From a virus (lineage: Duplodnaviria > Caudoviricetes): DNA of 64,000 nucleotides. Shown one piece after another: positions 1 to 64,000 of this stretch (positions are counted from its first letter, which is position 1; each line of letters begins with the position of its first letter). The stretch lies in IMG/VR virus record IMGVR_UViG_3300044991_001466. One strand, given 5' to 3'. The position numbers were made by a program, and so were the translations under genes. The notes beneath the pieces are model-generated. The model was not told the DNA's origin. It saw only the letters and a list, made by a program, of their open reading frames with translations, and ran no database searches.

Positions 1-1
1 T

Positions 2-892
2 AAACCAACGGATAGTCAATATGTTTATATATCTGCATATCAATATGTCGGTAGAACATTAAAAGATTCATTAAACAATTTAGGTAGTGCGGGAATATTC
101 CAACAAACAGGTTCATATTATTCAACTATTAATGATATCAAAATCACAGGGTCACTTGTTACTACAGGTGATTTAACTGTTGAAGGTACATTAACTGCGA
201 AGACGTTAATTATTTCGTCTTCAGTAACAAACATGGTTGTTCAATACGCTAGTGGATCAACAGCGTTTGGTGACACCGTAAATGACAATCATAATTTCAC
301 AGGTTCGGTTAATATCACTGGTTCATTAACAATTAATGGACAATCATTTAGTGCTGCAACATCAGGCACAAGTGGTTCATCAGGAACGGCAGGTTCATCA
401 GGAACAGCAGGTTCATCGGGTACTAGTGGTTCTGATGGTTCATCAGGTTCTAGTGGAAGTTCAGGTAGTAACGGTTCATCGGGTTCTAGCGGTACTGCGG
501 GTACATCTGGTTCAAGCGGTATTAGTGGGGTTAACGGAACAGATGGTTCTTCAGGTTCATCAGGAGATTCAATATTTGCACAAACGGGTTCTGCCCCTTA
601 TGATTTTTGGGCAACATCTAAAAATGTACAAATCACCGGTTCATTAATCACCTCAGGTTCTGTTATTATAAGGGGTGATTTAACGGTTGAAGGTACCACA
701 ACATTAAATCAAAAAAATGATTTAAATAGAGAATCTTTAATAGTATCAGGAGCGTTAAATATTGTTGAGAGAAGAGTTAATACAACGTTAACATCGGCCT
801 CATTATACTTTAATAATGAACTATCAATCATTAATAACACAATATCAAATCTAACATTCTCTGGAACATTTATTGACTCAGGAGAATTTTAA
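2..892 (+). CDS. 5'-truncated fibre-like structural protein with (S/T)-S-G repeat
   Basis: Frame is open from position 2 (KPTDSQYVY...) through the listed ATG at 233, so the real start is upstream of the window. Contains ITGSL/VTGS strand repeats, an SSG block and the C-terminus IDSGEF, which resembles IDGGTF of the next gene. Confidence 0.75.
   Translation, partial: KPTDSQYVYISAYQYVGRTLKDSLNNLGSAGIFQQTGSYYSTINDIKITGSLVTTGDLTVEGTLTAKTLIISSSVTNMVVQYASGSTAFGDTVNDNHNFTGSVNITGSLTINGQSFSAATSGTSGSSGTAGSSGTAGSSGTSGSDGSSGSSGSSGSNGSSGSSGTAGTSGSSGISGVNGTDGSSGSSGDSIFAQTGSAPYDFWATSKNVQITGSLITSGSVIIRGDLTVEGTTTLNQKNDLNRESLIVSGALNIVERRVNTTLTSASLYFNNELSIINNTISNLTFSGTFIDSGEF
359..565 (+). repeat. Gly-every-third-residue (S/T)-S-G coding repeat
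   Basis: Translated TSGTSGSSGTAGSSG...SSG, ending at SGDSIFAQTGS. Confidence 0.9.
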
Positions 893-944
893 AAAAATAA
901 ACAGAAATAATTCTACAAAAGAATAGAAAACAATAAAAATGAAC

Positions 945-951
945 TATTTAT
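945..951 (+). promoter_or_regulatory. TATTTAT motif, candidate late promoter
   Basis: AACTATTTAT 20 nt upstream of ATG 972; the same motif precedes 4731, 41661, 53537 and 55100. Confidence 0.5.
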
Positions 952-971
952 CAATTAAACAAATCAAATAG

Positions 972-3900
972 ATGGCACAAATTATTAAACACAGGAGGGG
1001 TCAGTTATCCGGAATAAAAGCTTTAACCGCAAACAATGGTGAAATTATTGTTGCGTCGGGTTCAATTTCAGATTTACAAGGACCATTTATTTTCATCGGT
1101 TCACCCGTATTACTGGATAATGGAACCGCTGGAGCCTTTAGTCCGGCCTCTAAAATATATACAGGAGCAGCTGCACCAACAATATTAAATGCGAGTTATG
1201 GTACTGCTTTAGATGGTACACCATTTTATGCTAGTGGTGACAAATCGTACTATATTTTAAATAATAGTGGTGCTGGTGGAAATACTAAATTAGATTTAAC
1301 AGGTAACATTGAAGGTAACACCATTAGTGGAGTTACTATTACCACATTAACAAGTACTAAGGGTACATTCAGTAGTCAAGTAAATGTTAGTGGGTCAATT
1401 AATGTTACAGGAAGTTTATTTATAAACGGTTCTGAATATACATCAAACTCTTCAGGTACTTCAGGTTCTTCAGGGTCTAGTGGCTCATCAGGAACTGCTG
1501 GTACATCAGGTTCTTCAGGTTCTAGTGGTTCATCAGGAACATCAGGTTCTTCAGGGTCAGACGGTTCTTCAGGAACTTCAGGTTCTAGTGGTTCAGCTGG
1601 TACTTCAGGTTCTAGTGGTTCTTCAGGAACGTCAGGTTCTAGTGGTTCTTCAGGAACTGCAGGAACATCAGGTTCTTCAGGGTCAGATGGTTCATCAGGT
1701 TCTTCAGGAACGTCAGGTTCTAGTGGTTCTTCAGGAACTGCAGGAACATCAGGTTCTTCAGGGTCAGATGGTTCATCAGGTTCATCAGGAACAAGTGGAT
1801 CATCAGGAACATCGGGTTCTAGTGGTTCTTCAGGAACGGCTGGTACTTCAGGAACATCAGGTTCTTCAGGTTCAGATGGTTCATCAGGATCTTCAGGTTC
1901 ATCAGGAACCGCTGGTACTTCAGGAACATCAGGTTCATCAGGTTCTTCAGGGTCAGATGGTTCATCAGGTTCTAGTGGTTCTGCGGGTACGTCAGGTTCA
2001 TCAGGGTCATCAGGAACTTCAGGTTCATCAGGTTCATCAGGGTCAGACGGTTCTTCAGGAACATCGGGATCATCAGGTTCATCAGGAACTTCAGGTTCAA
2101 GTGGTTCATCAGGAACTTCAGGTTCATCGGGTTCTTCAGGTTCTAATGGTACAGATGGTACTTCAGGAGATAGTTTATTCGCATTAACTGGTTCAATATG
2201 GTCTACCCAAAATCCAGTAAGAATAGTAGGAGCTTTAACCGCTTCAATGGTATCATCTTCATTCATAGGCGATGGTGCGGGTTTATATAATATTCCAGCA
2301 AGTGGTGTTACAGGTTTAGAATTAAATAAAATTGTAAACGGTGCGGTAAGTGCTTCAGTTTTATCTGACGGAACATTCAGAGTAAACGGTGATACATTTA
2401 TTAATGGTACCATCACGGCAAGACAATTAAATATTGATTATGTAACTTCATCAATTTTATACACATCAGGTTCAACTAAGTTTGGTGATACATTTGATGA
2501 TTTACATGAATTTACAGGAAGTGTAAACATAACAGGTTCTTTATTCTTAAATGGTGTAACAGTTGGAACGGGTAAACTAAATACAACTGATTTTAACTCA
2601 TATACATCTTCAGTAAATTCACAATTTGCAGGAACATCATCATTTGCGATTTCTTCATCATATGCTGTTTACGCGGAGAATGCAGTTATTGTTTCAGGTC
2701 AAACTAAAACATTAACAGTAACTACTCCATCAACAACATGGTCATTTACACACAATTTGGGTTATAAATTCCCAGCGATTAATGTTTTTGATGGTAATGA
2801 TAATGTAATAGTTCCTTCAGGAATTAAAGTAAAAAATAGTAATCTATTAGAGGTATATTTTAATAGTGTTGAAACGGGTACTGTAATTGCCACTATCGGT
2901 GGTAATGGTTCTTCTGGAACTTCAGGTTCAGGTGGTTCTTCTGGAACTTCAGGTTCTAGTGGTTCATCAGGAACATCAGGTTCTTCAGGGTCAGACGGTT
3001 CATCAGGAACTTCAGGTTCTAGTGGTTCTTCAGGAACTTCAGGTTCTAGCGGTTCTTCAGGAACATCAGGTTCCTCAGGTTCATCAGGAACTTCAGGTTC
3101 TAGTGGTTCATCAGGTTCTAATGGTACAGATGGTTCTTCAGGTTCTAGTGGTTCTTCAGGAACGGCTGGTACATCAGGAACTTCAGGTTCATCAGGTTCA
3201 GATGGTACTTCAGGAACATCAGGTTCTTCAGGAACTTCAGGTTCTAGTGGTTCATCAGGAACATCAGGTTCAAGTGGTACTGCGGGTACTTCAGGTTCTT
3301 CAGGGTCAGATGGTTCTAGCGGTTCTTCAGGAACAAGTGGTTCATCAGGTTCTTCAGGAACAAGTGGTTCATCAGGTTCTTCAGGAACTTCAGGCTCAAG
3401 TGGTTCTTCAGGAACTTCAGGTTCAGATGGTACTTCAGGAACATCAGGTACTTCAGGTTCGTCAGGTTCTTCAGGAACTGCGGGAACTTCAGGTTCTAGT
3501 GGTTCATCAGGAACTGCAGGTACATCAGGTTCTTCGGGTTCAGATGGTTCTTCAGGTACTTCAGGTTCTAGTGGTTCATCAGGAACATCAGGTTCATCAG
3601 GAACAGCGGGTACTTCAGGTTCTTCAGGTTCTTCAGGAACGAGTGGTTCTTCAGGTTCTTCAGGGTCTAGCGGTTCATCAGGTTCTTCAGGAGATAGTAT
3701 ATTCGCTTTAACAGGTTCAGTTTGGGAGACTAATTTAAATGTTAAGTTCAACCAATCAGTAACCTCATCTATATTCACAGGTTCATTTAAAGGTGATGGT
3801 GCAGGACTTTATAACATACCAGCAAGTGGTGTTACAGGATTACAATTAGACAAAATTGCAAGTGGAGCGGTAACAGCTTCAGTAACAGCGGCAGGTTTAC

Positions 3901-4580
3901 AAGTAAATGCTAACACATCTATCACAGGTTCTTTAAGTGTAAGTCAAGATGTTAGTTTCTTATCTAATTTGTTTGTATCAGGTAACCTACAAGTTTTGGG
4001 TTCATCAACAAATGTTAATATTGAATCACATACAGTTGAAATCGGTGATAATATCATCCAAGTAAACGCTTACTCACCATTTAACAGATATGCGGGTTTA
4101 TCAGCATACGATTCAGGTTCAGTAGGTGGTTCAGGTTCATTGTTATGGGATTCAACAAATGATTATTGGATACAAGTTGGTTCTAACGGACAATCAAGTA
4201 AAATGGTTGGAGTTACAGGAGGAGCATATGGTAGTGAAGCAAGTTTAACAACAAACGCAATACCAAAAGCAACTACAGGAAACACAATCGGTGATAGTTT
4301 GTTAACTGATAATGGTACAACATTAGCATACAACACTAACAAGTTTACCGTAGCATCTTCTGACGGAGCAACGTTAATCGCGGGTAATGTTACTGTAAGT
4401 GCAGCGGGTGGTAGTGACTCTAATAGTAAAACATCAGCAGTTACATTTAGAAACTCATCAAATGTTTTAGGTTATGTATCAACAACAGTTGGTAGTGACG
4501 TAACGGATGGTTTCTTAGGATATAAAACATCAAATGGTGGTTTAGTATTCTCGAATGTAATTGACGGAGGAACATTCTAA
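972..4580 (+). CDS. Large tail/virion fibre protein with two collagen-like SSG blocks
   Basis: 1202 aa. N-terminus MAQIIKHRRG resembles phage fibre attachment domains. Two Gly-X-Y blocks, a TWSFTHNLG...P...VYF module and a duplicated GDGAGLYNIPASGVTGL module. Confidence 0.8.
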   Translation: MAQIIKHRRGQLSGIKALTANNGEIIVASGSISDLQGPFIFIGSPVLLDNGTAGAFSPASKIYTGAAAPTILNASYGTALDGTPFYASGDKSYYILNNSGAGGNTKLDLTGNIEGNTISGVTITTLTSTKGTFSSQVNVSGSINVTGSLFINGSEYTSNSSGTSGSSGSSGSSGTAGTSGSSGSSGSSGTSGSSGSDGSSGTSGSSGSAGTSGSSGSSGTSGSSGSSGTAGTSGSSGSDGSSGSSGTSGSSGSSGTAGTSGSSGSDGSSGSSGTSGSSGTSGSSGSSGTAGTSGTSGSSGSDGSSGSSGSSGTAGTSGTSGSSGSSGSDGSSGSSGSAGTSGSSGSSGTSGSSGSSGSDGSSGTSGSSGSSGTSGSSGSSGTSGSSGSSGSNGTDGTSGDSLFALTGSIWSTQNPVRIVGALTASMVSSSFIGDGAGLYNIPASGVTGLELNKIVNGAVSASVLSDGTFRVNGDTFINGTITARQLNIDYVTSSILYTSGSTKFGDTFDDLHEFTGSVNITGSLFLNGVTVGTGKLNTTDFNSYTSSVNSQFAGTSSFAISSSYAVYAENAVIVSGQTKTLTVTTPSTTWSFTHNLGYKFPAINVFDGNDNVIVPSGIKVKNSNLLEVYFNSVETGTVIATIGGNGSSGTSGSGGSSGTSGSSGSSGTSGSSGSDGSSGTSGSSGSSGTSGSSGSSGTSGSSGSSGTSGSSGSSGSNGTDGSSGSSGSSGTAGTSGTSGSSGSDGTSGTSGSSGTSGSSGSSGTSGSSGTAGTSGSSGSDGSSGSSGTSGSSGSSGTSGSSGSSGTSGSSGSSGTSGSDGTSGTSGTSGSSGSSGTAGTSGSSGSSGTAGTSGSSGSDGSSGTSGSSGSSGTSGSSGTAGTSGSSGSSGTSGSSGSSGSSGSSGSSGDSIFALTGSVWETNLNVKFNQSVTSSIFTGSFKGDGAGLYNIPASGVTGLQLDKIASGAVTASVTAAGLQVNANTSITGSLSVSQDVSFLSNLFVSGNLQVLGSSTNVNIESHTVEIGDNIIQVNAYSPFNRYAGLSAYDSGSVGGSGSLLWDSTNDYWIQVGSNGQSSKMVGVTGGAYGSEASLTTNAIPKATTGNTIGDSLLTDNGTTLAYNTNKFTVASSDGATLIAGNVTVSAAGGSDSNSKTSAVTFRNSSNVLGYVSTTVGSDVTDGFLGYKTSNGGLVFSNVIDGGTF
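1449..2168 (+). repeat. Collagen-like (S/T/D)-(S/A)-G repeat, about 80 triplets
   Basis: 720 nt built from tca/tct/aca/act/ggt/gga codons. Confidence 0.95.
2901..3692 (+). repeat. Collagen-like (S/T/D)-(S/A)-G repeat, about 88 triplets
   Basis: 792 nt; same codon mosaic as 1449-2168. Confidence 0.95.
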
Positions 4581-4600
4581 TAGTAAGTTTAAATAAAATT

Positions 4601-4633
4601 AAAAGGAGACCCTAAAAAGTCTCCTTTTTTTAT
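4601..4633 (+). terminator. Intrinsic (rho-independent) terminator
   Basis: AAAAGGAGAC-cctaaaaa-GTCTCCTTTT stem followed by a T run, 20 nt after the stop at 4580. Confidence 0.85.
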
Positions 4634-4656
4634 TTATACAATACCAACTTTTGTTG

Positions 4657-4663
4657 TATTTAT
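4657..4663 (+). promoter_or_regulatory. TATTTAT motif, candidate late promoter
   Basis: TTGTATTTAT between the terminator and ATG 4731; overlaps the imperfect hairpin AATAC(C)AAC-TTTT-GTT-GTATT. Confidence 0.45.
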
Positions 4664-4730
4664 GTATAATACCTACATAGGTAATTAACCGTGATATATA
4701 TCACAAAGATTTTTAAGGAAACCCATACAT

Positions 4731-7700
4731 ATGGCACAAATAGTAAAACTACGCAGAAGTTCTGTAGCTGGCAATAAACCAGTTAATGAAACATTACAAT
4801 TAGGGGAATTAGCATTAAATACAACCGACGGTAAAATTTATTTAGCCGTATCTGGTTCAGATGGTCCTACAATTGAAGAGGTAATTACTACAAATGCATA
4901 TAATACAGGTTCAGTAAATCTTAGTGGTAGTCTAAAAGTTGTCGGTACAGAATATGTAACCGGCTCAGTTATAATAACGGGTTCTTTATTCGTTAACGGA
5001 AATTCATCATTCACATCATTAGTTGTTTCAGGTTCTGACCCTGTTGGTAATGTACAAGCTTACGTTCCACCAAGTTCAGTTTATGATCCTGCGTCATTTA
5101 ACACACCTGAAAGGGTTGCTAGTGGTATTCGTTTTAATTGGAATAATGAAAACTGGACTATTGGTGCAGCAAGAGGTGCAACAACCGATATTGATGGTTT
5201 AATTTTTAGTAGAAACGGAGTTAAAAAATACATGTTGGACGAAGATGGTAATGCATCTTTATCAGGTTCAATGTATATAAGCGGTTCATTATTTGTTAAT
5301 GGTGCTGAAGTTGGAACAGGTAAATTAAACGAAACAACATTTAATTCATATACAAGTTCAAATGTTTCACAATTTGCGGGAACATCATCATTTGCATTAA
5401 CCGCATCATATGTTGCAAATCCAACATTAGTATCAGGGTCAACAAAAAAATCAACAGTATCGGTAGGAGCAACAACATGGTCATTCAATCACCAATTAGG
5501 TGAAAGATATCCATCAATTAATGTATTCGATTCAAATGGTTTTGTTGTTATCCCTAAAGATATTGAAACAATAGATGCAAATAACTTAAATGTATATTTT
5601 TCATCAAATCAGACAGGTACAGTAATTGCAACAATAGGCGGAGGAGGTTCGTCAGGAACGAGTGGTAATGGTACTTCAGGAACAAGTGGTTCATCGGGTT
5701 CTAGTGGAACAAGTGGTTCATCAGGAACTAGTGGTGTTAACGGTTCTTCAGGTACAAGTGGTGGTTCAGGTTCTTCAGGGTCTAATGGTACATCAGGTTC
5801 ATCAGGAACGAGTGGTAGAGATGGTATTGGTGGTACAACACAAACATTTGCAGCATCTACAACATGGTCAGTAGCACATAATTTAGGTACTAATTTTCCG
5901 GCAGTAACTGTTTGGGACGATAATAAAAATGTGGTTATCCCAAGTCAAATAAAATCAATCGATACTAACAATATTGATGTTTATTTTGGTAGTCCAATTT
6001 CAGGTAGTGTAAATGTAATATTTGGTGGACATGTTGTTAGTGGTGCTATTGACACATCGGCGGTTGGACACATTGTACCTTCAGTTAATAACACATATGA
6101 TTTAGGTTCGGCATCAAAACAATTTAGACACTTATATTTGTCATCAGGTTCATTATATATTGACGGACAAAAAGTTTTGGGTAGTTCAAACCAAGAGTTA
6201 CAAATTACAACGGATAATGGTCAATCATTAAAAATATTAGAACAAGGTACCGATACTATCACATTACAAAGTGCTGACGGAGACATTCAATTAAAAACAT
6301 CTGCGGGTGGTAATGTATTGTTAGACCCAACAACAGGATTAATTGATTTAAGAGGAACGGTTCAAATACAAGACGGTAATAAAATTACAAGTTCAGGAGC
6401 AACTAAAGTTGTTTTTGGAAATGATATAGAAGTTACGGGTTCGATTAGAACAAGTGGTACATTAATTGTAAATGGGGTTTCATTCTCAGCCATGACATCA
6501 GGAACTTCAGGTTCAAGTGGTGGTTCGGGTTCATCTGGTTCAGGTGGTACTTCAGGAACATCAGGTTCTAATGGGTCTAGTGGAACATCAGGTTCATCAG
6601 GAACAAGTGGTACTTCAGGAAGTAGTGGAACGTCAGGCAGTTCAGGGTCATCGGGTACAAGTGGAACCTCAGTAACTGTTTCAGGTACTAACGATGTAAT
6701 TGGTAAATTCAGTTCAGGAACATTAGTTAATTCAAATATAACCGATAATGCTTCGGTAGTTAACATTAATTCAAATACAATAATCACAGGTTCATTGACG
6801 ATTACACAAAACTTAAATGTTTTAGGTTCATCATCAATAACTTATACGACAGCTTCCCAATTAAGGGTAGATGATAATGTTATTACGGTTAATGCCTCAA
6901 GTCCAGGTGTGAGATTTGCTGGTTTATCAGTAATTGATAGTGGTTCGTCACCTACCGTTTCGGGTTCATTCTTATTTGATTCATTAAATAATCAATTTGT
7001 TTATGTTCACACAAATCAAGGTGTGGTAACATCTTCAGTTGTTATGGTGGGTGCACAAACTTACAATAGTTTAGGAAATGAGATTTTACCCACACAAAAT
7101 AGAATATTAAAATCTTTAGGTCAGGAACATCTTGGTGATTCTAATATTTCAGATGATGGCACAACAGTTAAAATTAGTACAAACACAGAAATAACAGGTT
7201 CGTTAAGAGTTACAAGTTTAAATATTAACGGAACATCGTACGCCGCTGCTACAAGTGGAACGTCAGGTTCTTCAGGTAGTTCAGGTACAAGTGGTTCATC
7301 AGGAACATCAGGTTCTTCAGGTTCAAATGGTTCTTCAGGAACATCAGGTAGTTCAGGTTCTAGCGGAACATCTGGCAGTTCAGGTTCATCAGGAACATCA
7401 GGTTCTAGTGGTAGTAACGGTTCATCAGGTTCTAGTGGTACAACAACAATCACAAATGCGGTAGATAATAGAGTAATGACAAGTGTCGGTGGTGTTACGT
7501 TAAATGCGGAAGCGAATTTAACATTTGACGGATCAACATTAACAGTAACAGGAGCAGTATCAACAACCGGTAACTTAACAGTAGGTGGAACATTAACAGA
7601 AAACTCATCAGTAAGATATAAGGATAACATTGAAACTTTAAAATATGGTTTAGATAATGTTCTTAAAATGAGAGGTGTTTCATACATTAAAAAAGATACA

Positions 7701-7877
7701 GGTGTTAAAGAGATTGGTTTAATAGCAGAAGAGTTAAATGAAATTGCACCTGAATTGGTAAATAAAAATGAAGAAGGATTACCTGATTCCGTTTCTTACG
7801 GTAGAGTAGTTTCATATTTGATTGAAGCAATAAAAGATTTAAAGAAAGAAATTGAAGAACTTAAATCAAATAAATAA
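4731..7877 (+). CDS. Tail fibre protein with SSG repeats and C-terminal peptidase S74-like intramolecular chaperone
   Basis: N-terminus MAQIVKLRRS...GELALNTTDGKIY is Mtd-N-like. Two TWS.xH.LG modules and three SSG blocks. C-terminus SSVRYKDNI...IGLIAEEL...PELV...SYGRVVSYLIEAIKDL is typical of S74. Confidence 0.85.
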   Translation: MAQIVKLRRSSVAGNKPVNETLQLGELALNTTDGKIYLAVSGSDGPTIEEVITTNAYNTGSVNLSGSLKVVGTEYVTGSVIITGSLFVNGNSSFTSLVVSGSDPVGNVQAYVPPSSVYDPASFNTPERVASGIRFNWNNENWTIGAARGATTDIDGLIFSRNGVKKYMLDEDGNASLSGSMYISGSLFVNGAEVGTGKLNETTFNSYTSSNVSQFAGTSSFALTASYVANPTLVSGSTKKSTVSVGATTWSFNHQLGERYPSINVFDSNGFVVIPKDIETIDANNLNVYFSSNQTGTVIATIGGGGSSGTSGNGTSGTSGSSGSSGTSGSSGTSGVNGSSGTSGGSGSSGSNGTSGSSGTSGRDGIGGTTQTFAASTTWSVAHNLGTNFPAVTVWDDNKNVVIPSQIKSIDTNNIDVYFGSPISGSVNVIFGGHVVSGAIDTSAVGHIVPSVNNTYDLGSASKQFRHLYLSSGSLYIDGQKVLGSSNQELQITTDNGQSLKILEQGTDTITLQSADGDIQLKTSAGGNVLLDPTTGLIDLRGTVQIQDGNKITSSGATKVVFGNDIEVTGSIRTSGTLIVNGVSFSAMTSGTSGSSGGSGSSGSGGTSGTSGSNGSSGTSGSSGTSGTSGSSGTSGSSGSSGTSGTSVTVSGTNDVIGKFSSGTLVNSNITDNASVVNINSNTIITGSLTITQNLNVLGSSSITYTTASQLRVDDNVITVNASSPGVRFAGLSVIDSGSSPTVSGSFLFDSLNNQFVYVHTNQGVVTSSVVMVGAQTYNSLGNEILPTQNRILKSLGQEHLGDSNISDDGTTVKISTNTEITGSLRVTSLNINGTSYAAATSGTSGSSGSSGTSGSSGTSGSSGSNGSSGTSGSSGSSGTSGSSGSSGTSGSSGSNGSSGSSGTTTITNAVDNRVMTSVGGVTLNAEANLTFDGSTLTVTGAVSTTGNLTVGGTLTENSSVRYKDNIETLKYGLDNVLKMRGVSYIKKDTGVKEIGLIAEELNEIAPELVNKNEEGLPDSVSYGRVVSYLIEAIKDLKKEIEELKSNK
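5649..5825 (+). repeat. SSG repeat block A of the 4731 fibre
   Basis: SSGTSGNGTSGTSGSSG...TSGRDG. Confidence 0.85.
6495..6665 (+). repeat. SSG repeat block B of the 4731 fibre
   Basis: About 19 Gly-X-Y triplets. Confidence 0.85.
7251..7439 (+). repeat. SSG repeat block C of the 4731 fibre
   Basis: About 21 Gly-X-Y triplets. Confidence 0.85.
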
Positions 7878-8347
7878 TGGCGACATTAATAGGTACAACT
7901 GCAACAACATACAATGCAACATCTACGTCAAATGCAAGTAGTACAATTTGTTCTAATACAATGGCTTTACAACAATGGGGTGGGAATGTTTCCGTAATAT
8001 CACCATATTATAGTGCAACACCATATACGGATGTACTTTGTAATAATAATAATTGGCAATGGGTAACAGGGTATGTTAGTTTTTTAGGATATCAAAGTTA
8101 CAATAGTACTCAAAATGTTTGGTTTGCACTATCACAATATGGTTTACAAATAACATCGGGGCCAACTAATGACCAATTAATAACATTTTCATATTATGAA
8201 GACCCAACAAGTGCTTCTAAAAGTTGGTTAAGATTTACAAATCAATATAACGCATCGTGGGCAAATGCCACCTGTTTAGTTAATATAACATTATTCGCTC
8301 CAAATGCTAATGCAATAACATCACCTATTTTAACAAGATACGTTTAA
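7877..8347 (+). CDS. Hypothetical structural protein, paralogue 1 of the YGL/LRFTN triplet
   Basis: TAATG-coupled to the fibre gene; motifs LSQYGLQ, WLRFTN, C-terminal SPILTRYV. Confidence 0.75.
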   Translation: MATLIGTTATTYNATSTSNASSTICSNTMALQQWGGNVSVISPYYSATPYTDVLCNNNNWQWVTGYVSFLGYQSYNSTQNVWFALSQYGLQITSGPTNDQLITFSYYEDPTSASKSWLRFTNQYNASWANATCLVNITLFAPNANAITSPILTRYV

Positions 8348-8814
8348 TGGCAACTTTACAAAATACAACAATAAATGGTACGATAACCGCATCTACGAGT
8401 TTCACATCACCACGTATATTAAATAATACAAGTTATAATCATATGATGAGGGAGTATAGTGGAACTGTATCAATACCATCATCAGTTAATAATGCAACAA
8501 ACTATGTTGACCTATTTGGTAATCTAGGGGTTCATAATCGTATGTATGGATTTTGTAGTTGGGTAACATATCAATCTCAAATACATTGTGGTAGTTTTTA
8601 TTGGCAATTATCAGAGTATGGACTTAGTACACAAACATTAACAAATTCAGGTAATTGGTCTGTTGCTAGACATAATCCAACATATGGAACAAATTATTTG
8701 AGATTTACAAATACAGTAGGAACTGAATGGGGTAATGGTACATATTACTTTGTATTAAATGTACAAGGACCCGGTGATTTCACATCATCATATTTAACAC
8801 AAAGAGTAAGATAA
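8347..8814 (+). CDS. Hypothetical structural protein, paralogue 2 of the YGL/LRFTN triplet
   Basis: TAATG overlap; LSEYGLS, YLRFTN, SSYLTQRVR. Confidence 0.75.
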   Translation: MATLQNTTINGTITASTSFTSPRILNNTSYNHMMREYSGTVSIPSSVNNATNYVDLFGNLGVHNRMYGFCSWVTYQSQIHCGSFYWQLSEYGLSTQTLTNSGNWSVARHNPTYGTNYLRFTNTVGTEWGNGTYYFVLNVQGPGDFTSSYLTQRVR

Positions 8815-9254
8815 TGGCAAATTTAATAGCAACAACATCTTCCGAATTAACAGCAACTTCAATAACATCACCAAAAATGTTAATGAGTAATACATATGGG
8901 GCAATGAATGAATGGACAGGAACGGCGGCGATTAATAATGGTTCTTCCGTTGATTTAATATGTAATGTTAGTGGATACGCAAGAACAATTGGACTTTGTA
9001 ATTTTTTTAATTTTACAACGGGAACATGGAGATATGGAATATTTGAGTTTGATGTATCAAGATATGGATTACAACACACACCAATTTTATCGTGGGGAGA
9101 TTATTCAGTATCTCATTATCAAGAAGGTAATGTTGACAGAAATTGGTTAAGATTTACCAATACATCAGGACAAAATGGATTAACTGTTTATTTTAATATA
9201 AGAATATTAAATTCATCGGGGTACGAATCGTCAATATTAACAAGAGTAAAATAA
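8814..9254 (+). CDS. Hypothetical structural protein, paralogue 3 of the YGL/LRFTN triplet
   Basis: TAATG overlap; VSRYGLQ, WLRFTN, SSILTRVK. Confidence 0.75.
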   Translation: MANLIATTSSELTATSITSPKMLMSNTYGAMNEWTGTAAINNGSSVDLICNVSGYARTIGLCNFFNFTTGTWRYGIFEFDVSRYGLQHTPILSWGDYSVSHYQEGNVDRNWLRFTNTSGQNGLTVYFNIRILNSSGYESSILTRVK

Positions 9255-9263
9255 TTATATAAT

Positions 9264-9530
9264 ATGATACATGAATTAGACAACGGAGACCCATTATTAA
9301 GTCCAATCGACGGAACACCACTTACTGAAGATCAAAGATATGGATTTTATATTGGTTTATCTGAACATTACGCAACACAATATCAAAGAGATAGACAACA
9401 AATATACCCATCATTAGGTAATCAATTAGATATGTTGTGGCATGAATTAAATGTGAGCGGTAGTTTAACAAGTAATGGTGAATGGTTTAATAAAATAAAA
9501 GAGGTTAAAGAAAACAATCCAAAACCTTAA
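9264..9530 (+). CDS. Small tail-fibre-associated protein
   Basis: YQRDRQQIYPSLGNQLDMLWH...KIKEVKENNPKP resembles small proteins commonly found beside phage fibre genes. Confidence 0.6.
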   Translation: MIHELDNGDPLLSPIDGTPLTEDQRYGFYIGLSEHYATQYQRDRQQIYPSLGNQLDMLWHELNVSGSLTSNGEWFNKIKEVKENNPKP

Positions 9531-9533
9531 TAA

Positions 9534-10397
9534 ATGGCAAATCTTACAAATCTTACCATAAACGACACTGGTTATATACAATTACCATCGGGTACAACGG
9601 CACAAAGACCCGTATCACCATTGACTGGTTATATTAGATTTAATACAACTATGGGTTTAGTTGAATATTACAACGGTACTTATTGGATAGATCAAACAAC
9701 CGGTAGAATTGCGGAAGGTGGTATTGTAACATCAAACTTATTACTTCATTTAGATAGTGGTAAACCAACGAGTTATCGCGGTGGTAATGTGTGGTATGAT
9801 GTTAGTTCACAATGTGCACATGGGATATTTGTAAACAGTCCAACATATACACCAGCTGATGGTTCGGGAGGTACCGTTTCATTTGACGGAACTAATGATT
9901 ATATTAGAATTTCTACATTAAATACATTACCAACAACACAAATAACTATGGAAGGTTGGATTAAACCAACAAGAACAGTAAGTACAGGTACAGTAAGAGG
10001 TGGTGTGGTTTCTGCAACAAATACAACATATTTGGGTATATTTAATTCCGCAGATGGTGGTAGTACACACTCTTTACATTGGGCAAATACTACCGATAGT
10101 AGTAGACCATATAGTGCAGTTGGTAATATTCCCAATAATGTTTGGTCACACATTGTAGGTACATGGGATGGTTCAACGAGTAGAGCGTATGTGAATGGTA
10201 CTGAAGTATGGTCTGCGGCACAGACAGGGACAATTGCCGCTGCCACATATGTAGTTGGAACATATGGAAGTGGATTGACAGATGGGTTGCATAATTTTCA
10301 AGGACAAATTGCAATTGCAAGAATGTATAGTATAGGATTAAGTGGAGCTCAAGTTTTACAAAATTATAATGCTCAAAGAAATAGATTTAATATTTAA
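9534..10397 (+). CDS. LamG/concanavalin-A-like lectin-domain adhesin
   Basis: N-terminal anchor LPSGTTAQRP...IRFNTT. LamG signature LLLHLDSG...FDGTNDY...TMEGWIK...WSHIVGTWDG...YVNG...RMYS..LS..QVLQNYNA. Confidence 0.85.
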   Translation: MANLTNLTINDTGYIQLPSGTTAQRPVSPLTGYIRFNTTMGLVEYYNGTYWIDQTTGRIAEGGIVTSNLLLHLDSGKPTSYRGGNVWYDVSSQCAHGIFVNSPTYTPADGSGGTVSFDGTNDYIRISTLNTLPTTQITMEGWIKPTRTVSTGTVRGGVVSATNTTYLGIFNSADGGSTHSLHWANTTDSSRPYSAVGNIPNNVWSHIVGTWDGSTSRAYVNGTEVWSAAQTGTIAAATYVVGTYGSGLTDGLHNFQGQIAIARMYSIGLSGAQVLQNYNAQRNRFNI

Positions 10398-10402
10398 ATG
10401 TA

Positions 10403-11110
10403 ATGGCAAGTTTAAAAAATTTAACAATTAACGACACTGGATTTATTGGATTACCAACAGGTAGTACAGCTGAAAGACCATCTCCATCTAATGGATATTT
10501 AAGATATAATACTACATTAGGTAGACCCGAAGTTTATATTAGTAGTTGGTTAAACCCATACGCCAGAACGGAAGGTTATTTACATTATTACGAAGGTAGA
10601 GATGCAAATTTATATACTGCAAATTGGAATAATAGCACAACGTATTCAATGTTAAATTTTGGTGGATTAGGTCATATTACGGCACATGGTTGGACAACTG
10701 GTCCTGCAACATATACATTAACATTAGGTTCAATTCCAATACACACACAAGTTCGTTATTTAGTATTTTGGCATTTAGTAGATTCGTTGGATACTGAAAC
10801 AAGTAATTTGTACTTAATGAACTCAGCCGGAACTGAAACTGAATTTCTAAGATTTACAAAGATATATAACGCGGTACCAACCACATCGGTTTTACAATCG
10901 GGAGCAACAGCAACGTGGAGTGGTGCTAAATCGTACACATATAGACCTTGGGCAAGTGGAGCATATGGAAACGATGGTTACTATTTATTTGATAGTGGAT
11001 ATTATGACCACACATCCACATCATTTACTGCAAGACACGTATGTGGTGCAGACCAAGCACAAGCGGATGAAGCGATGTATCTTTCACACGTTCAATTATG
11101 GATTAAATAA
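10403..11110 (+). CDS. Adhesin-like protein with the shared N-terminal anchor and an unrecognised head domain
   Basis: MASLKNLTINDTGFIGLPTGSTAERP...LRYNTT, followed by a domain unrelated to its neighbours. Confidence 0.7.
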   Translation: MASLKNLTINDTGFIGLPTGSTAERPSPSNGYLRYNTTLGRPEVYISSWLNPYARTEGYLHYYEGRDANLYTANWNNSTTYSMLNFGGLGHITAHGWTTGPATYTLTLGSIPIHTQVRYLVFWHLVDSLDTETSNLYLMNSAGTETEFLRFTKIYNAVPTTSVLQSGATATWSGAKSYTYRPWASGAYGNDGYYLFDSGYYDHTSTSFTARHVCGADQAQADEAMYLSHVQLWIK

Positions 11111-11116
11111 TAAATT

Positions 11117-12778
11117 ATGGCAACACTTAAAAATACAACAATAACAAGTTCTACGGGATATTTGGGGTTACCATCTGGAACAGGAACACAACGACCATCA
11201 CCAACAACTGGAATGATGAGATATAATTCAAGTCGTACTGAGGTTGAAGTATATGATGGTACCAAATGGATGAGTGTACAAAAAAGAAAAGAAAATTATA
11301 GTACATCTGGTTTAGTTTGTTATATAGATGCAGGTGACCCTAATTGTTATAGTGGTAATGGTAGTACATTAACCGATTTATCAGGAAATGCTAATAATTT
11401 AACTCTACCTGGTTCAGGTGTTTCATTTAATACTACCGGAGGAGGTTCTTTATATTTTGATGGAACCGCAAGAGCAAACGTTGCACATCATAGTTCATTG
11501 GATTTTACTAGTACACAACAATATACTGCGTTAATTTGGGTAAATCCATCATTAGGTGGTGGAACTTGGCACGGATTAATTAGTAAAGGAGATTCACAAC
11601 AATACGCCGCAACATTGAGAAGTGCATTCGGATATATTCATTATGAAACAAATTACTCATTGGCAGCGATAGATACACCCAATAATTCAATAATAGGAAG
11701 TAAGTGGCAACAAGTTGTCATTAGAAGTGACGGGTCATCAAAAGCAACATTTATTGATACAATACGATGTGCATATGTAACAGGTGCCGTTAGTTCAACT
11801 ACAAATACTGAAACATTGAGATTTGGTGAAGGTAATACGGGAGAATTACTTATTGGTTATTTAGGAGCGGTTATGATTTATAACCGAGCATTAAGTGATG
11901 AAGAAATTGGAAATATATTTAATGAACAAAGAGGTAGATATGGAGTAGATGCACCATTAGGATCGGCATTTAATCCAGCGGATTCGGCACAAACAATAAA
12001 GACCTTAAATACAAATGCACCAAATGGTGTATATTATATAAATTTACCCAATATCGGCCCGAGAAAAACATTTTGTATTATGGATAGTACATATGATGGA
12101 GGGGGTTGGATGATGGTAATGAAAGCCACACGAGGAACTACTTTTAATTATGGGGCAAGTTATTGGACCACACAAAATGTATTAAATCAAAATAATTTAA
12201 ATCAAGATGATGGTGATGCCAAATACGATGCATTCAATTATTTTGAAGGTACAGATTTAATGGCTAGATGGCCCGATATTCCAACTACTGGTGGTAGTAT
12301 TGCGGGAACAGGAAATTGGATATGGATGGAAAAAGGGTTTAATGGTGGTAGAGCTAGTACGCGAACAAATTTAGTAGATTTTTTTACTAATGCAGGAACA
12401 TACGAAAGTGGTGATGGTGGTACTTATGGTGGATATTTTTTAAGAGATGCAAAAACTTTTACTGGTTGGGCAAGTGGAGTATTTTCAAGTCAAGTAGATA
12501 TTAGATTTTATGGATTTAATTTTAGAAACAACCCATTGTATTTTGGTGCAACCGATGCCAAAGTTAGATGGGGGTTTGGTTGGAATGAAAACGGAGAAGG
12601 GTTGTATACATCACCCGCTACTTTGGCAGTTGGACCATATAGAGGTTCGGATGATGTAAGTGGTGGTATTGGTATGGATAGTAGATATGGTAATTTCTCA
12701 GGTGGAGATTTGATTGGTTGTTGTCAAGATACGACTGGTATAAATAGAAGTGCAAGAGTGGAAGTCTATATTAGATAA
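11117..12778 (+). CDS. Adhesin: N-terminal anchor + LamG + fibrinogen-C-like domain
   Basis: LPSGTGTQRP anchor; LamG (LVCYIDAG...WQQVVI...IYNRALS); NGVYYINLP...FCIMDSTYDGGGWMMVMK is the typical start of a fibrinogen-C-like domain. Confidence 0.8.
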   Translation: MATLKNTTITSSTGYLGLPSGTGTQRPSPTTGMMRYNSSRTEVEVYDGTKWMSVQKRKENYSTSGLVCYIDAGDPNCYSGNGSTLTDLSGNANNLTLPGSGVSFNTTGGGSLYFDGTARANVAHHSSLDFTSTQQYTALIWVNPSLGGGTWHGLISKGDSQQYAATLRSAFGYIHYETNYSLAAIDTPNNSIIGSKWQQVVIRSDGSSKATFIDTIRCAYVTGAVSSTTNTETLRFGEGNTGELLIGYLGAVMIYNRALSDEEIGNIFNEQRGRYGVDAPLGSAFNPADSAQTIKTLNTNAPNGVYYINLPNIGPRKTFCIMDSTYDGGGWMMVMKATRGTTFNYGASYWTTQNVLNQNNLNQDDGDAKYDAFNYFEGTDLMARWPDIPTTGGSIAGTGNWIWMEKGFNGGRASTRTNLVDFFTNAGTYESGDGGTYGGYFLRDAKTFTGWASGVFSSQVDIRFYGFNFRNNPLYFGATDAKVRWGFGWNENGEGLYTSPATLAVGPYRGSDDVSGGIGMDSRYGNFSGGDLIGCCQDTTGINRSARVEVYIR

Positions 12779-12819
12779 TAATATTTTAATTATTGAAATA
12801 TTTTTCTTATATTATAGGT

Positions 12820-13506
12820 ATGAATAATATCGGTATAGGTATAATGTGTTTCGGTGATGTTTCCTATTTTAACAGTACAAAAGAAAAAGTTACCAATTTA
12901 AAAGATATTGGAATTGATTGTTATATCTTAACCGATGAACCAGAACAATTTACAACTAAAACCATACACTACGGTAGACACCTCAAGTCATATCATGATA
13001 AGATAATATTAGTTAAAGAAATATTAAAAAATCACAATATCTGTATTCTAATAGATGCCGACACTTTTATCTCCGACTATTCATTTATCGAACAGTTAGT
13101 TAACTATCCATACCAAAATGGAATTACATATGTTGAAACTCTATTAAGTCATAAGATAAAAAAAGAATTCATAAGAGATATTCAAATGAATATTGGAGAT
13201 ATTGATTGGTTAAATTATAAAACATATCTCCAAAAAATATATCCACAATATGGTGATTTAGAGACCATTTACGAGTACTTCTTGGTTTTCAATAAAGAAG
13301 GATTAAAAGATAATTTCTTTCTCTTATATGAGAAGTTACAATCAATTAAAGAGGCGTGTGATGTGATGAGTGGAAAGAAAATTGTGGTAGGGTCAGCTGA
13401 AGGTGTATCAATACAAGTTGCCGCAAAAATTACGGATACCCAAATACAAAAAGATGTGGTATTATTTGAATTAATTAAAGATAAAATTAAAAATGATTCA
13501 AGATAA
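12820..13506 (+). CDS. Putative GT-A-like glycosyltransferase (hypothetical)
   Basis: Start reassigned from TTG 12793 to the in-frame ATG 12820, 6 nt after TATATT. YILTD, HDKI and ILIDAD (DxD) motifs. Confidence 0.5.
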   Translation: MNNIGIGIMCFGDVSYFNSTKEKVTNLKDIGIDCYILTDEPEQFTTKTIHYGRHLKSYHDKIILVKEILKNHNICILIDADTFISDYSFIEQLVNYPYQNGITYVETLLSHKIKKEFIRDIQMNIGDIDWLNYKTYLQKIYPQYGDLETIYEYFLVFNKEGLKDNFFLLYEKLQSIKEACDVMSGKKIVVGSAEGVSIQVAAKITDTQIQKDVVLFELIKDKIKNDSR

Positions 13507-14248
13507 CAATTATATAAAAAAATACATCACCAACAATCAAGAATTTGATGAAATGGGTGATGAAATATTAAAAAGTGTACCGTTTCGTTGGAGCCATGGT
13601 GCAACAGATTTACATATGGGTGATGGTATCATTGTGTATGCGTTGATACAACATATGAGAGCAAAGACTTGCGTTTGTTTAGGTAGCGGTGGTGGTTTTA
13701 TTCCACGTATCATGACACAAGCAAGAATTGATTTACACAAACAAGAAATATTTGAAGGTAACGGTAGTCATAATTGGGGAGACATAGGTGAGACCTATAT
13801 TGTTGACGCAATGAACGGAGTTGGTGGACAAGTTAATTGGTTTGATGAAGATAGTTTTCTTAGAAAATGGTTTCAACCAAGAATAATTAATACCACAACC
13901 GAAGATGCCTTTCATAACTACTTCGTTTTAAACGATATAAAGATTGATTATTTACATATTGATGCCGGACATAGTTATGAAAATGTTAAAGAAGACTTTG
14001 AACTTTATACACAGATATTATCAACGAATGCAATCGTATCTATACACGATACCGACCCAAATTATGCCGACAAATACATTGTAACCAACGAGGTTAAAGA
14101 TAGGGGTGATTTTGATGATTGGACAGGACCAATTAAGTTTAACCAAGAAATCGATGAGACAAAATGGGAAAAAATTAATCTATTTAATTTTGGTATAGTT
14201 AAAAACAAACCATCATCCACAGGAATTACAATTTTACGTAAAAAATAG
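13493..14248 (+). CDS. Class I SAM-dependent methyltransferase (Methyltransf_24-like)
   Basis: CVCLGSGGG motif I; IDYLHIDAGHSYENVKEDF; SIHD. Confidence 0.75.
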   Translation: MIQDNNYIKKYITNNQEFDEMGDEILKSVPFRWSHGATDLHMGDGIIVYALIQHMRAKTCVCLGSGGGFIPRIMTQARIDLHKQEIFEGNGSHNWGDIGETYIVDAMNGVGGQVNWFDEDSFLRKWFQPRIINTTTEDAFHNYFVLNDIKIDYLHIDAGHSYENVKEDFELYTQILSTNAIVSIHDTDPNYADKYIVTNEVKDRGDFDDWTGPIKFNQEIDETKWEKINLFNFGIVKNKPSSTGITILRKK

Positions 14249-14258
14249 CCTTAGACAT

Positions 14259-14287
14259 TTGATTTATACGTAAAAATTTCTTATATT
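14259..14287 (+). promoter_or_regulatory. sigma70-like promoter TTGATT-N17-TATATT
   Basis: ATG 14296 lies 8 nt downstream. Also reads as TTTG-N20-TATATTTT, close to the Bacteroidota -33/-7 consensus. Confidence 0.65.
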
Positions 14288-14295
14288 TTATACTA

Positions 14296-15147
14296 ATGGT
14301 AAGATTAGTTACAGTTATAGGTCACGGAGTTAAATTACTACCTCATTTCATTAAACATTATTCAAGATATGTTGATGAAATTAATATAGTTGTTTACCAA
14401 TCAGACTTACATCCAGATTTACATGATGAAGTGTCACAATACATTGAAAATCAAAACAATGTAAAAATTGTACATACATTAACGGAAAGAATATTTGATT
14501 GGGAAAAGGTAACTAGTTTATATAATTTCATAAAATCAAAACACAAAAATGATTGGTGGGTAGTCGCCGACATTGATGAGTTTCATTTATACCCTGATGA
14601 TGATTTACCAAAAGTAATTCAAACATGTGAAGAGTATGGTTTTGAAATGGTTAGAGGTGGGTTTATTGATAGAATAGGTAGAGGTGGAGAGTTTGCAGAA
14701 TTGGTTGACGATGTATCTATATGGGACCAATTTCCGAACGCAGGATTTTTTAGATATCCAATGAGTAGTGCAAACCCTAATAAAATATGTCTAATGAAAG
14801 GTTTTGTTGAAATAACATCAGGACAACATTATGCTAAAATAGATGGTCAAACAACTTGGAAATGGCAAGGATGGAATCATCCACAAATAAACCCAATCGA
14901 TTTCGTTCAAGTACATCATTTCAAGTGGGATAGAACATCAATCGAAAGAATAAAAACCGTTGCTGAATTAAACGAAGATTATGCATATTCAAATGAGTAT
15001 TTCACAATGTTTAAAGAATTAATAAAAACTAAATTTAGAATAAATCTAATGGAAAAAGATTTCATGTTTGAATTGGGTTTGATATACCCCAAATATGAAT
15101 TATATAAAAATTGGAATAAATTAATAAACAAAATAATATCAATATGA
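14296..15147 (+). CDS. Glycosyltransferase, GT2/GT92-like (Glyco_tranf_2_4-like)
   Basis: LLPHFIKHY...VDEI; WWVVADIDEF; K...GQH; VHHFKW. Confidence 0.7.
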   Translation: MVRLVTVIGHGVKLLPHFIKHYSRYVDEINIVVYQSDLHPDLHDEVSQYIENQNNVKIVHTLTERIFDWEKVTSLYNFIKSKHKNDWWVVADIDEFHLYPDDDLPKVIQTCEEYGFEMVRGGFIDRIGRGGEFAELVDDVSIWDQFPNAGFFRYPMSSANPNKICLMKGFVEITSGQHYAKIDGQTTWKWQGWNHPQINPIDFVQVHHFKWDRTSIERIKTVAELNEDYAYSNEYFTMFKELIKTKFRINLMEKDFMFELGLIYPKYELYKNWNKLINKIISI

Positions 15148-15169
15148 CACATATAAATATTGGATTAGA

Positions 15170-16576
15170 ATGAGATTAGCGATAATAGTACCATATAGAG
15201 ACAGAAGAGACGATTTAGATGTGTTTATACCACACATGGAAAAATTTTTAGCTAATAAACAAATAGATTATAAAATTTTTGTTGCTGAACAATCTGACGA
15301 TAGGGCTTTCAATTACGGTAAAATATGTAATGCAGTTTTTAATGAAATAAAAGATGATTACGATTATTTTTGTTTTCATGACGTAGATTTATTACCATTA
15401 AATGACGATGCTGATTATTCTTATAAAGACATCCCAACACATTTGGTTTTTGAGAATAAAAATAAAGAAAAGATATTACCATACAGCCAATATTTCGGTG
15501 GTGTGGTAATTTTTAGTAAAAACGATTTTATAAAGATAAACGGATTTGGGAATGACTATTGGGGTAAAGGATATGTTGATTTAGATTTATTATATCGATG
15601 TTTAAAAAGTAAAATTACCTTAACTAAAAATTACGATTATAATCTTAAAGAAATACTCAAATCTGATTTAAAATATAGAAACATTACCAAAAAGGTTTCT
15701 AAAATTGTTTTACCTGAAAATTCAATTATAGTTAATAGAAAATCTGACGTCATTGCCACCAATTTTACGTTAAGTTTTCATTATAAAGAAGTGAGACAAA
15801 ATAGGAAAAAAATAGTAATTTTTAGGACACTTGATTTTGGAGATTTCCAAATATTCACCATAAATGGACAAATGATTTTACAATTTTTTGATAAGGGTAA
15901 ACTATTCCAAATCGACATTAACAACGAAGTCGATATAACTCAGTTTAATCATTTTACATTTACTCACGATTACAATAAAAAAGAATTTATTATCTATATA
16001 AATGGTGTTGAAAAATTTAATATTAATTATACCATAAATTATAATTTTACCAAAAAAAATGTTATATTAGGTGATATAGACAATAGCGTAAAAATTGAAT
16101 TAATTGATTTTAAATTGTTTACAAAAAAACTAACAAAAAATGAAGTTAATAGAAATTTTTACTATGGGGTAAAATCAAATTGTTTTGAATTTAATAAGAT
16201 TACGTTTTACGATAATGTAACAAAATTTATTGATGAGCATTTTAACATTTGGGAAATTATGGGTAAAACAACATCCGATAAAGAAAACTTAATAATTGGT
16301 GAAATGTTAATGGTAGATGTGGTTAATAAACAATTAAATAAAGTAAAATATACACCAAATAAAATAAAAGGAAGATATGAAATTAGAGGTAATAAATTTG
16401 ATAACATTGAAACAACGTATCATCCCGATATATTAGAAAATAAAAACACTTACTATAATGATTTGTTGACTAATAAGATTAATACAAGTAAGTTTGGACT
16501 AAAAAGTGTTAAGTACACTTTATTGAATAAAATAGAATATAATAATAACACAGAATGGTTAAAAATATCTCTTTAA
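15170..16576 (+). CDS. GT7 (beta-1,4-galactosyltransferase-like) with a LamG-like insertion; degenerate acceptor motif
   Basis: AIIVPYRDR, FNYGK, FHDVDLLP, YFGGV, NGFGNDYWGKGYVDLDL, then a roughly 250-aa beta-rich insert before the GT7 tail. Confidence 0.8.
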   Translation: MRLAIIVPYRDRRDDLDVFIPHMEKFLANKQIDYKIFVAEQSDDRAFNYGKICNAVFNEIKDDYDYFCFHDVDLLPLNDDADYSYKDIPTHLVFENKNKEKILPYSQYFGGVVIFSKNDFIKINGFGNDYWGKGYVDLDLLYRCLKSKITLTKNYDYNLKEILKSDLKYRNITKKVSKIVLPENSIIVNRKSDVIATNFTLSFHYKEVRQNRKKIVIFRTLDFGDFQIFTINGQMILQFFDKGKLFQIDINNEVDITQFNHFTFTHDYNKKEFIIYINGVEKFNINYTINYNFTKKNVILGDIDNSVKIELIDFKLFTKKLTKNEVNRNFYYGVKSNCFEFNKITFYDNVTKFIDEHFNIWEIMGKTTSDKENLIIGEMLMVDVVNKQLNKVKYTPNKIKGRYEIRGNKFDNIETTYHPDILENKNTYYNDLLTNKINTSKFGLKSVKYTLLNKIEYNNNTEWLKISL

Positions 16577-17133
16577 CAAAGTATCAAGTTGAAAATCTTG
16601 AAAATATCGCAGATTTATTAGAAAGTATTGATTATTCTAAAGAAGATGCTGAAATTAAATTTTTAACTCTTATTGTGAATATTGAAAGCCTTTTACCAAA
16701 ATCAAATATTTTTGATTACGTGTTTAAGACGGATATCACGAAAGATAAGAAATTAGAATTACAGGAAAATAAAAAACAAAAATTTGTGGTAATAAATGAC
16801 AATGTGGAGTTGTTAAAATCATTACCAAATGATATTGAATTTAAGTGGAGCCAAGTAAATAATAAATACGATATCATAAATAACACATACGATGAAATAA
16901 AAAGTATCGAATCAAACATCCAAGATATTCACACACAAATGAGTGAAATAGCTTCTGAAAACGATGTGTTATATGGTGAGATAGAAAATATTGACTTTGA
17001 AATATCACAAATTGATAACTACATTGAGGAGTCCGAATGGAAAGTAGACTTGGATAGTCACGAAGAAATAACATTTAATAAAATAAAAGAAAAATTAATA
17101 ATCGAAAAAAAGTTTAATTATGGAAATATCTAA
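16555..17133 (+). CDS. Hypothetical acidic coiled-coil protein
   Basis: 192-aa ORF in the operon frame; heptad-like acidic C-terminal half. Confidence 0.55.
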   Translation: MVKNISLTKYQVENLENIADLLESIDYSKEDAEIKFLTLIVNIESLLPKSNIFDYVFKTDITKDKKLELQENKKQKFVVINDNVELLKSLPNDIEFKWSQVNNKYDIINNTYDEIKSIESNIQDIHTQMSEIASENDVLYGEIENIDFEISQIDNYIEESEWKVDLDSHEEITFNKIKEKLIIEKKFNYGNI

Positions 17134-17365
17134 AGAAGAACAACACGAATTAAATAAAAAGGGTGTTGAAGCTATGACAAGAATTGCAACCTCATTGGAG
17201 GGTATAAACGATTGGGTTTATACATTAAATACCGCAGCATGGTCAGAGAGACTAGAGTGGTATTTAAACGAATTTTATCAATTAGCTAAAGCAAAAACTA
17301 TCGGTTCATCCGATAGACCAACAAAAGAATATGAAGAAGAAACTGGCGATAATAGTCCCTTATAG
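17120..17365 (+). CDS. Hypothetical protein
   Basis: 81-aa ORF overlapping both neighbours in operon style. Confidence 0.55.
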   Translation: MEISKEEQHELNKKGVEAMTRIATSLEGINDWVYTLNTAAWSERLEWYLNEFYQLAKAKTIGSSDRPTKEYEEETGDNSPL

Positions 17366-18578
17366 GGATAGAAGTACTCATTTAAATACGTTTATTTCAT
17401 ACATGGAATCTTATTTAAAAGATTACACATATGAAATCATTGTTATTAATCAAGCGGATAACCAACCATTTAATAGAGGTAAATTATTAAACATCGGCGC
17501 AAAATATGCCATAGACAATGGTTTTGATTATTTGTGTTTTCACGATGTAGATATGTTACCAATTAATGCAGATTACTCATATCCTAAAGAACCAACAAGT
17601 CTAATATCTGAATTGGAAAATAAAGAAGGTAATATATTTTTTACTTACTTTGGAGGTATCACTTTATTTAATATTCAAGATTTTATAACGGTGAATGGAT
17701 ATTCTAATAACTATTGGGGGTGGGGATATGAAGATACTGATTTATTTTATAGAGTTACACATAGCGGATTATTTTTTGATTCTGAAATGATTGGTGAGAA
17801 TGACTATTCTTTATTTTCTGTTGAATTAAAAGAAGAGGATTATATAAAAATACCAATAGACTCTAAATTCATTGATGGCGATTTTAATATTAAATTAACC
17901 ACAAAAGTTGAATCTAAGTATTTCGATGAGAATAAAAATTATGATGAATATCCAATATTATCCATACCGGGATATAACATTGGTATTTTTTATAATTCAT
18001 TTAATAGATTTTTTATACAGGTTTATGATACTAATAAAAAACCATATTCAATTACAACGGACATTTTAGATGACGTAACATCAAGTTTTACATTTTCTAA
18101 GGTTAGGAATACAATTTCATTCTCAATGAATAACAAATTAATTGGTGAAGTTGTTATGGATAGTCCAATACTTAATTTAGACAATGAATTTATGTATATA
18201 GGAACGTTCTCTGAAAAAGAAAAAATCGAATTTGATTTAACAATAATTGACATTGAAATTGACGACTATCATTTAGGTACAAATGATTATGAATTAATAG
18301 GTGGCGTTATTAATTCTGATAAAATGATATCACATAGAACTTCAATACCAAAACCAATTAGAAGAGAAGGGTTATATCGTGAATTATATCACGACAGTAA
18401 CTCATCAATTAACAAATCTTGGGTACATAAAGAAACTAGAAATAATCAAATATTTTTTAATAATTTTGTTAAGCAAAATTTAATTGATTTCACTAAAGAA
18501 GGATTAAACACACTTCAATATGAATTAATTTCGGAAAAAGATAATAATAACCATAAAATTTTGTCCGTATCATTATGA
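17331..18578 (+). CDS. GT7 galactosyltransferase-like protein with LamG-like insertion
   Basis: AIIVPYRDR, FNRGKLLNIG, FHDVDMLP, YFGG, NGYSNNYWGWGYEDTDL, insert, then RREG...H tail. Confidence 0.85.
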   Translation: MKKKLAIIVPYRDRSTHLNTFISYMESYLKDYTYEIIVINQADNQPFNRGKLLNIGAKYAIDNGFDYLCFHDVDMLPINADYSYPKEPTSLISELENKEGNIFFTYFGGITLFNIQDFITVNGYSNNYWGWGYEDTDLFYRVTHSGLFFDSEMIGENDYSLFSVELKEEDYIKIPIDSKFIDGDFNIKLTTKVESKYFDENKNYDEYPILSIPGYNIGIFYNSFNRFFIQVYDTNKKPYSITTDILDDVTSSFTFSKVRNTISFSMNNKLIGEVVMDSPILNLDNEFMYIGTFSEKEKIEFDLTIIDIEIDDYHLGTNDYELIGGVINSDKMISHRTSIPKPIRREGLYRELYHDSNSSINKSWVHKETRNNQIFFNNFVKQNLIDFTKEGLNTLQYELISEKDNNNHKILSVSL

Positions 18579-19987
18579 GTCATAAATTAGGGATTTGTAT
18601 ACCATATAGAAATAGAAAAGAACATTTAGATAAATTAGTTCCACATCTTTCTGAACATTTAACAAAACAAGGAATAGAACATACTTTTTATGTTGGACAT
18701 CAACTAGACGATAAATTATTTAACAGAGGGGCGATGAAAAACATTGCAGCTAAATATGCGTTTGAAGATGGGTGCGACTATATTGCATGGCACGATGTGG
18801 ATATGTTACCACAAGAAAATGCGGACTATTCGTACCCATCGGAAACCCCTGTACATATCGCAACTAAATTGTCAAAGTATAATTATGGTTTAGGTTATGA
18901 TCAATACTTTGGTGGCGTTGTATTATTCACAAAAGAACAAGTTGAAAAAACTAACGGATACTCAAATGATTATTGGGATTGGGGAATGGAAGATGATGAT
19001 TTATTTTGGAGATCATATTTTGAAGGTATGACAACTGGTGATATCTTTAAAGAATATAAAAGTAAAAAAATAGGTATTTTCAATGGAATAAATTCACATG
19101 TTGAAATACCTGCTAATAGAAAATTAGTAGAATGTTTAAATAAAAACCATACAATATCTTTTTTAGTTTGTGCAGAACAACAACCAGAGAAAGTACCAAT
19201 TTGGTTAATTGGTGACAAAGAAAAGAAATTTATCGAATATCCAATCTTTGTAAAAACGGGCGGTTACAATTATATGTTATCTTTTAATAACTCAAGAGCC
19301 TTCACGATGAAAGTATTTGACGAAAGAAGAAACCCAATTTATAATTGGATTAAAAGATTTGAATCTCTTTGGACTTGGGTTACGTTATCAATAGACACAG
19401 AAAATAATCAAATGTATTTTTATCTAAATAACGAACTGACAAGAAATCAATTCGGTACCAAAGAAAATTTACCAATTTCTTATGAAGGTAAACTAATGAG
19501 ATATGATTTAAGAAATCCATTTATGATTGGATTTGATAATTTTACTAACACAAGATTTAAAGGTAAAATTGCAAGAATAAAACTATATAATAAATTTTTT
19601 AATAGTGAAGAAATAAATAACATAATTGATGATAAATTAGATACTCCACTATTAAATTTTGATTTTGATAATTTAACGCAAGAGTATCAATTAAACAACA
19701 TTGATTTAATAGATGAACAAATTCAAGTTATTGAAAATATTATACCATTTAGAAGAGAGGGGGTTTTTGATTGTCTATCACATATAGATGAGGGTTATGT
19801 AGGGGGTACGTGGAAAAAAGGTGAAACTACAGCTAAAAATGAAAAAAGGTTTGTTTCTGAAATGCAACAAGGATTGATTAATTACAAAGAAGATGGTTTA
19901 AATAATATATTGAATGTAATGGATATTGATAATGTAGATGTATCTTTATATCCAAACACTAAATTTATAAATGTAAAAATGAAATGA
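18575..19987 (+). CDS. GT7 galactosyltransferase-like protein with LamG-like insertion
   Basis: IPYRNR, FNRGAMKN, WHDVDMLP, YFGGV, NGYSNDYWDWGMEDDDL; insert has FNGINSHVEIP...WVTLSID...FYLNN...GKIARIKLYN; tail RREGVF..LSH. Confidence 0.85.
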   Translation: MSHKLGICIPYRNRKEHLDKLVPHLSEHLTKQGIEHTFYVGHQLDDKLFNRGAMKNIAAKYAFEDGCDYIAWHDVDMLPQENADYSYPSETPVHIATKLSKYNYGLGYDQYFGGVVLFTKEQVEKTNGYSNDYWDWGMEDDDLFWRSYFEGMTTGDIFKEYKSKKIGIFNGINSHVEIPANRKLVECLNKNHTISFLVCAEQQPEKVPIWLIGDKEKKFIEYPIFVKTGGYNYMLSFNNSRAFTMKVFDERRNPIYNWIKRFESLWTWVTLSIDTENNQMYFYLNNELTRNQFGTKENLPISYEGKLMRYDLRNPFMIGFDNFTNTRFKGKIARIKLYNKFFNSEEINNIIDDKLDTPLLNFDFDNLTQEYQLNNIDLIDEQIQVIENIIPFRREGVFDCLSHIDEGYVGGTWKKGETTAKNEKRFVSEMQQGLINYKEDGLNNILNVMDIDNVDVSLYPNTKFINVKMK

Positions 19988-21369
19988 GCGACTTTGACGT
20001 AACCAAAAGTGAATTAGATAAGGTAGGTTGTGGTATGTGTTTAGCAAAATGGACACAAGTTACTATGCATTTACACAATGGAATGACACACTCATGTCAT
20101 CACCCTGTACCACATAAAATACCATTAAGTGAAATAAAAGAAAATCCAACAGCATTACACAATACCAAATATAAGAAATTGGCTCGTAAAGAAATGTTGG
20201 AAAATAAAAGACCTGGTGAATGTGACTATTGTTGGAATGTTGAAGATAATTCTAATTCATTTTCAGATAGAGTATTTAAATCAAATGAATCTTGGTCATT
20301 ACCACATTTAGAAGAAATTAAAGGATTAAATTGGAAAGCAAATTATAACCCAAAATATGTTGAGGTAAGTTTTTCAAATACATGTAATTTTAAATGTGCA
20401 TATTGTAGTCCAATGGCATCTTCAAAGTGGGTTGAAGAAATTGAAAAATTTGGTGGGTACCCGTTGTCATATAATTTTAACAATTTAGAGTGGTTAAAAG
20501 AAACTGGTCAGTTACCATATAAACAAACAGAATACAATCCGTATGTGGAATCTTTTTGGAATTGGTGGCCTGAATTGTATAGAGACTTACATACATTTAG
20601 AATAACGGGTGGTGAACCATTGTTAGCTAAAGATACTTGGAAGGTATTAGATTTTATTGCTGAGACACCCGAACCAAACAGAAAACTAAATTTATCTATT
20701 AATACCAATTTAGGTGTACCAAAAAACTTGATTAATGAGTTTGTTAAAAAGGCTAAGAAGATAATTGAGGAAGATAGGGTTAACGAATTTATTATATTCA
20801 CATCATGTGAAACATGGGGAGAACAAGCTGAGTACATTAGATTTGGTTTGAACTTTAATCAATTCTTAGAAAACGTTGAATACATTCTACAAGAGTTACC
20901 TAAAGTGACTATCAACATTATGTCTACATTCAATGCCTTATCACCATTTGGTTATGATAAGTTAATTGATAAGGTACAAGAACTAAAAGAAAAGTACCAA
21001 AATAAAGAAAGATATTGGAATTCGGCAATTCAATTAGATACTGCTTATTTAAGATGGCCACCACATTTATCCGTTAAAATTCTGGATAGAGAACATAAGG
21101 ATTTAATCTTAGAGTCAGCTAAAAAGGCATTCTATTATGCAACACCAAAATTCACAAACGATTACTTTGGATTTTCAGATACCGAAGTTCAAAAGATTAA
21201 AAGACTTTATGATTTTGCAATATCTGATGATGGATTTGAAGTTGAAAAGAACAGATTAGATTTTGTTAAATTTGTTGATGAATATGACATAAGAAAGGGT
21301 ACGAATTTTTTAAATACATTCCCACAATTAGAAAACTTTTATAATGAAATTAGAAATAAAAAAAGGTGA
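19984..21369 (+). CDS. Radical SAM protein with N-terminal twitch-like Cys cluster
   Basis: CNFKCAYC (CxxxCxxC), ITGGEPLL; N-terminal C.AKW...SCHH...CDYCW. Confidence 0.9.
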   Translation: MSDFDVTKSELDKVGCGMCLAKWTQVTMHLHNGMTHSCHHPVPHKIPLSEIKENPTALHNTKYKKLARKEMLENKRPGECDYCWNVEDNSNSFSDRVFKSNESWSLPHLEEIKGLNWKANYNPKYVEVSFSNTCNFKCAYCSPMASSKWVEEIEKFGGYPLSYNFNNLEWLKETGQLPYKQTEYNPYVESFWNWWPELYRDLHTFRITGGEPLLAKDTWKVLDFIAETPEPNRKLNLSINTNLGVPKNLINEFVKKAKKIIEEDRVNEFIIFTSCETWGEQAEYIRFGLNFNQFLENVEYILQELPKVTINIMSTFNALSPFGYDKLIDKVQELKEKYQNKERYWNSAIQLDTAYLRWPPHLSVKILDREHKDLILESAKKAFYYATPKFTNDYFGFSDTEVQKIKRLYDFAISDDGFEVEKNRLDFVKFVDEYDIRKGTNFLNTFPQLENFYNEIRNKKR

Positions 21370-21931
21370 ACCATGGGTCATGTGGCCCGACCTATTAGTG
21401 GGTAATTTTAACAATTTTCCTGCTAATAAAATTTTTGACCACAAGGGTGACTATGTTTTTACAATCGAGTTTGAATTGGTTGAACAAATCACCGATAAAG
21501 TGTGTTTATTCTCAAAATTACCGTCATATTTGGGGGTTGATTTAAGAAATGGAGGGATTACCTTCACTTATTCACAAAAGGATAAGGAGACGGATTATAT
21601 TGACGCCAATTACAACTGGTTGGTTGGTAAGAAATATGAATTGAAAATTGAAAAGAAAGAAAAAAATGTTATATTAACAATAGACAAGTTTCAAATTTTT
21701 AATTTTAAAATTGAAAACGATTTAAAAGAAGATTCTGACTCACATATTATATTTGGGGCAGGTAATTTTCCTAAAAATGGGTTTAATTTAAATTATTTTA
21801 ACGTTATATTATACAGTATTAAAATAGTAAAAGATGGTGAAGTAATTTCACATAATGACTTTGAAAAATTCATACACGGAAAAAGTTATGATATAACCGG
21901 TAACTGTAATTTTATTCACAAAATAATATAA
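21344..21931 (+). CDS. Stand-alone LamG-like beta-sandwich protein
   Basis: FTIEFEL, YELKIEK, LTIDK, IIFGAGN pattern, similar to the GT7 inserts. Confidence 0.45.
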   Translation: MKLEIKKGEPWVMWPDLLVGNFNNFPANKIFDHKGDYVFTIEFELVEQITDKVCLFSKLPSYLGVDLRNGGITFTYSQKDKETDYIDANYNWLVGKKYELKIEKKEKNVILTIDKFQIFNFKIENDLKEDSDSHIIFGAGNFPKNGFNLNYFNVILYSIKIVKDGEVISHNDFEKFIHGKSYDITGNCNFIHKII

Positions 21932-21935
21932 AAAT

Positions 21936-23381
21936 ATGTCAGAAGAATTAAGAGAATGGAGAGAAAAACACTTAAACTCAATTAGTTGTAGTTTTTGTGC
22001 CGCAAAATGGTATAATGCAAGTCTCCATTTAGGTCATGGATTTACAAACTCATGTCACCTACCGTTACCACATCCTATTGATTTAGAAGAGATTAAAACA
22101 AACCCTTCTGCGCTTCATAATACCCAACACAAAAAGGAAATGCGTAGAATGATGTTAACGGGAGTAAAACCCGCTGAATGTTCGTATTGTTGGAAAATTG
22201 AAGATATTGGTAGAGGTAATATTTCTGATAGAGTTTACAAAAGTCAAATCTATAAAGATGAAGACATTGCAGCATTAAAAGACATTCCTTGGGATCAAGA
22301 CATTCCATTAAAAACGGTTGAGGTTAGTTTTGACCGTATATGTAATTTTGCTTGCAGTTACTGTAATTCCGGTTACAGTACAACTTGGGGTAAAGACATT
22401 AGAAATAATGGGGCATATCAAAAGTTTAAAACCAGTAGTGCCGGCGCATATTACGCTGATGGTTCTTGGTCTGAAGTATATGGAAAATATGGTGAAGATA
22501 ATCCATATGTAAAAGCGTTCTTAGATTGGTGGCCTGAATTGTCACAAACATTAGAAGAGATTAGAATTACTGGTGGTGAACCATCACAAAGTCATAATTT
22601 TTGGCAGTTCATGGAGTTAATGAAAAAACATCCATCTAAAAATTTAAGACTTGCAATTAACTCTAACTTAGGTTTAAACGAAGCTACCGTTCAAAAATTA
22701 ATTGACATCACCAAAGAAGTGGAGGTTAAAGAGTTTGACATTTATACGAGTAATGAATCATATGGTAAACATGCTGAATACATTAGAGATGGTTTGAAAT
22801 ATGATATTTGGAGAAATAATGTGGTTAAAGTTATTGAAAACGCTAACATTAGACAACTTGTTATAATGATGACCATTAATAGTTTATGTCTTTTTAGTAT
22901 CACTGAATTTTTAGATGATATGTTAGAAATTAAAGGTAAATATGGTGCACATAAATTGATTGTTGATTTTAATATATTAAGATGGCCAGCCTTTATGTCA
23001 CCATTAACATTACCCGATGATATTAAACATGATTTACACGGTAAGTTATCAATGTGGTGGAGAAAACATAAATCTAATAAGTTAATTAATATGCATGAAG
23101 GTGCACAAATACAAAGACTGATAGATTATATTGAAGTGGTAAATAGAGGTCACAATACGACTGAAATGGATAAGAGTTTACAATACCATGATTTTAAAAG
23201 TTTTTATAATCAATATGATATCCGTAGAAATAAAAACTTCAATGAAACATTCCCTGAACTATCTGAATGGTATGATTCTTTAGAAATTGATATGACAATA
23301 CCTGATGTAAGAGTTACCGACGGTAGAATAACACATTATGAGGCTGGCGAATACGAGTCTGATATTAAAAATAATAATTAA
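21936..23381 (+). CDS. Radical SAM protein with N-terminal twitch-like Cys cluster (paralogue of 19984)
   Basis: CNFACSYC, ITGGEPS; N-terminal CAAKW...SCHLP...CSYCW. Confidence 0.9.
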   Translation: MSEELREWREKHLNSISCSFCAAKWYNASLHLGHGFTNSCHLPLPHPIDLEEIKTNPSALHNTQHKKEMRRMMLTGVKPAECSYCWKIEDIGRGNISDRVYKSQIYKDEDIAALKDIPWDQDIPLKTVEVSFDRICNFACSYCNSGYSTTWGKDIRNNGAYQKFKTSSAGAYYADGSWSEVYGKYGEDNPYVKAFLDWWPELSQTLEEIRITGGEPSQSHNFWQFMELMKKHPSKNLRLAINSNLGLNEATVQKLIDITKEVEVKEFDIYTSNESYGKHAEYIRDGLKYDIWRNNVVKVIENANIRQLVIMMTINSLCLFSITEFLDDMLEIKGKYGAHKLIVDFNILRWPAFMSPLTLPDDIKHDLHGKLSMWWRKHKSNKLINMHEGAQIQRLIDYIEVVNRGHNTTEMDKSLQYHDFKSFYNQYDIRRNKNFNETFPELSEWYDSLEIDMTIPDVRVTDGRITHYEAGEYESDIKNNN

Positions 23382-23383
23382 TA

Positions 23384-24664
23384 ATGAATTTCTTATTTGA
23401 AGATTTTGATAATTGGGGAAATTTAATTTCATGTGAAGATGTAAATCCGTCTGGAATAAAAAGATTTACAAGGTCACCACTATTAAATGCTGCTAGTATT
23501 TACCATTCATTTAATAAATTGGATAACTTTATTCAATATAAAAATTCAGATGAAAATGTTGACGGTTACTACATCATATCTTTAGGTGTTAATCACAGCC
23601 CTGAAGATTGGACTGGATATAACTCAAACAAAAAAAGTCTATTCTCATATATTAGTGAGAAATATTTAACCGATATTAAAATAGGTAAAGCATTCTTACT
23701 GATTGACCAAAGTTTTGAAGGTTATCAATCTTCTTGGTTATGGGATTGGTTTCATACAGAATGTAGTATATTCGACATACCACCTAAACAAATTATATAT
23801 GTAACGGGTAATATGATTGTTGATGTGTTCTATAATGATTGGGCAAACACTAATAACATTTCTGAACGAATTAAAGTTGTTGGTTATTCTCATTTTGAAT
23901 TAGATATGGCAATGGAGTGTTATCGAAAAGGTGAGACTGAAAATCCATTACACACTTTTAATGAAAATTTAAATTATAAGATTGATAATGTTGATAAAAT
24001 AAAAACATACGCGTGTTTAAACAAAAGATTAAGAAATCATAGAATATGGTTTTATAAATATCTATACCATTCAGGTCTATTGGAAAAAGGGTTGGTTAGT
24101 ATGAATAAGTTTGGGGAATACAATCATTATTTCGAAGGTAAAGAAATGAGTAAGTTAGAAGTTTCAATTATTACTAAAAACTTACCTTTATTGGTTTATG
24201 ATAAACGTAATGATGAACTTGACGATAATTTTTACATTAGAAGATTTAATGATGAAGTTTGTTTAGATACCTATATGACAGTTATCAGCGAAGCTCAATG
24301 TAATGATAGTGATAACACCATGTTTTTAAGTGAAAAAACATTTAAAGTCATTGCTTGTAGACATCCTTTTATTATCATGGGAAATAAAGATAGTATGAGA
24401 ATGATGAGGGAAATTGGTTATAAAACATTTGATGGTTTTATAGATGAAGGATATGATAATTTACCGGCACATGATAGATTACAATATATTGTTGAATCTA
24501 TAAGAAAGGTGGATAACATTAAAGATAAAATTGAATGGTATAAGTCAATGGAAGATATTTTGGAATACAACTATAATACACTGATAAATAAACTATATAA
24601 AATACCTAAAGAGTTTAACGATATTCGTAAATATTGTCAAACTATATATAAAAAAATGTTATAA
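23384..24664 (+). CDS. 'TEK-family' putative glycosyltransferase (GT10-like C-terminus), paralogue 1
   Basis: LNKRLRNHR, VISE, FLSEKTFK...HPFIIMG, GYKTFDGFIDEGYD. Confidence 0.55.
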   Translation: MNFLFEDFDNWGNLISCEDVNPSGIKRFTRSPLLNAASIYHSFNKLDNFIQYKNSDENVDGYYIISLGVNHSPEDWTGYNSNKKSLFSYISEKYLTDIKIGKAFLLIDQSFEGYQSSWLWDWFHTECSIFDIPPKQIIYVTGNMIVDVFYNDWANTNNISERIKVVGYSHFELDMAMECYRKGETENPLHTFNENLNYKIDNVDKIKTYACLNKRLRNHRIWFYKYLYHSGLLEKGLVSMNKFGEYNHYFEGKEMSKLEVSIITKNLPLLVYDKRNDELDDNFYIRRFNDEVCLDTYMTVISEAQCNDSDNTMFLSEKTFKVIACRHPFIIMGNKDSMRMMREIGYKTFDGFIDEGYDNLPAHDRLQYIVESIRKVDNIKDKIEWYKSMEDILEYNYNTLINKLYKIPKEFNDIRKYCQTIYKKML

Positions 24665-24665
24665 A

Positions 24666-25643
24666 ATGTACGATTGGTATAAATGGAAATTAATTGATAA
24701 ATTACAAAAAAATTCCAAAGCAATTATTGGAATTGGAGATAGCTTTACTCAAGGTCAGGGCGCATGTTCTATTGAGTTATGGAAAAAACATAATTGGGAT
24801 TTAGGTGGTGTTGGAATTAAAGATGAAAGAGAGTTACTCACATCTTTTTATGAAAATTCTTGGGTTAATAAATTATGTACAAATCATTTTACTGACCACA
24901 TACCAATTAATTTAGGTATGGTTGGAAGGGGTAATAGAGGTGCGGTAAAAGAACTTTATTTACATCCAGAACTTAATTTAGAATCTATAGAAGAAAAGAT
25001 AGTAATTTTCATGTTAACAGGTATTGAACGATTTGATTTTATACATAAAAATTTACATGAACATATTCATTTTTTAACAATTTGGCCAGACCCAATGGCA
25101 CAAGGAGACCACTCCAAATTATGGACAGAATATTACGAATCAATTTGGAGTGATAAATTTGGTATAATTGAAATGTTATTGAGTATAGCCGAAGCCAAAA
25201 CATGGTGTAAAGCCCATAATGCTAAATTATATTTAATAAGCGCATTTAGACCTGAATATGAAAGACAACCATTTATAAGAGGAATTATGGGTGATATTGA
25301 TGATGAATCAAATTATCTATATAAACAAACTGAATATATAAAAAGTTTAGTTGATATTATTGATTGGAAAAAATTTATTAGACCAAATGGATTTAAGTGT
25401 GTTAGTGATTTTCTTTGTTCATTAGAAAATAGAGATGATTTAATTGAAGAAATTGGGTCTGCAAAGTATTATGAATTTGCTGGAAAAATTAAAAAATTTA
25501 GTCCTAAAGGATATGTTACAAATTGTGCGCATCCATCTCAAAAAGGACACGAAGCAATTGCAAAATCAATATATGAATCAATCATTGAAGATTTAAATAA
25601 AGAAGAAGAAATAATAACAAATAAAACAAAAAATTTAATATAA
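24666..25643 (+). CDS. SGNH/GDSL-like hydrolase or acyltransferase
   Basis: Block I IGIGDSFTQG; block V CAHPSQKGH. Confidence 0.65.
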   Translation: MYDWYKWKLIDKLQKNSKAIIGIGDSFTQGQGACSIELWKKHNWDLGGVGIKDERELLTSFYENSWVNKLCTNHFTDHIPINLGMVGRGNRGAVKELYLHPELNLESIEEKIVIFMLTGIERFDFIHKNLHEHIHFLTIWPDPMAQGDHSKLWTEYYESIWSDKFGIIEMLLSIAEAKTWCKAHNAKLYLISAFRPEYERQPFIRGIMGDIDDESNYLYKQTEYIKSLVDIIDWKKFIRPNGFKCVSDFLCSLENRDDLIEEIGSAKYYEFAGKIKKFSPKGYVTNCAHPSQKGHEAIAKSIYESIIEDLNKEEEIITNKTKNLI

Positions 25644-26081
25644 ATGGAACAAAGAAGATTTTTACCAACGTTATCGGAATTAATAGATAGATTATCTATT
25701 GTGCAATTAAAAGAAGTTTTTATAACTGACCATAAAAAAGAATATGCACAAGAAATATCAGACATCACACATGACATTCAATTAATACTTGAAGAGAAAG
25801 ATGTTGTTATTACTGGTGAAATGTTAAGAGCGGTTATTGTTTGTTCTCAGATGAATTTACATATTTGGCATAACGAATCTAATGTAAGAAGTGGTAAAGA
25901 AGGTCCAAGTAAATTGGCGTTAACTCATGGTCTTAATGGTATAAGAAATACCGCCAAAAACAAAATTCAAGAAGTAGTTGGCGGTAGAAAAGACTATAAG
26001 ATTGATTGTATAGCCGCAGATTTTAAAGATTGGGAAATTAGTTGGAATAATACAACTCAGGATACTCAACAACAAGGTTAA
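25644..26081 (+). CDS. Hypothetical helical protein (DUF6165-like N-terminus)
   Basis: LSELIDRLSIVQLK motif; its 3' end overlaps the convergent gene by 44 nt. Confidence 0.55.
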   Translation: MEQRRFLPTLSELIDRLSIVQLKEVFITDHKKEYAQEISDITHDIQLILEEKDVVITGEMLRAVIVCSQMNLHIWHNESNVRSGKEGPSKLALTHGLNGIRNTAKNKIQEVVGGRKDYKIDCIAADFKDWEISWNNTTQDTQQQG

Positions 26082-26586
26082 TACCACCTTTTTCATACGC
26101 ATTCCTATAAACATCTTCGATTGTGTCCCACTTGGTTAAATCATAGATACCAATGTTGGGACACATTGATTTAAATTCGTTAATATAGTTTCCTCTATGT
26201 TGATGACCAGGGTCTAACGGTTTATCTGAACCTTTACCTAATCGTATAATCATATTTGGATTCCATTCTCCTTTACTCATCAACCCAATTTTATCAACGT
26301 GGTTGATTAATTGATTTGCAGCACAAATAATAAAATCCCACCTTGGATAAAATGTAATTACAAATTTACCGGCCATTGCCATACCTAACGACATTCCCAT
26401 TTGAGATTCTTCCATAACCGGTAACTCAATCATTTTTTCTTTTGGTACATCACCTATAGTTGTACTCATAGGATTACCGTGCCAAAGGACTTGTTGACCA
26501 ATAAAAACTGTATCTTCTTGTTGACCAAGGTATGTCATTGAATTAGTTAGTGCGTCCTTATATGGGGTGTATTCTGGTTGACTCAT
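26038..26586 (-). CDS. TPP-enzyme beta subunit, pyrimidine-binding domain only (E1-beta/transketolase-like)
   Basis: FIGQQV, ELPVMEESQMGMSLGMAMAG, FIICAANQLINH, GHQH; 182 aa with no C-terminal domain. Confidence 0.8.
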   Translation of the reverse strand: MSQPEYTPYKDALTNSMTYLGQQEDTVFIGQQVLWHGNPMSTTIGDVPKEKMIELPVMEESQMGMSLGMAMAGKFVITFYPRWDFIICAANQLINHVDKIGLMSKGEWNPNMIIRLGKGSDKPLDPGHQHRGNYINEFKSMCPNIGIYDLTKWDTIEDVYRNAYEKGGINLVVEYPELYYSN

Positions 26587-27413
26587 TTTAAATCTTTTTC
26601 TATGTTTTCAATTATGTTTTTTGCAATTATTTCGTGACATTCTTTAGAAGGATGATGATCATCAGGTGGGGTCTTACCAAAATGTTCTGTATCAAATTTT
26701 ATTCTAAGATGTGAAAAATTATCTTGTAATTCTCTTATTGTTAAGTGTTCAATATCGTTATGTTTTAATTTAATAAATCTTTCATTTAAAAAATCGTCTT
26801 TTAATATGTCTGGAACTAAATTATCTTCCCACGCTAATATTCGGGTTTTAATACCCTTTCCTTCGTAAAACTTTAATTCTTTTTTTAATCTAGCAATTTG
26901 TTTTTGTGTGTGATCAACAATCCAATCATCAAAGGTCATATTGTTTTTATCCATCCAATTAAAAAATTTCTCACTATTCCAACCAATATCTTTACTGTGT
27001 GGCCAAACACTAGCATGTTCAATTACTCCCTGATCAATGAAATAAAATTTGTTTCTCCAAATTTGAGATAATTGAATTACAATGTAATCAAAATCATCAT
27101 AATCATATCTTTCAGTTGAAAGATGTTTATTAGCATCAATGTTATCTTTAAAGTTGAATATTGTTTGAAAAAAATCAAATGTTTCATCTTCACAACCACC
27201 GTTCATCTTTTTAAACACTTCAAATGTTTTAAAATGGTTTGCAATTAATCTTGGGTATCTTAAAGTATCTCTATATTTTCTGTGTGCGTCATTAACGCTT
27301 TTATCGTTATATGTATATTCATTTACTGGATAAACCAATCTATTTAATTCTGAATAAAAATATAATCCTTGACCCCATGTGAATGAACAACCCCCAAATA
27401 AAATTCCTTTCAT
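26583..27413 (-). CDS. SGNH/GDSL-like protein
   Basis: LFGGCSFTWGQG; DDHHPSKECHEIIA. Confidence 0.6.
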   Translation of the reverse strand: MKGILFGGCSFTWGQGLYFYSELNRLVYPVNEYTYNDKSVNDAHRKYRDTLRYPRLIANHFKTFEVFKKMNGGCEDETFDFFQTIFNFKDNIDANKHLSTERYDYDDFDYIVIQLSQIWRNKFYFIDQGVIEHASVWPHSKDIGWNSEKFFNWMDKNNMTFDDWIVDHTQKQIARLKKELKFYEGKGIKTRILAWEDNLVPDILKDDFLNERFIKLKHNDIEHLTIRELQDNFSHLRIKFDTEHFGKTPPDDHHPSKECHEIIAKNIIENIEKDLK

Positions 27414-27419
27414 GTTTTA

Positions 27420-28391
27420 TTAATTAAATTCTTCTTTATTTTCTATATACCAAATATACGCCAATTTAAGTCCAACCTCAAGGTTTGTTTTAGCTTCCCA
27501 ACCCAAATTTTCTTTAATTTTATTAGAATCTATTCTACGTGTTGGTATCATAGATGGTTTACCTTGTATGTATTCTGTAGGCGCTTCATAATCAACAATG
27601 TGTTTCATTTTTTCTAATACATCGTTTACCGAATAAACCTCGTTTGAACCTACATTATATACTTGAAACATTTCAGTTTCTTTTTCCATAACAATTTGTA
27701 ACGCTTCAACAAAATCTTCAATATAAAGTAAATCTCTTAATTCACTACCATCACCCCATACAGGAATTGGATTCATTTTATCTGCAACTTTACGAATGGT
27801 TGCCGGAGTTACGTGACATTTGTTAAAATCATACTTATCGTGAGGACCAAATAAATTCGCAGGTCTAATAACCGTACATTTCATTTTTACAGGTAGATAC
27901 TTACCATATAACTCACATTGAACTTCAGCATAACGTTTCATCCAACCAACAGGGAAGTAAACAGGGTAAGGTTCATTAAACAAGAAATCAGTCTCAACAA
28001 CGGGTTCATCACCTTTAGGTGGATAAACTGTGTTAGATGATAAGAAAATGTAATGTTGAACTTTATTTCTCCAACTGGCATCAATTAAGAAGTTATTCAT
28101 TGCGACATTTGGGGTAACATGAGCTAACGGGTCTACCACAGTGTCAACCGCGTTTGAAGTTGAAGCGGCTGCGTGAAAAACAACATTAACACCTTCAGTT
28201 GCCTCTCGACATCCTTGATATGTTTGTAAATCATGTTGAGTATATTCTACATTATCGTATTTAGTTCTAACACCACGTTTGTGTAAATTAACTCTTAAAT
28301 TTGTATATCCTTCCTTTATTAATCTTGCGGTTAAATTTTGACCTACTAATCCCGAACCACCAGTGATTAATATTTTAGAATTCTTATTCAT
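27420..28391 (-). CDS. Extended SDR, GDP-L-fucose-synthase-like, with non-canonical active site
   Basis: ITGGSGLVG; IRPANLFGPHD...HVTPATI; VWGDGSELRDLLYIED; the YxxxK motif reads VGWMK. Confidence 0.8.
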   Translation of the reverse strand: MNKNSKILITGGSGLVGQNLTARLIKEGYTNLRVNLHKRGVRTKYDNVEYTQHDLQTYQGCREATEGVNVVFHAAASTSNAVDTVVDPLAHVTPNVAMNNFLIDASWRNKVQHYIFLSSNTVYPPKGDEPVVETDFLFNEPYPVYFPVGWMKRYAEVQCELYGKYLPVKMKCTVIRPANLFGPHDKYDFNKCHVTPATIRKVADKMNPIPVWGDGSELRDLLYIEDFVEALQIVMEKETEMFQVYNVGSNEVYSVNDVLEKMKHIVDYEAPTEYIQGKPSMIPTRRIDSNKIKENLGWEAKTNLEVGLKLAYIWYIENKEEFN

Positions 28392-28414
28392 TGTTTTATT
28401 TTTAATTATGTTAT

Positions 28415-30061
28415 TTAATTTGCAACCCGACTTTTGTCAAAAAAATCTTTTTTATATATGAAATCGATAAATGTGAATCGTCTGAAATTATTTTTAACAG
28501 CCTCAACTGCATGTTCAGGATTGTTTTCAGTAAAGTCTAATATACAGAAATTATCGTTTATTGGTAAAACCGTTGTTTGTATTTTATTTTCCTCTATAAT
28601 TAATTGACCACCACCATCATTATAATCTTTTTCGTAAGATAAGTAAATCAATATCACACTAATTCTACCTTCATTTTTTCCATCTCTATGTTTTTCAATA
28701 AAATCACCATTCTCATATAAAGTAAAATTGGAAACATGGGACATATTACCAATATATTCTGGATATAATTTACCCATTAAATTCTCAGAAATCTTCTCAA
28801 AATATTCTTTTAATCTATCCAATGTGTAACTTGGTCCTTGACTTTCCCACCAACGTTGTCCAATCTTACGATTATTTTCAATAATATATTGTTCTCTTAA
28901 TGGTATTTCTTCTTCAGTAAGAAGTATTTTATAATTTTCCTGCGGGCTATAAATGTTATAATCTAAACGGTATTTGTAAATGTCCTTAGTTTCGGAAGAC
29001 TTAAATAATAAATCAATCTTTTCAAAGAATTCATCTTTGTTTGTTGTTAATTCATTTGTGTTGCCAACATAATAACCAGATTTTAAAAAATCATTAATAC
29101 TAACACTAATACCATCTACAGGTTCCAATTTACAATAATAAGAATAAACTTTATTTAGTCCATCTTTAAATGATGTTTTAGGAAATAATCCATATAGATT
29201 TTGTTTGGTGACATCCATTTGTCTTCTTAAATCACCGTTTGGTTTGCTTGGGTCCCAAATAATTTTAATTGTTTTATTACTAGAAAGAATTAAACTTTCC
29301 ACCATAGATTTAATAGTAATTTCTTCACCCGAACCAAAATTTACAATATCATTTATTTGTTTATCGTACATTTGATAAATTGCATCTGCAACATCTTCTC
29401 CATAAACAAAATCCCTAATCGGACTTCCATCACCCCAACATTCTATTGTATCGTCCGAGTGATAAACTTTTTTAACCGTACTAGATATTACGGTACCTCC
29501 GCCAGTAAAATCATCATATTCACCGTATATGTTTGCTGGTCTAATTATTGACCATTTTTTATATCCATATTGAACTTTATATGCTTCTAATAATAGTTCA
29601 CCCATCCTTTTAGACCATGATGGAAACCAATCATGTTCAGATGGTAATGTTTTCCACACATCATCCTCAACAAATTTCTCAGAAGGAGCGTAGACACCAA
29701 CAGAACTCATAAAAACTAACCAAATATCCATTTTTGAACATTGATTAATTAATTCAGTATTGATTTTAAATGAAGGATAAAGAAAATCTACCGGAGATTC
29801 TTTGGCCCTTATTGGTGACCCCTTAACACCAAACGCGTTTACAACAACATCTGGTTTATGTCTGTTTAATACATCTCTAATATTATTATCTACAGTTAAA
29901 TCTAAACATTCATATTTAAATTTATCTTCATGTTCGTAAAATATTTTAATTTGTATTGGTTTAATGTCAACGCCAACAACAATAAAATCTTCTTTTAAAA
30001 ATTTCTTTATTAAATAAGTTCCCACTAAACCAGAACATCCGGTTATTAATACTGTTTTCAT
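28415..30061 (-). CDS. Fusion: GDP-fucose-synthase-like SDR + 2OG-Fe(II) oxygenase
   Basis: ITGCSGLVG, PSWSK, RPANIYG, WGDGSPIRDFVY in the N-terminal part; C-terminal FTLYENGDFIEKHRDG...YLS...GGQL...HAVEAV...RFTF (HxD...H...R). Confidence 0.8.
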   Translation of the reverse strand: MKTVLITGCSGLVGTYLIKKFLKEDFIVVGVDIKPIQIKIFYEHEDKFKYECLDLTVDNNIRDVLNRHKPDVVVNAFGVKGSPIRAKESPVDFLYPSFKINTELINQCSKMDIWLVFMSSVGVYAPSEKFVEDDVWKTLPSEHDWFPSWSKRMGELLLEAYKVQYGYKKWSIIRPANIYGEYDDFTGGGTVISSTVKKVYHSDDTIECWGDGSPIRDFVYGEDVADAIYQMYDKQINDIVNFGSGEEITIKSMVESLILSSNKTIKIIWDPSKPNGDLRRQMDVTKQNLYGLFPKTSFKDGLNKVYSYYCKLEPVDGISVSINDFLKSGYYVGNTNELTTNKDEFFEKIDLLFKSSETKDIYKYRLDYNIYSPQENYKILLTEEEIPLREQYIIENNRKIGQRWWESQGPSYTLDRLKEYFEKISENLMGKLYPEYIGNMSHVSNFTLYENGDFIEKHRDGKNEGRISVILIYLSYEKDYNDGGGQLIIEENKIQTTVLPINDNFCILDFTENNPEHAVEAVKNNFRRFTFIDFIYKKDFFDKSRVAN

Positions 30062-31320
30062 TTTATTTCTTTATTTACTAGGTAGTCAAAAAAGTAATTA
30101 ACATCTTTAGTTGATCTAAAAATGTTTAATACCGCCTGTTTATTTTTTTCAAATCGTTCAATGTTATTGTTATAAAATTCAATAACTTTATCTTTATTAT
30201 CGTTTAATCGTTTAATTTCATCTAAGACCATAAAAAATCTTTTTCTAATATCAGGCTCTCTATCGTAACTATGATCTATAAAATCATCAAAAACATCAAA
30301 CCCATGTAACTCTCTCAGATACCTTACGTGTCTTTGTGATGATAAAAAAATTGGTAATTGATAAAAATAAAATGGTTTTAATGATTTTTCGGTAATGTGT
30401 ACCGCATCATAATGATAATTAGATTCAGTTACTATATTAACATACGTATTTTCAAATGTTTTAGTTTCATAAATTTTTTCCCAATTAAATGACCCTAAAA
30501 CCTCCTCAGCTTCAAACCACCCCGACTCCTCTTCATATTTACTTCGTTTAATATCAATAGAATCAAAATAATCAATTTCGGGTTTTAATTCTATAATATC
30601 TTCATCATGTAAAATTCCGTTATAAAAATAGGTTAATGTTTTTTGTCTCTTAGCCCACCCCATAATAAGTGACCAATCCACATTTTCTAATATCCCAAGT
30701 TTCATTAACATTACCAATAAAGTATATCTATGTGTTTTGGGTGACCTATTGTGACACATAAAAAACCCTTCCTTATCTTTTACATATTTTGAATTTTGAA
30801 ATGACAAATGTCGAGCAATAAATTTTAATAAAAATCCTGATGAATAAACATTAAGTTTTGTTCCAGTTTTAAATTTTAATATTTCCATTTCGGCATTATT
30901 GTTAATAACAAATATCCGACTTAAATCAAAACCTTTTTTGGTAAAATAAGAATCAATATATAATAAATAATCTTCAGTTTCATATTCATGTTCGTTTAAA
31001 AATATGATATTGAAATTATTACATGATAAAAAACATTCCCCAACAATTTCAGGTAAAGGAATTGTTTTATATTCTTTAAATGTATTATGGACATTACCAA
31101 TCCCGTTTATAAAATAAAAATAATTCTCATCAGGGTTTTTGTAAACGTCTTCAATCTTACATTTATTCATTCGATGATATATTTTATGACTTGAATCGTC
31201 ATAAAATCTAAAAAACCCATCTAAAATCCTAAACCTATTTGGTTGTGTTGTGTTAAGTAAATTAGGTTGTGTTTCACCATCCACCCAATTATCGTAAACT
31301 ACATTTAAAATATCACCCAT
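30058..31320 (-). CDS. 'TEK-family' putative glycosyltransferase, paralogue 2
   Basis: Start moved to the second ATG (MGDILNVVYD). HNRSPKTHR, NIVTES, HITEKSLKPF, GFDVFDDFIDHSYD. Confidence 0.55.
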   Translation of the reverse strand: MGDILNVVYDNWVDGETQPNLLNTTQPNRFRILDGFFRFYDDSSHKIYHRMNKCKIEDVYKNPDENYFYFINGIGNVHNTFKEYKTIPLPEIVGECFLSCNNFNIIFLNEHEYETEDYLLYIDSYFTKKGFDLSRIFVINNNAEMEILKFKTGTKLNVYSSGFLLKFIARHLSFQNSKYVKDKEGFFMCHNRSPKTHRYTLLVMLMKLGILENVDWSLIMGWAKRQKTLTYFYNGILHDEDIIELKPEIDYFDSIDIKRSKYEEESGWFEAEEVLGSFNWEKIYETKTFENTYVNIVTESNYHYDAVHITEKSLKPFYFYQLPIFLSSQRHVRYLRELHGFDVFDDFIDHSYDREPDIRKRFFMVLDEIKRLNDNKDKVIEFYNNNIERFEKNKQAVLNIFRSTKDVNYFFDYLVNKEIK

Positions 31321-31937
31321 TTTCCTGTTCCGTAGTGCGGCCACTCTTTTTTATAATCGTACCAAATAACATCATTAGGTGCTTCAGTTTTTATTTTCCA
31401 AGTTTCTATTGTTGGAGTATTGGTTGAAACTCCATTATCCTCTACCACAAATTTTATTGGTAAATCAAAATTCTTGGCATATTTGTAATTTTCCATAAAT
31501 CCACCAGTTTCGTATGCCATATCACCAATAAAACACCATACCATTTCATCATTACCTTCCATTTTATTTTTCATAGCAACACCAACTGCAATTGGTATGA
31601 TGGCACCAACAATAGCGGACGCATAAAACTTCTCTTCTTTATTTACTAACGTAATAGACCTACCTTCTAATATTTCGTTTTCAATCCATAGAGGGTCTAT
31701 ACCTTTTAGTAATGCGTGATAATGTGATCTCCAAGTAGAGAAAACCCAATCAGATTTTTTTATTCGTCTAAAGATTTCAATTAATTCTTTTTCATTACCA
31801 CCACTCAAATGAATCGGTCCTCTTACTCTACCCGATTCCCAATGGTCTGCCATCTTTCTTTCAAATTGAATTAATCCTGCACTATCCCATAATGATTCTC
31901 TCACTATTGGTAAATGGTCATTTAAATTTTTTATCAT
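31305..31937 (-). CDS. TPP-enzyme alpha subunit (E1-alpha-like, short)
   Basis: GPIHLSGGNE, FSTWRSHYHALLKG, AIVGAIIPIAVGVA, TPP motif GDMAYETG...VVEDN. Confidence 0.85.
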   Translation of the reverse strand: MIKNLNDHLPIVRESLWDSAGLIQFERKMADHWESGRVRGPIHLSGGNEKELIEIFRRIKKSDWVFSTWRSHYHALLKGIDPLWIENEILEGRSITLVNKEEKFYASAIVGAIIPIAVGVAMKNKMEGNDEMVWCFIGDMAYETGGFMENYKYAKNFDLPIKFVVEDNGVSTNTPTIETWKIKTEAPNDVIWYDYKKEWPHYGTGKWVIF

Positions 31938-32479
31938 CTATCTCTTTTTTGTAATATTGGATTATTTGTTGGCCATTCCATTTGATATTCGGGGTCATTC
32001 CATTTAACAACTCCTTGTTCGTCAGCATCGACATAACCATCTTTATAAAATAGGTTATAGTGAAACATACAATCGGTTAATGCGTAATGTCCATTTGCAA
32101 ACCCTGGTGGAACCAACACTTGATTTCTTTCTTTTTCAGTTATCATGAAAGATTCCCAATCCCCAAATGTTGATGAATATTTCCTCATATCTAATACTAT
32201 TAAATATATATCACCAACTGCGGCTTGTACTAACTTCCAAGTTTTAGTATCATAGTGTAAACCTCTTAATACCCCTTTATACGATTTTGAAAATCTACCG
32301 TGAATACTAATTTCACTTTTTTCATAATGTATATGCCTCATTACAGGATGTTCTTCTGAATGAAAGGTTGTGAATATTTCACCTCTATATTCTCTATAAA
32401 TTGAAGGTGTAAACGTTGGAACTTGATATCCAAATACTTTTGATGGAGTTTCTATAAACTCATCCCATTTATTGCTCAT
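31934..32479 (-). CDS. rfbC: dTDP-4-dehydrorhamnose 3,5-epimerase family
   Basis: YRGEIF, SKSYKGVLRGLHY, VLVPPGFANGH, VKWNDP. Confidence 0.85.
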   Translation of the reverse strand: MSNKWDEFIETPSKVFGYQVPTFTPSIYREYRGEIFTTFHSEEHPVMRHIHYEKSEISIHGRFSKSYKGVLRGLHYDTKTWKLVQAAVGDIYLIVLDMRKYSSTFGDWESFMITEKERNQVLVPPGFANGHYALTDCMFHYNLFYKDGYVDADEQGVVKWNDPEYQMEWPTNNPILQKRDR

Positions 32480-32480
32480 A

Positions 32481-33452
32481 TTATGTGTTGTTTGCGTATC
32501 CTAAAGGAAAACCATTTCTAAATTCTGCACCCATTTTAGGTACAATCATTTGGTATGCCATTATTAATTCATTAATTCCCATATCAATATCCCACTTAGG
32601 AGACCAACCAGTCAATTCAACTTTAGTGTTTGATACAATGTAATCTCTTTTATCGGGGTCTTCGTAATAGTCATTATATGACACTGCAAAGTTTTTAACA
32701 TGAGATTGAATTTTCTCAAGTAATTCCTGTTTTGATAAATTAGCGTTACTTAATCCAACATTGAAAACTTCACCCTTATATTTGTCATAATTTTCTAACA
32801 TAAACAAAAACACATTTGCCACATCTTGAATATGTATGAAATTTCTTTTAAAACTCTTTTCAAAAACAACAATGTATTTGTCAGTGATTGCCTTATAAGT
32901 AAAATCATTAACTAATAAGTCGGTTCTCATTCTTGGAGACACACCAAAAACAGTTGCCAATCTAAAAACAATAGCGTCAGTTGAAGTCCTTAAAAAATTC
33001 TCAGCTTCACATTTTGTTTGACCATAAACTGAAATTGGTGTAAGTGGAGATTCCTCGGTACATTCTAATTGACCAGTACTTAAACCATAACCACTATTTG
33101 TATTTGGATATAAAATCTTTTTACCCTTTCCATTTGTGAATTTAACAATATTAACTATTTGTTGTAAGTTAATTTCTTTTGCTAATTTAGGGTCTTGTGC
33201 ACAAGCAGGAAACCCAACTATTGCGGCTAAAGGTATGATTACATCAACCTCATTACATAACCTTTCCAATTCCGTTTCATTACGAACATCACCATAGATA
33301 AATTTAAAATTTGGATTTGATGTGTATTGTAATAGTGAGGTTTGATTAAATAATAATTTATCCAAGACTATTACGTTGTGACCGTAATCTAACATTTTAC
33401 CAGTAATAACAGAACCGAGATAACCGGCACCACCTGTGATTAGTATTTTCAT
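32481..33452 (-). CDS. NAD-dependent epimerase/dehydratase (extended SDR)
   Basis: ITGGAGYLG, LAAIVG, PISVYGQTK (YxxxK), FRLATVFG, RNFIHIQD. Confidence 0.9.
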   Translation of the reverse strand: MKILITGGAGYLGSVITGKMLDYGHNVIVLDKLLFNQTSLLQYTSNPNFKFIYGDVRNETELERLCNEVDVIIPLAAIVGFPACAQDPKLAKEINLQQIVNIVKFTNGKGKKILYPNTNSGYGLSTGQLECTEESPLTPISVYGQTKCEAENFLRTSTDAIVFRLATVFGVSPRMRTDLLVNDFTYKAITDKYIVVFEKSFKRNFIHIQDVANVFLFMLENYDKYKGEVFNVGLSNANLSKQELLEKIQSHVKNFAVSYNDYYEDPDKRDYIVSNTKVELTGWSPKWDIDMGINELIMAYQMIVPKMGAEFRNGFPLGYANNT

Positions 33453-33458
33453 AATTAA

Positions 33459-33487
33459 AATATACGAAAAATATTATTAATTTCAAA
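33459..33487 (-). promoter_or_regulatory. Minus-strand promoter TTTGAAA-N16-TATATT
   Basis: Reverse complement reads CAATTTGAAATTAATAATATTTTTCGTATATTTTAATTATG, with the ATG 6 nt after TATATT. Divergent from the 33488 promoter. Confidence 0.6.
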
Positions 33488-33516
33488 TTGTTATTTCAAT
33501 TATTTTTAACTATATT
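33488..33516 (+). promoter_or_regulatory. Promoter TTGTTA-N17-TATATT
   Basis: 11 nt upstream of ATG 33528; back-to-back with the minus-strand promoter. Confidence 0.6.
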
Positions 33517-33527
33517 ATCACATAGAT

Positions 33528-34772
33528 ATGGATAAAATTATATGCAGTTTAGAAGAGTGGGATAGTGTTATTGACTATCATAGACCTAATGGTGCATCTA
33601 AATCTTGGTATTTAAAAGAATTAGGGGAATTAACAAGACCCCTAATGTGGGGTAATTGGGACTTATTTAATGAAAACGGTGAATTTTTTACGCCAGATTT
33701 TTTTAAAGGTAAAATAGCACCGAACATATATAATAAAAAAATAGAATACCAAACAATAGATAACATAGAGAACGACAAACACATATATGTTATTAATATT
33801 TATAATGTTTCATTTTTTTATGAAAATTTAGATATTGGATTTAGTTGCATATCTGAAAAATATCTTGATGATGTTAGAAATGGAAAATCCAAGATAGTTT
33901 TAATGTTGTTGTATGAAGGAACGTCAGGTTCTAAAGATAACTATGACTTGGAAATTATAAATAAGTGGAGAAAGGATTCTAACTTACCAACAAATTCAAT
34001 TTATTTTTGTTGTGGTAATTTATTGTGTAATCAAATCACTATAGAGAAAGGATTAGGGATTACGTCGATACCAATGTTGGATTTTGAAACATGGAACACA
34101 TATCAAGGTGATATTGTTGACTATACACCTGTAAATCAAAAAAACTTATTTTTAAATTATAATAGAAACCCTAGACCTCATAGGGTTGAATTTTTAAGTA
34201 ATCTTTTAAATGTAGATATTTTTAATAGGGGTTTAATTAGTATAGGAAAGGTTATTGATGGTAACAATGAATTTTTAATCAACAACACCCCTATTACTAT
34301 TGATGATACCTATGATTTAAAATTCAATATGGCATGTAGTATAACTAAAAGTGATTATGAAAAAACATTCATATCGGTCGTATCTGAAACATTAGTTGAT
34401 GAAGGTACTTTGTTTATAACTGAGAAAACTTGGAAGCCGATAATGGTTGGTCATCCATTTATGATTTTGGGTAATCAAGGTACATTAAAGTATTTAAAAT
34501 CAATAGGTTATAAAACTTTTAGTCCTTGGATTAATGAAGAATATGATGATATTTCAGATTCTGCAACAAGGTTAATTAAAATTGTTGAGGAATTGGAAAA
34601 ATTAAGTAAAAAGAGTGTTGAGGAATTATTAGAAATTAGGAAAGAAATGGGAGATATATGTAAACATAATCAGGAAAATTTTAATAACCGATTTAAAATG
34701 AAGTATGGTGAGAATAATATAAACGGAGATATATCAAACATGTTTGATATTATATGGAATGAAATTAGTTAA
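33528..34772 (+). CDS. 'TEK-family' putative glycosyltransferase, paralogue 3
   Basis: YNRNPRPHR, VVSET, FITEKTWKP...HPFMILG, GYKTFSPWINEEYD. Confidence 0.55.
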   Translation: MDKIICSLEEWDSVIDYHRPNGASKSWYLKELGELTRPLMWGNWDLFNENGEFFTPDFFKGKIAPNIYNKKIEYQTIDNIENDKHIYVINIYNVSFFYENLDIGFSCISEKYLDDVRNGKSKIVLMLLYEGTSGSKDNYDLEIINKWRKDSNLPTNSIYFCCGNLLCNQITIEKGLGITSIPMLDFETWNTYQGDIVDYTPVNQKNLFLNYNRNPRPHRVEFLSNLLNVDIFNRGLISIGKVIDGNNEFLINNTPITIDDTYDLKFNMACSITKSDYEKTFISVVSETLVDEGTLFITEKTWKPIMVGHPFMILGNQGTLKYLKSIGYKTFSPWINEEYDDISDSATRLIKIVEELEKLSKKSVEELLEIRKEMGDICKHNQENFNNRFKMKYGENNINGDISNMFDIIWNEIS

Positions 34773-34774
34773 CT

Positions 34775-36031
34775 ATGGAAAATAACACAAAAAAACTAAA
34801 TTTAGTTTACGATAAGTGGGATGACAACACAAAAAAACCAACACCAAACGGTAGTTGGGATGCCTCTAACTTAATAAACCATTTCATAAATGATTCATTT
34901 AAATACAATAAATTTGAGTTGAAAAATTGTAAATTAGAAGATGTTTATGAAAATAAAAATGAAAAATACTATTATTTTTTTACACACGGTAGAGAGGAAC
35001 TATCAAAAATTTTTGACAGAGAATTACCATTTGAAATTGATATATTAAACTGTTTAAAAGACTGCCCAAATTTTTATTTTGTTTACATTACAGAACATGA
35101 ACCAGATAATGAAAGTGGGTTCAGAATGTTACGAGAATTTATATCTTATCAAAAATTAAACGAAACACAATTTTACGTCATAAATAATAATGATAAACTT
35201 AATGAATATAAAATAAAATATAATAGTAATATAAATGTGCATTCATTGCAATTCATAGCTCACTCCTCAACAAAAGTTTTAGATTATGTTGGCGGGTGTA
35301 GTTTTATTCCTAACAAAACAGGTAAATTTGCTATGTTATTTAATAAATCCCCGAGATCTCAAAGGGCGTGTTTGTTATGTCTATTAATGAAAAATGGATT
35401 ACTTAACCAAATGAATTGGTCTTTTGTACCAACATATAATGTTAACATAGATGAAAGGTATTTTAAGGATTTATTAAGTGAAAATGATATAAATGACATT
35501 AAATCTGAGATTGATGATTTTTCTAAATTAGAAATTAAAATCAGTGATTTTGAGGAAGAAAAAAATTGGTTTAACAAACACGAACAACCAAATATGGCTG
35601 GGTTACCAAAAATAATGACAATACCAGAGTACCCAAAAAATTATGAAAATTCATATGTTAACATTGTTACCGAATCAATGTATTTTAAAAAGTATAATGT
35701 AATCCACATAACTGAAAAATCATTTAGACCATTTTATTATTATCAAATCCCATTAATATTGGCGTCCGAAGGACATGTTAAAAAAATAAAAGAGAGATAT
35801 GGGTTAGATTTTTTTGACGACATCATTGACCACAGTTATGATGGTATTAAAAATGATAGAGATAGATTATATGCTTTTGTAAAAGAAATTGAAAGAATAC
35901 ATCAAAATAAAGACCAAATCATTGAATTTTATAAAAAAAATCAAGAAAGATTTGAAGATAATAAAAGAAAAATCATTAAAAATTTAGATTTAGTTAATGA
36001 TGAATATGAATTTTTTAAAAACTTAATTTAA
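34775..36031 (+). CDS. 'TEK-family' putative glycosyltransferase, paralogue 4
   Basis: FNKSPRSQR, NIVTES, HITEKSFRPF, GLDFFDDIIDHSYD. Confidence 0.55.
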   Translation: MENNTKKLNLVYDKWDDNTKKPTPNGSWDASNLINHFINDSFKYNKFELKNCKLEDVYENKNEKYYYFFTHGREELSKIFDRELPFEIDILNCLKDCPNFYFVYITEHEPDNESGFRMLREFISYQKLNETQFYVINNNDKLNEYKIKYNSNINVHSLQFIAHSSTKVLDYVGGCSFIPNKTGKFAMLFNKSPRSQRACLLCLLMKNGLLNQMNWSFVPTYNVNIDERYFKDLLSENDINDIKSEIDDFSKLEIKISDFEEEKNWFNKHEQPNMAGLPKIMTIPEYPKNYENSYVNIVTESMYFKKYNVIHITEKSFRPFYYYQIPLILASEGHVKKIKERYGLDFFDDIIDHSYDGIKNDRDRLYAFVKEIERIHQNKDQIIEFYKKNQERFEDNKRKIIKNLDLVNDEYEFFKNLI

Positions 36032-36741
36032 TGGGAACATTATGGACTTTTGGTTGCAGTTTTACTGCGGAGTGGTATCCAGTGGGATATGAAAACCCAT
36101 CGACATACGATGAATATAAAAAATTTAAAGGAGGTACGTTACCTGATGTGTGGCCAATTATTTTAGGTAAAAAATTAAATTATGACCTTAGAAACTGTGC
36201 CTTTGGTGGGTCATCAAATTATAATATATTAAAACAGTTTATTAATGCAATTGATAACATAAATGAGGGGGACATATTAATATTTGGATGGACAAGTTTA
36301 CTTAGATTTTGTGCTGTTAGTGAATCGGAACATAAAATTATTGAAATGTTACCAAGATATTCATATGATGTAAATGTTGGTTATTCAAAAACAACTGTTG
36401 ATGAAATATTGGTTAATAGGTCACATCCATTATGGGCGGAAGAGGTTAATAATTGGATTAAGTTTATTAATGATTATTGTTGTTTAAAAAATGTTGAGAT
36501 ATTTCATTGGAATAGTGATATTTTGTTGTTTGACGAGAACTCCAAATTTATTGATGATAAAAAATACATATTACCACCAAAAGGAAATCAGAATGAAACA
36601 ATGATTAATTATTTTACCAATAATATAGGAACAATACAAGATGAAACTGATGGTAAAATTAATGATTTACATTTAGGTGAGTTTGGTCACATTAAACAAG
36701 CTGAATATTTTTATAATCACATAAAAAAACACATAAAATGA
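36031..36741 (+). CDS. SGNH/GDSL-like protein
   Basis: WTFGCSFT; GGSSN; DLHLGEFGH. Confidence 0.6.
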   Translation: MGTLWTFGCSFTAEWYPVGYENPSTYDEYKKFKGGTLPDVWPIILGKKLNYDLRNCAFGGSSNYNILKQFINAIDNINEGDILIFGWTSLLRFCAVSESEHKIIEMLPRYSYDVNVGYSKTTVDEILVNRSHPLWAEEVNNWIKFINDYCCLKNVEIFHWNSDILLFDENSKFIDDKKYILPPKGNQNETMINYFTNNIGTIQDETDGKINDLHLGEFGHIKQAEYFYNHIKKHIK

Positions 36742-37361
36742 GGTTAATAACATTTGGAGATAGTTGGACTGCGGGTCATGGTATTGAAACTGATATAAAA
36801 TATAAAGAGGAACCATTTCCAGATGCATTCACACAAAAATTAAGGGATATGAATTCGTGGCCAAGATGGGTTGCACAAAAACTTGATTGTCCATATGTTA
36901 ATCTTGGTGTTTGTGGTTATGGAAACGAATACATTTTAAATGAGATTGATGGAATTAAAAATTTTGGATTATTATCTAAAGACGACATCATCATTGTTAT
37001 GTTCTCATATCCATATAGATATAAATCTAAAGATAGTCACAATGTTGTTGAGATATTCTTACTAATGGAAGAAATTTTAAAAGATTATAAACATTTTTAT
37101 TTTAATTCATTTTACCCATCGTTTAGGGAGGAGGATGTCGACACCAAAAAACTACCATCATATTTCATTAATCCCGATGGGTGTGTTTCAGATATTTTAA
37201 GGGAATATGAAATTAAAAATGATGAATCAGTTTGGGAGTATGGTAATAGAAGTGTATGGAATGACGAGGAAAATTTTTACGAGGGAGATTATCACCCAAA
37301 TTTAAATGGTTATAAAATAATTGGAGATTACATATATGAACAAATTAATAAAATTATATAA
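36738..37361 (+). CDS. SGNH/GDSL-like protein
   Basis: ITFGDSWTAGHG; NLGVCGYGN; DYHPNLNGY. Confidence 0.7.
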   Translation: MRLITFGDSWTAGHGIETDIKYKEEPFPDAFTQKLRDMNSWPRWVAQKLDCPYVNLGVCGYGNEYILNEIDGIKNFGLLSKDDIIIVMFSYPYRYKSKDSHNVVEIFLLMEEILKDYKHFYFNSFYPSFREEDVDTKKLPSYFINPDGCVSDILREYEIKNDESVWEYGNRSVWNDEENFYEGDYHPNLNGYKIIGDYIYEQINKII

Positions 37362-38082
37362 CGAAGATAATATTAAAATATGGGTGGATTATTTAACTCA
37401 TGTTGATATTAAATTTAATGGGTATAAACCAAAAATTCAAAACAACTCAAAACACTATGCTGTTATAATTGAACCTAGACAACATCTTAATTTAGCGTTG
37501 GTGATGAAATCAACAATGTTTCATTTAAATGAGAATGAATCACCAATTAAGTGGGGATTACAAATTTTTCATGGTACGAATAACGAAGACTATATAAAAA
37601 ACATAACTAAAGATTGGGGTGGAGTTGAATATTTTAATATGGGGGTTAGAAACTTATCAAATATTGAACATAGTGAGTATATGGAAACATCGGATTTTTG
37701 GAAAAATGTAAAAGGGGATAAGGCTTTAATTTTTCAAACAGATTCTTTACTATTAAGAAGCGGTATTGATGAATTCTTATCTTATGATTACATAGGAGCT
37801 CCGTGGAGAAAACCAAAAGAAAATCAGTGGGTTGGTAATGGAGGATTATCATTAAGAACCGTTAGTAAAATGATTGAAATTTGTGAAAATAACCCAGTTA
37901 CCGAACAAATTTGGGAAGATATTTATTTTATGAAACATATGAAAGGAATGGGTGTTGCTGATGTTGAAACCGCGTCAAAATTTAGTATGGAAGACGTATT
38001 TTCAAAAAACCCCTTAGGTGTTCATAACCCAATAAGACACATTGAACCAAAACAATTAAAAAAGGTTCTTTTTAAAAAATAG
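37336..38082 (+). CDS. DUF5672-like protein (putative glycosyltransferase-related)
   Basis: Start moved to ATG 37336. IIEPR, LIFQTDS, YDYIGAPW, VGNGGLSLR, EDIYF. Confidence 0.7.
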   Translation: MNKLIKLYNEDNIKIWVDYLTHVDIKFNGYKPKIQNNSKHYAVIIEPRQHLNLALVMKSTMFHLNENESPIKWGLQIFHGTNNEDYIKNITKDWGGVEYFNMGVRNLSNIEHSEYMETSDFWKNVKGDKALIFQTDSLLLRSGIDEFLSYDYIGAPWRKPKENQWVGNGGLSLRTVSKMIEICENNPVTEQIWEDIYFMKHMKGMGVADVETASKFSMEDVFSKNPLGVHNPIRHIEPKQLKKVLFKK

Positions 38083-38085
38083 ACA

Positions 38086-39750
38086 ATGTATATAATCGGA
38101 ATATCGGCATTTTATCATGACTCCTCTGTATGTTTATTCAGAGATAACCAATTAATATTTGCATGTGAAGAAGAAAAGTTCACAGGGATAAAACACGATA
38201 GTTCATTCCCTGATAGGGCGTTAGATTATATATATATAAAATATAAAATAAACGAGAAAAATTTACAGGCGGTTTGTTATTACGAAGACCCAAAATTAAA
38301 ATACCAAAGAGTAGTTGATAACATTAGACCACAACTATTTAAAAACCCCTTTTATTCTATTAAATCTTTTTTAAAGATTAAAAGAAACATGAAAACTTTA
38401 GATAAAAGACTTAAAGAGTTATCACCTAATGTTTTTTATTCCACACATCATGAGGCTCACCAATATTATTCATATTACACATCACCATTTGAAAAGGCAA
38501 CTTGTCTATCAATAGATGGTGTTGGTGAGATTGATACGTTATCGGTTGGTTTTGGTGACTACCAAGGTATTGAATATGGTAGTATGGCGAAATACCCACA
38601 TTCGTTAGGTTTATTTTATTCTGCAATGACCTCATTTTTAGGGTTTAGACCAAATGAAGGTGAATATAAAATGATGGGATTGGCCCCATATGGAAATTCG
38701 GAAATTTATATTGATAAGGTAAGAAAATTAATTACATATAAAAATAGTAAATTGGAATGTAATATGGATGTTTTTTGTTGGAATACATCTGACAAAACCA
38801 TGTTCAATGATAATCTTTCTACATTACTTGAGATTGACCAACGTATACCTGACGATAGTTTAGAACCAGTACACAAAGATTTAGCGGCATCAGTACAAAA
38901 AGTTTACGAAGAAATATTATTCAAAATTTTAAAATCAATTTCAATTATAAGTGAAAGTCAAAATTTATGTTTAAGTGGAGGTTGTGCATATAATGGAACG
39001 GCAAATGGTAAGATTGTTAACGATTCGGCATTCAGTCATTTATGGATACCACCGGCACCATCTGATGCGGGTTCTGCAATAGGTGCTGTCATTCATTATT
39101 TAGTTAAGGAAAAGAAAGTTAGAAATAAAGTGACCAAAAATCCATTCTTAGGACCAATGTATTTTCTTGATGAGATTAAAGACGCCATTAAGAAAACTAA
39201 AAATTATAAGTTTGCGTCAGATACAAGTCTTATAGATTATGTCGCGAAAAAATTAAAAGAGGGTAAAGTTGTGGGTTGGTTTCATGGTCACATTGAATTC
39301 GGTTCAAGAGCATTGGGTAATCGATCAATCTTGGCAGACCCAACTATTGAGGGTATGAAAGACAGGATTAATAAAGTCATTAAAAAACGAGAAGGGTTTA
39401 GACCATTTGCGCCGATGGTGACTAAAGAAAGACAAGATGAATTTTTTGAAATGACTGACGATATCCCATATATGAATCAAGTGGTTAAGGTTAAACCAGA
39501 ATATAGAGACATATTAAAAGCGGTAACTCACGTAGACGGTTCAGCAAGAGTACAAACGGTATATAAAAACACCATGATATATGATTTATTAAAATCATTT
39601 GAAAAGGTATCAGGGTACCCAATATTATTAAACACGTCGTTTAATGTTAAAGATAAAACAATGGTATTGACACCCAAAGATGCGGTAGATACTTTTTACG
39701 ATACTGACATGGATTTGTTGGTTATAGGTAATTATATAATATATAAATAA
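38086..39750 (+). CDS. O-carbamoyltransferase (NodU/CmcH/NolO family)
   Basis: GISAFYHDSS, EEEKF..IKH, HHEAH, IDGVGE, GEYKMMGLAPYG, LSGGCAYN, GSRALGNRSILADP, RPFAP, HVDGSARVQTV, LLNTSFN. Confidence 0.92.
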   Translation: MYIIGISAFYHDSSVCLFRDNQLIFACEEEKFTGIKHDSSFPDRALDYIYIKYKINEKNLQAVCYYEDPKLKYQRVVDNIRPQLFKNPFYSIKSFLKIKRNMKTLDKRLKELSPNVFYSTHHEAHQYYSYYTSPFEKATCLSIDGVGEIDTLSVGFGDYQGIEYGSMAKYPHSLGLFYSAMTSFLGFRPNEGEYKMMGLAPYGNSEIYIDKVRKLITYKNSKLECNMDVFCWNTSDKTMFNDNLSTLLEIDQRIPDDSLEPVHKDLAASVQKVYEEILFKILKSISIISESQNLCLSGGCAYNGTANGKIVNDSAFSHLWIPPAPSDAGSAIGAVIHYLVKEKKVRNKVTKNPFLGPMYFLDEIKDAIKKTKNYKFASDTSLIDYVAKKLKEGKVVGWFHGHIEFGSRALGNRSILADPTIEGMKDRINKVIKKREGFRPFAPMVTKERQDEFFEMTDDIPYMNQVVKVKPEYRDILKAVTHVDGSARVQTVYKNTMIYDLLKSFEKVSGYPILLNTSFNVKDKTMVLTPKDAVDTFYDTDMDLLVIGNYIIYK

Positions 39751-40419
39751 ATGTCTAAAATTCTAATCATAGGGGATAGTTTTGTTGGTAAAGGTAGACC
39801 AACACACGATTCGTGGGTTGATATTATAAAAGATAATTTTAATTCCGTATATGTTGACAGTCAACCCAGTCGAGATACACAAACAGTACTCGACAAGTGG
39901 ATTATTTCAATACCGAATTTAAATTCTGATGATTCCTTAATAATAATGTTACCAACTTTTTTAAGGACTAGATTACCATATAATGAGACCCATTTTTGGG
40001 ATGACCATAATGCTGGAAACCTTACATCAATAAATAGGTTTGTTGGTATACACAAATATCAAAAAAGTGTGGACTTGATTGATGTGTTTGAATCTGAAAA
40101 AGATGATTATAATAAAATAATACAGACAATGCAGTTAATTAATTCTTCAAAAGCAGCAAGTCTTAATTATTTAGATATTATCAGTTCACTATATAAAATA
40201 ACTCCTTGTAAAGTTTTAATTTTTTCATGGGATGAAATGGATGAAAAATTAGATATTATTGAAGATAACTCAAAAATACAGAAAAATTTGGGACATTTAG
40301 GTTCGGCACATGATGAATATATTAGAACTAACGGAAATAGAGGACGTGAGCATGATCATCATTGGGATGATGAAACACAAATTTTATTTGCTAATTACAT
40401 AAAAAATAAATTAAAATAA
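39751..40419 (+). CDS. SGNH/GDSL-like protein (divergent)
   Basis: LIIGDSFV; C-terminal DHHW. Confidence 0.5.
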   Translation: MSKILIIGDSFVGKGRPTHDSWVDIIKDNFNSVYVDSQPSRDTQTVLDKWIISIPNLNSDDSLIIMLPTFLRTRLPYNETHFWDDHNAGNLTSINRFVGIHKYQKSVDLIDVFESEKDDYNKIIQTMQLINSSKAASLNYLDIISSLYKITPCKVLIFSWDEMDEKLDIIEDNSKIQKNLGHLGSAHDEYIRTNGNRGREHDHHWDDETQILFANYIKNKLK

Positions 40420-40427
40420 AAAATAAT

Positions 40428-40544
40428 ATGATGAAGTTAATTAATTGGATTAAGAAGTATTTTGCCGACCGCAAAAAAAAGAAAGAATTTAAAAAGAAAT
40501 TAGAAGAATTACGTAAAAGAGATCCATTTATCTATAATCATTAA
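40428..40544 (+). CDS. 38-aa basic small protein (not in the ORF track)
   Basis: Read from the sequence: MMKLINWIKKYFADRKKKKEFKKKLEELRKRDPFIYNH*. It fills the gap between 40419 and the next promoter. Confidence 0.55.
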   Translation: MMKLINWIKKYFADRKKKKEFKKKLEELRKRDPFIYNH

Positions 40545-40570
40545 GATGATAAAAATCATAGGTAAATTAT

Positions 40571-40599
40571 TTGGTTATTTCAAATAATTTACTTATATT
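40571..40599 (+). promoter_or_regulatory. Promoter TTGGTT-N17-TATATT
   Basis: 8 nt upstream of the cysC ATG at 40608. Confidence 0.65.
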
Positions 40600-40607
40600 T
40601 TAGTATT

Positions 40608-41042
40608 ATGATATATTGGTTTACAGGTCAACCTGGTGCAGGAAAAACAACATTAGCTAAACATTTAGTTAATTATTTTGAGAACAACAACGTAATTCAC
40701 GTTGATGGTGACGATTTACGCGATATCTTTCAAAATAAAGACTATTCCGAGGTTGGAAGAAGGAAAAACATCGAAAGGGCTCAGGATATTGCGAGATTTA
40801 TGAGTGAAAAGGGGTTTAACGTAATCGTATCCTTAGTTTCACCTTATAAAGACCAAAGAGACCAATTTAAAGAGAATAACAACGTTACTGAAGTCTATGT
40901 ACATACCACAGATGAAAGAGGTAGAGAAGGGTTTCACGTGTCTAACTATGAAAAACCTACGGACAATTTCGTAGAGATTGACACAAGTAACAGAAAAGAG
41001 GTCGATTCGTTTATTGAATTAACTATTAAATTAAAAATATGA
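40608..41042 (+). CDS. cysC: Adenylyl-sulfate (APS) kinase
   Basis: WFTGQPGAGKTT P-loop, DGDDLR, RRKNIER, VSLVSPY, YEKP. Confidence 0.88.
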   Translation: MIYWFTGQPGAGKTTLAKHLVNYFENNNVIHVDGDDLRDIFQNKDYSEVGRRKNIERAQDIARFMSEKGFNVIVSLVSPYKDQRDQFKENNNVTEVYVHTTDERGREGFHVSNYEKPTDNFVEIDTSNRKEVDSFIELTIKLKI

Positions 41043-41419
41043 GTAAAAAGTACGCAATGTATGTGGGACGTTGGCAAAATTGGCATAAGGGTCACGAATG
41101 GCTCCTTAACCAACAAATAGAGAAGGGGAAAGACGTGTGGGTGGCAATTAGAAATGTACCAACTGACGAAAATAATCCAAAAACCGCACAACAAGTAATG
41201 ATGGATTTGGCTGAAGAACCTTTCTTTAAAGAAAATTCACATAAAATTAATATATCAATTATTCCCGATATTGAGAGTATTAATTATGGTAGAGGAGTAG
41301 GTTATGATGTAATATATCACGAACCACCAACTGAGATAGCAACGATTAGTGGAACGGCAATTAGAACTGGTCACATGACACCTGATGGTGAAATTAAATA
41401 TGATCAAACAAAAGGATAA
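41039..41419 (+). CDS. HxGH nucleotidyltransferase (cytidylyltransferase-like), candidate minimal ATP sulfurylase
   Basis: YVGRWQNWHKGH; ISGTAIR; ATGA-coupled to cysC. Confidence 0.7.
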   Translation: MSKKYAMYVGRWQNWHKGHEWLLNQQIEKGKDVWVAIRNVPTDENNPKTAQQVMMDLAEEPFFKENSHKINISIIPDIESINYGRGVGYDVIYHEPPTEIATISGTAIRTGHMTPDGEIKYDQTKG

Positions 41420-41634
41420 TGATAGTAGAACGTAAACGACACATAGCGAAAACCATCTCATATCGTATTGTAAGTACCTTCATCGGGTTCTTATTAATGT
41501 GGTTGATAAGTGGTTCAATTAAAGTAGGGGCGGCATTTGGGGTGGCAGAATTGATTTATAAACCCATCCAATATTATGTTCACGAAAGAATATGGTATAA
41601 ATGGATAAAATTTGGGTTAAAAGATAAAAAATAA
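41419..41634 (+). CDS. DUF2061-like small membrane protein
   Basis: RHIAKTISYRIVST...YYVHERIWY. Confidence 0.75.
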   Translation: MIVERKRHIAKTISYRIVSTFIGFLLMWLISGSIKVGAAFGVAELIYKPIQYYVHERIWYKWIKFGLKDKK

Positions 41635-41635
41635 G

Positions 41636-41642
41636 TATTTAT
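41636..41642 (+). promoter_or_regulatory. TATTTAT motif, candidate late promoter
   Basis: AAGTATTTAT 18 nt upstream of ATG 41661. Confidence 0.5.
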
Positions 41643-41660
41643 ATATAAAACAAGGAAATT

Positions 41661-43148
41661 ATGAGAACAGTATTAATAGGTTCGGACTTTATGTACGATA
41701 AAGATGGTAATTTAAAACCCATTGAAATAAACACTGCAGTAGGATGGGATGGACTTCAGAAGATTGAGGATAATATAGATTGTTTGGATTTAACGGGTTT
41801 ATACCAATTTATTGAAACTAAAGGATTTACATCCGTACATTATGTGGGCGATATACCATATATAAACGAAACGTTAGAAACTTATTATAGTGGAAGTTCA
41901 ATCACATATGAATATCATTTGGTTAATAAATTAGCCATCACAGTGCCATTTATTGAAGATAATGATGAAACATTAATTATTAGAAGTTCATATGACACAA
42001 CAGCATTGGTAGATGATACATATTGTAAAGATAAGGTTAATTTTTTAAATTTAATTAAAGATTCTTCATTCGGTTCTCAATTTGCTTATTTAGATGAATC
42101 AAACCAATTAGTGTCAAACATTACAACAATTAATGATAATGGGGAACACCCAAACTTTATTTTAAAGGCGAGATATCCTTCTTACGATAAAGAAGTTTAT
42201 CCTAAATTTTTTAAGGTATCAACACAAGAAGAATTGAATACAATTTTAGAGAATGTAACATCGGATTACTTCTTAATGGAGAATTATTGTAACACCACCA
42301 ATAATTTTGAAGGACATGTAAAAGTTATAAGAAGTTTAAATATATTGTATCCACCAACATTAGAATCAATACAAATTGGTCAATACACTAGAATTAATCA
42401 AAATATAATTTTTTCTAATGTAGAATATGATTCAATAACTCATATGTTAAATTCGGAATATAGAGAGAGTTATATAACATTAACAACTATTAAAGGAGTA
42501 CCCAAATTATTAGACACAGATTTAGTAGAAATGCCAGATGGTACGTTTAAAACTGCATTAGATTTAAACGTTGGGGATGTAATCAAAACAATTGATATAC
42601 CAAATCCAAATGGTGTGGATAATCAATCATATCTTGCAAATTTTGAAATAACATACGAAACACTTGTATCAGGTACAACTTATTCAACAAATAAAATTGT
42701 CAATAAAAAAAGAGTAAATTTATTAACATATATTAATCGATTAACTTTTGATGATAATAGTACATGGGAAGATACGTCAATTTCTTCTTATTTAATTGAA
42801 AGAGATAATGTTATACAATTTGAAGAAATACATGGTATAAAAATGGGAGATGTTGTTTTATTATTAGATACAACAGAGGGATTGGTAGATTTTATTAGAA
42901 AAAATGTTGTAGAAAATGTAGAGACTAAAACAATATTTTCCGGTTGGTTTATTACAGTAGAAAATGCTCATCTATTTTTAACTAAAACATCATCTACAAA
43001 TAATGAATCTTTTGTTTCCATTGAACATAATGCTGGTGAAGCTTGTTATTATTGCTCCGGCGGGTCTCAATCTGCTTACTGCCCTAAATCGGCACCATAT
43101 TGTGGAGCATATGGATATTGTGTATATTCTCCTGAATATTGTCCATAA
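41661..43148 (+). CDS. Circularly permuted ATP-grasp-like domain + Hint domain + C-terminal Cys/Tyr-rich peptide
   Basis: N-terminal GSDFMYDKDGNLKPIEINT (D...ExN), FILKARYP, LMENY. Hint-like KLLDTDLVEMPDGTFKTALDLNVGDVI ... IKMGDVV ... FITVENAHLFL ... SIEHN, followed by AGEACYYC...YCP. Confidence 0.7.
   Translation: MRTVLIGSDFMYDKDGNLKPIEINTAVGWDGLQKIEDNIDCLDLTGLYQFIETKGFTSVHYVGDIPYINETLETYYSGSSITYEYHLVNKLAITVPFIEDNDETLIIRSSYDTTALVDDTYCKDKVNFLNLIKDSSFGSQFAYLDESNQLVSNITTINDNGEHPNFILKARYPSYDKEVYPKFFKVSTQEELNTILENVTSDYFLMENYCNTTNNFEGHVKVIRSLNILYPPTLESIQIGQYTRINQNIIFSNVEYDSITHMLNSEYRESYITLTTIKGVPKLLDTDLVEMPDGTFKTALDLNVGDVIKTIDIPNPNGVDNQSYLANFEITYETLVSGTTYSTNKIVNKKRVNLLTYINRLTFDDNSTWEDTSISSYLIERDNVIQFEEIHGIKMGDVVLLLDTTEGLVDFIRKNVVENVETKTIFSGWFITVENAHLFLTKTSSTNNESFVSIEHNAGEACYYCSGGSQSAYCPKSAPYCGAYGYCVYSPEYCP
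42504..43031 (+). other. Hint (intein-like) domain, about 176 aa; Cys1 absent, terminal His-Asn present
   Basis: Block A pattern with Lys at the Cys1 position, a second GD repeat, block F xVE..H.F and block G HN; the +1 residue is Ala. Confidence 0.65.
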
Positions 43149-43155
43149 ATTATTG

Positions 43156-43190
43156 TAAAATAAAATAAAATAAAATAAAATAAAATAAAA
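43156..43190 (+). repeat. Perfect (TAAAA)7 microsatellite
   Basis: Seven exact copies; the last A is the A of ATG 43190. Confidence 0.95.
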
Positions 43191-43279
43191 TGGCAAAAAT
43201 TATAACAAATACCGAAATTAATACGTTAAATACAACCCTAACAACTATTGGTAATTTAATAGTAACCGCAAATAGTTAG
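43190..43279 (+). CDS. 29-aa Thr/Asn/Ile-rich smORF (not in the ORF track)
   Basis: MAKIITNTEINTLNTTLTTIGNLIVTANS*, with an A-rich leader and occupying most of the intergenic gap. Confidence 0.5.
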   Translation: MAKIITNTEINTLNTTLTTIGNLIVTANS

Positions 43280-43301
43280 TTGTAAAAATAATAGGTTAAA
43301 A

Positions 43302-43601
43302 ATGAAATTAGATTTTAAAGAAATATCAACGGCTTGGTATAATAAACTTATACATTCTAATGAATTAAAAAAATTAGCTGATGATAGATTTGATATTTGT
43401 TTAGAATGTCCGTCTAAAAAAGAAATTTTCAAAGGTAAACAATGGTCTCTCAGGTGTGGAGAATGTGGGTGCCCTTTAGCAGGTAAAGTATATACATCTA
43501 ATACATATTTGGATAAAAACGGATCATGTCCATTAGAAAAGTGGAAAGAAGTTGAGATTGAATATTTAAAAAATTTTAAAAAAATGAAAACTTTTATATA
43601 A
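43302..43601 (+). CDS. Small Cys-rich metal-binding protein (DUF6171-like)
   Basis: RFDICLECP...CGECGCPL...SCPLEKW. Confidence 0.7.
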   Translation: MKLDFKEISTAWYNKLIHSNELKKLADDRFDICLECPSKKEIFKGKQWSLRCGECGCPLAGKVYTSNTYLDKNGSCPLEKWKEVEIEYLKNFKKMKTFI

Positions 43602-43602
43602 A

Positions 43603-44286
43603 GTGTCTTATTTAATTAATAATGAACTTATTTGGGTTTCTATTCCAAAATGTGCAAGTTACTCTATTGAACGAGCACTTAGAAATTCAAAACTAAAATT
43701 AGATACCTACGACCCAAATATTATTATAGACGAGCACCTTCACGTCCCATTAACTGAGTGTTTATCACTATGGGGAAACAAAGAAACTGTTTGTATAACC
43801 AGAGATTATGTGCATAGATGGATGAGCTCTTTAAATTTTATTTGGGATAAAATAGAATTTGAAAGTGATTATACCCTTATTCGTAAATGGGAAGATGTTG
43901 ATAATGAATTTTTATATAAAATGTTTGATACCAAGTTTCTCAATGATTTACATTCATTTGACGGCAATGATTTAGAAACAAAAAATTGTTTTTTAAAATT
44001 AGTAAAAGAAAAATACGACATTTTAAAAAAAATGCCATTTATAATGATAACCTTAGTTTCCCCAAACTTTTTTAAATCCAATAGAAAATGTACATATGAG
44101 TTTGACATTAAAGAAATAGATAAATTTGTTGATTTTATTGAAGATAGATTTGGTGAAAGATTAATTATAGAGAGCACTAACCAATCTACAAAAAGACCAA
44201 ATAAAATTATAATAAATGATGAATTAAAATCATTTATTTTAGAAAATTTTGAAAATAGATTTAAAAAAAGAAATCAATTAATATAG
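43603..44286 (+). CDS. Sulfotransferase-like protein (Sulfotransfer_2-like)
   Basis: 5'-PSB WVSIPKCASYSI; 3'-PB ITRDYVHRWMS; terminal xxN.S. Confidence 0.6.
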   Translation: MSYLINNELIWVSIPKCASYSIERALRNSKLKLDTYDPNIIIDEHLHVPLTECLSLWGNKETVCITRDYVHRWMSSLNFIWDKIEFESDYTLIRKWEDVDNEFLYKMFDTKFLNDLHSFDGNDLETKNCFLKLVKEKYDILKKMPFIMITLVSPNFFKSNRKCTYEFDIKEIDKFVDFIEDRFGERLIIESTNQSTKRPNKIIINDELKSFILENFENRFKKRNQLI

Positions 44287-44289
44287 TAT

Positions 44290-44763
44290 ATGCAAATATA
44301 TAAAAACATATTAACAAATGATTTTTGTGATATTTTAATAGAAAAAATTAAGAATGAATGTGTATTAAGTGAATCTCATAAAAAAGGGTGGTATGTTTGG
44401 TTAATTTGGGGACAACAACCCAGTCAACCACTAAGTAGAGAAAAGTGGAATGAAGAAATCTATAATATGGTAACTGATGAGTTAAATAGATGTAATTTTC
44501 CTAAACATAAAACAATGTGGCTACAAATGACAGAATATAAAGATGGTAGGTGGTTACGAAGACATGTAGATGGTGCAGGAAATAAAACAATAATAATTTT
44601 GTTATCCAATGAATTTGTGGGTGGAGATACATATATAAATGATAGTGTTGTAAATTTAAAAAAGGGCGATGGTGTTATATTTGATGGGGGTTATCAATAT
44701 CATGAAGTAACACCAGTAACAGAAGGAACACGATACGCTTTAAATTTTTGGTTATATAAATAA
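44290..44763 (+). CDS. 2OG-Fe(II) oxygenase (prolyl-4-hydroxylase-like)
   Basis: YKDGRWLRRHVD...ILLSNEFVGGDT...YHEVTPVTEGTRYALNFW. Confidence 0.85.
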   Translation: MQIYKNILTNDFCDILIEKIKNECVLSESHKKGWYVWLIWGQQPSQPLSREKWNEEIYNMVTDELNRCNFPKHKTMWLQMTEYKDGRWLRRHVDGAGNKTIIILLSNEFVGGDTYINDSVVNLKKGDGVIFDGGYQYHEVTPVTEGTRYALNFWLYK

Positions 44764-44772
44764 CAATATAAT

Positions 44773-45816
44773 ATGGTAGATTTAAAGAATTATGTTTGTA
44801 GTGTTCCTTTTAATTCATTAGAAATACATAATAATGTTTGTTTTGTTTGTTGTCCATCTTGGTTACCAAATAAGATTGAAATATCAGAAGTACCACTAAA
44901 GGATATGTGGAATAGTGAACCAATCGTTGATATTAGAAATTCTATATTAGATGGTTCATTTAAATATTGTAATAAAGAACTTTGTCCTTATTTAAGTAAA
45001 TTAATAAACTATGGTGTGACATCTGGTCCAGTCAGACTGAAATCAGATTCAAATATTAATAATCCAATTATTGAAAATAATACACCCGATTATTTGGTAA
45101 TGAATTTTGATAGAACTTGTAATTACAAATGTCCATCATGTAGAGTTGATTTAATTGTTGAAAATAGTGAAGGGATAAAAAGAGTTGAAAAAACAATTGA
45201 AGATATTGATAAATATTATTCAGCAAATGTAAAAACTTTATACATAACAGGTTCTGGAGACCCATTTGTTTCAGTCGGGTTTAGAAATTATTTAAGAAAT
45301 TTTAATCCAAAAAAATATCCAAATTTAAAATCAATACACTTACATACCAATGCCTCAATGTGGAATAAAGAAATGTGGGATAGTATGCCAAATATTCACA
45401 AATATGTCGGTACCTGTGAAATCAGTATAGATGCAGGAACAAAAGACACATATGAAAATAAAACAAGATTAGGTGGTAATTGGGAAAATTTATTGAGTAA
45501 TTTAAAATTTATTAGTACCATACCGAATATTAATGTAAAAACTTCCTTTGTTGTACAAGATAGTAACTATACTGAAATGGAAACATTTTATAATTTAATG
45601 TATTCTATTTTTGGTAAAAAAGTAAATGTGTTTTTTGGTAAAATAACAAATTGGGGTACATTTTCAGAGGGTGAATTCAAATTTAAACAGGTATGGGATA
45701 CCGAACACCCAGAACACCAATTATTTAAAAAAGAATTTAATAAGGTATGGAAAAACACAAATCTATTTCATAATCTATATGAGTTTATTGAGAGCACTAA
45801 TAAAACATTGATATAA
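44773..45816 (+). CDS. Radical SAM protein with N-terminal twitch/SPASM-like Cys motif
   Basis: CSVPF...VCCPSW...CNKELCP; CNYKCPSC; ITGSGDPF; ISIDAG. Confidence 0.88.
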   Translation: MVDLKNYVCSVPFNSLEIHNNVCFVCCPSWLPNKIEISEVPLKDMWNSEPIVDIRNSILDGSFKYCNKELCPYLSKLINYGVTSGPVRLKSDSNINNPIIENNTPDYLVMNFDRTCNYKCPSCRVDLIVENSEGIKRVEKTIEDIDKYYSANVKTLYITGSGDPFVSVGFRNYLRNFNPKKYPNLKSIHLHTNASMWNKEMWDSMPNIHKYVGTCEISIDAGTKDTYENKTRLGGNWENLLSNLKFISTIPNINVKTSFVVQDSNYTEMETFYNLMYSIFGKKVNVFFGKITNWGTFSEGEFKFKQVWDTEHPEHQLFKKEFNKVWKNTNLFHNLYEFIESTNKTLI

Positions 45817-45830
45817 TTTAACATAATAAA

Positions 45831-46400
45831 ATGGTTATTACAATAATCGCCGAACCAAGAAGTGGGTCAACAAATTTAGCAGATTATTTTAAATCAAATA
45901 AAGATTTTACTATTTTACAAGAACCATTAAATAAATATGGAAAATCGTATCAAAAAAATAATCCAATTAATAAATGGACTTATAATACAAAACACTTATT
46001 AATTAAGGAAATATATGACCCAAATAAAAACTTAAAAGAATTAATACAATTTTCAGATAAAATAATTATTCTTTATAGAGAAAATAAAAATGAACAATTA
46101 GAATCTTGGTTAGTTGCAAAGGTAACCAATAATTGGCGGGGTAAATGGGTAAATAGTAAAATTCGTATACCTAACAAAGAATTAAAAATTCAGTTTTTTA
46201 ATAAAATGGTTAATGAGTTTGAAATAGAATATAGATTAAATAATGATATGTTTAAAATATCATATGAAGAACTTTATTACAAGAATGGTTTTGAAAAAAT
46301 AGTGAATTATCTTAATATTGATAGTGTTAAGAATATTGATTTTCCATATGGTCAAAAATATAGGTTGGACAAAATAGAAATAAATAAAACTTTAATATGA
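45831..46400 (+). CDS. Stf0-like sulfotransferase
   Basis: IIAEPRSGSTNL, ILQEP, LYRENK..Q..SW, ISYEEL. Confidence 0.65.
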   Translation: MVITIIAEPRSGSTNLADYFKSNKDFTILQEPLNKYGKSYQKNNPINKWTYNTKHLLIKEIYDPNKNLKELIQFSDKIIILYRENKNEQLESWLVAKVTNNWRGKWVNSKIRIPNKELKIQFFNKMVNEFEIEYRLNNDMFKISYEELYYKNGFEKIVNYLNIDSVKNIDFPYGQKYRLDKIEINKTLI

Positions 46401-47101
46401 TAAGGATATATTACCACATATATGTCATTGATGGCGTTGAATCTATAATAAATGAACAACTGACATTAATAAAAAAATACATTAATCAACCATATTCATT
46501 AACTATTGGCATCTCAGTATCAGAAAATAATAATTCAGTAGACGATATGATTAAATTAATTTATGGGTATGATTCAAAAATTATAATCGGTGATACTAAA
46601 TTAATGGGTAACGAGTTTATAACATTAAATTTAATAGAAAGAGATAAATCATCATTTGATGACACTGACTACATTTTGTATTTACACACAAAGGGAGCTT
46701 CTAAACAAATGAATTCCGAATCTATCCGATGGAGAAATGTAATGCAATTACATAATATTCAATATATTGATAACGTATTTGGAATTTTGGATAATGAAGT
46801 TTTTAACACATATGGTTTTTTATTAGAAGTAGTAAGTAACCCTACAAATATAATGTACTCTGGTAATTTTTGGTGGATGACCGGACAATACGCTAAAACA
46901 ATAGACATAAGTAATGTTGATATTACAAATAGATGTAATGCAGAGTTACAATATATTCAAATGGGAACGGATTGGAAACCCTATTCAATAATTAGAAAGG
47001 GAGATAATTGGAAACCTTATTCATACTTTATTAAGGACAAAGGGGGGGGGATAGAAAAACGTAATATTAACACAAAATTAAGTTTTAATAAATTAATATA
47101 A
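46397..47101 (+). CDS. Hypothetical glycosyltransferase-like protein (YLHTKG/GNFWW family)
   Basis: ILYLHTKGAS, WR..M, YSGNFWW, R..AE motifs. Confidence 0.5.
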   Translation: MIRIYYHIYVIDGVESIINEQLTLIKKYINQPYSLTIGISVSENNNSVDDMIKLIYGYDSKIIIGDTKLMGNEFITLNLIERDKSSFDDTDYILYLHTKGASKQMNSESIRWRNVMQLHNIQYIDNVFGILDNEVFNTYGFLLEVVSNPTNIMYSGNFWWMTGQYAKTIDISNVDITNRCNAELQYIQMGTDWKPYSIIRKGDNWKPYSYFIKDKGGGIEKRNINTKLSFNKLI

Positions 47102-47111
47102 TTATGAATAT

Positions 47112-47915
47112 ATGGACCCGTTAAAATATTGGACGTTAGATGGATTTGAAATATCATCATTTAAGTTTAATTTAAATGAAAGAAAGGGAAAGACGTATAA
47201 AACATGCGGTTCCGATGGTACTGGCTTGTGTAGCTATGCCTATAATGAATTAGGATTTAGGGGAGATAGTGTAAAAAAAGAGGGATTTAAAGTAATGTCA
47301 TTAGGTTGTTCTCATACCGAAGGTGTCGGTGTTAATTACAATGATATGTGGTCAACACGATTTACAAATCGTATACCCAATGGTGTTAATATGAATTTTG
47401 GTACAGGTGGTAGAAGTAATGATTTTATTACTAGATGTCTATTAACATATTACGATGTGGTAAAACCTGATTTGGTATTAATAATGTATACATCACCATT
47501 AAGAAGAGAAATATACACAAAAGATGGTAATATAGAACCATTTATTCCCGCTCGTTCATGGGGATATATGGGTGAAACTGAAGACGGTAAACAAACACAA
47601 AGTTATTTAACTGAATTACAAAATGATAATGAAGATTTAATTAATTGGTATAAAAATCATCAACTAATAAAATTATTCTTAGAAACTAAAAATTGTAATT
47701 GGATTTGGAATGGGTCGTTTGGTATACCAAGTGAATTTAAAGAGCCTAACAGATTTGATGGTGAATATCAAATTTTTATCGATAAGGGTGTTGAAGGGGG
47801 ACATGCTGGCCCCGAACAAAATAAAAGTTATGCAAATAAATTATACGACTTCATAACTGAAAATTTCCCAAATTACATAAATGTTTTATCAAAAAATAAA
47901 CAAAGTTTGATTTGA
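47112..47915 (+). CDS. SGNH/GDSL-like protein
   Basis: YNELGFRG; SLGCSHTEGVG; NFGTGGRSND; GGHAGP. Confidence 0.6.
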   Translation: MDPLKYWTLDGFEISSFKFNLNERKGKTYKTCGSDGTGLCSYAYNELGFRGDSVKKEGFKVMSLGCSHTEGVGVNYNDMWSTRFTNRIPNGVNMNFGTGGRSNDFITRCLLTYYDVVKPDLVLIMYTSPLRREIYTKDGNIEPFIPARSWGYMGETEDGKQTQSYLTELQNDNEDLINWYKNHQLIKLFLETKNCNWIWNGSFGIPSEFKEPNRFDGEYQIFIDKGVEGGHAGPEQNKSYANKLYDFITENFPNYINVLSKNKQSLI

Positions 47916-47940
47916 CATTCTAACTTATTTTCATTATATT
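47912..47940 (+). promoter_or_regulatory. Promoter TTGACA-N17-TATATT
   Basis: Perfect -35 box; 7 nt upstream of ATG 47948. Confidence 0.75.
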
Positions 47941-47947
47941 ATGATAT

Positions 47948-50683
47948 ATGAAAATATTAGCTCACACATGTTTTATTGGAGTAACAGGATATGCTAATCA
48001 CGCAAAGTCCTTTTTTTGTGCTCTGAACAAATACCACACAGTAAAGGTTAGAAATTCAACGGTAGGTAGTGGATGGAAAGGGATGAATGACACTCCACAC
48101 GATAATGAGACCTATATAACCAACGAAATGAAGGATATGTTAATCCTTCAAACCCTTAACAATTCGGACGGTAGTAGGTCAGATTACCCCATTTATGGGT
48201 ATGATGGTGGATTTAAACCGGATGTTCACATTGTTTTGGTGGACACTAATAACTATTATTTCTATGAAAATTATGAGGGATATAAAATAGCATATAATGT
48301 TTGGGAATCAACACGTTATCCTGATGATTTCTTTCAAAGATTACATTACTTTGATGAAGTATGGGTACCAACCCAATGGCAATTTGATTGTTTAGTTGAA
48401 CAGGGTTACCCATCACATAAAATATCAATCGTTCCTGAGGGAGTTGATGTGGAGACATTTAAACCGTTAACTGAATTCCCGAAAAGAGATAAGAAAAGAT
48501 TTGTGTTGTTTGGTAGATGGGAGTGGAGAAAAGGAACCACTGAAATATTACAAGCATTTGCAGAAGAGTTCAAAGACCAAGATGATATTGAGTTAATCGC
48601 ATCAGTTGAGAACCCATATCCATCGGATGGTCTTAAGACCACTGAAGAAAGAATTAAACATTACGGTATCGACACCAAGAACATTAAGTTTGTTAAGTTT
48701 CCATTACAAACCGAATATGTTAATTATTTACAAACGGCCCATGCTTTTATTTCTTGTGCAAGAAGTGAAGGTTGGAATTTACCATTGATTGAGGCCATGG
48801 CTTGTGGAACACCATCTTTATATTCAAATTGGGGAGGACAATTACAATTTACATTAGATAAAGGTGTACCGGTTTCAATTAAAGGATTAACTCCCGCTAA
48901 TCACGAACACAAAGATTTCCCTGGTGAATATTGTGAACCTGATTGGGAAGATTTAAGATTTAAAATGCGTCAAGCTTATGATTATGATACTGCAATGTGG
49001 ATTACATCAAACGCAGACTCAAAAAGAATTCATAAAGATTTTAATTGGGATACAATAGCGAAAGGTGCGTGTAAAATCCTTGAAAATAAGTTTGATGATT
49101 TTGCTTTCATAACAACAGGCAACATTGGTTATATGCCGGTGATTGAAAAGTTAGTTCAATCACTATTAGAATTTTCTAAACGTAAGATTATAGTATATGG
49201 TATCGATTGTGAGGTTCCATTTGATTATCCAAATATCATTAAAAGAACTATAACAACACAAAAGATATCAGAACATGATAAATGGTATTGGAAACAAATG
49301 GCGTGTATTGAATCAGTTAATGAAGGTTTTGATAACTACGTTTGGATGGATGGAGATGTTGTTGTCAACTATAACGTTGACGATATTAAAAAATATTTCT
49401 CAGAAATTGAAAACTACCCAATATCCGATATACACGTACAAGAAGAATTTTTTGGTTGGTATGATGATGGAAAAAATTCGCAACTATTCAACGAACAAGT
49501 TGCAAATGATTGGGGGGTAGAAAAACAACAACCATATATGCATGTTTGTATGTATGTCTATAATAAAGAATGTAAATGGTGGTTTGAAGAAATTATAAGT
49601 CATTACGTGAAAGTTATGAAGGATGGAGGTAAAGATTACAAACGTCTATACCTATGGAATGATGAAGGTATTGATAATGCGATGAGATGGAAGTATAATT
49701 TTAAAAAACATTTACCACTATCGAACTTTGATACATCATCCTATGATGGTGATGATGGAATGACAGATGAAACACAACATCATTTCTTAAAGTTTTGGAA
49801 CGAGGAAGGTCCACAGAATTTCAATAGAGTATTTGGATATCAAGCAATACCTAAAGATAAAAATCAAATTTTATATTTCCACGGTAATAAGAATGCCGAT
49901 ATGTCTGATTTCATGATGAATTTTATCAAAATGAAACGTGACGATAGTTTCTATAAATCAGAACAATTCTACACATCATTAGATGTTAATACATATAAGT
50001 TAGAGAACTTAGGTGACATCAAGGATGTACAAGGAGGTACTATGGAAATTGCCGATAAGTATGGATGGGCTCGAGCAATTTATCATGAGATTTTTAATTT
50101 ACACGATTACTATAAAGGTGGTAATGAAAGAAGAATAAACGAAGGTGATGTTGTAGTTGATTTAGGTGGTAATATGGGAATCTTTAATAGATGGGCTTAT
50201 CATCAAGGGGCAAGTAAAGTAATTTCATTTGAACCGGATAGAAGATATTTTAAATTACTTTCACTTAATGCAGACCCACGTTCAATATTGTTCAACGCAG
50301 CCGTTGCTCACGAAATGGGAGAACTTAATTTATTTGAGAGTACTCACTTAGGTGGATCAAATGTTTTTGGAATTGAAGGTCAGGATGGGTATAGTGTTAA
50401 AACATACACTTTAGATTATCTTTTTGAAAGTGGTTTAATTGACCATATTGATTTTCTTAAAGTTGATATTGAAGGTGCGGAATATGCGGCATTTGCAGGT
50501 ATCAGTGATGAGAACTTACAAAAAGTTAAAACCATTGCTATGGAATATCATAATAGTCATTTTAATTTTGATGATGAATTAAGATCAAACTTCATTAAAA
50601 AAATGAACGGATTAGGGTTTAATTCATACCTATTATTTATGGGAAACAATAACGCTTTACAAATGATATATTTTTGGAAATGA
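47948..50683 (+). CDS. Three-domain fusion: GT4 glycosyltransferase + GT-A glycosyltransferase + FkbM methyltransferase
   Basis: GT4: VPEGVD..F.P, GRWEWRKG, SEGWNLPLIEAMACGTP. GT-A: YVWMDGDVVV, WNDEG. FkbM: VVDLGGNMGIF, SFEPD, IDFLKVDIEGAEY. Confidence 0.85.
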   Translation: MKILAHTCFIGVTGYANHAKSFFCALNKYHTVKVRNSTVGSGWKGMNDTPHDNETYITNEMKDMLILQTLNNSDGSRSDYPIYGYDGGFKPDVHIVLVDTNNYYFYENYEGYKIAYNVWESTRYPDDFFQRLHYFDEVWVPTQWQFDCLVEQGYPSHKISIVPEGVDVETFKPLTEFPKRDKKRFVLFGRWEWRKGTTEILQAFAEEFKDQDDIELIASVENPYPSDGLKTTEERIKHYGIDTKNIKFVKFPLQTEYVNYLQTAHAFISCARSEGWNLPLIEAMACGTPSLYSNWGGQLQFTLDKGVPVSIKGLTPANHEHKDFPGEYCEPDWEDLRFKMRQAYDYDTAMWITSNADSKRIHKDFNWDTIAKGACKILENKFDDFAFITTGNIGYMPVIEKLVQSLLEFSKRKIIVYGIDCEVPFDYPNIIKRTITTQKISEHDKWYWKQMACIESVNEGFDNYVWMDGDVVVNYNVDDIKKYFSEIENYPISDIHVQEEFFGWYDDGKNSQLFNEQVANDWGVEKQQPYMHVCMYVYNKECKWWFEEIISHYVKVMKDGGKDYKRLYLWNDEGIDNAMRWKYNFKKHLPLSNFDTSSYDGDDGMTDETQHHFLKFWNEEGPQNFNRVFGYQAIPKDKNQILYFHGNKNADMSDFMMNFIKMKRDDSFYKSEQFYTSLDVNTYKLENLGDIKDVQGGTMEIADKYGWARAIYHEIFNLHDYYKGGNERRINEGDVVVDLGGNMGIFNRWAYHQGASKVISFEPDRRYFKLLSLNADPRSILFNAAVAHEMGELNLFESTHLGGSNVFGIEGQDGYSVKTYTLDYLFESGLIDHIDFLKVDIEGAEYAAFAGISDENLQKVKTIAMEYHNSHFNFDDELRSNFIKKMNGLGFNSYLLFMGNNNALQMIYFWK

Positions 50684-51342
50684 GTACATTAAATAATTTG
50701 GCTAAAATACACGGAACGGATAAGTCTTCAGATAATCACAATTATTGTGTTAAATATGAAAAGTATTTACCATTTAACAGATACGATAAGTTAAACATAT
50801 TGGAAATTGGTGTCTTAGATGGTAAATCACTATTAACTTGGAAGGATTATTTTTATCGTTCTAATATTTTAGGTGTTGACATTAATCCTGATTGTAAAAA
50901 ATATGAAGAACCACGAATCTCTATCGAAATTGGTTCGCAGGATGATGGTAAATTCTTATCAAGAACTTGGCAACAATATGGCCCATTTGATATGATATTA
51001 GATGATGGGTCACATATGAATGAACACGTAATTTATTCATTTGAACATTTATTCGGTTCAGTTAAATCGGGTGGTGTGTACGTAATTGAGGACGTTGCAA
51101 CCTCATACTTCCCTTGGTACGGTGGGGGTTTAAATGACCCTAAGAGTATGATGGAATACTTCAAGAAATTGACTGACGACATTAACTTTAGAGGTGTAGA
51201 GAACTTAGATGACCAAGATGCGGTGTGGGATAGGCGTGAAGATAAATTAATACCCTATTCAAGTAAAGTACAACCTGATTGTAGAACTGATATAGAATCA
51301 ATAACCTTCCTTAACGGAATTATAATAATAACAAAAAGATAA
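50680..51342 (+). CDS. Class I SAM methyltransferase (sugar O-methyltransferase, MycE/ElmM-like)
   Basis: ATGA-coupled start at 50680; HGTDK, ILEIGV, GSQDD, GPFDMILDDGSH, GGVYVIED. Confidence 0.8.
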   Translation: MSTLNNLAKIHGTDKSSDNHNYCVKYEKYLPFNRYDKLNILEIGVLDGKSLLTWKDYFYRSNILGVDINPDCKKYEEPRISIEIGSQDDGKFLSRTWQQYGPFDMILDDGSHMNEHVIYSFEHLFGSVKSGGVYVIEDVATSYFPWYGGGLNDPKSMMEYFKKLTDDINFRGVENLDDQDAVWDRREDKLIPYSSKVQPDCRTDIESITFLNGIIIITKR

Positions 51343-53471
51343 TGGGATATACACAATTTACTGAAGATGTGTTTGTGGTCGATTGCTGGCCAGATAATAA
51401 AGATAAAGAAAACGTTTTAAAGAAATTACTAACAAGTTTAAAGGTTTATAATTGTCCAATTATATTATGTGGACATTATCCTGTAAATCCTGATATTCAA
51501 AAATTGGCAGATTATTACATTTACGATTCAAATAACGATGTTTTATTGGAGAAAGATTTTGAAGAGTATGGAGTTAATAGTGATAGATGGACTGACATGG
51601 GAAACTATAAAATAACCAATAAAGTTGAGTTTCATCATGATTATGCCATTTGGTTAACAATGAAAAACGCATTTAATTTGGTTAAACAATTAGGAAAAAA
51701 ATATATTCATTTCTTGGAATACGATAACTTACCCGACGAAACTCAATATCGTCAGGCGTTTATGGAATATATGAGAAGTAACGATGCGGTTGTGTACGAA
51801 TATTCGGAAGGCTCAACCAAAGAAGAAAACCCATACAGTGCAACCTATCTATTTTCAATAAAAACTGATATCGCAATCGAATTAGTAAGTAAAATTAACA
51901 GTAAAGAAGAATACTTTAAAAATAAACCAAATAGATGGCAGTTAGAAAAGGTATTTTATCAAACATTAAAAAGTATCACTAATAATATTTTTGTAAGTAA
52001 GTACATCGCTAACGATAACGAACTAAACATATTTGCCGCATGGAATAGAAATGGGATTACAAAAAATGGTGCTCGTTTACAAACCTATTTAGGTGTGGAC
52101 GATTTTAATCAACTATATGTTCATTTCATTTCAGGATTTTCAGAGAAACCCGCTAACTTAGATTATTTGGTTGAAATTAATTACGGGAGTTTTAAAAAAT
52201 TCTTAACGGTTAAGAAGGGACAATACATTTTAGAGAAAATTGATGAATATCGTCAAGGACAATCTTTTCAAGTTTTCTATAGAGGAGTTGAAATTTTTAA
52301 CCAAGAATTAACAAATGATGTTGAGGAATTTAAAAGAAAAAATAAAGTAATCAAACGTAATAGTGGAATTAATAATAAGAAAAATATCATAGCACATTTT
52401 GTTGATGGTCCATTTTTAGAAATTAAAGAAGACGGTGATAATTTATACAACGTACAATTCATAAATAAGAAAAACAATAAAATTGAATTTGAAATTAATT
52501 TAAAGAGTAATCATTGGTGTAGGTCTGCAAAAAAATACTACGTTGATTGGTTAGTTAAGATTAAAGGAATTGATAATGATTTTTATTATGAATACGGTTT
52601 AGACTTTAAAGGTAAACAGGTGATGATTTGTTTTGAATCAAAATCTTTGGGAGATAGTTTAGCTTGGGTACCATATGTTGAGAAGTTTAGAAAAGAAAAT
52701 AATTGTGAGGTTGTTTGTTCAACGTTCCATAATGATTTGTTTAAATCAGAATATCCTAATATTAAATTTGTGTTACCCGGCACTTCAGTAGATGACGTAT
52801 ATGCCTTATATCGTTTAGGTATATTTTATGATGATAAACGTAATATTGATTACACCAAACATATTACCGACCCTAAAAAAGAACCACTATTAAAAGTTGC
52901 GTCTGATATTTTAGGTTTATCTTATGAAGAATTGAGACCCAAGTTAAAAAAATTAGGTAAAAAGAAACAAAAAAGAGTTTGTATTGGAATACATTCAACC
53001 GCTCAATGTAAATATTGGAATAATCCAACTGGTTGGCAAGATGTGGTTAACTACCTTAAAAATGAAGGATATGAGGTTAGACTATTATCAAAAGAGGAAA
53101 ATGGTTACATGGGGAACACACACCCAACAGGAATTACACTTCAACCAACAGGTTCAATAGATAAATTAATAAAAACTTTGCAGGAGTCTGAATTATTTAT
53201 AGGTATAAGTAGTGGTTTAAGTTGGTTATCATGGGCAACTGAAACCCCAACTGTTATTATTTCTGGTTTCACCGACGTTGATTTAGAACCAATAGATGGT
53301 GTAACAAGAATAATTAATAAAAATGTTTGTAATAGTTGTTGGTCAAATCACGATTTTGATCCTGGAGATTGGAATTGGTGTCCCGAATTAAAAAACACGG
53401 AAAGACAGTTTGAATGTTCAAAATCCATCACATCAACACAAGTCATAGATGAAATTAAAAAATTAATATAA
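51342..53471 (+). CDS. GT-like N-terminal domain + TibC/Aah-like (BAHT) protein O-glycosyltransferase
   Basis: HFVDGPFLEI, SKSLGDSLAW, CKYWNN..GW, FIGISSGLSWLSWA, and the Cys motif CNSCW...WCP...RQFECSKSIT as in TibC. Confidence 0.82.
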   Translation: MGYTQFTEDVFVVDCWPDNKDKENVLKKLLTSLKVYNCPIILCGHYPVNPDIQKLADYYIYDSNNDVLLEKDFEEYGVNSDRWTDMGNYKITNKVEFHHDYAIWLTMKNAFNLVKQLGKKYIHFLEYDNLPDETQYRQAFMEYMRSNDAVVYEYSEGSTKEENPYSATYLFSIKTDIAIELVSKINSKEEYFKNKPNRWQLEKVFYQTLKSITNNIFVSKYIANDNELNIFAAWNRNGITKNGARLQTYLGVDDFNQLYVHFISGFSEKPANLDYLVEINYGSFKKFLTVKKGQYILEKIDEYRQGQSFQVFYRGVEIFNQELTNDVEEFKRKNKVIKRNSGINNKKNIIAHFVDGPFLEIKEDGDNLYNVQFINKKNNKIEFEINLKSNHWCRSAKKYYVDWLVKIKGIDNDFYYEYGLDFKGKQVMICFESKSLGDSLAWVPYVEKFRKENNCEVVCSTFHNDLFKSEYPNIKFVLPGTSVDDVYALYRLGIFYDDKRNIDYTKHITDPKKEPLLKVASDILGLSYEELRPKLKKLGKKKQKRVCIGIHSTAQCKYWNNPTGWQDVVNYLKNEGYEVRLLSKEENGYMGNTHPTGITLQPTGSIDKLIKTLQESELFIGISSGLSWLSWATETPTVIISGFTDVDLEPIDGVTRIINKNVCNSCWSNHDFDPGDWNWCPELKNTERQFECSKSITSTQVIDEIKKLI

Positions 53472-53509
53472 AAATTTTAAAGTTTTAACCATAAAGATGA
53501 AATACTGAG

Positions 53510-53516
53510 TATTTAT
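53510..53516 (+). promoter_or_regulatory. TATTTAT motif, candidate late promoter
   Basis: GAGTATTTAT 20 nt upstream of ATG 53537; part of the palindrome AATACT-g-AGTATT. Confidence 0.5.
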
Positions 53517-53536
53517 ATGAATAATAACATATAATT

Positions 53537-55018
53537 ATGAAAATATTTGATCCGATTATAACTGGTTCGGCAACAATTACGGGAGATTTAACCGTAAATG
53601 GTACAATAAACGCGACTATTAGTGGTACTACCTCAAATGCATTAACCATAAACACAACTGGTTCTGCACGTTTGGCTACCACAGGTAGTAACTTATTTGT
53701 TGGAAATCAAACTGTAAGTGGTTCTATTGTCCCTTCAGTTAATGATGTCTACGATTTAGGTAGTTTAACATATCAATGGAGAGATTTATATCTTTCTTCA
53801 GGTTCATTATATATTGACGGAACCCAAGTACTATCCTCAAATGCTACAGAGGTAATTTTCTCAACAGATACTGGTCAATCGATTAAATTGAATGAAGCGG
53901 GTACTGATACTATTACATTACAAACGGTAGATGGTAATATTGAATTAAAATCATCAGGTGGAGGTGATATAACATTGGACCCAACTGCCGGTTTAATTAC
54001 CGTTAAGGGTACATTACAAATGCAAGATGGTAATAAAATCACAAGTTCGGGAGCAAGTAAAGTTGTTGTTGGAAATGATTTAGAAGTTACAGGGTCTATA
54101 CGTACCACTGGAACATTGGTTATGAATGGAGTTTCATTCAGTGCAATGACGTCAGGTACTTCAGGTTCAAGTGGTTCTTCAGGAACTTCGGGATCTAATG
54201 GTTCTTCAGGAACATCAGGTTCTTCAGGTTCTTCAGGAACATCAGGTTCAAGTGGGTCATCTGGAACATCAGGTTCTAGTGGTTCATCAGGTTCTAACGG
54301 TTCATCAGGTACTTCAGGTTCAAGTGGGTCATCTGGAACCTCAGGTTCTTCAGGTTCTTCAGGAACATCAGGTTCATCAGGTTCTAATGGTTCTTCAGGA
54401 TCATCAGGCACTTCAGGTTCAAGTGGTTCATCAGGAACATCAGGTTCATCAGGTTCTAACGGTTCATCAGGAACATCAGGTTCATCAGGTTCTAACGGTT
54501 CATCAGGTTCTAATGGTTCTTCAGGTTCTTCAGGTACAACTACAATTACAAACGCGTCTGCTGACCGTGTAATGACAAGTGAAGGTGGCGTTACCTTAAA
54601 TGGTGAAGCAAGTTTAACATTTAACGGAACAACTCTATATGTGGCTGGAGCATTAGGTGTGGGTACATCAACACCAGTAACCACAGGTTTAATTAGAGCA
54701 ACAAATGACGTTATAGCCTACTATGGTTCTGATGAAAGATTAAAAGAAAATATTCAATCAATTACAGGTTCTTTAGATATATTAAAACAAATCAACGGTT
54801 ATTATTTCGATTGGAAAGAAATGCCGGGTATACATGAGAACGAAGGTCACGATATTGGGGTAATAGCACAAGAAATTAACTCAGTTTTACCTGAAATTGT
54901 AACTACAAGAGACAATGGTTATATGGCTGTTAAATACGAAAAATTAGTTGCTTTGTTAATTCAAACAAACAAAGAATTGTTAATTCGTGTTGAGGCTTTA
55001 GAATCTAAAATAAAATAG
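53537..55018 (+). CDS. Tail fibre protein with SSG repeat and peptidase S74-like chaperone (paralogue of 4731)
   Basis: Shares the IVPSVN..YDLGS...LYLSSGSLYIDG...GNKITSSGA.KVV.GND.EVTGSIRT module. C-terminus SDERLKENI...IGVIAQEI...LPEIV...VKYEKLVALLI. Confidence 0.85.
   Translation: MKIFDPIITGSATITGDLTVNGTINATISGTTSNALTINTTGSARLATTGSNLFVGNQTVSGSIVPSVNDVYDLGSLTYQWRDLYLSSGSLYIDGTQVLSSNATEVIFSTDTGQSIKLNEAGTDTITLQTVDGNIELKSSGGGDITLDPTAGLITVKGTLQMQDGNKITSSGASKVVVGNDLEVTGSIRTTGTLVMNGVSFSAMTSGTSGSSGSSGTSGSNGSSGTSGSSGSSGTSGSSGSSGTSGSSGSSGSNGSSGTSGSSGSSGTSGSSGSSGTSGSSGSNGSSGSSGTSGSSGSSGTSGSSGSNGSSGTSGSSGSNGSSGSNGSSGSSGTTTITNASADRVMTSEGGVTLNGEASLTFNGTTLYVAGALGVGTSTPVTTGLIRATNDVIAYYGSDERLKENIQSITGSLDILKQINGYYFDWKEMPGIHENEGHDIGVIAQEINSVLPEIVTTRDNGYMAVKYEKLVALLIQTNKELLIRVEALESKIK
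54149..54535 (+). repeat. Collagen-like SSG repeat, about 43 triplets
   Basis: TSGTSGSSGSSGTSGSNG... encoded by the same codon mosaic as the other blocks. Confidence 0.95.
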
Positions 55019-55031
55019 ATAAATTAGGAAG

Positions 55032-55069
55032 TACTCACTATGTTCTAAAAAAATATAGTGAGTATTTAT
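55032..55069 (+). other. 10-bp inverted repeat overlapping a TATTTAT motif (weak terminator or regulatory hairpin)
   Basis: TACTCACTAT (55032-55041) and ATAGTGAGTA (55055-55064); TATTTAT at 55063-55069. Confidence 0.55.
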
Positions 55070-55099
55070 AAAAAGAATTTAATTAAATAATTATATATC

Positions 55100-55327
55100 A
55101 TGGGTGTAGTACCAGCAACAGGATCCGAAGTAAGTATGGGAAAAATAAGCGTAGTGTTAGGTTTATTTGCTAACACAGGTACTGTAGCGAATCTTGGATT
55201 AAACTCGTCATTAGGTGTTGGTCGTAATAGAACCACTTCAGGTGTGGCAAGTGTTGCCTCAGGTTCTGAAATTGCTGAAGGTTCAGGATTTGGTGGATTA
55301 TCAGGTTCAGGAGTATACCCACCTTAA
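55100..55327 (+). CDS. Small Gly/Ser-rich fibre-associated protein
   Basis: MGVVPATGSEVSMGKI...LG resembles small proteins that often follow S74 fibre genes. Confidence 0.55.
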   Translation: MGVVPATGSEVSMGKISVVLGLFANTGTVANLGLNSSLGVGRNRTTSGVASVASGSEIAEGSGFGGLSGSGVYPP

Positions 55328-55330
55328 TAT

Positions 55331-55359
55331 TTGATTTTACTAAAATTTTTATTTATATT
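55331..55359 (+). promoter_or_regulatory. Promoter TTGATT-N17-TATATT
   Basis: 6 nt upstream of ATG 55366. Confidence 0.65.
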
Positions 55360-55365
55360 ATATGT

Positions 55366-55809
55366 ATGAATATTACGTATAATAAAACCCCATCAAAATA
55401 CGAATTAGAATACGTTAAATGGAATGGAATTAACTTTGATAGGGAAATCCTTATTAAGTTTATAAAACGTCTTAAAGTGACGTTTTTTTTGTCGTTTATA
55501 CCACAATACAAAAGAGAACATAAAATTTTAAAAAACATTCTAAGTACATACGATGATGTTCGTATTAAGGGATTGTTAAATAATGACGAGAACATCGTTA
55601 GATTATGTTTTATTGAAAAATGGGCAAGAATTGCCGCCACAGATATCCTATTAACAAACGTATATTCAAGAGAGACCTTCACAACAATTAGTAATTTACC
55701 AATACGTGATTATCAATTACTATTAAAAAGAACCGAAGAGTTAATAATTTCAGGTAGAAATCTTGCCATCCAAAGTAACAATGTCTCAAATGACATACCA
55801 GGTTTATAA
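55366..55809 (+). CDS. Hypothetical protein
   Basis: 147-aa ORF behind a clear promoter, TAATG-coupled to the next gene. Confidence 0.65.
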   Translation: MNITYNKTPSKYELEYVKWNGINFDREILIKFIKRLKVTFFLSFIPQYKREHKILKNILSTYDDVRIKGLLNNDENIVRLCFIEKWARIAATDILLTNVYSRETFTTISNLPIRDYQLLLKRTEELIISGRNLAIQSNNVSNDIPGL

Positions 55810-56450
55810 TGAAAAACATTAATAATAGCACATTATGGGATGTTAAGCCCATTAAATTATCAATATTAGTCCCAACTAGAGACACCGTACATTCACATTT
55901 CTCATATTGTTTGGCTCAATTATATAAAACAACTTCAGATGTTGGAATTGATGTTAGTTTATATTACGATTCAAGTACGATTCTAACAAATCAAAGGGGT
56001 AGATTGGTCAATATGGCTATTGAATCTAAATCAGATTATATGTTGTGGTTGGATAGTGATATGATGTTCCCCCAGACCACCGCCATTCGTCTTTTAGAAC
56101 ACAATAAGGACATTGTGGCGTGTAACTATATGAGACGTACAAAACCTCTTAAAACGGTTGCATATACCGATTTAAATGATTGGGATAGTTGGTTACCTAT
56201 GGAACCTAAAGACGAGTTAATTAAAGTACAAGGCGTGGGTATGGGTTGTATGTTAGTAAAAACAGACATATTCAAAAACATTACCAAACCATACTTTGAA
56301 TTCACCTACAAAGAGGACACAGATGATTGGCATGGAGAAGATTTTAACCTTCTTAGAAAATTTAGAGAAGTTGGATATGACGTACATATTGACACCATAT
56401 TAAGTATGGATATTAAACATGTTGGAATGTATGCTTTCGGAGCTGAGTAA
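55809..56450 (+). CDS. GT-A fold glycosyltransferase (GT2-like)
   Basis: ILVPTRD, R..LV..A, MLWLDSDMMFP, GVGMGCML, GEDF, H.G. Confidence 0.75.
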   Translation: MKNINNSTLWDVKPIKLSILVPTRDTVHSHFSYCLAQLYKTTSDVGIDVSLYYDSSTILTNQRGRLVNMAIESKSDYMLWLDSDMMFPQTTAIRLLEHNKDIVACNYMRRTKPLKTVAYTDLNDWDSWLPMEPKDELIKVQGVGMGCMLVKTDIFKNITKPYFEFTYKEDTDDWHGEDFNLLRKFREVGYDVHIDTILSMDIKHVGMYAFGAE

Positions 56451-56451
56451 T

Positions 56452-57561
56452 TTACAAATCTTTTAAAATCTCTACCGTTAAATTACCAATTTTATATGTT
56501 CCTGGTGAGTATTGTTGAACGGCCAATCTTAATGTTGTTAAAACATTGAAATCATCTTGTGTGATTTCTGATGAGATGTTAACCATCACATCTACGTCTG
56601 GTTTATCCTCAAACTTAGATTTCAAATCATATCTTGTTGTTTCTTGTTCAAATTTAATATAGTCCGTTGGTAATGAATCCGTTTTAATTTTATCAAAGAA
56701 AGGTTCTAACAATTCAACATATTGATTGTTATTTGTTGTTAATCCTAACGATATTTTTTTAAATGTAAAATCATCTTGAGTTTGATAACCTAATTGATTA
56801 AATGTTGAGATGGTTATACCCCATTTCCTAACAAAATTTCTATTTGAAAAGATTTCAATGGACTGTCTTTTATCTTTCATTTCATCACTAAATCTTGATG
56901 TTTGAGATACGAAATGATATGTGATAGAGCATTCGGTTGTTTTTAATTTATATCCTTTTAATTTTGCTCTAATTAAAAAATCATCATCTTCACAAAAACA
57001 TGGTACAAAACTAAATCCATCAAAACCACCCAAATCAACAAACATTTCTTTACGACCACTCATAAAAAATACTGCACCATCATATAGTTCACATTTATTA
57101 TTATTTTCTTTAACGTATTTGTTAAACTTTTTTTGATTAAAATTATTAAAACCAGTTCCCAAATCAAGTATCACTTTACCCGGTCTTTTATGTCCTTCAA
57201 AAATTGGTGGTTCAATCGTTGTGTATGATAATAATGTATTTGGATTCTCATCTAACAACCTATCTAAATTTTCTAAAAACCCTTTACCAATGACCATGTC
57301 ATTATGAATAAGAACCAATTTCTCGGTATCAACCAAATCAATACCAGCATTATATGTTTCTGAGAATGTTAATCTATCATCATCATGAAATAAAGATAAG
57401 TTTTCATCATCTAATGATTCTAACCATTCTTTTGTTCCATCTGAAGAACCACCACTACTAATGACTAATGGGGCTTTTGGATAAACTTTACGAAGATTTT
57501 TATAACATTCTTTTGTTAATTCTAACTTATTGTAAACGGCTAATACGAAACTTATATTCAT
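56452..57561 (-). CDS. GT2 family glycosyltransferase
   Basis: ISFVLAVYN, GSSDGT, LIHNDMV, GGFD, FCEDDDF, YHFVS. Confidence 0.85.
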   Translation of the reverse strand: MNISFVLAVYNKLELTKECYKNLRKVYPKAPLVISSGGSSDGTKEWLESLDDENLSLFHDDDRLTFSETYNAGIDLVDTEKLVLIHNDMVIGKGFLENLDRLLDENPNTLLSYTTIEPPIFEGHKRPGKVILDLGTGFNNFNQKKFNKYVKENNNKCELYDGAVFFMSGRKEMFVDLGGFDGFSFVPCFCEDDDFLIRAKLKGYKLKTTECSITYHFVSQTSRFSDEMKDKRQSIEIFSNRNFVRKWGITISTFNQLGYQTQDDFTFKKISLGLTTNNNQYVELLEPFFDKIKTDSLPTDYIKFEQETTRYDLKSKFEDKPDVDVMVNISSEITQDDFNVLTTLRLAVQQYSPGTYKIGNLTVEILKDL

Positions 57562-58550
57562 TTTTTTATTTGTTTTTCAATCCATTCATATGTTTGAATT
57601 AGACCGGTATATAATGGTTGAGTGGGTGACCAACCTATCTTTTCTTTTATTAAATTATTATTACTGTTTCGACCCCTAACACCCGTGGGACCTTCAATAT
57701 TTTTAATATAAATCATTTTCCCACTAATGTCAATGATGTTATTTGCCAAATCATTTATTGATATCATTTCTTCCGATCCAATGTTGACTGGTCCCGTGAA
57801 ATTAGAATCCATTAATCTGATAATCCCTTCAACACATTCATCAATATATAAAAATGAACGAGTTTGTTTACCATCACCCCAAACCTCAATTTCACCACCA
57901 TCTAATGTTTCGGCAATTTTACGAGATAACGCTGCCGGTGCTTTTTCTTTACCATCTTTATACGTACCATATGGTCCAAATATGTTATGAAAACGAGCAA
58001 TCCTCACATCTATTCCATAATTTCTATTATATGCCAAATACAACCTCTCACTAAATAATTTTTCCCAACCATATTCAGAATCTGGATTTGCAGGGTATGC
58101 TGACGACTCTTCACAATTTGGATTGTTAGGATCTAATTGGTTATGTTCAGGATACATACATGCCGATGATGAATAGAACATTTTTTTAACTCCCATCAAT
58201 GTACCATGGTGTAACGCGTTTAAATTACATAAAGATGAGTTATGCATAACATTCGCATCATTATTACCTGTAAAAATATAACCAGCACCACCCATATCGG
58301 CGGCCAATTGATAAACTTCATCGAATGAACCGACACCCATGGTACTCTGATCCGGTGCGAACATTACTCTTGATACAAAATTAGGGTCTCTTAAATCACC
58401 TTGAATAAATTCACTACAAAATTCTTCAGGTTTAAAGTATTCATGTTGTTTTATGTCGACGGCTCTAACAAAATTACCATCATCTTTTAATCTTTTTGAT
58501 AGGTGACCGCCAATAAATCCACCACCACCTAATACTAATATTTTTTTCAT
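57558..58550 (-). CDS. GDP-mannose 3,5-epimerase-like extended SDR
   Basis: GGGGFIGGH, QLAADMGGAGYI, YSSSACMYP, YGWEKLFSE, KEKAPAAL, WGDGKQTRSF. Confidence 0.9.
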   Translation of the reverse strand: MKKILVLGGGGFIGGHLSKRLKDDGNFVRAVDIKQHEYFKPEEFCSEFIQGDLRDPNFVSRVMFAPDQSTMGVGSFDEVYQLAADMGGAGYIFTGNNDANVMHNSSLCNLNALHHGTLMGVKKMFYSSSACMYPEHNQLDPNNPNCEESSAYPANPDSEYGWEKLFSERLYLAYNRNYGIDVRIARFHNIFGPYGTYKDGKEKAPAALSRKIAETLDGGEIEVWGDGKQTRSFLYIDECVEGIIRLMDSNFTGPVNIGSEEMISINDLANNIIDISGKMIYIKNIEGPTGVRGRNSNNNLIKEKIGWSPTQPLYTGLIQTYEWIEKQIKK

Positions 58551-58551
58551 A

Positions 58552-59292
58552 CTATTTCATTTCTTTTGTATGGTAAATTACATCTTTATTCTCATCCATA
58601 TCTTTCCAAACTAAATTGTCTTCGTTATTTGATTTAACTTGGGATATTAATTTACTATGTTCAGCCAATCCCCATTTATTAAACATTTGTTCATAGATTG
58701 CCATATCTAAACCAGATGTTTGAGGTGATGGATATGATAATTCATCATCAATAAAAGATTGTCTTGAATATGTAACTTGAGATGAATCTACCCTACCCGA
58801 ACAATGTATGGGAACGTTCCATTGGTTTGTAAAATAAGTTAAATCGTTTCTTTCTATTCCATCTGTATACGATTCTATTAAACAATTATAAAGTACAATA
58901 TTATGGTAAAAATATTTCTTTCCTTTATTTATTTCTTTATTTAATAATACGTTTAATTTGGTTAAAAAGTGAGGATATATAGCATCATCATCACATAACA
59001 CAATTACATAATCAGCATCACTTTCTTTAATTGCTTTATTTAAATATTCACCATGTATACTACCTCCCTGTGATTTCTTTTGTTCGATAGTATTTTCAAT
59101 ATAGTCAAATTTAAATTTATCAATTATTGACGAACAAACTTCTCTAACGACAGGTTCTCCCCTATTGGTTGACCCATCATCAATAAAATGAACTTCAAAT
59201 TCTGGATATGATATATCTAAAATAGATTTTAATGCGTTCATTACTATTTTTGGCCTTTCGTAGTAGGCTAATATTATTAAAAATTTATTCAT
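58552..59292 (-). CDS. GT2-like glycosyltransferase
   Basis: Start taken as MNKFL (59292). ILAYYERP, FIDDGS, LCDDDAIYP. Confidence 0.75.
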   Translation of the reverse strand: MNKFLIILAYYERPKIVMNALKSILDISYPEFEVHFIDDGSTNRGEPVVREVCSSIIDKFKFDYIENTIEQKKSQGGSIHGEYLNKAIKESDADYVIVLCDDDAIYPHFLTKLNVLLNKEINKGKKYFYHNIVLYNCLIESYTDGIERNDLTYFTNQWNVPIHCSGRVDSSQVTYSRQSFIDDELSYPSPQTSGLDMAIYEQMFNKWGLAEHSKLISQVKSNNEDNLVWKDMDENKDVIYHTKEMK

Positions 59293-59929
59293 TTTCATAA
59301 CCACCAGTTATTGATATGTTTGTACCGTTTATGTATTCAGTTTCTATTACTGTTTTAATTAATGTCACAATTTCTTCCACACGTCCTAATCTTTTTAAAG
59401 ATATACTATTTTTTACATTTTGTAAAATGTCAACAGGAACTTTATCCGTTAACCCACCTTCAAAATAACCTAATTGAATAGAGTTAGATGTAATTCCGTA
59501 TTTTGAATTTTCTAAAGAATATGTCTTAATGAGATTATCACAGAATGCTTTACTTGCGGAATATAAACCAGTACCCCTAATCGGATTCTTAGATAACACT
59601 GATGAAATATAAATAATTCTACCAAACCCCCTTTCCCTAAGTTTAGCGGTTGAATGACGAAGAACATTTAAGAACCCAAATAAATTTACATTTAATTGAG
59701 ATTCAGTTGTTTCTTTTGTTTGTTTGTGAATTAATCCATCAATATTTTTAACCGAAAGATAAATGATTATATCATATTCGTTTTCTTCTAAATATTTTTT
59801 TACCTGATTTTCATTTGTAACATCAAATGTTTTAGAACCTACAGATGTACAATTATAATTTAAACTTAATTGTTCAGTTAGTTGATTACCAATACCACCC
59901 GTTCCCCCAACTAATAATATTTTTTTCAT
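59285..59929 (-). CDS. Classical SDR, FabG-like 3-oxoacyl reductase
   Basis: VGGTGGIG, VNLFG, GRIIYISS, YSASK, NSIQLGYF, LKRLG, NGTNISITGG. Confidence 0.8.
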   Translation of the reverse strand: MKKILLVGGTGGIGNQLTEQLSLNYNCTSVGSKTFDVTNENQVKKYLEENEYDIIIYLSVKNIDGLIHKQTKETTESQLNVNLFGFLNVLRHSTAKLRERGFGRIIYISSVLSKNPIRGTGLYSASKAFCDNLIKTYSLENSKYGITSNSIQLGYFEGGLTDKVPVDILQNVKNSISLKRLGRVEEIVTLIKTVIETEYINGTNISITGGYENE

Positions 59930-60858
59930 TATTTATTCCATTTTATCAATCCACTACCCCATACCCAACCAGAACCTATTGTTGTAAGGAGTAATAAATC
60001 ATTTTTATTTAATTTATTTTGTTCGTAAAGTTTGTTGAGTGTAATGGGAATTGATGCACCTGCAGTATTTGCATATTCACCCATTGATGTTGCAAATTTA
60101 GAAAAATCAACGTCTAATATTTCTGCGGTCTTTTTTAAAATATTAATACTTGGCTGATGTGGAATTACATGTGTTATGTCATTTTTATCAATACCTGTTC
60201 TTTCTAATAGTGATTGTATTGAGGATGGTAATTTAGTTGTACCACTTTTATAAATTTCTTTACCAATCATTGAGAAATAATCATTGTGATGTACAGTAAA
60301 GGCTTCTTTACCTGTACCATCAGCGTATAAATCAATTTCACAATAGTTTGTTTCATCTCTTTGAAGAACTACAGCACCCGAACCATCACCAAAGAATACA
60401 CAATCACGCTTTGACCAATCTGTTAATTTAGAATACGTTTCAGAAGCAACAAGTAATATGTTTTTATATTGACCTATAGATAATAATCCTTTGGCAATTT
60501 GTAATCCATAAAGAAATCCTGGACAAACCGCATTGATGTCAACACACGCAGCATTAAATGCTCCAATCTTTTCTTGTAATAAACAAGCCGTTGATGGACT
60601 AATTCTATCGGGTGATGATGTTGCCATGATAATAAAGTCAATATCGTTAACAGTTAAGTTCGCATCTTTAATTGCAGACATACTTGATATAACTGCTAAA
60701 TCAGAACTTAATTGGTTATCTTCACTTACCCTTCTCTCCCTAATACCTAAATTATCTTGAATCCATTGGTCACTTGTTTCAACTAATTTTTCAATCTCTT
60801 TATTTGTTAATATTTTTTCAGGTACATATGCACCAATCCCCACAATCTTTACACTCAT
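59929..60858 (-). CDS. fabH: 3-oxoacyl-ACP synthase III
   Basis: GIGAYVPE, GIRERR, DINAVCPGF (catalytic Cys), FFGDGSGA, IPHQPS (His), ANTAGASIP (Asn), GSGWVWG. Confidence 0.88.
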   Translation of the reverse strand: MSVKIVGIGAYVPEKILTNKEIEKLVETSDQWIQDNLGIRERRVSEDNQLSSDLAVISSMSAIKDANLTVNDIDFIIMATSSPDRISPSTACLLQEKIGAFNAACVDINAVCPGFLYGLQIAKGLLSIGQYKNILLVASETYSKLTDWSKRDCVFFGDGSGAVVLQRDETNYCEIDLYADGTGKEAFTVHHNDYFSMIGKEIYKSGTTKLPSSIQSLLERTGIDKNDITHVIPHQPSINILKKTAEILDVDFSKFATSMGEYANTAGASIPITLNKLYEQNKLNKNDLLLLTTIGSGWVWGSGLIKWNK

Positions 60859-61739
60859 TATTTTTTATGTTTATAATCTCTAATGTTTTTGTTTGATAAA
60901 TCTTTTGTTTTAAAATCTCCTTTCCACGATTCTGAAAACATTGGTGAATAGTAAACATCACAATCATCATAATAGTAATGAGTTACTTGTGAGTATCGTG
61001 TACTATTTGGGTCCCTAATAATATCACCACCGTGTATTAAATTTGCGGTCCATAAAAGAGCCTGACCTTTCTTACAAATAAGAGGTTTCACTTCTAGTTC
61101 TTGAACATCCACCAGTTGTCTAATAAACTCCTCATATTCGGCGTAACTATCAAATTGCTTACCATACTCGGGAACTTTAACTTTAAGGTCGTAGAAGTCA
61201 AATATGGGTAGTTTATGGGAACCTGGAACATATACCAATGAACCATTTTGGTCGGTCATATCTTCTAATGCAATCCATACTGCAGTTAACCACCTGTGAG
61301 GCATTGAATCAAAGTGAATTAAATCACTATGTAATGGTTGGTTAGAACCATAATTAAATGTAATTGTTTGAAATGGATATGGTTCTCTTTTATAAAATAA
61401 TCTTAAAGTATCCATAACAATCGGATTTAAAGAAAGTGATTGTAGCATTTCACTATCTTTCCATCCCTCAAATATTCTCTTACCTTTTGAATAGTGATAT
61501 CCACCAGCTTGAGTAACAACAGTATCTCTATTGTTTAAGTTATCTATTTCCGTTTTAAACGCATCAATTTGTTCATCGGTTAAACCTAAATCTAAAATGA
61601 TATAACCATCTCTATTTAGTTTAATTGCCAATTCTTTTTGTTCATCAGTTAATTCTTGATGTTTAATTAATTCATTGAAAAATGGAGATTCAACCCAAGG
61701 CCAATTCATTTCCTCATGATTCTGTTTAAAATTTCTCAT
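60858..61739 (-). CDS. Phytanoyl-CoA dioxygenase (PhyH)-family 2OG-Fe(II) oxygenase
   Basis: QPLHSD, VWIALED...NGSLVYVPGSH, KGQALLW..NLIHGG, RYS. Confidence 0.85.
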   Translation of the reverse strand: MRNFKQNHEEMNWPWVESPFFNELIKHQELTDEQKELAIKLNRDGYIILDLGLTDEQIDAFKTEIDNLNNRDTVVTQAGGYHYSKGKRIFEGWKDSEMLQSLSLNPIVMDTLRLFYKREPYPFQTITFNYGSNQPLHSDLIHFDSMPHRWLTAVWIALEDMTDQNGSLVYVPGSHKLPIFDFYDLKVKVPEYGKQFDSYAEYEEFIRQLVDVQELEVKPLICKKGQALLWTANLIHGGDIIRDPNSTRYSQVTHYYYDDCDVYYSPMFSESWKGDFKTKDLSNKNIRDYKHKK

Positions 61740-61753
61740 AATATTAAATATTT

Positions 61754-62488
61754 TTAATTACCGACCTTATAAATAAATTCTAAATCCAAATATTCAGGTT
61801 TAAAATTATTTTTGTGACCAACATGTTTTTTATAATTGTCACATAACGGACTATATTTTGGATGATTTTTTAACATTAATCCACATTTAACAAATTTATT
61901 AGTAAAATTAATTTCAAATGTTATTAAATTGGGGTACGGTTGATTAATTGACTCTGTACTATTAAAATTAAAAATATCTTCTATTGAATTAACTTTTAAA
62001 AATTTTTCTTTACTAGTTAAACCACAACCACCGCCTGAGTGAGTTGGATAAAGATTTTTGTCATGTATTGGTGCTAACGATACAAATCCAATAGATTCGT
62101 CACTATCACAAAAATCTATAAAATCCTTTATGTAGTTATCCTTATATATTAAAACATCATCTTCACAAAAAAAGAAATAATCATAATCGTTCATATATTT
62201 TTCAACCATATTATAATATGCCCCAAATGAACCATTTTTATTTGGACGTCTTTCGACTATGATTTTACCATTTTTAGTTGGTTTATTATTTTTATTTAAA
62301 AGATAAACCAATCCATCCATAATTGGACTTTCATTGAGAACAAAAACAACATCAGTTTCATAACCATTTTCAATATTAATTTCATTTGTAATTGATTCTT
62401 TGATAAAACTTAACATATCAGTTGGAGTATTATGCATACCACTTCTTTGACCTAAATAACAACCAATAATCTTAAGACATTTACCCAT
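61754..62488 (-). CDS. Hypothetical GT-A-like protein
   Basis: SFGAY, YFFFCEDDVL, HSGGGCG. Confidence 0.5.
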   Translation of the reverse strand: MGKCLKIIGCYLGQRSGMHNTPTDMLSFIKESITNEINIENGYETDVVFVLNESPIMDGLVYLLNKNNKPTKNGKIIVERRPNKNGSFGAYYNMVEKYMNDYDYFFFCEDDVLIYKDNYIKDFIDFCDSDESIGFVSLAPIHDKNLYPTHSGGGCGLTSKEKFLKVNSIEDIFNFNSTESINQPYPNLITFEINFTNKFVKCGLMLKNHPKYSPLCDNYKKHVGHKNNFKPEYLDLEFIYKVGN

Positions 62489-63057
62489 TATTTATTCTTT
62501 ATAAAATTTAAATCATTAGAAAATTTAATCACATTATCTTTATTTCTTTCTTTGTGAAATGATAATGGATTACCCAAATAGACTGACCATTCTTTTAGTT
62601 CTGATTTTGAGTATACAAAACTTTTAGCACCTATGGTACAACCTTCAGGAAAAGAAACTCCAGGTAGAACCATCACATCCGACGCTATTCCTGAGTAATC
62701 TTTAAAAGTTATATCACCTCTAAAAATTTTGTTGTTACCCCAATACTCATTTACTGGACCAAACTCTCCACTATAATCTTCAGAAGCACAGAATAATTTG
62801 GAGCCATAACCGATAAAATTCCACTTACCTAAAGTAATTTTATGTTGGTTACCACCACCTAATACCGCATGTGAACATATTTGAGCGTAACTACCAACTT
62901 CCAATGCGGTTGTAATTAAACAAAAGGGGTCAATCCTAACGTTATCACCTAAGAAAACATTTTTAGGGTTGGTAAAAACAACATTATGACCAATCACAAC
63001 ATTATTACCACAATATCCTAATTCTTTTTTAATTTCCTCATCCCAACCTAATTTCAT
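62488..63057 (-). CDS. Left-handed beta-helix (hexapeptide repeat) acyltransferase
   Basis: GNNVVIG, LGDNVRID, VGSYAQI, LGKWNFIG, VLPGVSF, IGAKSFV, GNP. Confidence 0.85.
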   Translation of the reverse strand: MKLGWDEEIKKELGYCGNNVVIGHNVVFTNPKNVFLGDNVRIDPFCLITTALEVGSYAQICSHAVLGGGNQHKITLGKWNFIGYGSKLFCASEDYSGEFGPVNEYWGNNKIFRGDITFKDYSGIASDVMVLPGVSFPEGCTIGAKSFVYSKSELKEWSVYLGNPLSFHKERNKDNVIKFSNDLNFIKNK

Positions 63058-63998
63058 ATTTTTTCACAAATTATATAGTTCCAACACGCTTTAAAATCGT
63101 TTTGGTTATTAAAAATTTTTGTTAGAGCAGATTTTATAATATCAACTCTATCATTAATCTCATCTTCATTTGGTTCAACTCCTGTGATTTTTTTAGAACC
63201 ACCAATCCAACCAACAATACCTTCGTGATATACTTTCAAGAAATCAAACCATTCATCAACTTTAGCGTCAACATCAATAGTTTTAACTTCTATAATTTTA
63301 AAACCATTTTTAATTAACTCATCAGTATAGAAATTAATTGGTCTAATGGGTAAAAAATATTTATCTCTAAGTGTGTTATGTTTATTAATATAGTCAAAAT
63401 CATCTATTAAATCAATATACTTGACATATTTTGGATTATCTTTTACGATGTTAAAAGATAGTTTAGATATCTCATTTACTGTTTGGTCAATTAATTTAGT
63501 TTCTTCACCCATTAATGGATTATAGATATTACCTGAATTAATTAATAATTTACCACCCTTAACCAAAATTTTATTCCAAGATTTAATTGTCTCGTCTATT
63601 GTTGGGTAAAGGTGAATTGCATTTGTACAAACAATCCCGTCCAATAATCCTTCATGTTCTTTACCTAATACTTCCGATATTGTTTGTAATCTACCCTCAT
63701 CTTTAAGATAATTGATAACTCTAAAATAAAATTTATAATGTCTACCGAACTTATCGTGAGATAGCTTCAAATATTTTGGCGAAGAATCCATCATTAAAAT
63801 TCTCGGACAATCTATAGTTGATTTCAATAACCTTTCACAAAATATACCAGTACCACAAGAATAATCCATAATAAAATCATCCCCATCGAAATATTTTTTA
63901 GACAAATCAACCATATAGTTTAAGTTATCATACCAAGTATGGTTTTTAACTTTATCATAACCTAAGGCAAACTCCGTTACGTCAGATTTCAAAAACGA
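63054..63998 (-). CDS. Class I SAM methyltransferase, probably 5'-truncated
   Basis: IMDYSCGTG, MDSSPKYL, IVCTNAIHLY, LVKGGKL. The frame stays open to the window edge; the listed TTG at 63992 is probably not the true start. Confidence 0.75.
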   Translation of the reverse strand, partial: SFLKSDVTEFALGYDKVKNHTWYDNLNYMVDLSKKYFDGDDFIMDYSCGTGIFCERLLKSTIDCPRILMMDSSPKYLKLSHDKFGRHYKFYFRVINYLKDEGRLQTISEVLGKEHEGLLDGIVCTNAIHLYPTIDETIKSWNKILVKGGKLLINSGNIYNPLMGEETKLIDQTVNEISKLSFNIVKDNPKYVKYIDLIDDFDYINKHNTLRDKYFLPIRPINFYTDELIKNGFKIIEVKTIDVDAKVDEWFDFLKVYHEGIVGWIGGSKKITGVEPNEDEINDRVDIIKSALTKIFNNQNDFKACWNYIICEKI

Positions 63999-64000
63999 AT

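What the first reader, a model, noticed from the sequence alone, without database searches (positions are those of the whole stretch)
972..7877. Proline-free collagen-like (S/T)-S-G fibres as probable O-glycosylation scaffolds
Seen: Gly at every third residue over blocks of about 80, 88, 19, 21 and 43 triplets in four proteins (2, 972, 4731, 53537), with X/Y almost entirely Ser/Thr plus some Asp/Asn/Ala and essentially no Pro. Established: S74 chaperones trimerise fibres; Pro-poor collagens can be stabilised by Thr glycosylation (vent-worm cuticle collagen), and B. anthracis BclA collagen-like repeats are glycosylated. Inference: these blocks supply hundreds of hydroxyl acceptors for the adjacent glycosylation island, giving a glycan-brush fibre or a flexible spacer for reaching through capsule.
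Basis: partly seen in the sequence, partly recalled or inferred. Interest (0 to 1): 0.7.

Follow-up and report, generated by a model that had tools for sequence, protein, structure and literature searches.

The report
Proline-free collagen-like phage tail fibres
Four tail-fibre genes of a large uncultured phage have long collagen-type Gly-X-Y stalks built almost only of serine and threonine, and such stalks occur with a phage enzyme of the family that puts sugars on protein serines, so the fibres are probably sugar-coated, though no sugar has been measured.

Summary
There are seven uninterrupted Gly-X-Y blocks of 19 to 89 triplets, 294 in all, in four fibre genes. X is Ser or Thr, Y is mostly Ser, and there is no Pro. 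All 294 Gly codons are intact, although about 10% of X/Y positions vary, and Ser uses both codon families, so the period is selected at the protein level.

New here: the gene just upstream of fibre D (51342-53471) is a true TibC/Aah-type protein O-heptosyltransferase (BAHT; TIGR04414, 290 bits against a cut-off of 200).
- BAHT was found in 33 of 109 viral records that carry such repeats, and in 0 of 95 records picked by a Gly-Pro-X pattern.
- In a GC-matched set of homologous S74 fibres it was found in 18 of 25 records with the repeats and 0 of 51 without.
- All ten near-complete genomes with repeat runs of at least 25 triplets, or a repeat-bearing S74 fibre, have it.
- It is usually within 5 kb of the fibre gene.
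- A cultured Microcystis phage, Mel-JY01, has the same pairing.

This scan has already proposed the same idea on at least eight other genomes and on this genome's island. I found no paper describing it. It is a new variant of known kinds (BclA, phage collagen-like fibres, BAHT).

The parts
2..892 (+). Fibre A, the C-terminal part of a gene that starts before the window. It has a 23-triplet Ser/Thr Gly-X-Y block at nt 365-571.
   Evidence: Pfam Collagen; PHROG tail fibre.
972..4580 (+). Fibre B, 1202 aa. Blocks of 80 triplets (nt 1455-2174) and 89 triplets (nt 2898-3698). No S74 domain.
   Evidence: Conserved junction motifs flank the blocks.
4731..7877 (+). Fibre C, 1048 aa. Blocks of 19, 19 and 21 triplets (nt 5670-5840, 6501-6671, 7257-7445). 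C-terminal Peptidase_S74 intramolecular chaperone at about nt 7605-7760.
53537..55018 (+). Fibre D, 493 aa. One 43-triplet block (nt 54155-54541) and a Peptidase_S74 chaperone at about nt 54728-54901. It is a paralogue of the C-terminal half of fibre C.
51342..53471 (+). Two-domain enzyme of 709 aa. Residues 1-347 have a GT-A-like fold (low confidence). Residues 348-708 (nt 52383-53468) are a TibC/Aah-type protein O-heptosyltransferase (BAHT). The gene ends 66 nt before fibre D.
   Evidence: TIGR04414, 289.6 bits, cut-off 200; TibC 4RAP, E 1.4e-54, four Cys of the iron site aligned; fold of the N-terminal half.
47948..51342 (+). A GT4 glycosyltransferase fused to an FkbM methyltransferase (47948-50683), then a second methyltransferase (50674-51342), directly upstream of the BAHT gene. 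The same gene order is found in record G215, and the GT4 and BAHT modules are fused into one protein in Microcystis phage Mel-JY01.
12793..47915 (.). Main sugar island: three GT7-like transferases (two of them fused to ConA/LamG-like domains), a GT2, radical SAM enzymes, methyltransferases, SDR epimerases/dehydratases, a dTDP-sugar isomerase, a split TPP enzyme, a carbamoyltransferase, an APS-kinase-like protein and 2OG oxygenases. None has several membrane spans.
55366..63998 (.). The island continues after fibre D: an Anp1-like GT, three GT2, an epimerase, an SDR, a KAS III enzyme, a PhyH dioxygenase, a hexapeptide acyltransferase and a methyltransferase.

Best explanation
The four genes encode trimeric tail or side fibres. 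Their stalk segments are Pro-free, nearly uncharged collagen-type Gly-(Ser/Thr)-Ser triple helices. They are held in register by conserved junction modules and, in fibres C and D, by a C-terminal S74 trimerising chaperone. In the infected cell's cytoplasm the phage's TibC/Aah-type O-glycosyltransferase (ORF 51342, next to fibre D) puts a first sugar on Ser or Thr of these blocks. The fused GT-A-like domain, the neighbouring GT4-FkbM enzyme and other soluble enzymes of the island then extend and decorate it. The result would be a glycan-covered stalk whose length changes quickly by repeat gain and loss. Shown: the repeats and selection on them, the fibre context, the BAHT family membership, and the tight cross-genome linkage of BAHT with this repeat type. 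Inferred: the triple helix, that the repeat is the acceptor, the identity of the sugar, and the benefit (helix stability, protease or adsorption shielding, reach).
For: 1) Repeat under protein-level selection: 294 of 294 Gly codons are intact against 10% variation at X/Y, and both Ser codon families are used. 2) Fibre identity: PHROG tail-fibre families and S74 chaperones. 3) ORF 51342 residues 348-708 are a BAHT: TIGR04414 at 289.6 bits against a cut-off of 200, TibC E 1.4e-54, with the four iron-site Cys and the LGD motif aligned. The gene stops 66 nt before fibre D. 4) BAHT is rare in phages, 4 of 50,697 INPHARED records. It is present in 33 of 109 IMG/VR records found only by a G-(S/T)-(S/T) DNA pattern, against 0 of 95 found by a G-P-X pattern (Fisher 9e-11). 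These BAHTs are diverse, forming 33 clusters at 70% identity. 5) GC-matched set of homologous S74 fibres: 18 of 25 records with the repeat have BAHT against 0 of 51 without (Fisher 4e-12). The three apparent exceptions each turned out to have a repeat-bearing fibre directly beside BAHT. 6) Near-complete genomes: 10 of 10 with repeat runs of at least 25 triplets (first sample) or a repeat-bearing S74 fibre (matched set) have BAHT. The six BAHT-negative ones in the first sample were four off-target simple repeats and two with only 12-14 triplets. 7) Proximity: 23 of 33 BAHT genes have a repeat-bearing ORF within about 10 kb, and 19 within 5 kb. 8) No protein in the window has several membrane spans, so there is no flippase, polymerase or lipid-carrier transferase. 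That fits a soluble protein target. 9) Cultured Microcystis phage Mel-JY01 has a Gly-Thr/Ser-Ser fibre of at least 1016 aa about 1.7 kb upstream of a GT4 and BAHT fusion protein.
Against: No glycan has been observed on any of these fibres. Known BAHT substrates are beta-helical autotransporter repeats, not collagen-like sequences. Thr sits in X, not in the Y position where glycosylated Thr stabilises Riftia collagen and BclA. A Pro-free (Gly-Ala-Ser)n already forms a weak triple helix at 25 C without sugar (PMC7682875), so the repeat does not need glycosylation to be explained. Fibres A to C lie about 43 kb from the BAHT gene. No ADP-heptose synthesis gene was recognised in the window, so the donor sugar is unknown. 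One BAHT-bearing megaphage (LR756504) has no such repeat within 20 kb. The matched sample is enriched in relatives of this phage, so its counts are not fully independent, and its repeat-free class was judged only from the 1 kb upstream of each S74 match.
Confidence: 0.55

Rival explanations
1. The blocks are unglycosylated collagen-like or simply extended stalks. BAHT and the island act on something else: other Ser/Thr-rich fibre domains, other virion proteins, or host envelope components (superinfection exclusion or O-antigen change, the usual reading of transferases beside phage fibre genes).
For: PMC7029224 reads glycosyltransferases in the fibre region of pelagimyophages as host O-chain modifiers. 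Bucl8 (Gly-Ala-Ser)n folds without sugar. The prophage collagen-like fibre EPclA is PAS-negative. The non-repeat parts of these fibres are also about 24% Ser plus Thr.
Against: BAHT tracks the repeat itself: 0 of 51 homologous S74 fibres without the repeat have it. There is no membrane-embedded glycan machinery in the window. BAHT is a cytoplasmic protein glycosyltransferase by family.
Confidence: 0.2
2. The blocks are glycosylated but are not triple helices. They would be mucin-like, intrinsically extended Ser/Thr/Gly brushes or flexible tethers between folded trimeric modules.
For: There is no Pro and almost no charge, so the expected triple-helix stability is low (established host-guest propensities; the 33 C estimate for Gly-Ala-Ser is cited in PMC7682875). 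No solved structure has a Ser/Thr-only Gly-X-Y helix. Block length varies widely between close relatives, 43 against 114 triplets.
Against: The Gly period is strict, with no break in 294 triplets here and runs of up to 786 triplets elsewhere. A disordered linker does not need that. Trimerising modules lie at the ends of the blocks.
Confidence: 0.17
3. The repeats are neutral expansions of a 9-nt microsatellite with no structural or acceptor role.
For: Tandem Repeats Finder reports nested periods of 9, 27, 36 and 81 nt. Copy number changes fast between relatives.
Against: DNA copies are only 64-75% alike while the protein pattern is exact. Gly uses four synonymous codons and Ser uses two codon families. 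The composition is conserved across 108 diverse viral loci.
Confidence: 0.05

Closest known systems
BclA exosporium glycoprotein of Bacillus anthracis (collagen-like (Gly-Pro-Thr)n, O-glycosylated; Daubenspeck 2004, cited in PMC3368898)
   Same: A microbial trimeric fibre with a collagen-like stalk of variable length that carries O-linked sugars on hydroxyl residues, and a C-terminal trimerising domain.
   Different: BclA has Pro in X and the acceptor Thr in Y. Here there is no Pro, Y is Ser and Thr is in X. The candidate enzyme family is different (BAHT). This is a phage virion, not a spore. Glycosylation is not shown here.
TibC/TibA and Aah/AIDA-I (bacterial autotransporter heptosyltransferases, TIGR04414; PDB 4RAP, 4RB4)
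   Same: ORF 51342 residues 348-708 score above the equivalog cut-off and align over the whole of TibC, including the four-Cys iron site. Both are cytoplasmic enzymes encoded next to a Ser-rich repetitive substrate gene.
   Different: The known substrates are 19-residue beta-helix repeats of secreted adhesins. Here the neighbour is a collagen-like phage fibre. The enzyme carries an extra N-terminal GT-A-like domain, and the donor sugar is unknown.
Prophage collagen-like tail fibre proteins EPclA/EPclB of E. coli O157:H7 (PMC3368898)
   Same: Phage tail-fibre proteins with a Gly-X-Y domain between trimerisation modules.
   Different: EPcl collagen has Pro in about half of the X positions and many charged pairs, melts at 42 C and is PAS-negative. 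The blocks here have no Pro and almost no charge.
Bucl8 (Gly-Ala-Ser)n of Burkholderia pseudomallei (PMC7682875)
   Same: A Pro-free, uncharged, small-residue Gly-X-Y repeat of variable copy number anchored to a trimer. Circular dichroism suggests a weak triple helix.
   Different: It has 6-38 triplets in an outer-membrane efflux protein, Ala in X, and no linked glycosyltransferase.
Riftia vent-worm cuticle collagen (Thr(Gal) in Y; Bann 2000, cited in PMC3368898) and giant-virus collagen-like proteins with their own glycosylation genes (from my own knowledge)
   Same: The concept that sugar can replace hydroxyproline as a stabiliser, and a virus that encodes both a collagen-like protein and the sugar machinery.
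   Different: The acceptor position (Y-Thr) or acceptor residue (hydroxylysine), the enzymes and the host domain all differ.

Membership tests
Collagen triple-helix repeat proteins (PF01391) | Gly at every third residue over long uninterrupted runs | tested here: met
   Seven runs of 19-89 triplets with no break. PF01391 matches above its cut-off in all four proteins.
Collagen triple-helix repeat proteins (PF01391) | Stabilising residues (Pro/Hyp, or charged pairs as in bacterial collagens) | tested here: not met
   0 Pro in 588 X/Y positions. 16 Asp, 1 Arg, no Glu or Lys.
Collagen triple-helix repeat proteins (PF01391) | Adjacent trimerisation domain | tested here: met
   Peptidase_S74 chaperone at the C-termini of fibres C and D. 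Conserved junction modules flank the blocks. None was identified for fibre B.
Collagen triple-helix repeat proteins (PF01391) | Actual triple-helix formation | not testable with these tools
   It needs circular dichroism or cryo-EM. No solved structure has a comparable sequence.
BAHT protein O-heptosyltransferases (TIGR04414) | Whole-length match above the curated equivalog cut-off | tested here: met
   289.6 bits against 200, model positions 14-374 of 374. TibC residues 23-386 of 406 align, E 1.4e-54.
BAHT protein O-heptosyltransferases (TIGR04414) | Four-Cys iron-binding site and the LGD motif (catalytic Asp110 of TibC; its role is from my memory of the TibC structure papers) | tested here: met
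   All four Cys and the LGD motif are aligned and identical.
BAHT protein O-heptosyltransferases (TIGR04414) | Transfers heptose from ADP-heptose to Ser/Thr of a neighbouring repetitive protein | not testable with these tools
   No ADP-heptose pathway gene was recognised in the window. Only adjacency to the Ser-rich fibre is shown.
Peptidase_S74 intramolecular chaperone fibres (PF13884) | C-terminal chaperone domain above the Pfam cut-off | tested here: met
   Fibre C 39.1 bits and fibre D 64.3 bits against a cut-off of 22.
Peptidase_S74 intramolecular chaperone fibres (PF13884) | Autoproteolytic release after trimerisation | not tested
   The cleavage-site residues were not examined.

The most novel reading that the evidence does not exclude
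A widespread, undescribed phage system of cytoplasmic protein O-glycosylation. A BAHT-type enzyme primes serines of Pro-free collagen-like fibre stalks, and up to about fifty phage enzymes build a complex methylated, carbamoylated and possibly sulfated glycan on them. The phage would then carry its own glycocalyx, and sugar would take the place of proline as the stabiliser of a triple helix.
Probability: 0.3. Interest if true: 0.85.

Novelty: new variant of a known kind. Interest (0 to 1): 0.68.

Why it matters
Virion glycosylation is barely documented in phages. Glycosyltransferases beside phage fibre genes are routinely read as host O-antigen or DNA modifiers. If these fibres are the substrate, then:
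- many such auxiliary genes in aquatic phages are really virion-maturation genes;
- phage adsorption, stability and recognition would depend on phage-made glycans;
- there would be a natural Pro-free, sugar-dependent collagen design of interest for biomaterials.

The pairing is common. A cultured phage, Mel-JY01, carries it, so the idea can be tested directly.

Tried and rejected
- **Trimer prediction.** Fibre D residues 185-360, three copies, gave no verdict (score 0.00, the chain's own fold uncertain). It counts neither for nor against.
- **INPHARED searches.** Megablast of 16 kb of the window found no match. tblastn with fibre C found only short domain-level hits, because the low-complexity filter masks the repeats.
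- **Whole genome.** None is held for this window, so I could not look for ADP-heptose genes or hallmark genes. That this is a T4-like phage of freshwater Bacteroidota comes only from earlier scan notes and is unverified here.
- **N-terminal half of ORF 51342.** No Pfam, PDB-sequence or internal-duplication signal. The AlphaFold model is mediocre (pLDDT 59.7), and its Foldseek hits show only a generic GT-A/nucleotidyl-sugar transferase fold.
- **PDB sequence search with the repeat.** It matches animal collagens through the Gly period alone, which is not informative.
- **First control set.** The G-P-X pattern is palindromic and probably drawn from other habitats, so I added the GC-matched S74-fibre control.
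- **Six near-complete BAHT-negative records.** They first looked like counter-examples and also lack GT2 and GT4. Four are off-target simple repeats (Gly-Ser-Cys type) and two have only 12-14 triplets.
- **Literature.** Searches for a phage BAHT, glycosylated tail fibres or Mel-JY01 found no paper on this pairing.
- **Long DNA pattern.** A shorter one was used.
Full report
**Observation**

The window starts with three co-oriented fibre genes: 2-892 (5' open), 972-4580 and 4731-7877. A fourth lies at 53537-55018. A script found seven uninterrupted Gly-X-Y runs of 23, 80, 89, 19, 19, 21 and 43 triplets, 294 in all.
- X is Ser (180) or Thr (103).
- Y is Ser (241), with Asp, Asn and Ala at 15-16 each.
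- Pro is absent.

Pfam Collagen matches all four proteins. Peptidase_S74 matches the C-termini of fibres C and D. PHROGs assigns all four to tail-fibre and 'collagen like minor tail' families. The long Pro/Glu ORFs on the opposite strand are mirror images of the repeat.

**Is the repeat selected?**

The DNA copies are only 64-75% alike, yet every one of the 294 Gly codons is intact, using four synonymous codons. By contrast, 10.4% of X/Y positions are not Ser or Thr. At that rate the chance of no Gly change is about 1e-14. Y-position Ser uses both TCN (188) and AGY (53) codons, which cannot interconvert by a single substitution without passing through another residue. So the period and the hydroxyl-rich composition are kept at the protein level.

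Five blocks begin after a shared junction (…TGS-x-x-x-NG…TS|GTSGSSG). They end in one of two shared junctions, so the blocks are cassettes between folded modules. Orthologous fibres in close relatives carry very different triplet numbers, for example 114 against 43 in a fibre whose S74 end is 80% identical. Block length therefore evolves fast.

**Surroundings**

From 12.8 kb to the end of the window almost every gene is a sugar enzyme:
- three GT7-like transferases, two of them fused to ConA/LamG-like domains;
- GT2, GT4-FkbM and Anp1-like transferases;
- radical SAM enzymes, methyltransferases and four SDR epimerases/dehydratases;
- a dTDP-sugar isomerase, a split TPP enzyme and a carbamoyltransferase;
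- an APS-kinase-like protein, 2OG and PhyH oxygenases, a KAS III enzyme and an acyltransferase.

A hydropathy scan of 62 proteins found no protein with several membrane spans, so no flippase, polymerase or lipid-carrier transferase is present. That fits a soluble acceptor.

**The key enzyme**

ORF 51342-53471 ends 66 nt before fibre D. Its residues 348-708 match TIGR04414, the autotransporter strand-loop-strand O-heptosyltransferase model (Aah/TibC), at 289.6 bits against a cut-off of 200. They align with nearly the whole of TibC (4RAP) at E 1.4e-54, including the four Cys of the iron site and the LGD motif.

The N-terminal 347 residues have no sequence match. A mediocre model (pLDDT 59.7) resembles GT-A/nucleotide-diphospho-sugar transferases. 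Homologues of this half occur as separate genes near BAHT in about ten other loci.

**Co-occurrence, first sample**

BAHT is rare in phages: tblastn found it in 4 of 50,697 INPHARED records. Of these loci, 108 hold Ser/Thr-rich Gly-X-Y runs, with Pro at 0.9% of X/Y and runs of up to 786 triplets.

| Sample | Records searched | With TIGR04414 |
|---|---|---|
| Found by the G-(S/T)-(S/T) pattern | 109 | 33 (31 above cut-off) |
| Found by a G-P-X pattern | 95 | 0 |

Fisher's test gives 9e-11. The 33 enzymes are diverse: 33 clusters at 70% identity, median identity 39%, locus GC 26-55%. In 23 of 33 cases a repeat-bearing ORF lies within about 10 kb of the BAHT domain, and in 19 within 5 kb.

Seven of thirteen near-complete records had BAHT. 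The six that did not also lack GT2 and GT4. Four of those are off-target simple repeats and two have only 12-14 triplets. So all seven near-complete records with runs of at least 25 triplets carry BAHT.

**Co-occurrence, matched sample**

The first control may differ in habitat, so I collected 80 IMG/VR homologues of fibre D's S74 end. I classed each by whether a Ser/Thr block lies in the 1 kb upstream of the S74 match; median GC was 0.36 for those with a block and 0.35 for those with no Gly-X-Y block. BAHT was found in 18 records. Fifteen were already classed as repeat-bearing. The other three each proved, on fetching more DNA, to have a repeat-bearing fibre directly beside the BAHT gene.

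| Class | Records | With BAHT |
|---|---|---|
| Repeat-bearing S74 fibre | 25 | 18 |
| No such repeat | 51 | 0 |

Fisher's test gives 4e-12.
- All seven negatives in the repeat-bearing class are fragments at most 38% complete.
- Near-complete records score 3 of 3 with the repeat and 0 of 5 without.
- Record G215 (335 kb) repeats the window's gene order: GT4-FkbM, methyltransferase, GT-A plus BAHT, then the repeat/S74 fibre.
- Caveat: the repeat-bearing records are enriched among the closest relatives of this phage, so this sample is less independent than the first.

**A cultured example**

Microcystis phage Mel-JY01 (PP395634) encodes a 1226-aa protein with GT4 and TibC/GT9 domains, annotated as an FkbM methyltransferase. 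Upstream of it lies an unannotated open frame of at least 1016 aa made of Gly-Thr/Ser-Ser triplets. GenBank annotates the antisense Pro-rich ORFs there instead. Of the other INPHARED hits, one megaphage has a repeat ORF 5 kb from BAHT and one has none within 20 kb.

**Interpretation**

The best reading (confidence 0.55) has three parts:
- The blocks are triple-helical stalk segments of trimeric fibres.
- They are the acceptors of a phage-encoded cytoplasmic O-glycosylation pathway started by the BAHT enzyme.
- Neighbouring enzymes of the island extend the glycan.

The linkage is shown. The helix, the acceptor site and the sugar are inferred.

Points against:
- Known BAHT substrates are beta-helix repeats, not collagen-like sequences.
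- Thr lies in X rather than in the Y position used in Riftia collagen and BclA.
- EPclA, the studied phage collagen-like fibre, is Pro-rich, charged and unglycosylated.
- The Pro-free (Gly-Ala-Ser)n of Bucl8 gives a weak triple-helix CD signal at 25 C without sugar. Sugar is therefore not required for folding in cold fresh water.
- No ADP-heptose gene was seen in the window.

The rivals are an unglycosylated stalk with BAHT acting elsewhere (0.2), a glycosylated but non-helical mucin-like brush (0.17), and a neutral microsatellite (0.05).

**Novelty**

This scan has already raised the same idea on at least eight other genomes and for this genome's island. Those notes are not independent evidence, but my own tests agree with them. 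My paper searches found no description of a phage BAHT or of glycosylated Pro-free collagen-like phage fibres. The usual published reading of transferases next to phage fibre genes is host O-chain or DNA modification.

I rate this a new variant of known kinds: collagen-like phage fibres, the BclA-type glycosylated collagen-like stalk, and BAHT enzymes.

Noticed in passing
L121 (PP395634.1) 1-3052: In cultured Microcystis phage Mel-JY01, GenBank annotates two minus-strand Pro-rich 'hypothetical proteins' (1-651, 739-2298). These are the mirror image of an unannotated plus-strand collagen-like fibre frame of at least 1016 aa. The record probably starts inside this gene.
   Followed up: partly
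window 7877-9254: Three tandem small paralogues (156, 155 and 146 aa), each starting MA(T/N)L and sharing an LRFTN motif, directly after the S74 fibre C. They have no Pfam or PHROG match. They may be fibre-tip or assembly proteins.
   Followed up: no
window 9534-12778: Three proteins share a conserved N-terminal region of about 50 residues (MA-x-L-x-N-x-TI…LP-x-G…RP) followed by different C-termini, two of them ConA/LamG-like. This is the pattern of interchangeable receptor-binding heads on a common anchor. Relatives L113 and L082 have homologues next to their fibres.
   Followed up: partly
window 15170-19987: Three tandem GT7-like (beta-1,4-galactosyltransferase-type) enzymes, two of them fused to Laminin_G_3/ConA-like lectin domains. 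This is an unusual architecture for a phage.
   Followed up: no
window 26038-26586 and 31305-31937 (minus strand): A TPP-dependent enzyme appears split into an E1/TPP-binding part and a transketolase-like pyrimidine-binding part about 5 kb apart. Sugar epimerases, a dTDP-sugar isomerase and an SDR fused to a 2OG oxygenase lie between them. This suggests synthesis of a branched-chain sugar.
   Followed up: no
L061, L062, L025 (IMG/VR loci): Some viral contigs carry uninterrupted Ser/Thr Gly-X-Y runs of 786, 429 and 329 triplets, far longer than any block in this window.
   Followed up: no
L008, L073 (contigs named GVMAG-…): The Ser/Thr Gly-X-Y DNA pattern also hits contigs labelled as giant-virus metagenome-assembled genomes. 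These records were not held for searching.
   Followed up: no
window 51342-52382 and loci L240, L241, L242, L244, L250, L256, L267: The N-terminal GT-A-like half of the BAHT fusion occurs as a free-standing gene, sometimes in several copies, a few kb from BAHT in other phages. It looks like a mobile module of the same pathway.
   Followed up: partly

What the first reader, a model, noticed from the sequence alone, without database searches (positions are those of the whole stretch)
26038..33452. Minus-strand operon suggesting a branched-chain sugar pathway with a minimal split TPP enzyme
Seen: one promoter (33459-33487) heads SDR, RfbC, a 210-aa E1-alpha-like gene, a TEK protein, the SDR-2OG fusion, a second SDR, SGNH and a 182-aa E1-beta pyrimidine-binding domain. 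Both TPP subunits are much shorter than PDH subunits, and no E2 or E3 is present. Established: TPP enzymes such as YerE (yersiniose A) and AviB1/B2 (methyleurekanate) transfer a two-carbon unit from pyruvate onto NDP-4-keto-6-deoxysugars. Inference: the operon makes a C4-branched deoxysugar.
Basis: partly seen in the sequence, partly recalled or inferred. Interest (0 to 1): 0.65.

Follow-up and report, generated by a model that had tools for sequence, protein, structure and literature searches.

The report
Minimal thiamine enzyme, phage heptose operon
A large uncultured phage carries an eight-gene operon that oxidises and epimerises an activated seven-carbon sugar and includes a stripped-down two-gene thiamine enzyme, which most likely adds a short carbon branch to that sugar; the enzyme family is very widespread, wrongly labelled "pyruvate dehydrogenase", and I found no paper reporting a test of it.

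Summary
Eight tightly packed minus-strand genes (26038-33452) include a 210-aa E1-alpha-like protein (ThDP diphosphate-binding domain only) and a 182-aa E1-beta-like protein (pyrimidine-binding domain only). Both keep their catalytic residues.

They form one enzyme:
- They co-occur in 28/28 related phage loci.
- They are adjacent in 78/80 cellular loci.
- They occur as natural ~400-aa fusions, including in the cultured cyanophages S-SM2 and P-TIM68.
- The short alpha is a clade apart from the canonical E1-alpha of the same genomes.
- Related phage records have no E2 core and no transketolase C-domain.

The interpretation needs one correction. The keto-sugar does not come from a 4,6-dehydratase. 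The first gene is a close relative of Campylobacter Cj1427 (GDP-heptose C4-dehydrogenase; Z 41), and the second matches GDP-4-keto-heptose epimerases best. Heptose-activation genes accompany the pair in 61% of well-flanked cellular loci.

Best reading (about 55%): a minimal E1-type carboligase that adds a 2-oxoacid-derived branch, probably C2 from pyruvate, to a GDP-4-keto-heptose-type sugar for a phage-directed glycan. Chemistry and product are inferred.

A fucose-synthase-like SDR lacking the catalytic Tyr is fused to alpha in one relative, hinting at a third subunit.

This scan has met the family repeatedly on other DNA, with the same reading. It is a new variant of a known kind.

The parts
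32481..33452 (-). Extended SDR, Cj1427-type nucleotide-sugar C4-dehydrogenase (makes the 4-keto sugar)
   Evidence: phmmer against PDB 6VO6/6VO8, E 3e-102. The AlphaFold model (pLDDT 87.5) fits entries titled 'Cj1427 ... [quoted passage not shown] Y143-x3-K147 is kept in the window protein and all 15 phage orthologues. Enzyme function is taken from PMC10680097.
31934..32479 (-). RmlC-fold cupin, GDP-4-keto-heptose 3- or 3,5-epimerase type
   Evidence: Pfam dTDP_sugar_isom, E 2e-31. The best solved relatives are C. jejuni GDP-D-glycero-4-keto-D-lyxo-heptose 3- and 3,5-epimerases (8DCL, 8DCO, 7M14, 7ANG) at E about 4e-34, against about 6e-22 for dTDP-type RmlC. A homologue is present in 25 of 28 related phage loci, usually directly upstream of alpha.
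31305..31937 (-). Minimal E1-alpha-like subunit: ThDP diphosphate-binding (PP) domain only, 210 aa
   Evidence: Pfam E1_dh, E 2.7e-17, profile positions 7-175 of 300; NCBIfam PDH E1-alpha 95.9 bits against a cut-off of 393.85. The Mg/diphosphate motif G138-D139...N168 is invariant across 38 diverse family members, as are H43, H72 and H201. Matches phrog_34187 positions 2-198 of 405.
30058..31344 (-). GT-B-fold glycosyltransferase, possibly GT10-like (GDP-sugar dependent). One of four paralogues in the window; the real start is probably the ATG at residue 9 (31320).
   Evidence: No Pfam, NCBIfam or PHROG hit. AlphaFold pLDDT 87.2. Foldseek hits to OtsA, H. pylori alpha1,3-fucosyltransferase with GDP (2NZX, 2NZW), SdgB and GT4 enzymes: probability 0.98-0.99 but TM only 0.33-0.43. 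The Atlas holds the sequence from residue 9 on.
28415..30061 (-). Fusion of a GDP-fucose-synthase-like SDR that lacks the catalytic Tyr (Pro in its place) with a C-terminal 2OG-Fe(II) oxygenase
   Evidence: Pfam Epimerase E 3.7e-37 and 2OG-FeII_Oxy_3 E 5.7e-7 at residues 446-535. The H-x-D (KHRD), distal His (PEHAV) and Arg are readable in the translation. The Tyr column holds Pro or Ala in most phage orthologues.
27420..28391 (-). GDP-fucose-synthase / GDP-mannose-3,5-epimerase-like SDR lacking the catalytic Tyr (Val in its place); candidate partner of the ThDP enzyme
   Evidence: NCBIfam GDP-L-fucose synthase E 4.7e-41, far below cut-off. In the alignment to E. coli GFS (1BWS), Y136 aligns with Val and C109 with Thr. 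Val-Lys is found in 15 of 19 phage orthologues. The homologous domain (36% identity, E 1e-59, Ala at the Tyr position) is fused N-terminally to a short alpha in P0397.
26583..27413 (-). Conserved 276-aa protein, tentatively SGNH-type esterase or acyltransferase; present in 1-3 tandem copies in relatives
   Evidence: No Pfam, NCBIfam, PHROG or PDB sequence hit. Invariant S10 (GGCSFT), N71-G72-G73, D252 and H254 across 15 homologues. Weak hhalign match of the D-x-H-P block to the window's own GDSL-type protein (probability 36%). Copy number.
26038..26586 (-). Minimal E1-beta-like subunit: ThDP pyrimidine-binding (Pyr) domain only, 182 aa, no Transketolase_C domain
   Evidence: Pfam Transket_pyr, E 8e-6, profile positions 5-156 of 174, 26.1 bits against a cut-off of 27. 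Nearest structures are PDH E1-beta chains. The cofactor-activating E59, plus R82, H96, Q129-H130 and E174, are invariant in 81 distinct phage and cellular sequences. Matches phrog_34187 positions 237-401 of 405. 39% identical over 171 aa to the C-terminal half of the natural fusion P0276.
33453..33527 (.).
   Evidence: TTGAAA-16-TATATT at 33486..33459 on the minus strand, 10 of 12 matches. The scan found 66 such sites in 8.5 kb against 54 +/- 8 in shuffles, so this is position-compatible but not statistically informative.
25644..26081 (+). Conserved 145-aa protein of unknown function, genetically linked to the cassette; convergent with beta here and overlapping it by 44 nt
   Evidence: Homologues at 67-93% identity lie next to beta, or upstream of alpha, in most related phage loci, in either orientation. 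No family hit. The Atlas gives only virus clusters, with a weak DUF6165 lead.

Best explanation
The operon tailors an activated heptose-type sugar, and the two short genes encode one heteromeric ThDP-dependent carboligase.

Shown:
- alpha (PP domain) and beta (Pyr domain) together supply a complete ThDP site with intact metal-binding and cofactor-activating residues.
- They are one functional unit.
- They form a family distinct from the canonical E1-alpha (PDH/BCKDH type) of the same genomes, and related phage records have no E2 core and no transketolase C-domain.
- They travel with nucleotide-sugar enzymes in phages, bacteria and archaea.
- The operon's first two enzymes are close relatives of the Campylobacter GDP-heptose C4-dehydrogenase and of the 4-keto-heptose epimerases.

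Inferred pathway:
1. [quoted passage not shown]
2. The RmlC-like cupin epimerises it.
3. The alpha/beta enzyme decarboxylates a 2-oxo acid (most likely pyruvate) on ThDP and adds the activated acyl anion equivalent to the C4 ketone. This gives a tertiary alcohol carrying an acetyl branch, as E1-type (alphaKADH2) enzymes do in actinomycete antibiotic sugars.
4. The branch is then processed by the fucose-synthase-like SDRs, the fused 2OG oxygenase and the SGNH-like protein.
5. The sugar is transferred by the GT-B (GT10-like) glycosyltransferase onto a glycan, probably on the phage's own collagen-like fibres encoded in the same island.

The Tyr-less SDR may dock the GDP-sugar at the ThDP core rather than act as a classical reductase.
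For: One enzyme:
- Co-occurrence on one strand in 28/28 IMG/VR loci.
- Beta lies within -7 to +109 nt downstream of alpha in 78/80 cellular loci; the two exceptions are cut by contig ends.
- Natural alpha-beta fusions of 395-408 aa, including S-SM2 gene SSM2_198.
- Both halves hit the single family phrog_34187.

Catalytic competence: G138-D139...N168 in alpha and E59, Q129-H130 in beta are invariant.

Not PDH:
- Scores far below NCBIfam cut-offs.
- Five cellular genomes hold full-length E1-alpha genes as well as the short form.
- The short family is split from canonical E1-alpha by a branch of 2.19 substitutions per site, SH-aLRT 99.
- No Transketolase_C, 2-oxoacid_dh or second Transket_pyr in four related phage records.

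Sugar context:
- Cj1427-like SDR and heptose-type epimerase.
- A GT-B transferase with GDP-fucose-dependent FucT among its top hits.
- Of 49 well-flanked cellular loci, 39 have an extended SDR and 30 have heptose-activation markers SIS, GHMP kinase or HldE.
- Cultured cyanophage cassettes are annotated with phosphoheptose isomerase and heptose kinase/adenylyltransferase.

Acts after activation, in this lineage: neither the window nor a 95%-complete 316-kb relative has a nucleotidyltransferase, GHMP kinase or SIS isomerase.

Physical link to sugar enzymes: SDR-alpha fusion P0397 and alpha-beta-radical-SAM/SPASM fusion P0404.

Precedent:
- E1 alpha/beta pairs branch keto-sugars with pyruvate (AviB1/B2 with the non-haem-iron AviO2; Pau11/12; KbDH-alpha/beta in vitro).
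- The branch ketone is then reduced, methylated, oxidised or transaminated (PMC4425429, PMC4802897, PMC12247030).
- This matches the SDR, B12-radical-SAM, 2OG-oxygenase and DegT neighbours seen here.
Against: - No activity, product or glycan structure is known for any member, so the chemistry rests on analogy.
- I could not obtain AviB1, Pau11 or KbDH sequences, so whether the short family is their sister is untested.
- The known branching pairs are full-length; the short alpha lacks the C-terminal region that carries an active-site His in canonical E1-alpha, and its own invariant H201 shows no detectable homology to that loop.
- Only 20 of 80 cellular loci have a Cj1427-like SDR within 8 kb, so the acceptor cannot be the same everywhere.
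- Both SDRs that would be expected to reduce the branch lack the catalytic Tyr.
- Cyanophages with the fused form do carry heptose isomerase and kinase genes, so action before nucleotide activation is not excluded in general.
- Donor identity is unknown.
Confidence: 0.55

Rival explanations
1. The pair is a ThDP enzyme acting on the nucleotide keto-sugar, but with different chemistry from C4 acetyl-branching. Examples: branching at another carbon, transfer of a hydroxyacetyl or longer acyl unit, or ThDP-dependent C-C cleavage or rearrangement of the heptose side chain.
For: The nucleotide-sugar context is the same as for the main reading. Known ThDP branching enzymes differ in position (C3 or C4) and donor length (PMC12247030, PMC9306805). 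The loss of the canonical alpha C-terminal region and the Tyr-less SDR partner show that the active site is built differently from known E1 enzymes. SAR11 loci hold two further ThDP enzymes (ALS-like and split transketolase) beside the pair, which suggests varied C-C chemistry.
Against: According to the 2025 review, E1-type sugar branchers studied so far appear specialised for C2 units from pyruvate (PMC12247030). A 4-keto pyranose is not a good ThDP donor for cleavage (my own reasoning from transketolase chemistry). No gene for making an unusual 2-oxo acid donor was seen in the window.
Confidence: 0.17
2. The pair acts before nucleotide activation, as a miniature transketolase- or DXS-like enzyme. 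It would make or extend a ketose phosphate (for example a heptulose or octulose phosphate), which is then isomerised, phosphorylated and activated.
For: SIS isomerase or GHMP kinase genes sit directly next to the pair in many cellular loci, for example NTPtr-SIS-alpha-beta-SDR-GHMP and SIS-SDR-GHMP-alpha-beta. One relative is fused to an APH-type kinase (P0335). Cyanophage cassettes hold heptose isomerase, kinase and adenylyltransferase genes plus a class II aldolase. Weak DXP_synthase_N and transketolase matches.
Against: The window's phage lineage has the pair but no isomerase, kinase or nucleotidyltransferase. It places alpha right after a C4-dehydrogenase and an epimerase that act on GDP-sugars. 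Nineteen of 49 well-flanked cellular loci have no heptose-activation marker within 8 kb. A nucleotide-sugar-type SDR is fused to alpha in P0397. SAR11 loci already have a separate split transketolase in the same cluster.
Confidence: 0.12
3. The genes are what automatic annotation calls them: pyruvate/acetoin dehydrogenase E1 subunits (an auxiliary metabolic gene for central carbon metabolism), or decaying remnants of such genes.
For: Sources name them 'pyruvate dehydrogenase E1 component alpha subunit' and similar. The best Pfam, NCBIfam and PDB matches are PDH E1 chains.
Against: Scores are 4-10 times below the curated cut-offs. Alpha lacks about 120 C-terminal residues and beta lacks the whole E2-binding C-domain. 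No E2 core in related phages. The family is a separate clade that coexists with canonical E1 in the same genomes. The length and catalytic residues are conserved over at least 114 clusters at 50% identity, with fusions, which argues against decay. Neighbours are always glycan genes.
Confidence: 0.03

Closest known systems
E1-type ('alphaKADH2') sugar C-branching ThDP enzymes of actinomycete antibiotic pathways: AviB1/AviB2 (avilamycin eurekanate, with AviO2), Pau11/Pau12 = Plm8/Plm9 (paulomycose), EvdU5/EvdS3, KbDH-alpha/beta (kibdelomycin)
   Same: A two-subunit E1 alpha/beta-like ThDP enzyme without E2 or E3, encoded inside a sugar-tailoring gene set next to keto-sugar-forming enzymes. Downstream reductase, oxygenase, aminotransferase and methyltransferase partners parallel the reported fates of the branch ketone (PMC4425429, PMC12247030).
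   Different: Those subunits are full-length (325 and 345 aa; PMC4425429). Here alpha is 210 aa and beta 182 aa, with no Transketolase_C domain. The known ones come from specialised metabolism in actinomycetes and act on deoxyhexoses or pentoses. This family is in surface-glycan loci of SAR11, Chloroflexota, CPR bacteria, DPANN archaea and phages, and is linked to heptose. The phylogenetic relation was not tested because I could not obtain their sequences.
Campylobacter jejuni capsular heptose pathway: Cj1427 (C4-dehydrogenase), Cj1430 (C3/C5-epimerase), Cj1428 (C4-reductase)
   Same: The first gene fits Cj1427 at Z 41.1 with 51-52% identity. The second gene's best solved relatives are the GDP-4-keto-heptose epimerases. 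The later SDRs are of the GDP-fucose-synthase type, like Cj1428 (PMC10680097).
   Different: The Campylobacter pathway has no ThDP enzyme (the word 'thiamine' does not occur in PMC10680097). Here the fucose-synthase-like SDRs have Val or Pro where the catalytic Tyr should be, so a plain C4 reduction is doubtful.
YerE, ErwE, MyGE (yersiniose-type LPS sugar branching)
   Same: ThDP-dependent addition of a 2-oxoacid-derived acyl unit to the C4 ketone of a nucleotide sugar destined for a cell-surface glycan, followed by reduction (PMC9306805).
   Different: A different ThDP superfamily: single-chain, acetolactate-synthase-like, with TPP_enzyme_N/M/C domains. The window proteins hit E1_dh and Transket_pyr instead. 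ALS-like enzymes sit beside the pair as separate genes in about 10 cellular loci.
Canonical 2-oxoacid dehydrogenase E1 alpha2beta2 (PDH, BCKDH, acetoin dehydrogenase)
   Same: Homologous PP and Pyr domains; the ThDP/Mg motif and activating Glu are conserved.
   Different: No alpha C-terminal region, no beta C-domain, no E2 or E3, a separate clade, and coexistence with real E1 genes in the same genomes.
Split-gene transketolases, and sulfopyruvate decarboxylase ComD/ComE (the latter from my own knowledge)
   Same: ThDP enzymes whose PP and Pyr domains lie on separate small chains, which shows that a PP+Pyr core can suffice.
   Different: Split transketolase keeps the C-terminal domain and a longer N-terminal subunit (274 + 307 aa in the SAR11 loci). 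ComDE belongs to the decarboxylase superfamily. The window proteins score best against E1 families.

Membership tests
ThDP-dependent enzymes of the transketolase/E1 fold | PP domain with the G-D-G/x...N Mg2+-diphosphate motif | tested here: met
   G138-D139-M...E-D-N168 aligns with GDG...ENN of human E1-alpha. G138 and N168 are invariant, and D139 is kept in at least 90% of 38 diverse members.
ThDP-dependent enzymes of the transketolase/E1 fold | Pyr domain with the conserved Glu that activates the cofactor | tested here: met
   E59 in 'PVMEE' aligns with the Glu of 'PISEM' in human E1-beta. It is invariant in 81 distinct sequences, with Q129-H130.
Canonical PDH/BCKDH/acetoin E1 (as named by automatic annotation) | Full-length alpha (about 320-370 aa) scoring above curated family cut-offs | tested here: not met
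   210 aa covering Pfam profile positions 7-175 of 300. TIGR03182 95.9 bits against cut-off 393.85. Canonical copies in the same genomes are 323-364 aa.
Canonical PDH/BCKDH/acetoin E1 (as named by automatic annotation) | Beta subunit with a C-terminal Transketolase_C domain, and an E2 acyltransferase partner | tested here: not met
   Beta is Transket_pyr only. PF02780 and PF00198 give 0 hits in four related phage records, while PF02779 finds the beta gene in each.
E1-type (alphaKADH2) sugar C-branching enzymes (AviB1/B2, Pau11/12, KbDH) | E1 alpha/beta pair encoded within a keto-sugar tailoring cluster, without E2 or E3 | tested here: met
E1-type (alphaKADH2) sugar C-branching enzymes (AviB1/B2, Pau11/12, KbDH) | Common ancestry with the characterised members, and full-length subunit architecture | tested here: inconclusive
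   The architecture differs (210 and 182 aa against 325 and 345 aa; PMC4425429). The phylogeny could not be run because no tool gave me their sequences.
E1-type (alphaKADH2) sugar C-branching enzymes (AviB1/B2, Pau11/12, KbDH) | Pyruvate-dependent carboligation onto a ketone | not testable with these tools
   Needs an enzyme assay.
YerE family (decarboxylase superfamily) | Single chain with TPP_enzyme_N, TPP_enzyme_M and TPP_enzyme_C domains | tested here: not met
   Alpha hits E1_dh, with only a weak partial TPP_enzyme_C match (E 5e-5); beta hits Transket_pyr.
   No PF02780 match in G001-G004; G001 is 95% complete.
Cj1427-type GDP-heptose C4-dehydrogenase (for the 323-aa SDR at 32481-33452) | Close sequence and fold similarity over the whole chain, with the Y-x3-K catalytic pair | tested here: met
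   E 3e-102. Z 41.1, rmsd 1.5-1.7 A, 51-52% identity. Y143/K147 conserved.
Cj1427-type GDP-heptose C4-dehydrogenase (for the 323-aa SDR at 32481-33452) | Tightly bound NADH recycled by 2-oxoglutarate; specificity for GDP-heptose | not testable with these tools
   Described in PMC10680097; needs biochemistry.
SGNH hydrolases (for the 276-aa protein) | Ser, Gly, Asn and His in four conserved blocks | tested here: inconclusive
   Invariant S10, N71-G72-G73, D252 and H254, but no Pfam hit and only a 36%-probability profile match.
GT10 fucosyltransferases (for the 428-aa protein) | GT-B fold with a GDP-sugar-binding C-terminal domain like alpha1,3-FucT | tested here: inconclusive
   The GT-B fold is clear. 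FucT entries rank 3, 8, 10, 40, 44 and 48 among the hits with the highest identity (12-14%), but TM is only 0.33-0.45 and OtsA, GT4 and SdgB score similarly.

The most novel reading that the evidence does not exclude
The enzyme is a three-part machine not described before. A nucleotide-sugar SDR scaffold that has lost its catalytic tyrosine serves as the GDP-keto-sugar docking subunit for a minimal PP+Pyr ThDP core. Together they build a C-branched heptose (a nine-carbon branched sugar) that large aquatic phages, including cultured cyanophages, display on their own fibres or on the infected cell.
Probability: 0.2. Interest if true: 0.8.

Novelty: new variant of a known kind. Interest (0 to 1): 0.62.

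Why it matters
- E1-type ThDP sugar-branching enzymes are so far known from actinomycete antibiotic pathways. Only one has been characterised in vitro and none has a solved structure (PMC12247030).
- This family would be their smallest form: about 390 residues in all, split or fused.
- It would move C-branched sugar chemistry into the surface glycans of some of the most abundant aquatic microbes (SAR11, Chloroflexota, CPR bacteria, DPANN archaea) and their phages.
- It would correct a widespread "pyruvate dehydrogenase" or "transketolase" mis-annotation, which could otherwise be read as a viral central-carbon auxiliary metabolic gene.
- It gives a concrete function to test for the "LPS gene clusters" of cyanophages, whose role was left open in 2010 (PMC3037559).
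- A compact carboligase that accepts ketones would also interest biocatalysis.

Tried and rejected
- **Truncated or broken genes:** rejected. Lengths and catalytic residues are conserved in hundreds of clusters.
- **Missing transketolase C-domain or E2 elsewhere:** searched in four related phage records and not found; a positive control worked.
- **Alpha's invariant C-terminal Y-P-H-x-G as the relocated active-site His loop (Y-R-x-x-G-H-S) of canonical E1-alpha:** a profile comparison of the tail gave score 6.7, against a mean of 8.1 for column-shuffled tails. No support from sequence.
- **DNA-level search of deposited phages with the whole operon:** no match.
- **tRNAs in the window:** none.
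- **Whole genome of the window:** not held.
- **The look-up of encoding contigs:** Contexts came from the search for related loci and the genome search instead.
- **First alignment for the genome scan:** too diverse, so I repeated it with 8 sequences.
- **PDB sequence searches** with the 2OG domain alone and with the 276-aa protein: nothing informative.
- **Protein Atlas** for the 428-aa and 145-aa proteins: only unnamed virus clusters.
- **Papers not held:** Treede 2005 (AviB1/B2), Huddleston 2020 (Cj1427 structure) and the primary KbDH paper. The identity of 6VO6/6VO8 was confirmed from the entry titles instead.
- **Literature searches** for a ThDP enzyme on heptose, a short E1 form, or viral 'PDH E1' auxiliary genes: nothing specific found.
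- **Tree caveat:** the tree is the quick IQ-TREE search, because the careful one did not finish. Four of the eight canonical sequences are long fused E1 forms cut to their first 300 residues.

Full report
**What is there.** The window is AT-rich (26-40% G+C) and has no tRNA. No whole genome is held for it. Positions 26038-33452 carry eight minus-strand ORFs that overlap by 4-40 nt or lie 1-23 nt apart. Pfam and NCBIfam give:
- an extended SDR
- an RmlC-fold cupin
- a 210-aa protein matching only the first half of E1_dh (profile positions 7-175 of 300)
- a 428-aa protein with no family
- an SDR fused to a 2OG-Fe(II) oxygenase
- a second fucose-synthase-like SDR
- a 276-aa protein with no family
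- a 182-aa protein that is a Transket_pyr domain and nothing else

Such matches are as common in shuffled sequence (66 against 54 +/- 8), so only the gene packing argues for one transcript.

**Setting.** The operon lies in a large glycan island. It is flanked by collagen-repeat proteins with endosialidase-chaperone domains that hit phage tail-fibre PHROGs, and by GT7-like, GT2, GT4 and GT9 glycosyltransferases, LamG domains, radical SAM enzymes, a carbamoyltransferase and an APS-kinase-like protein. Close relatives of the operon lie on 28 IMG/VR viral contigs of up to 316 kb, one rated 95% complete. Earlier notes of this scan call the replicon a huge uncultured lake phage. My own results fit a phage.

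**The two short genes are real and are one enzyme.**
- The best 120 relatives of alpha are 209-226 aa, nearly all 209-211; those of beta are mostly 179-183 aa.
- A search of 1.84 billion representatives found 114 clusters at E <= 1e-30, mostly 195-255 aa.
- Alpha and beta lie on the same strand in 28/28 phage loci, 1.2-9.2 kb apart, with variable genes between them.
- In 80 loci from bacterial and archaeal genomes, beta starts -7 to +109 nt after alpha in 78. The two exceptions are cut by contig ends.
- Natural fusions of 395-408 aa carry both halves. P0276 is 39% identical to beta over 171 residues (E 2e-44), and at least 16 more fusions turned up.
- Both window proteins hit the same 405-position family, phrog_34187 ("unknown function"): alpha at positions 2-198 and beta at 237-401.
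- The cultured cyanophages S-SM2 and P-TIM68 encode the fusion, annotated "transketolase central region-containing protein".

**Catalytic competence.**
- Alpha keeps the metal/diphosphate motif (G138-D139...N168, aligned with GDG...ENN of human E1-alpha). It has invariant H43, H72 and H201.
- Beta keeps the cofactor-activating Glu (E59), plus R82, H96, Q129-H130 and E174, all invariant in 81 distinct sequences.

**Not a pyruvate dehydrogenase, not a transketolase.**
- Scores are far below curated cut-offs (95.9 against 393.85 bits for alpha; 33.7 against 321 for beta).
- Five cellular genomes that carry the pair also carry canonical full-length E1-alpha genes.
- In a tree, the short family is split from those by a branch of 2.19 substitutions per site (SH-aLRT 99). 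The seven phage sequences form one clade (98), sister to the SAR11 and Chloroflexota copies (95). This is the quick search; see the caveats under tried and rejected.
- Four related phage records have exactly one Transket_pyr match each (the beta gene), and no Transketolase_C, 2-oxoacid_dh or NTP_transferase.

**Which sugar.**
- The first SDR matches PDB 6VO6/6VO8 at E 3e-102.
- Its AlphaFold model (pLDDT 87.5) superposes on those entries at Z 41.1, rmsd 1.5-1.7 A, 51-52% identity, six Z units above any other SDR. [quoted passage not shown] Cj1430 then epimerises C3/C5 and Cj1428 reduces C4 (PMC10680097).
- The window's RmlC-like protein is closest to those GDP-4-keto-heptose epimerases (E about 4e-34, against 6e-22 for dTDP-type RmlC).
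- The later SDRs are of the GDP-fucose-synthase type.
- The 428-aa protein folds confidently (pLDDT 87.2) as a GT-B glycosyltransferase. The GDP-fucose-dependent alpha1,3-fucosyltransferases recur among the top hits, but TM-scores are low.

**Neighbours elsewhere.** Among 49 cellular loci with at least 4 kb on both sides:

| Neighbour | Loci (of 49) |
|---|---|
| Extended SDR | 39 |
| Any heptose-activation marker (SIS isomerase, GHMP kinase or HldE-like kinase/cytidylyltransferase) | 30 |
| Any radical SAM enzyme (B12-binding or SPASM type) | 26 |
| DegT aminotransferase | 14 |
| RmlC | 13 |
| ALS-like ThDP enzyme, and a split transketolase (mostly SAR11 loci) | 10 each |

The S-SM2 and P-TIM68 cassettes are annotated with phosphoheptose isomerase, heptose kinase/adenylyltransferase, nucleotide-sugar epimerases and glycosyltransferases. 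A zinc alcohol-dehydrogenase-family gene sits directly upstream of the fusion. Heptose nucleotides are therefore the recurring theme, though not a universal one.

**Mechanism.** The literature gives a precedent:
- E1 alpha/beta-like pairs (the alphaKADH2 class) attach a pyruvate-derived C2 unit to keto-sugars in avilamycin (with the non-haem-iron enzyme AviO2), paulomycin, aldgamycin, kosinostatin and kibdelomycin.
- KbDH-alpha/beta has been shown in vitro to couple pyruvate to ketones.
- The branch ketone is afterwards reduced, methylated, oxidised or transaminated (PMC4425429, PMC4802897, PMC12247030).

The partners seen here map onto those fates: SDRs, B12-radical-SAM methylase-type enzymes, a 2OG oxygenase and DegT. 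In this phage lineage there is no isomerase, kinase or nucleotidyltransferase. Alpha follows directly after the dehydrogenase and the epimerase. I therefore place the ThDP step on the GDP-4-keto sugar.

- Shown: enzyme unity, catalytic residues, family distinctness and sugar context.
- Inferred: donor, acceptor carbon, product and the destination of the glycan.

**An unexpected partner.** Both fucose-synthase-like SDRs lack the Tyr of Y-x3-K.
- In the alignment to E. coli GDP-fucose synthase, Y136 is Val and C109 is Thr.
- Val-Lys holds in 15 of 19 phage orthologues. Pro or Ala with Lys holds in most orthologues of the SDR-2OG fusion.
- The Cj1427-like SDR always keeps Tyr.
- Tyr-less SDRs occur in 27 of the 57 cellular loci that have an extended SDR, though not always adjacent to the pair.
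- In P0397 (519 aa, five member sequences), a domain 36% identical to the window's 323-aa Tyr-less SDR (E 1e-59), with Ala at the Tyr position, is fused directly to a short alpha that is 52% identical to the window's.
- P0404 (802 aa) fuses alpha, beta and a radical-SAM/SPASM enzyme.

These fusions tie the ThDP core physically to sugar-handling domains. They raise the possibility that the Tyr-less SDR docks the GDP-sugar rather than reducing it. This is inference from one fusion family.

**Rivals.**
- Other ThDP chemistry on the nucleotide sugar: about 0.17.
- Action on sugar phosphates before activation: about 0.12. Adjacency to SIS and GHMP genes and an APH-kinase fusion favour it. The lack of activation genes in this phage lineage and the SDR fusion count against it.
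- A true PDH E1 auxiliary gene: about 0.03.

**Comparison and novelty.** The thing works like the alphaKADH2 sugar branchers but fails their architecture, since both subunits are cut to a single domain. I could not test common ancestry because none of their sequences was reachable. I found no paper on the short form, on a ThDP enzyme in heptose pathways, or on this gene in cyanophages. Sullivan et al. left open whether the cyanophage "LPS clusters" are functional (PMC3037559).

Within this scan the family has been reported many times on other DNA, and follow-up agents reached the same reading. Those are AI notes, which I read only after my own tests, and I do not count them as evidence. I rate it a new variant of a known kind, with interest 0.62.

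Noticed in passing
window 27420-28391 and 28415-30061; P0397: Both GDP-fucose-synthase-like SDRs have Val or Pro in place of the catalytic Tyr of Y-x3-K, and Thr in place of the epimerase Cys. This is conserved in phage orthologues and seen in 27 of 57 cellular loci that have an extended SDR. One such SDR is fused to the ThDP alpha subunit in P0397.
   Followed up: partly
L037, L051, L053, L033, L044 (SAR11 and gammaproteobacterial loci): These clusters hold three different ThDP enzymes side by side: the minimal E1 pair, an acetolactate-synthase/YerE-like enzyme (559 aa) and a split transketolase (274 + 307 aa).
   Followed up: no
P0260, P0286, P0335, P0404: Relatives of the short alpha carry an intein (P0260), a LAGLIDADG and Myb-like N-terminal region (P0286), an APH-type kinase domain (P0335), or beta plus a radical-SAM/SPASM enzyme in one 802-aa chain (P0404).
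   Followed up: partly
L129 (Synechococcus phage S-SM2, 140421-159017) and L130 (Prochlorococcus phage P-TIM68, 158701-177279): Cultured cyanophages carry the fused alpha-beta enzyme directly after a zinc alcohol-dehydrogenase-family gene, inside a cassette annotated with phosphoheptose isomerase, heptose kinase/adenylyltransferase, nucleotide-sugar epimerases, a class II aldolase and glycosyltransferases. The uncultured 735-kb phage records LR756501 and LR756503 have it too.
   Followed up: partly
window 56452-63992, minus strand: A second minus-strand block encodes two GT2 glycosyltransferases, a third fucose-synthase-like SDR (with Tyr), a truncated FabG-like reductase, a FabH-type ketoacyl synthase III (324 bits, above cut-off), an ectoine-hydroxylase/halogenase-like dioxygenase and a hexapeptide acetyltransferase. 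This may be for an acyl decoration of the glycan.
   Followed up: no
window 25644-26081: A 145-aa protein with no recognisable family is 67-93% conserved and stays linked to the cassette in most related phage loci, in either orientation. It overlaps the 3' end of the beta gene by 44 nt here.
   Followed up: partly
window 38086-39750 and 40608-41042: A carbamoyltransferase (both domains, E about 1e-60) and a short APS-kinase-like P-loop protein lie just downstream of the divergent plus-strand genes. This suggests carbamoylated and perhaps sulfated or phosphorylated sugars.
   Followed up: no
window 23384-24664, 30058-31344, 33528-34772, 34775-36031; L001-L028: Four paralogues of the GT-B (GT10-like) protein lie in the window. 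The 276-aa SGNH-like and 236-aa proteins occur in 1-3 tandem copies in relatives. So the genes between alpha and beta are a fast-changing set of transferases and decorating enzymes.
   Followed up: partly

Follow-up and report, generated by a model that had tools for sequence, protein, structure and literature searches.

A phage protein that joins a predicted permuted ATP-grasp ligase, a Hint domain and a variable Cys-rich tail

The window, a 64,000-nucleotide stretch of DNA, derives from an uncultured lake-water phage, and the genes of the locus described below lie on its plus strand. At positions 41661–43148 (stop codon included) an open frame encodes a 495-residue protein in which three parts are fused in a single chain: an ATP-grasp ligase, a Hint domain and a six-Cys tail, confirming the architecture proposed in a preliminary description of this DNA. 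A Shine-Dalgarno-like AAGGA (41652–41656) stands before the ATG and a TATTTAT motif, a possible shared promoter element, is located 25 nt upstream of the start (41636–41642). The motif had been thought to be shared with the fibre genes, and of the three collagen-like fibre genes two (972 and 53537) do have it at −27. It occurs within 60 nt upstream of seven gene starts compared to about 1.1 expected under a uniform spread that ignores the A+T richness of intergenic DNA, while the longer GTATTTATA is not above chance in the window (3 seen versus 3.3 expected).

The fusion gene is genuine and subject to selection. It has 747 homologues (clusters at 90% identity, E ≤ 1e-3), nearly all of about 495 residues, and a library of representatives at 50% identity contains 277 family members. 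The family is restricted to large uncultured phages from lakes and seas. The nearest ESM Atlas clusters are 96–100% viruses (Uroviricota), a viral-contig collection supplies 80 loci of the ligase-Hint family, and a scan of 185,579 cellular genomes with close alignment gave one match, on a contig of 248 kb from a permissively binned MAG; judged by this distribution of sequences, the family is viral. The window protein has no match in Pfam, PHROGs or PDB sequences, and tblastn detected none in 50,697 deposited phage genomes. One 182-nt metatranscriptome contig matches the fusion gene, which is no proof of transcription because DNA carry-over is possible.

Residues 1–280 (41661–42500) form a predicted circularly permuted ATP-grasp amide ligase domain. 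In a full-length model built from 25 close sequences the N-domain was poor (pLDDT 63.7); modeled alone with AF2 from a 94-sequence alignment, it reached a pLDDT of 94.5. The best Foldseek matches of this model in the PDB are eukaryotic glutathione synthetases, YjfC/YgiC and GspS, with an E value of 1.3e-6 to 2HGS, 5OEU, 7UK6 and 2IO7. VIA-align gave Z scores of 8.5–7.5 over 200–220 residues with the alignment starting at residue 1; for classical ATP-grasps it begins only around residue 55. The model thus places the domain in the permuted GS/GspS branch of the ATP-grasp superfamily, whose three-part α+β fold holds ATP between two sheets and in which the D...E-x-N strands come first, and bears out the fold assignment made earlier from the letters of the sequence. 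The conservation pattern is consistent with an active enzyme: among 108 diverse representatives E22, N24, R108, D118 and R224 are invariant, K169 is kept in 107 and D9 in 106, and D9, E22, N24 and K169 are the putative Mg/ATP residues. Family-level sequence matches are sparse. Pfam has no entry that matches this part of the window protein, sub-threshold Pfam matches among the 94 members are to RimK (four) and ATPgrasp_ST (two), and the PDB sequence-profile matches are only five chains, of biotin-, pyruvate- and 2-oxoglutarate-carboxylase-type ATP-grasps, at the D...E-x-N motif. ATP-grasps of the glutathione-synthetase/GspS/YgiC type use ATP to activate the C-terminal carboxylate of a peptide, which is then joined to an amine.

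The middle domain (residues 282–457; 42504–43031) adopts a Hint β-fold in the model, as had been anticipated. Searching the PDB with this part using Foldseek gave 55 matches at E ≤ 1e-3, and the 50 listed are all inteins, BIL domains or hedgehog. The TM scores by target go up to 0.72 and are about 0.7 to the BIL2, hedgehog and DnaB mini-intein structures, and ESM Atlas neighbours are annotated with PT-HINT or Intein_splicing. Since the window protein lacks a Pfam, PHROGs or PDB sequence match, Hint membership rests on the fold and the His-Asn end; PT-HINT (PF07591) gives no hit to the window protein at its Pfam gathering score, and a distant homologue, P0203, scores 21.3 bits against the cutoff of 27.7.

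The terminal His-Asn (43026–43031), the predicted site of Asn cyclisation and cleavage, is conserved, with H456 present in 102 and N457 in 105 of the 108 representatives. The other catalytic elements are missing or variable. Position 1, which is Cys, Ser or Thr in inteins, is Lys in the window protein (K282), and the family has H (30 of 108), L (19), K (18), I (8), T (5) and S (5) there. No conserved His equivalent to that of the block B T-x-x-H motif is found within residues 362–377 of the representatives, where conservation falls on D371 (88/108). At +1 the window protein has Ala rather than a Cys, Ser or Thr nucleophile, and this position varies across 147 family members (Y, L, A, F, G, S, D, E and others, including P and V). 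The Lys in place of Cys1, the missing block-B His and the terminal HN followed by Ala had all been read correctly in the preliminary description. The block-F His that it reported is likewise present (H437) but is not a family feature, as 51 of the 108 have Asp and 36 have His at this position. With Lys at position 1 and no block-B His, only the C-terminal reaction would be possible; as position 1 provides no thioester-forming Cys, we assign the domain a putative C-terminal half-reaction only and do not file it as a BIL. The proposal of C-terminal-only cleavage agrees with this conservation pattern, and in the alignments homology breaks exactly at the His-Asn: distant homologues align from residue 1 to about 460 and diverge completely beyond that point.

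Directly after ...SIEHN the protein ends in a 38-residue tail (residues 458–495; 43032–43148 including the stop, coding 43032–43145), the predicted released cargo. Translation confirmed its six Cys and eight Tyr; the Tyr richness is not shared by the family. Within the clade of the tail C462, C474, K476 and C487 are invariant. All 56 unique tails have an even Cys count and at least one Lys, and 12 of them contain no Asp or Glu at all. Where the domains are 80–90% identical, non-Cys identity in the tail is 42%, in keeping with the earlier expectation that the domains and the His-Asn would be conserved and that the segment behind them would be Cys-rich and evolve much faster. In close pairs the tails are raised in both pN and pS relative to the domains. 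The dN/dS comparison of tail and domains is limited to few usable close pairs, as synonymous sites are saturated in most pairs; because of this saturation, and because pS is raised along with pN, we do not claim positive selection. The sequences indicate faster divergence of the tail than of the domains, and probable cassette exchange. In the full-length model the tail has a pLDDT below 40, and a tail profile run against the PDB and Pfam gave as its only resemblances a conotoxin and a carboxypeptidase inhibitor, two small peptides rich in disulfides, at E ~0.5, which is not significant; we withhold the name knottin.

The tail is one of several kinds of cargo carried by relatives of the window protein, which include other Cys-rich tails, BACON repeats (in two long cargos), domains of no recognised family, and a Cys peptide with another Hint domain, a canonical one, behind it (nine members above Pfam thresholds and a tenth below). 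Cargos extend up to 1,240 residues. Six of the 108 representatives have almost no cargo (2–7 residues), and for those six release is not the whole story. Searches of the cargos turned up no toxin family. Because BACON repeats replace the tail in some relatives, we consider a binding or adhesion module, as judged by cargo sequences, to be more likely than an enzyme.

Behind the fusion stop codon, an (AAAAT)n repeat (43157–43189) leads to a tiny gene of 29 codons (43190–43279) that starts 41 nt downstream of the fusion gene and encodes a predicted helper subunit of the ATP-grasp domain. A tiny gene is located 10–60 nt behind the fusion gene in 55 of 56 non-redundant loci; the peptides share the consensus ...T-x-I-G-x-L-I-[VI]-x-x-N-S-stop, in which the C-terminal ...N-S is invariant. 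When the tiny peptide was modeled with the fusion protein, the predicted complex gave an ipSAE of 0.84 versus 0.00 for the best of three controls, a comparison that falls outside the calibration of the tool as the partner has fewer than 30 residues and custom alignments were used. Among solved complexes 58 of 80 attain this mark, and among mismatched pairs 2 of 110. The runs agreed in at least 98% of contacts with a partner pLDDT of at least 88. All predicted contacts of the peptide fall inside the ATP-grasp domain, and the residues contacted alternate along their strands with D9 and R224. The alternation suggests that the peptide packs against the sheet on the side opposite the active site, which in turn would make it subunit-like rather than a substrate.

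Next downstream is a 99-residue Cys protein (43302–43601) with the pattern CxxC...CxxCxC...C that ends in a K-T-F-I tag. It belongs to a family of small zinc-ribbon-like proteins of about 95 residues, weakly DUF6171-like (weak matches in 8 of 27 members), with a homologue in 46 of 55 loci, adjoining also in divergent loci. The core of fusion gene, tiny gene and Cys protein is kept even at about 30% identity and with other cargo. The locus had been described as a self-contained unit; since the tiny gene and the Cys protein accompany the fusion gene almost everywhere, it is not, and the tag-bearing enzymes that follow also contradict this view.

These enzymes are a 227-residue sulfotransferase-like protein (43603–44286; motif reading, no Pfam match) ending in N-Q-L-I, with a homologue in 36 of 55 loci and the tag in 37/37 homologues; a radical SAM enzyme (44773–45816; Pfam PF04055) ending in K-T-L-I, tagged in 29/29 homologues; and a 189-residue sulfotransferase-like protein (45831–46400; motif reading), which also ends in K-T-L-I and is tagged in 19/19. 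An untagged 2OG-Fe(II) oxygenase (44290–44763; Pfam PF13640) has homologues in 36 of 55 loci, and a 267-residue protein of no assigned family (47112–47915) ends in Q-S-L-I and has homologues in 29 of 55 loci, with the tag in 22 of 28. Upstream of the fusion gene, a cassette identified with Pfam comprises an APS kinase, a 126-residue HxGH-motif protein and a DUF2061 membrane protein (40608–41634); its homologues occur in 22–28 of 55 loci, none carries the tag, and the cassette could be a source of PAPS for the sulfotransferase-like enzymes. The ...K-T-L-I C-terminal tag is thus common to several neighbouring enzyme families. Its frequency by protein family is 0% or near 100%, and its codons and stops vary synonymously (TTA/TTG, ATA/ATT, TAA/TAG/TGA). 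In view of this family-wise occurrence and synonymous variation we rejected the reading of the tag as a promoter, terminator or other DNA motif.

We propose a conserved phage module made up of a ligase, a C-cleaving Hint domain, a swappable cargo, a helper and tailoring factors, with the fusion protein as its large subunit; we assign this explanation a probability of about 55%, and it partly upholds the overall interpretation of the preliminary description. In this module residues 1–280 would be an active permuted ATP-grasp amide ligase of the glutathione-synthetase/GspS/YgiC type that binds the 29-residue peptide as a small helical subunit or leader-like activator. The Hint domain, having lost the machinery for N-terminal cleavage and splicing but retained the His-Asn, would cut the N457|A458 bond through cyclisation of Asn457, thereby freeing the C-terminal cargo with a new α-amine. 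In the window protein the cargo would be a 38-residue peptide with three predicted disulfides, one version of a swappable, fast-evolving module. The ligase may then form an amide bond on or with the freed cargo, and the Cys protein and the tagged sulfotransferase-like and radical SAM enzymes may serve as adaptor and tailoring factors.

The retained His-Asn bears directly on whether the Hint domain cuts at all. The protein could instead be a multidomain ligase, with the Hint domain as a degenerate structural spacer and the tail as a permanently attached small domain that forms disulfides or binds metal. Decay is indeed seen at position 1 and in blocks B and F, the protein has no family-level sequence match, almost tail-less members exist, and six or eight Cys could equally bind metal. 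Nevertheless, His-Asn persists in 102–105 of the 108 representatives while other Hint motifs have drifted, homology and cargo exchange stop exactly behind the Asn, and the model resembles self-processing Hint folds (BIL2, hedgehog and DnaB mini-intein) with a TM of 0.7 by target; hence we find a non-cleaving domain doubtful. The same hypervariable segment behind a Hint domain recalls polymorphic toxins, where a HINT autopeptidase directly precedes the C-terminal toxin domain (PMC3482391), and the cargo might be a released antimicrobial or anti-grazer peptide or toxin with a small neighbour as its immunity protein. The raised synonymous divergence of the tails in close pairs, consistent with cassette exchange, and the non-significant resemblance (E ~0.5) of the tail profile to conotoxin and carboxypeptidase inhibitor would fit such a role. 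Immunity genes, however, should co-vary with the toxin, and both small neighbours are conserved; moreover, the recognisable cargos are BACON binding repeats rather than toxin domains, the N-terminal part is an enzyme rather than a trafficking domain and PT-HINT (PF07591) does not match the window protein. We rejected this assignment as highly improbable.

Cleavage followed by proximity of the new α-amine to the ligase raises the further idea of a natural "cut-and-ligate" system, in which the Hint cut would serve to provide that amine and the ligase, held in shape by its 29-residue subunit, would join it to a carboxylate. Candidates for the latter are the ...N-S end of the tiny peptide, a ...K-T-L-I end of the tagged enzymes or Cys protein, and the C-terminus of the cargo itself (head-to-tail cyclisation). 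This branch of ATP-grasps activates peptide C-terminal carboxylates, ligase and Hint are constant across the family while the cargo varies, and the tiny-peptide ends and the tags are conserved. The Cys peptide that nine relatives (a tenth below the Pfam threshold) carry between a C-cleaving Hint and a Cys1 Hint points the same way, as engineers use such an arrangement to excise or cyclise peptides. PMC12568646 (citing pmid 36745518) describes YgiC/YjfC as peptidylpolyamine synthetases. No ligated product is known, however, the +1 residue that would provide the acceptor amine is highly variable, in the predicted pose the C-terminus of the tiny peptide does not lie among the catalytic residues, cyclisation is implausible for cargos of up to 1,240 residues, and the tags may be mere docking motifs, leaving this a speculative and quite unlikely scheme. 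If true, it would be ATP-driven protein-ligation chemistry not known from phages: use of the cargo's own C-terminus would give a cyclic, knotted peptide, and use of the K-T-L-I tag or ...N-S end would graft a hypervariable binding module post-translationally onto several proteins. We give almost no credence to a graspetide-like RiPP pathway, with the ATP-grasp building side-chain lactam or lactone rings in the tail before release. An ATP-grasp does adjoin a short peptide, K476 is invariant in the clade of the tail, and the helical peptide predicted on the ligase away from its active site resembles leader binding by microviridin ligases; yet Asp and Glu are absent altogether from 12 of the 56 tails, the permuted GS/GspS branch that includes the ligase is not that of classical graspetide ligases, and some cargos are large domains, on which grounds this reading was rejected.

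The preferred reading, a ligase with a C-cleaving Hint domain and swappable cargo, combines parts that are known singly, namely ATP-grasp ligases, Hint autoprocessing domains and small disulfide-rich peptides. We found no paper that describes the ligase-Hint-Cys-peptide fusion and none on its company of a 25–30-residue helper peptide, a Cys protein and C-terminally tagged enzymes. With the known permuted ligases (eukaryotic glutathione synthetase, E. coli GspS, YgiC/YjfC, trypanothione synthetase and fungal Cp1B) the phage domain shares topology and Mg/ATP residues, but it is much smaller (~280 residues), has a sequence identity of about 10–15% to them and is fused to a Hint domain and paired with a 29-residue peptide. 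Graspetides (microviridin-type RiPPs) likewise bring together an ATP-grasp, a short ribosomal peptide and a helical segment on the ligase. Their ligases are of another ATP-grasp branch, the Asp/Glu plus Thr/Ser/Lys ring pattern is missing in the phage tails, and the phage peptide is fused behind a self-cleaving domain rather than to a leader. Should the ligase act on the freed amine, disulfide-rich peptides would be ligated or cyclised by a natural route that is new and of interest to peptide engineers.

Among the best structural matches of the phage Hint domain are type A BIL domains (6Y75/6TMM, 2LWY), which have a C-terminal His-Asn and mostly cleave (PMC4031507). Both share the Hint fold, the His-Asn end and the lack of a +1 nucleophile; type A BILs, however, retain Cys1 and the N-terminal thioester, in place of which the phage domain has Lys (H, L, K or I family-wide) and no block-B His. 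The hedgehog C-terminal domain (1AT0, 6TYY) is also a structural match and likewise frees a signalling or binding module from a precursor, but there the cut is at the Hint N-terminus via a Cys1 thioester, cholesterol is added and the released module is N-terminal, whereas the phage protein is predicted to be cut at the C-terminal end of its Hint domain, behind which the cargo lies. The pretoxin-HINT modules (PF07591; Zhang et al. 2012, PMC3482391) likewise place Hint upstream of a swapped C-terminal module thought to be freed by autoproteolysis. Those modules are bacterial, with secretion or trafficking domains as heads and toxin domains as cargos, in contrast to the viral phage family, which PF07591 does not match at the window protein, whose head is an ATP-grasp enzyme, whose cargos are Cys-rich mini-peptides or BACON repeats and in which a co-varying immunity gene was not found. 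If the phage Hint domain releases its cargo, phages would be applying to fast-evolving mini-proteins the trick of polymorphic toxins, in which an exchangeable tail is linked to an unchanging head by a joint that cuts itself.

The open reading frame at 41661–43148 (+ strand) is a real gene and encodes a 495-aa protein in which a ligase-like domain is followed by a Hint domain and a Cys-rich tail. Homology searches recovered 747 cluster representatives at E ≤ 1e-3, nearly all of about 495 aa, and 277 relatives emerged when 1.84 billion representatives were searched exhaustively. None of the 747 carries a Pfam domain or name, and the protein itself has no match in Pfam, PHROGs or PDB sequences. 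The motifs quoted in the preliminary description are all present in the translated frame; position 1 of the Hint domain is Lys282, the +1 residue is Ala, and the tail (residues 458–495; nt 43032–43145), with six Cys and eight Tyr, follows ...S-I-E-H-N.

Residues 1–285, folded with a 94-sequence alignment (A2), gave a pLDDT of 94.5. The top Foldseek matches of this N-domain are human, yeast, plant and nematode glutathione synthetases, E. coli YjfC/YgiC, GspS and trypanothione synthetase (E values of 1e-6 to 1e-4), and an exhaustive structural search placed the same set on top, with Z scores of 8.5–7.5 over 200–220 residues and alignments starting at model residue 1. Eukaryotic glutathione synthetases and GspS are classic permuted ATP-grasps. 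In contrast, alignments to the classical ATP-grasps TTLL, LysX/ArgX, RimK and Ddl begin only at about residue 55, as a circular permutation predicts. The fold search and the alignment from residue 1 support the earlier assignment of a circularly permuted ATP-grasp, and the domain adds a new, minimal member to the permuted glutathione synthetase/GspS/YgiC branch, in which YgiC and YjfC are peptidylpolyamine synthetases (PMC12568646). When the A2 profile was compared with the PDB, only five chains matched, all biotin-, pyruvate- or 2-oxoglutarate-carboxylase-type ATP-grasps, weakly and exactly on D9...E22-x-N24. Across 108 representatives, pairwise at most about 50% identical, Glu22, Asn24, Arg108, Asp118 and Arg224 are kept in all, Lys169 in 107 and Asp9 in 106, and because of this conservation the ligase looks catalytically intact.

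In the full-length AlphaFold2 model, residues 280–456 have a pLDDT of about 75–88. With a cutoff of E ≤ 1e-3 the model matched 55 chains in the PDB. Each of the 50 listed is an intein, a BIL domain or a hedgehog autoprocessing domain; among them are the TvoVMA intein (6.5e-8) and, with TM scores by target of 0.70–0.72, Tetrahymena BIL2 (6Y75) and hedgehog (6TYY). In the ESM Atlas, the protein's neighbours come from phages and carry PT-HINT or Intein_splicing, and these neighbours together with the structural matches confirm the Hint fold proposed for the middle domain. His456 and Asn457 are retained in 102 and 105 of the 108 representatives, respectively. Position 1 varies (His in 30, Leu in 19, Lys in 18, Ile in 8, with others in the remainder), the block-F position (437) is Asp in 51 and His in 36, no conserved block-B His is present among the 108, and the +1 residue may be Y, L, A, F, G, S, D, E or others. 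The Hint domain has thus been reduced to the residues required for C-terminal Asn cyclisation, which are intact alongside the catalytic residues of the ligase.

Homologues at 30–38% identity align from residue 1 to about 458–465, beyond which they are wholly different; the His-Asn junction thus appears to be a boundary of both recombination and function. We sorted the regions after His-Asn into classes in the 108 representatives. Most are tails of 21–68 aa with an even number of Cys, which lies between 4 and 12 in each tail listed. Several representatives carry unknown domains of 140–540 aa, and five carry cargos of 700–1,240 aa, with BACON repeats in both of the two that were scanned. Six (P0233, P0239, P0216, P0250, P0247 and P0254) have almost no cargo, with 2–7 residues after the Hint domain, and may either be decayed or use the ligase-Hint pair in a role without need of cargo. 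In roughly ten, a Cys peptide of about 27–30 aa, or nothing, precedes a second Hint domain with a canonical Cys1, which in most such members ends in His-Asn plus two to five residues including Lys-Lys. The second Hint scores above Pfam thresholds in nine members (Intein_splicing, 38–52 bits) and looks like a BIL-type element inserted into the tail. Such relatives include P0225, P0208, P0245, P0191, P0170, P0251, P0175, P0270, P0268 and the phage locus L084; the tails of their single-Hint cousins end in ...G-G-x-x-K.

Tail statistics were computed on 56 unique proteins from IMG/VR loci. By direct count every tail contains 6, 8 or 10 Cys, and these even numbers suggest that the tails are disulfide-bonded. 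Each has at least one Lys, twelve lack both Asp and Glu, and the overall composition is 18% Cys, 11% Gly, 11% Pro, 10% Ser and 8% Tyr. Non-Cys tail identity is 42% where the two domains are 80–90% identical and 26% at 70–80% domain identity, in keeping with a tail that evolves far faster than the conserved domains. Within the clade of the window protein, Cys462, Cys474, Lys476 and Cys487 are invariant, in a C-P-K core. Synonymous sites are saturated in most pairs; in the few close pairs, tail pS is raised as well as pN, which points to cassette exchange. In two lake metagenomes, related-strain contigs at 85% likeness span most of the gene except 42940–43170. Tail profile searches gave nothing significant, the non-significant resemblances being to two small disulfide-rich peptides, a conotoxin and a carboxypeptidase inhibitor.

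The protein had been described as a self-contained unit, which was not borne out, as it belongs to a conserved three-gene core. A tiny gene (43190–43279, + strand; 24–30 codons in the family) begins 10–60 nt past the stop codon in 55 of 56 non-redundant loci, and a small Cys protein (43302–43601, + strand; 85–108 aa in the family) has a homologue in 46 of 55. In the window, AAAAT is repeated about six and a half times (43157–43189) between the stop codon of the ligase-Hint gene and the start of the tiny gene. The tiny peptide follows the consensus ...T-x-I-G-x-L-I-[VI]-x-x-N-S-stop, with Gly21 and Leu23 invariant and Asn28-Ser29 nearly so. The Cys protein, which weakly resembles DUF6171, has Trp12, Ala26, Arg29, Cys36, Cys52, Cys55, Cys57, Lys62, Cys76 and Trp81 invariant; in divergent loci its gene comes right behind the tiny gene, whereas in three loci it is found right upstream of the ligase-Hint gene. 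It also adjoins a BACON-cargo member (L082), a 997-aa member (L083) and the member on a 248-kb contig (L085). A short peptide gene adjoins the ligase-Hint gene in L082, L085 and the double-Hint locus L084, a short contig with no Cys protein on it; none was found in L083. One 211-kb IMG/VR contig (3300042892_005961; L042 and L065) encodes two ligase-Hint paralogues with differing tails, and a separate tiny gene and Cys protein accompany each of them.

When the full protein was co-folded with the 29-aa peptide, using alignments A5 and A4 respectively, the score was 0.84 compared to 0.00 for the best of three controls. Of 80 solved complexes 58 attain this mark, as do 2 of 110 mismatched pairs, although custom alignments were used here and a partner of fewer than 30 residues lies outside this calibration. 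The runs share at least 98% of contacts with a partner pLDDT of at least 88, and the model supports a predicted binding of the peptide. Predicted contacts are confined to the ATP-grasp domain, at residues 6, 8, 10, 18, 20, 23, 116–137 and 223–243. Residues 6/8/10 and 223/225/227/229 alternate along strands with Asp9 and Arg224, so the peptide is read as a helix packed against the rear face of the C-domain sheet, and we infer that it serves as a subunit or a leader-like activator and not as a substrate.

Several neighbouring proteins share a C-terminal tag. Leu-Ile endings occur in 8 of 66 window ORFs (about 0.6 expected) and in 218 of 1,170 ORFs across 56 loci (about 9 expected), with Leu-Leu in a further 99; the preferred form is [KN]-[TSK]-L-I, and both its codons and the stop codons show synonymous variation. 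Only certain protein families carry the tag: it is present in homologues of the Cys protein (42/43), the 227-aa (37/37) and 189-aa (19/19) sulfotransferase-like proteins, the radical SAM protein (29/29) and a 267-aa protein (22/28), and absent from those of the carbamoyltransferase (0/22), APS kinase (0/22), 126-aa HxGH-motif protein (0/28), DUF2061 protein (0/27) and ligase-Hint protein (0/55). Tagged window proteins, which are sulfotransferase-like, radical SAM, GT9-like, unknown or the small Cys protein, lie in 24666–25643, 34775–36031, 43302–47915 and 51342–53471. Upstream, a tightly spaced cassette (40608–41634) encodes the APS kinase, the HxGH-motif protein and the DUF2061 membrane protein, with homologues in 22–28 of 55 related loci.

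The locus recurs in lake water, with over 20 metagenome runs containing it, its closest ESM Atlas clusters belong to Uroviricota, and tail-sheath genes adjoin distant members. The only match in 185,579 cellular genomes is L085 (CBFHJJ010000001.1, 248 kb), a contig assigned to a 'permissive' bin of a Flavobacteriaceae MAG; it is probably a jumbo phage placed in the wrong bin and hints weakly at a Bacteroidota host. A single metatranscriptome contig of 182 nt matches 41726–41907, which is not proof of transcription. The window also encodes many glycan enzymes and collagen-like fibre proteins with Peptidase_S74 domains; three are large collagen-repeat proteins (972–7877 and 53537–55018), two with the Peptidase_S74 chaperone end, and prolyl-hydroxylase-like 2OG oxygenases lie near their genes. 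An Asp/Arg hydroxylase is found downstream of the ligase-Hint gene in the related locus L001. Tandem glycosyltransferase-7/Laminin_G_3 fusion proteins occur in the window (15170–19987) and near the module in the very distant phages L082 and L083, followed in L083 by another radical SAM gene.

Collectively, these data suggest a mechanism in which Asn457 would cyclise and free the cargo as a disulfide-bonded binding module, on or with which the ligase and its small subunit would form an amide. Tailoring of the product would fall to the tagged radical SAM and sulfotransferase-like enzymes together with the APS-kinase cassette upstream, a possible source of PAPS, with the tags acting as putative docking or substrate motifs. 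Full-text literature searches found no description of the ATP-grasp-Hint architecture, no paper combining ATP-grasp with intein-like and none on DUF6171; two comparative-genomics papers that surfaced deal, by their titles, with other topics. Type A BIL domains end in His-Asn, have no +1 nucleophile and mostly cleave (PMC4031507). The protein falls outside both type A BIL domains and polymorphic toxins because position 1, block B, the +1 residue and a PF07591 match were tested and none agreed, but its mode, as judged from sequence and fold, would resemble the C-terminal half-reaction of the former and the Hint joint of the latter (PMC3482391).
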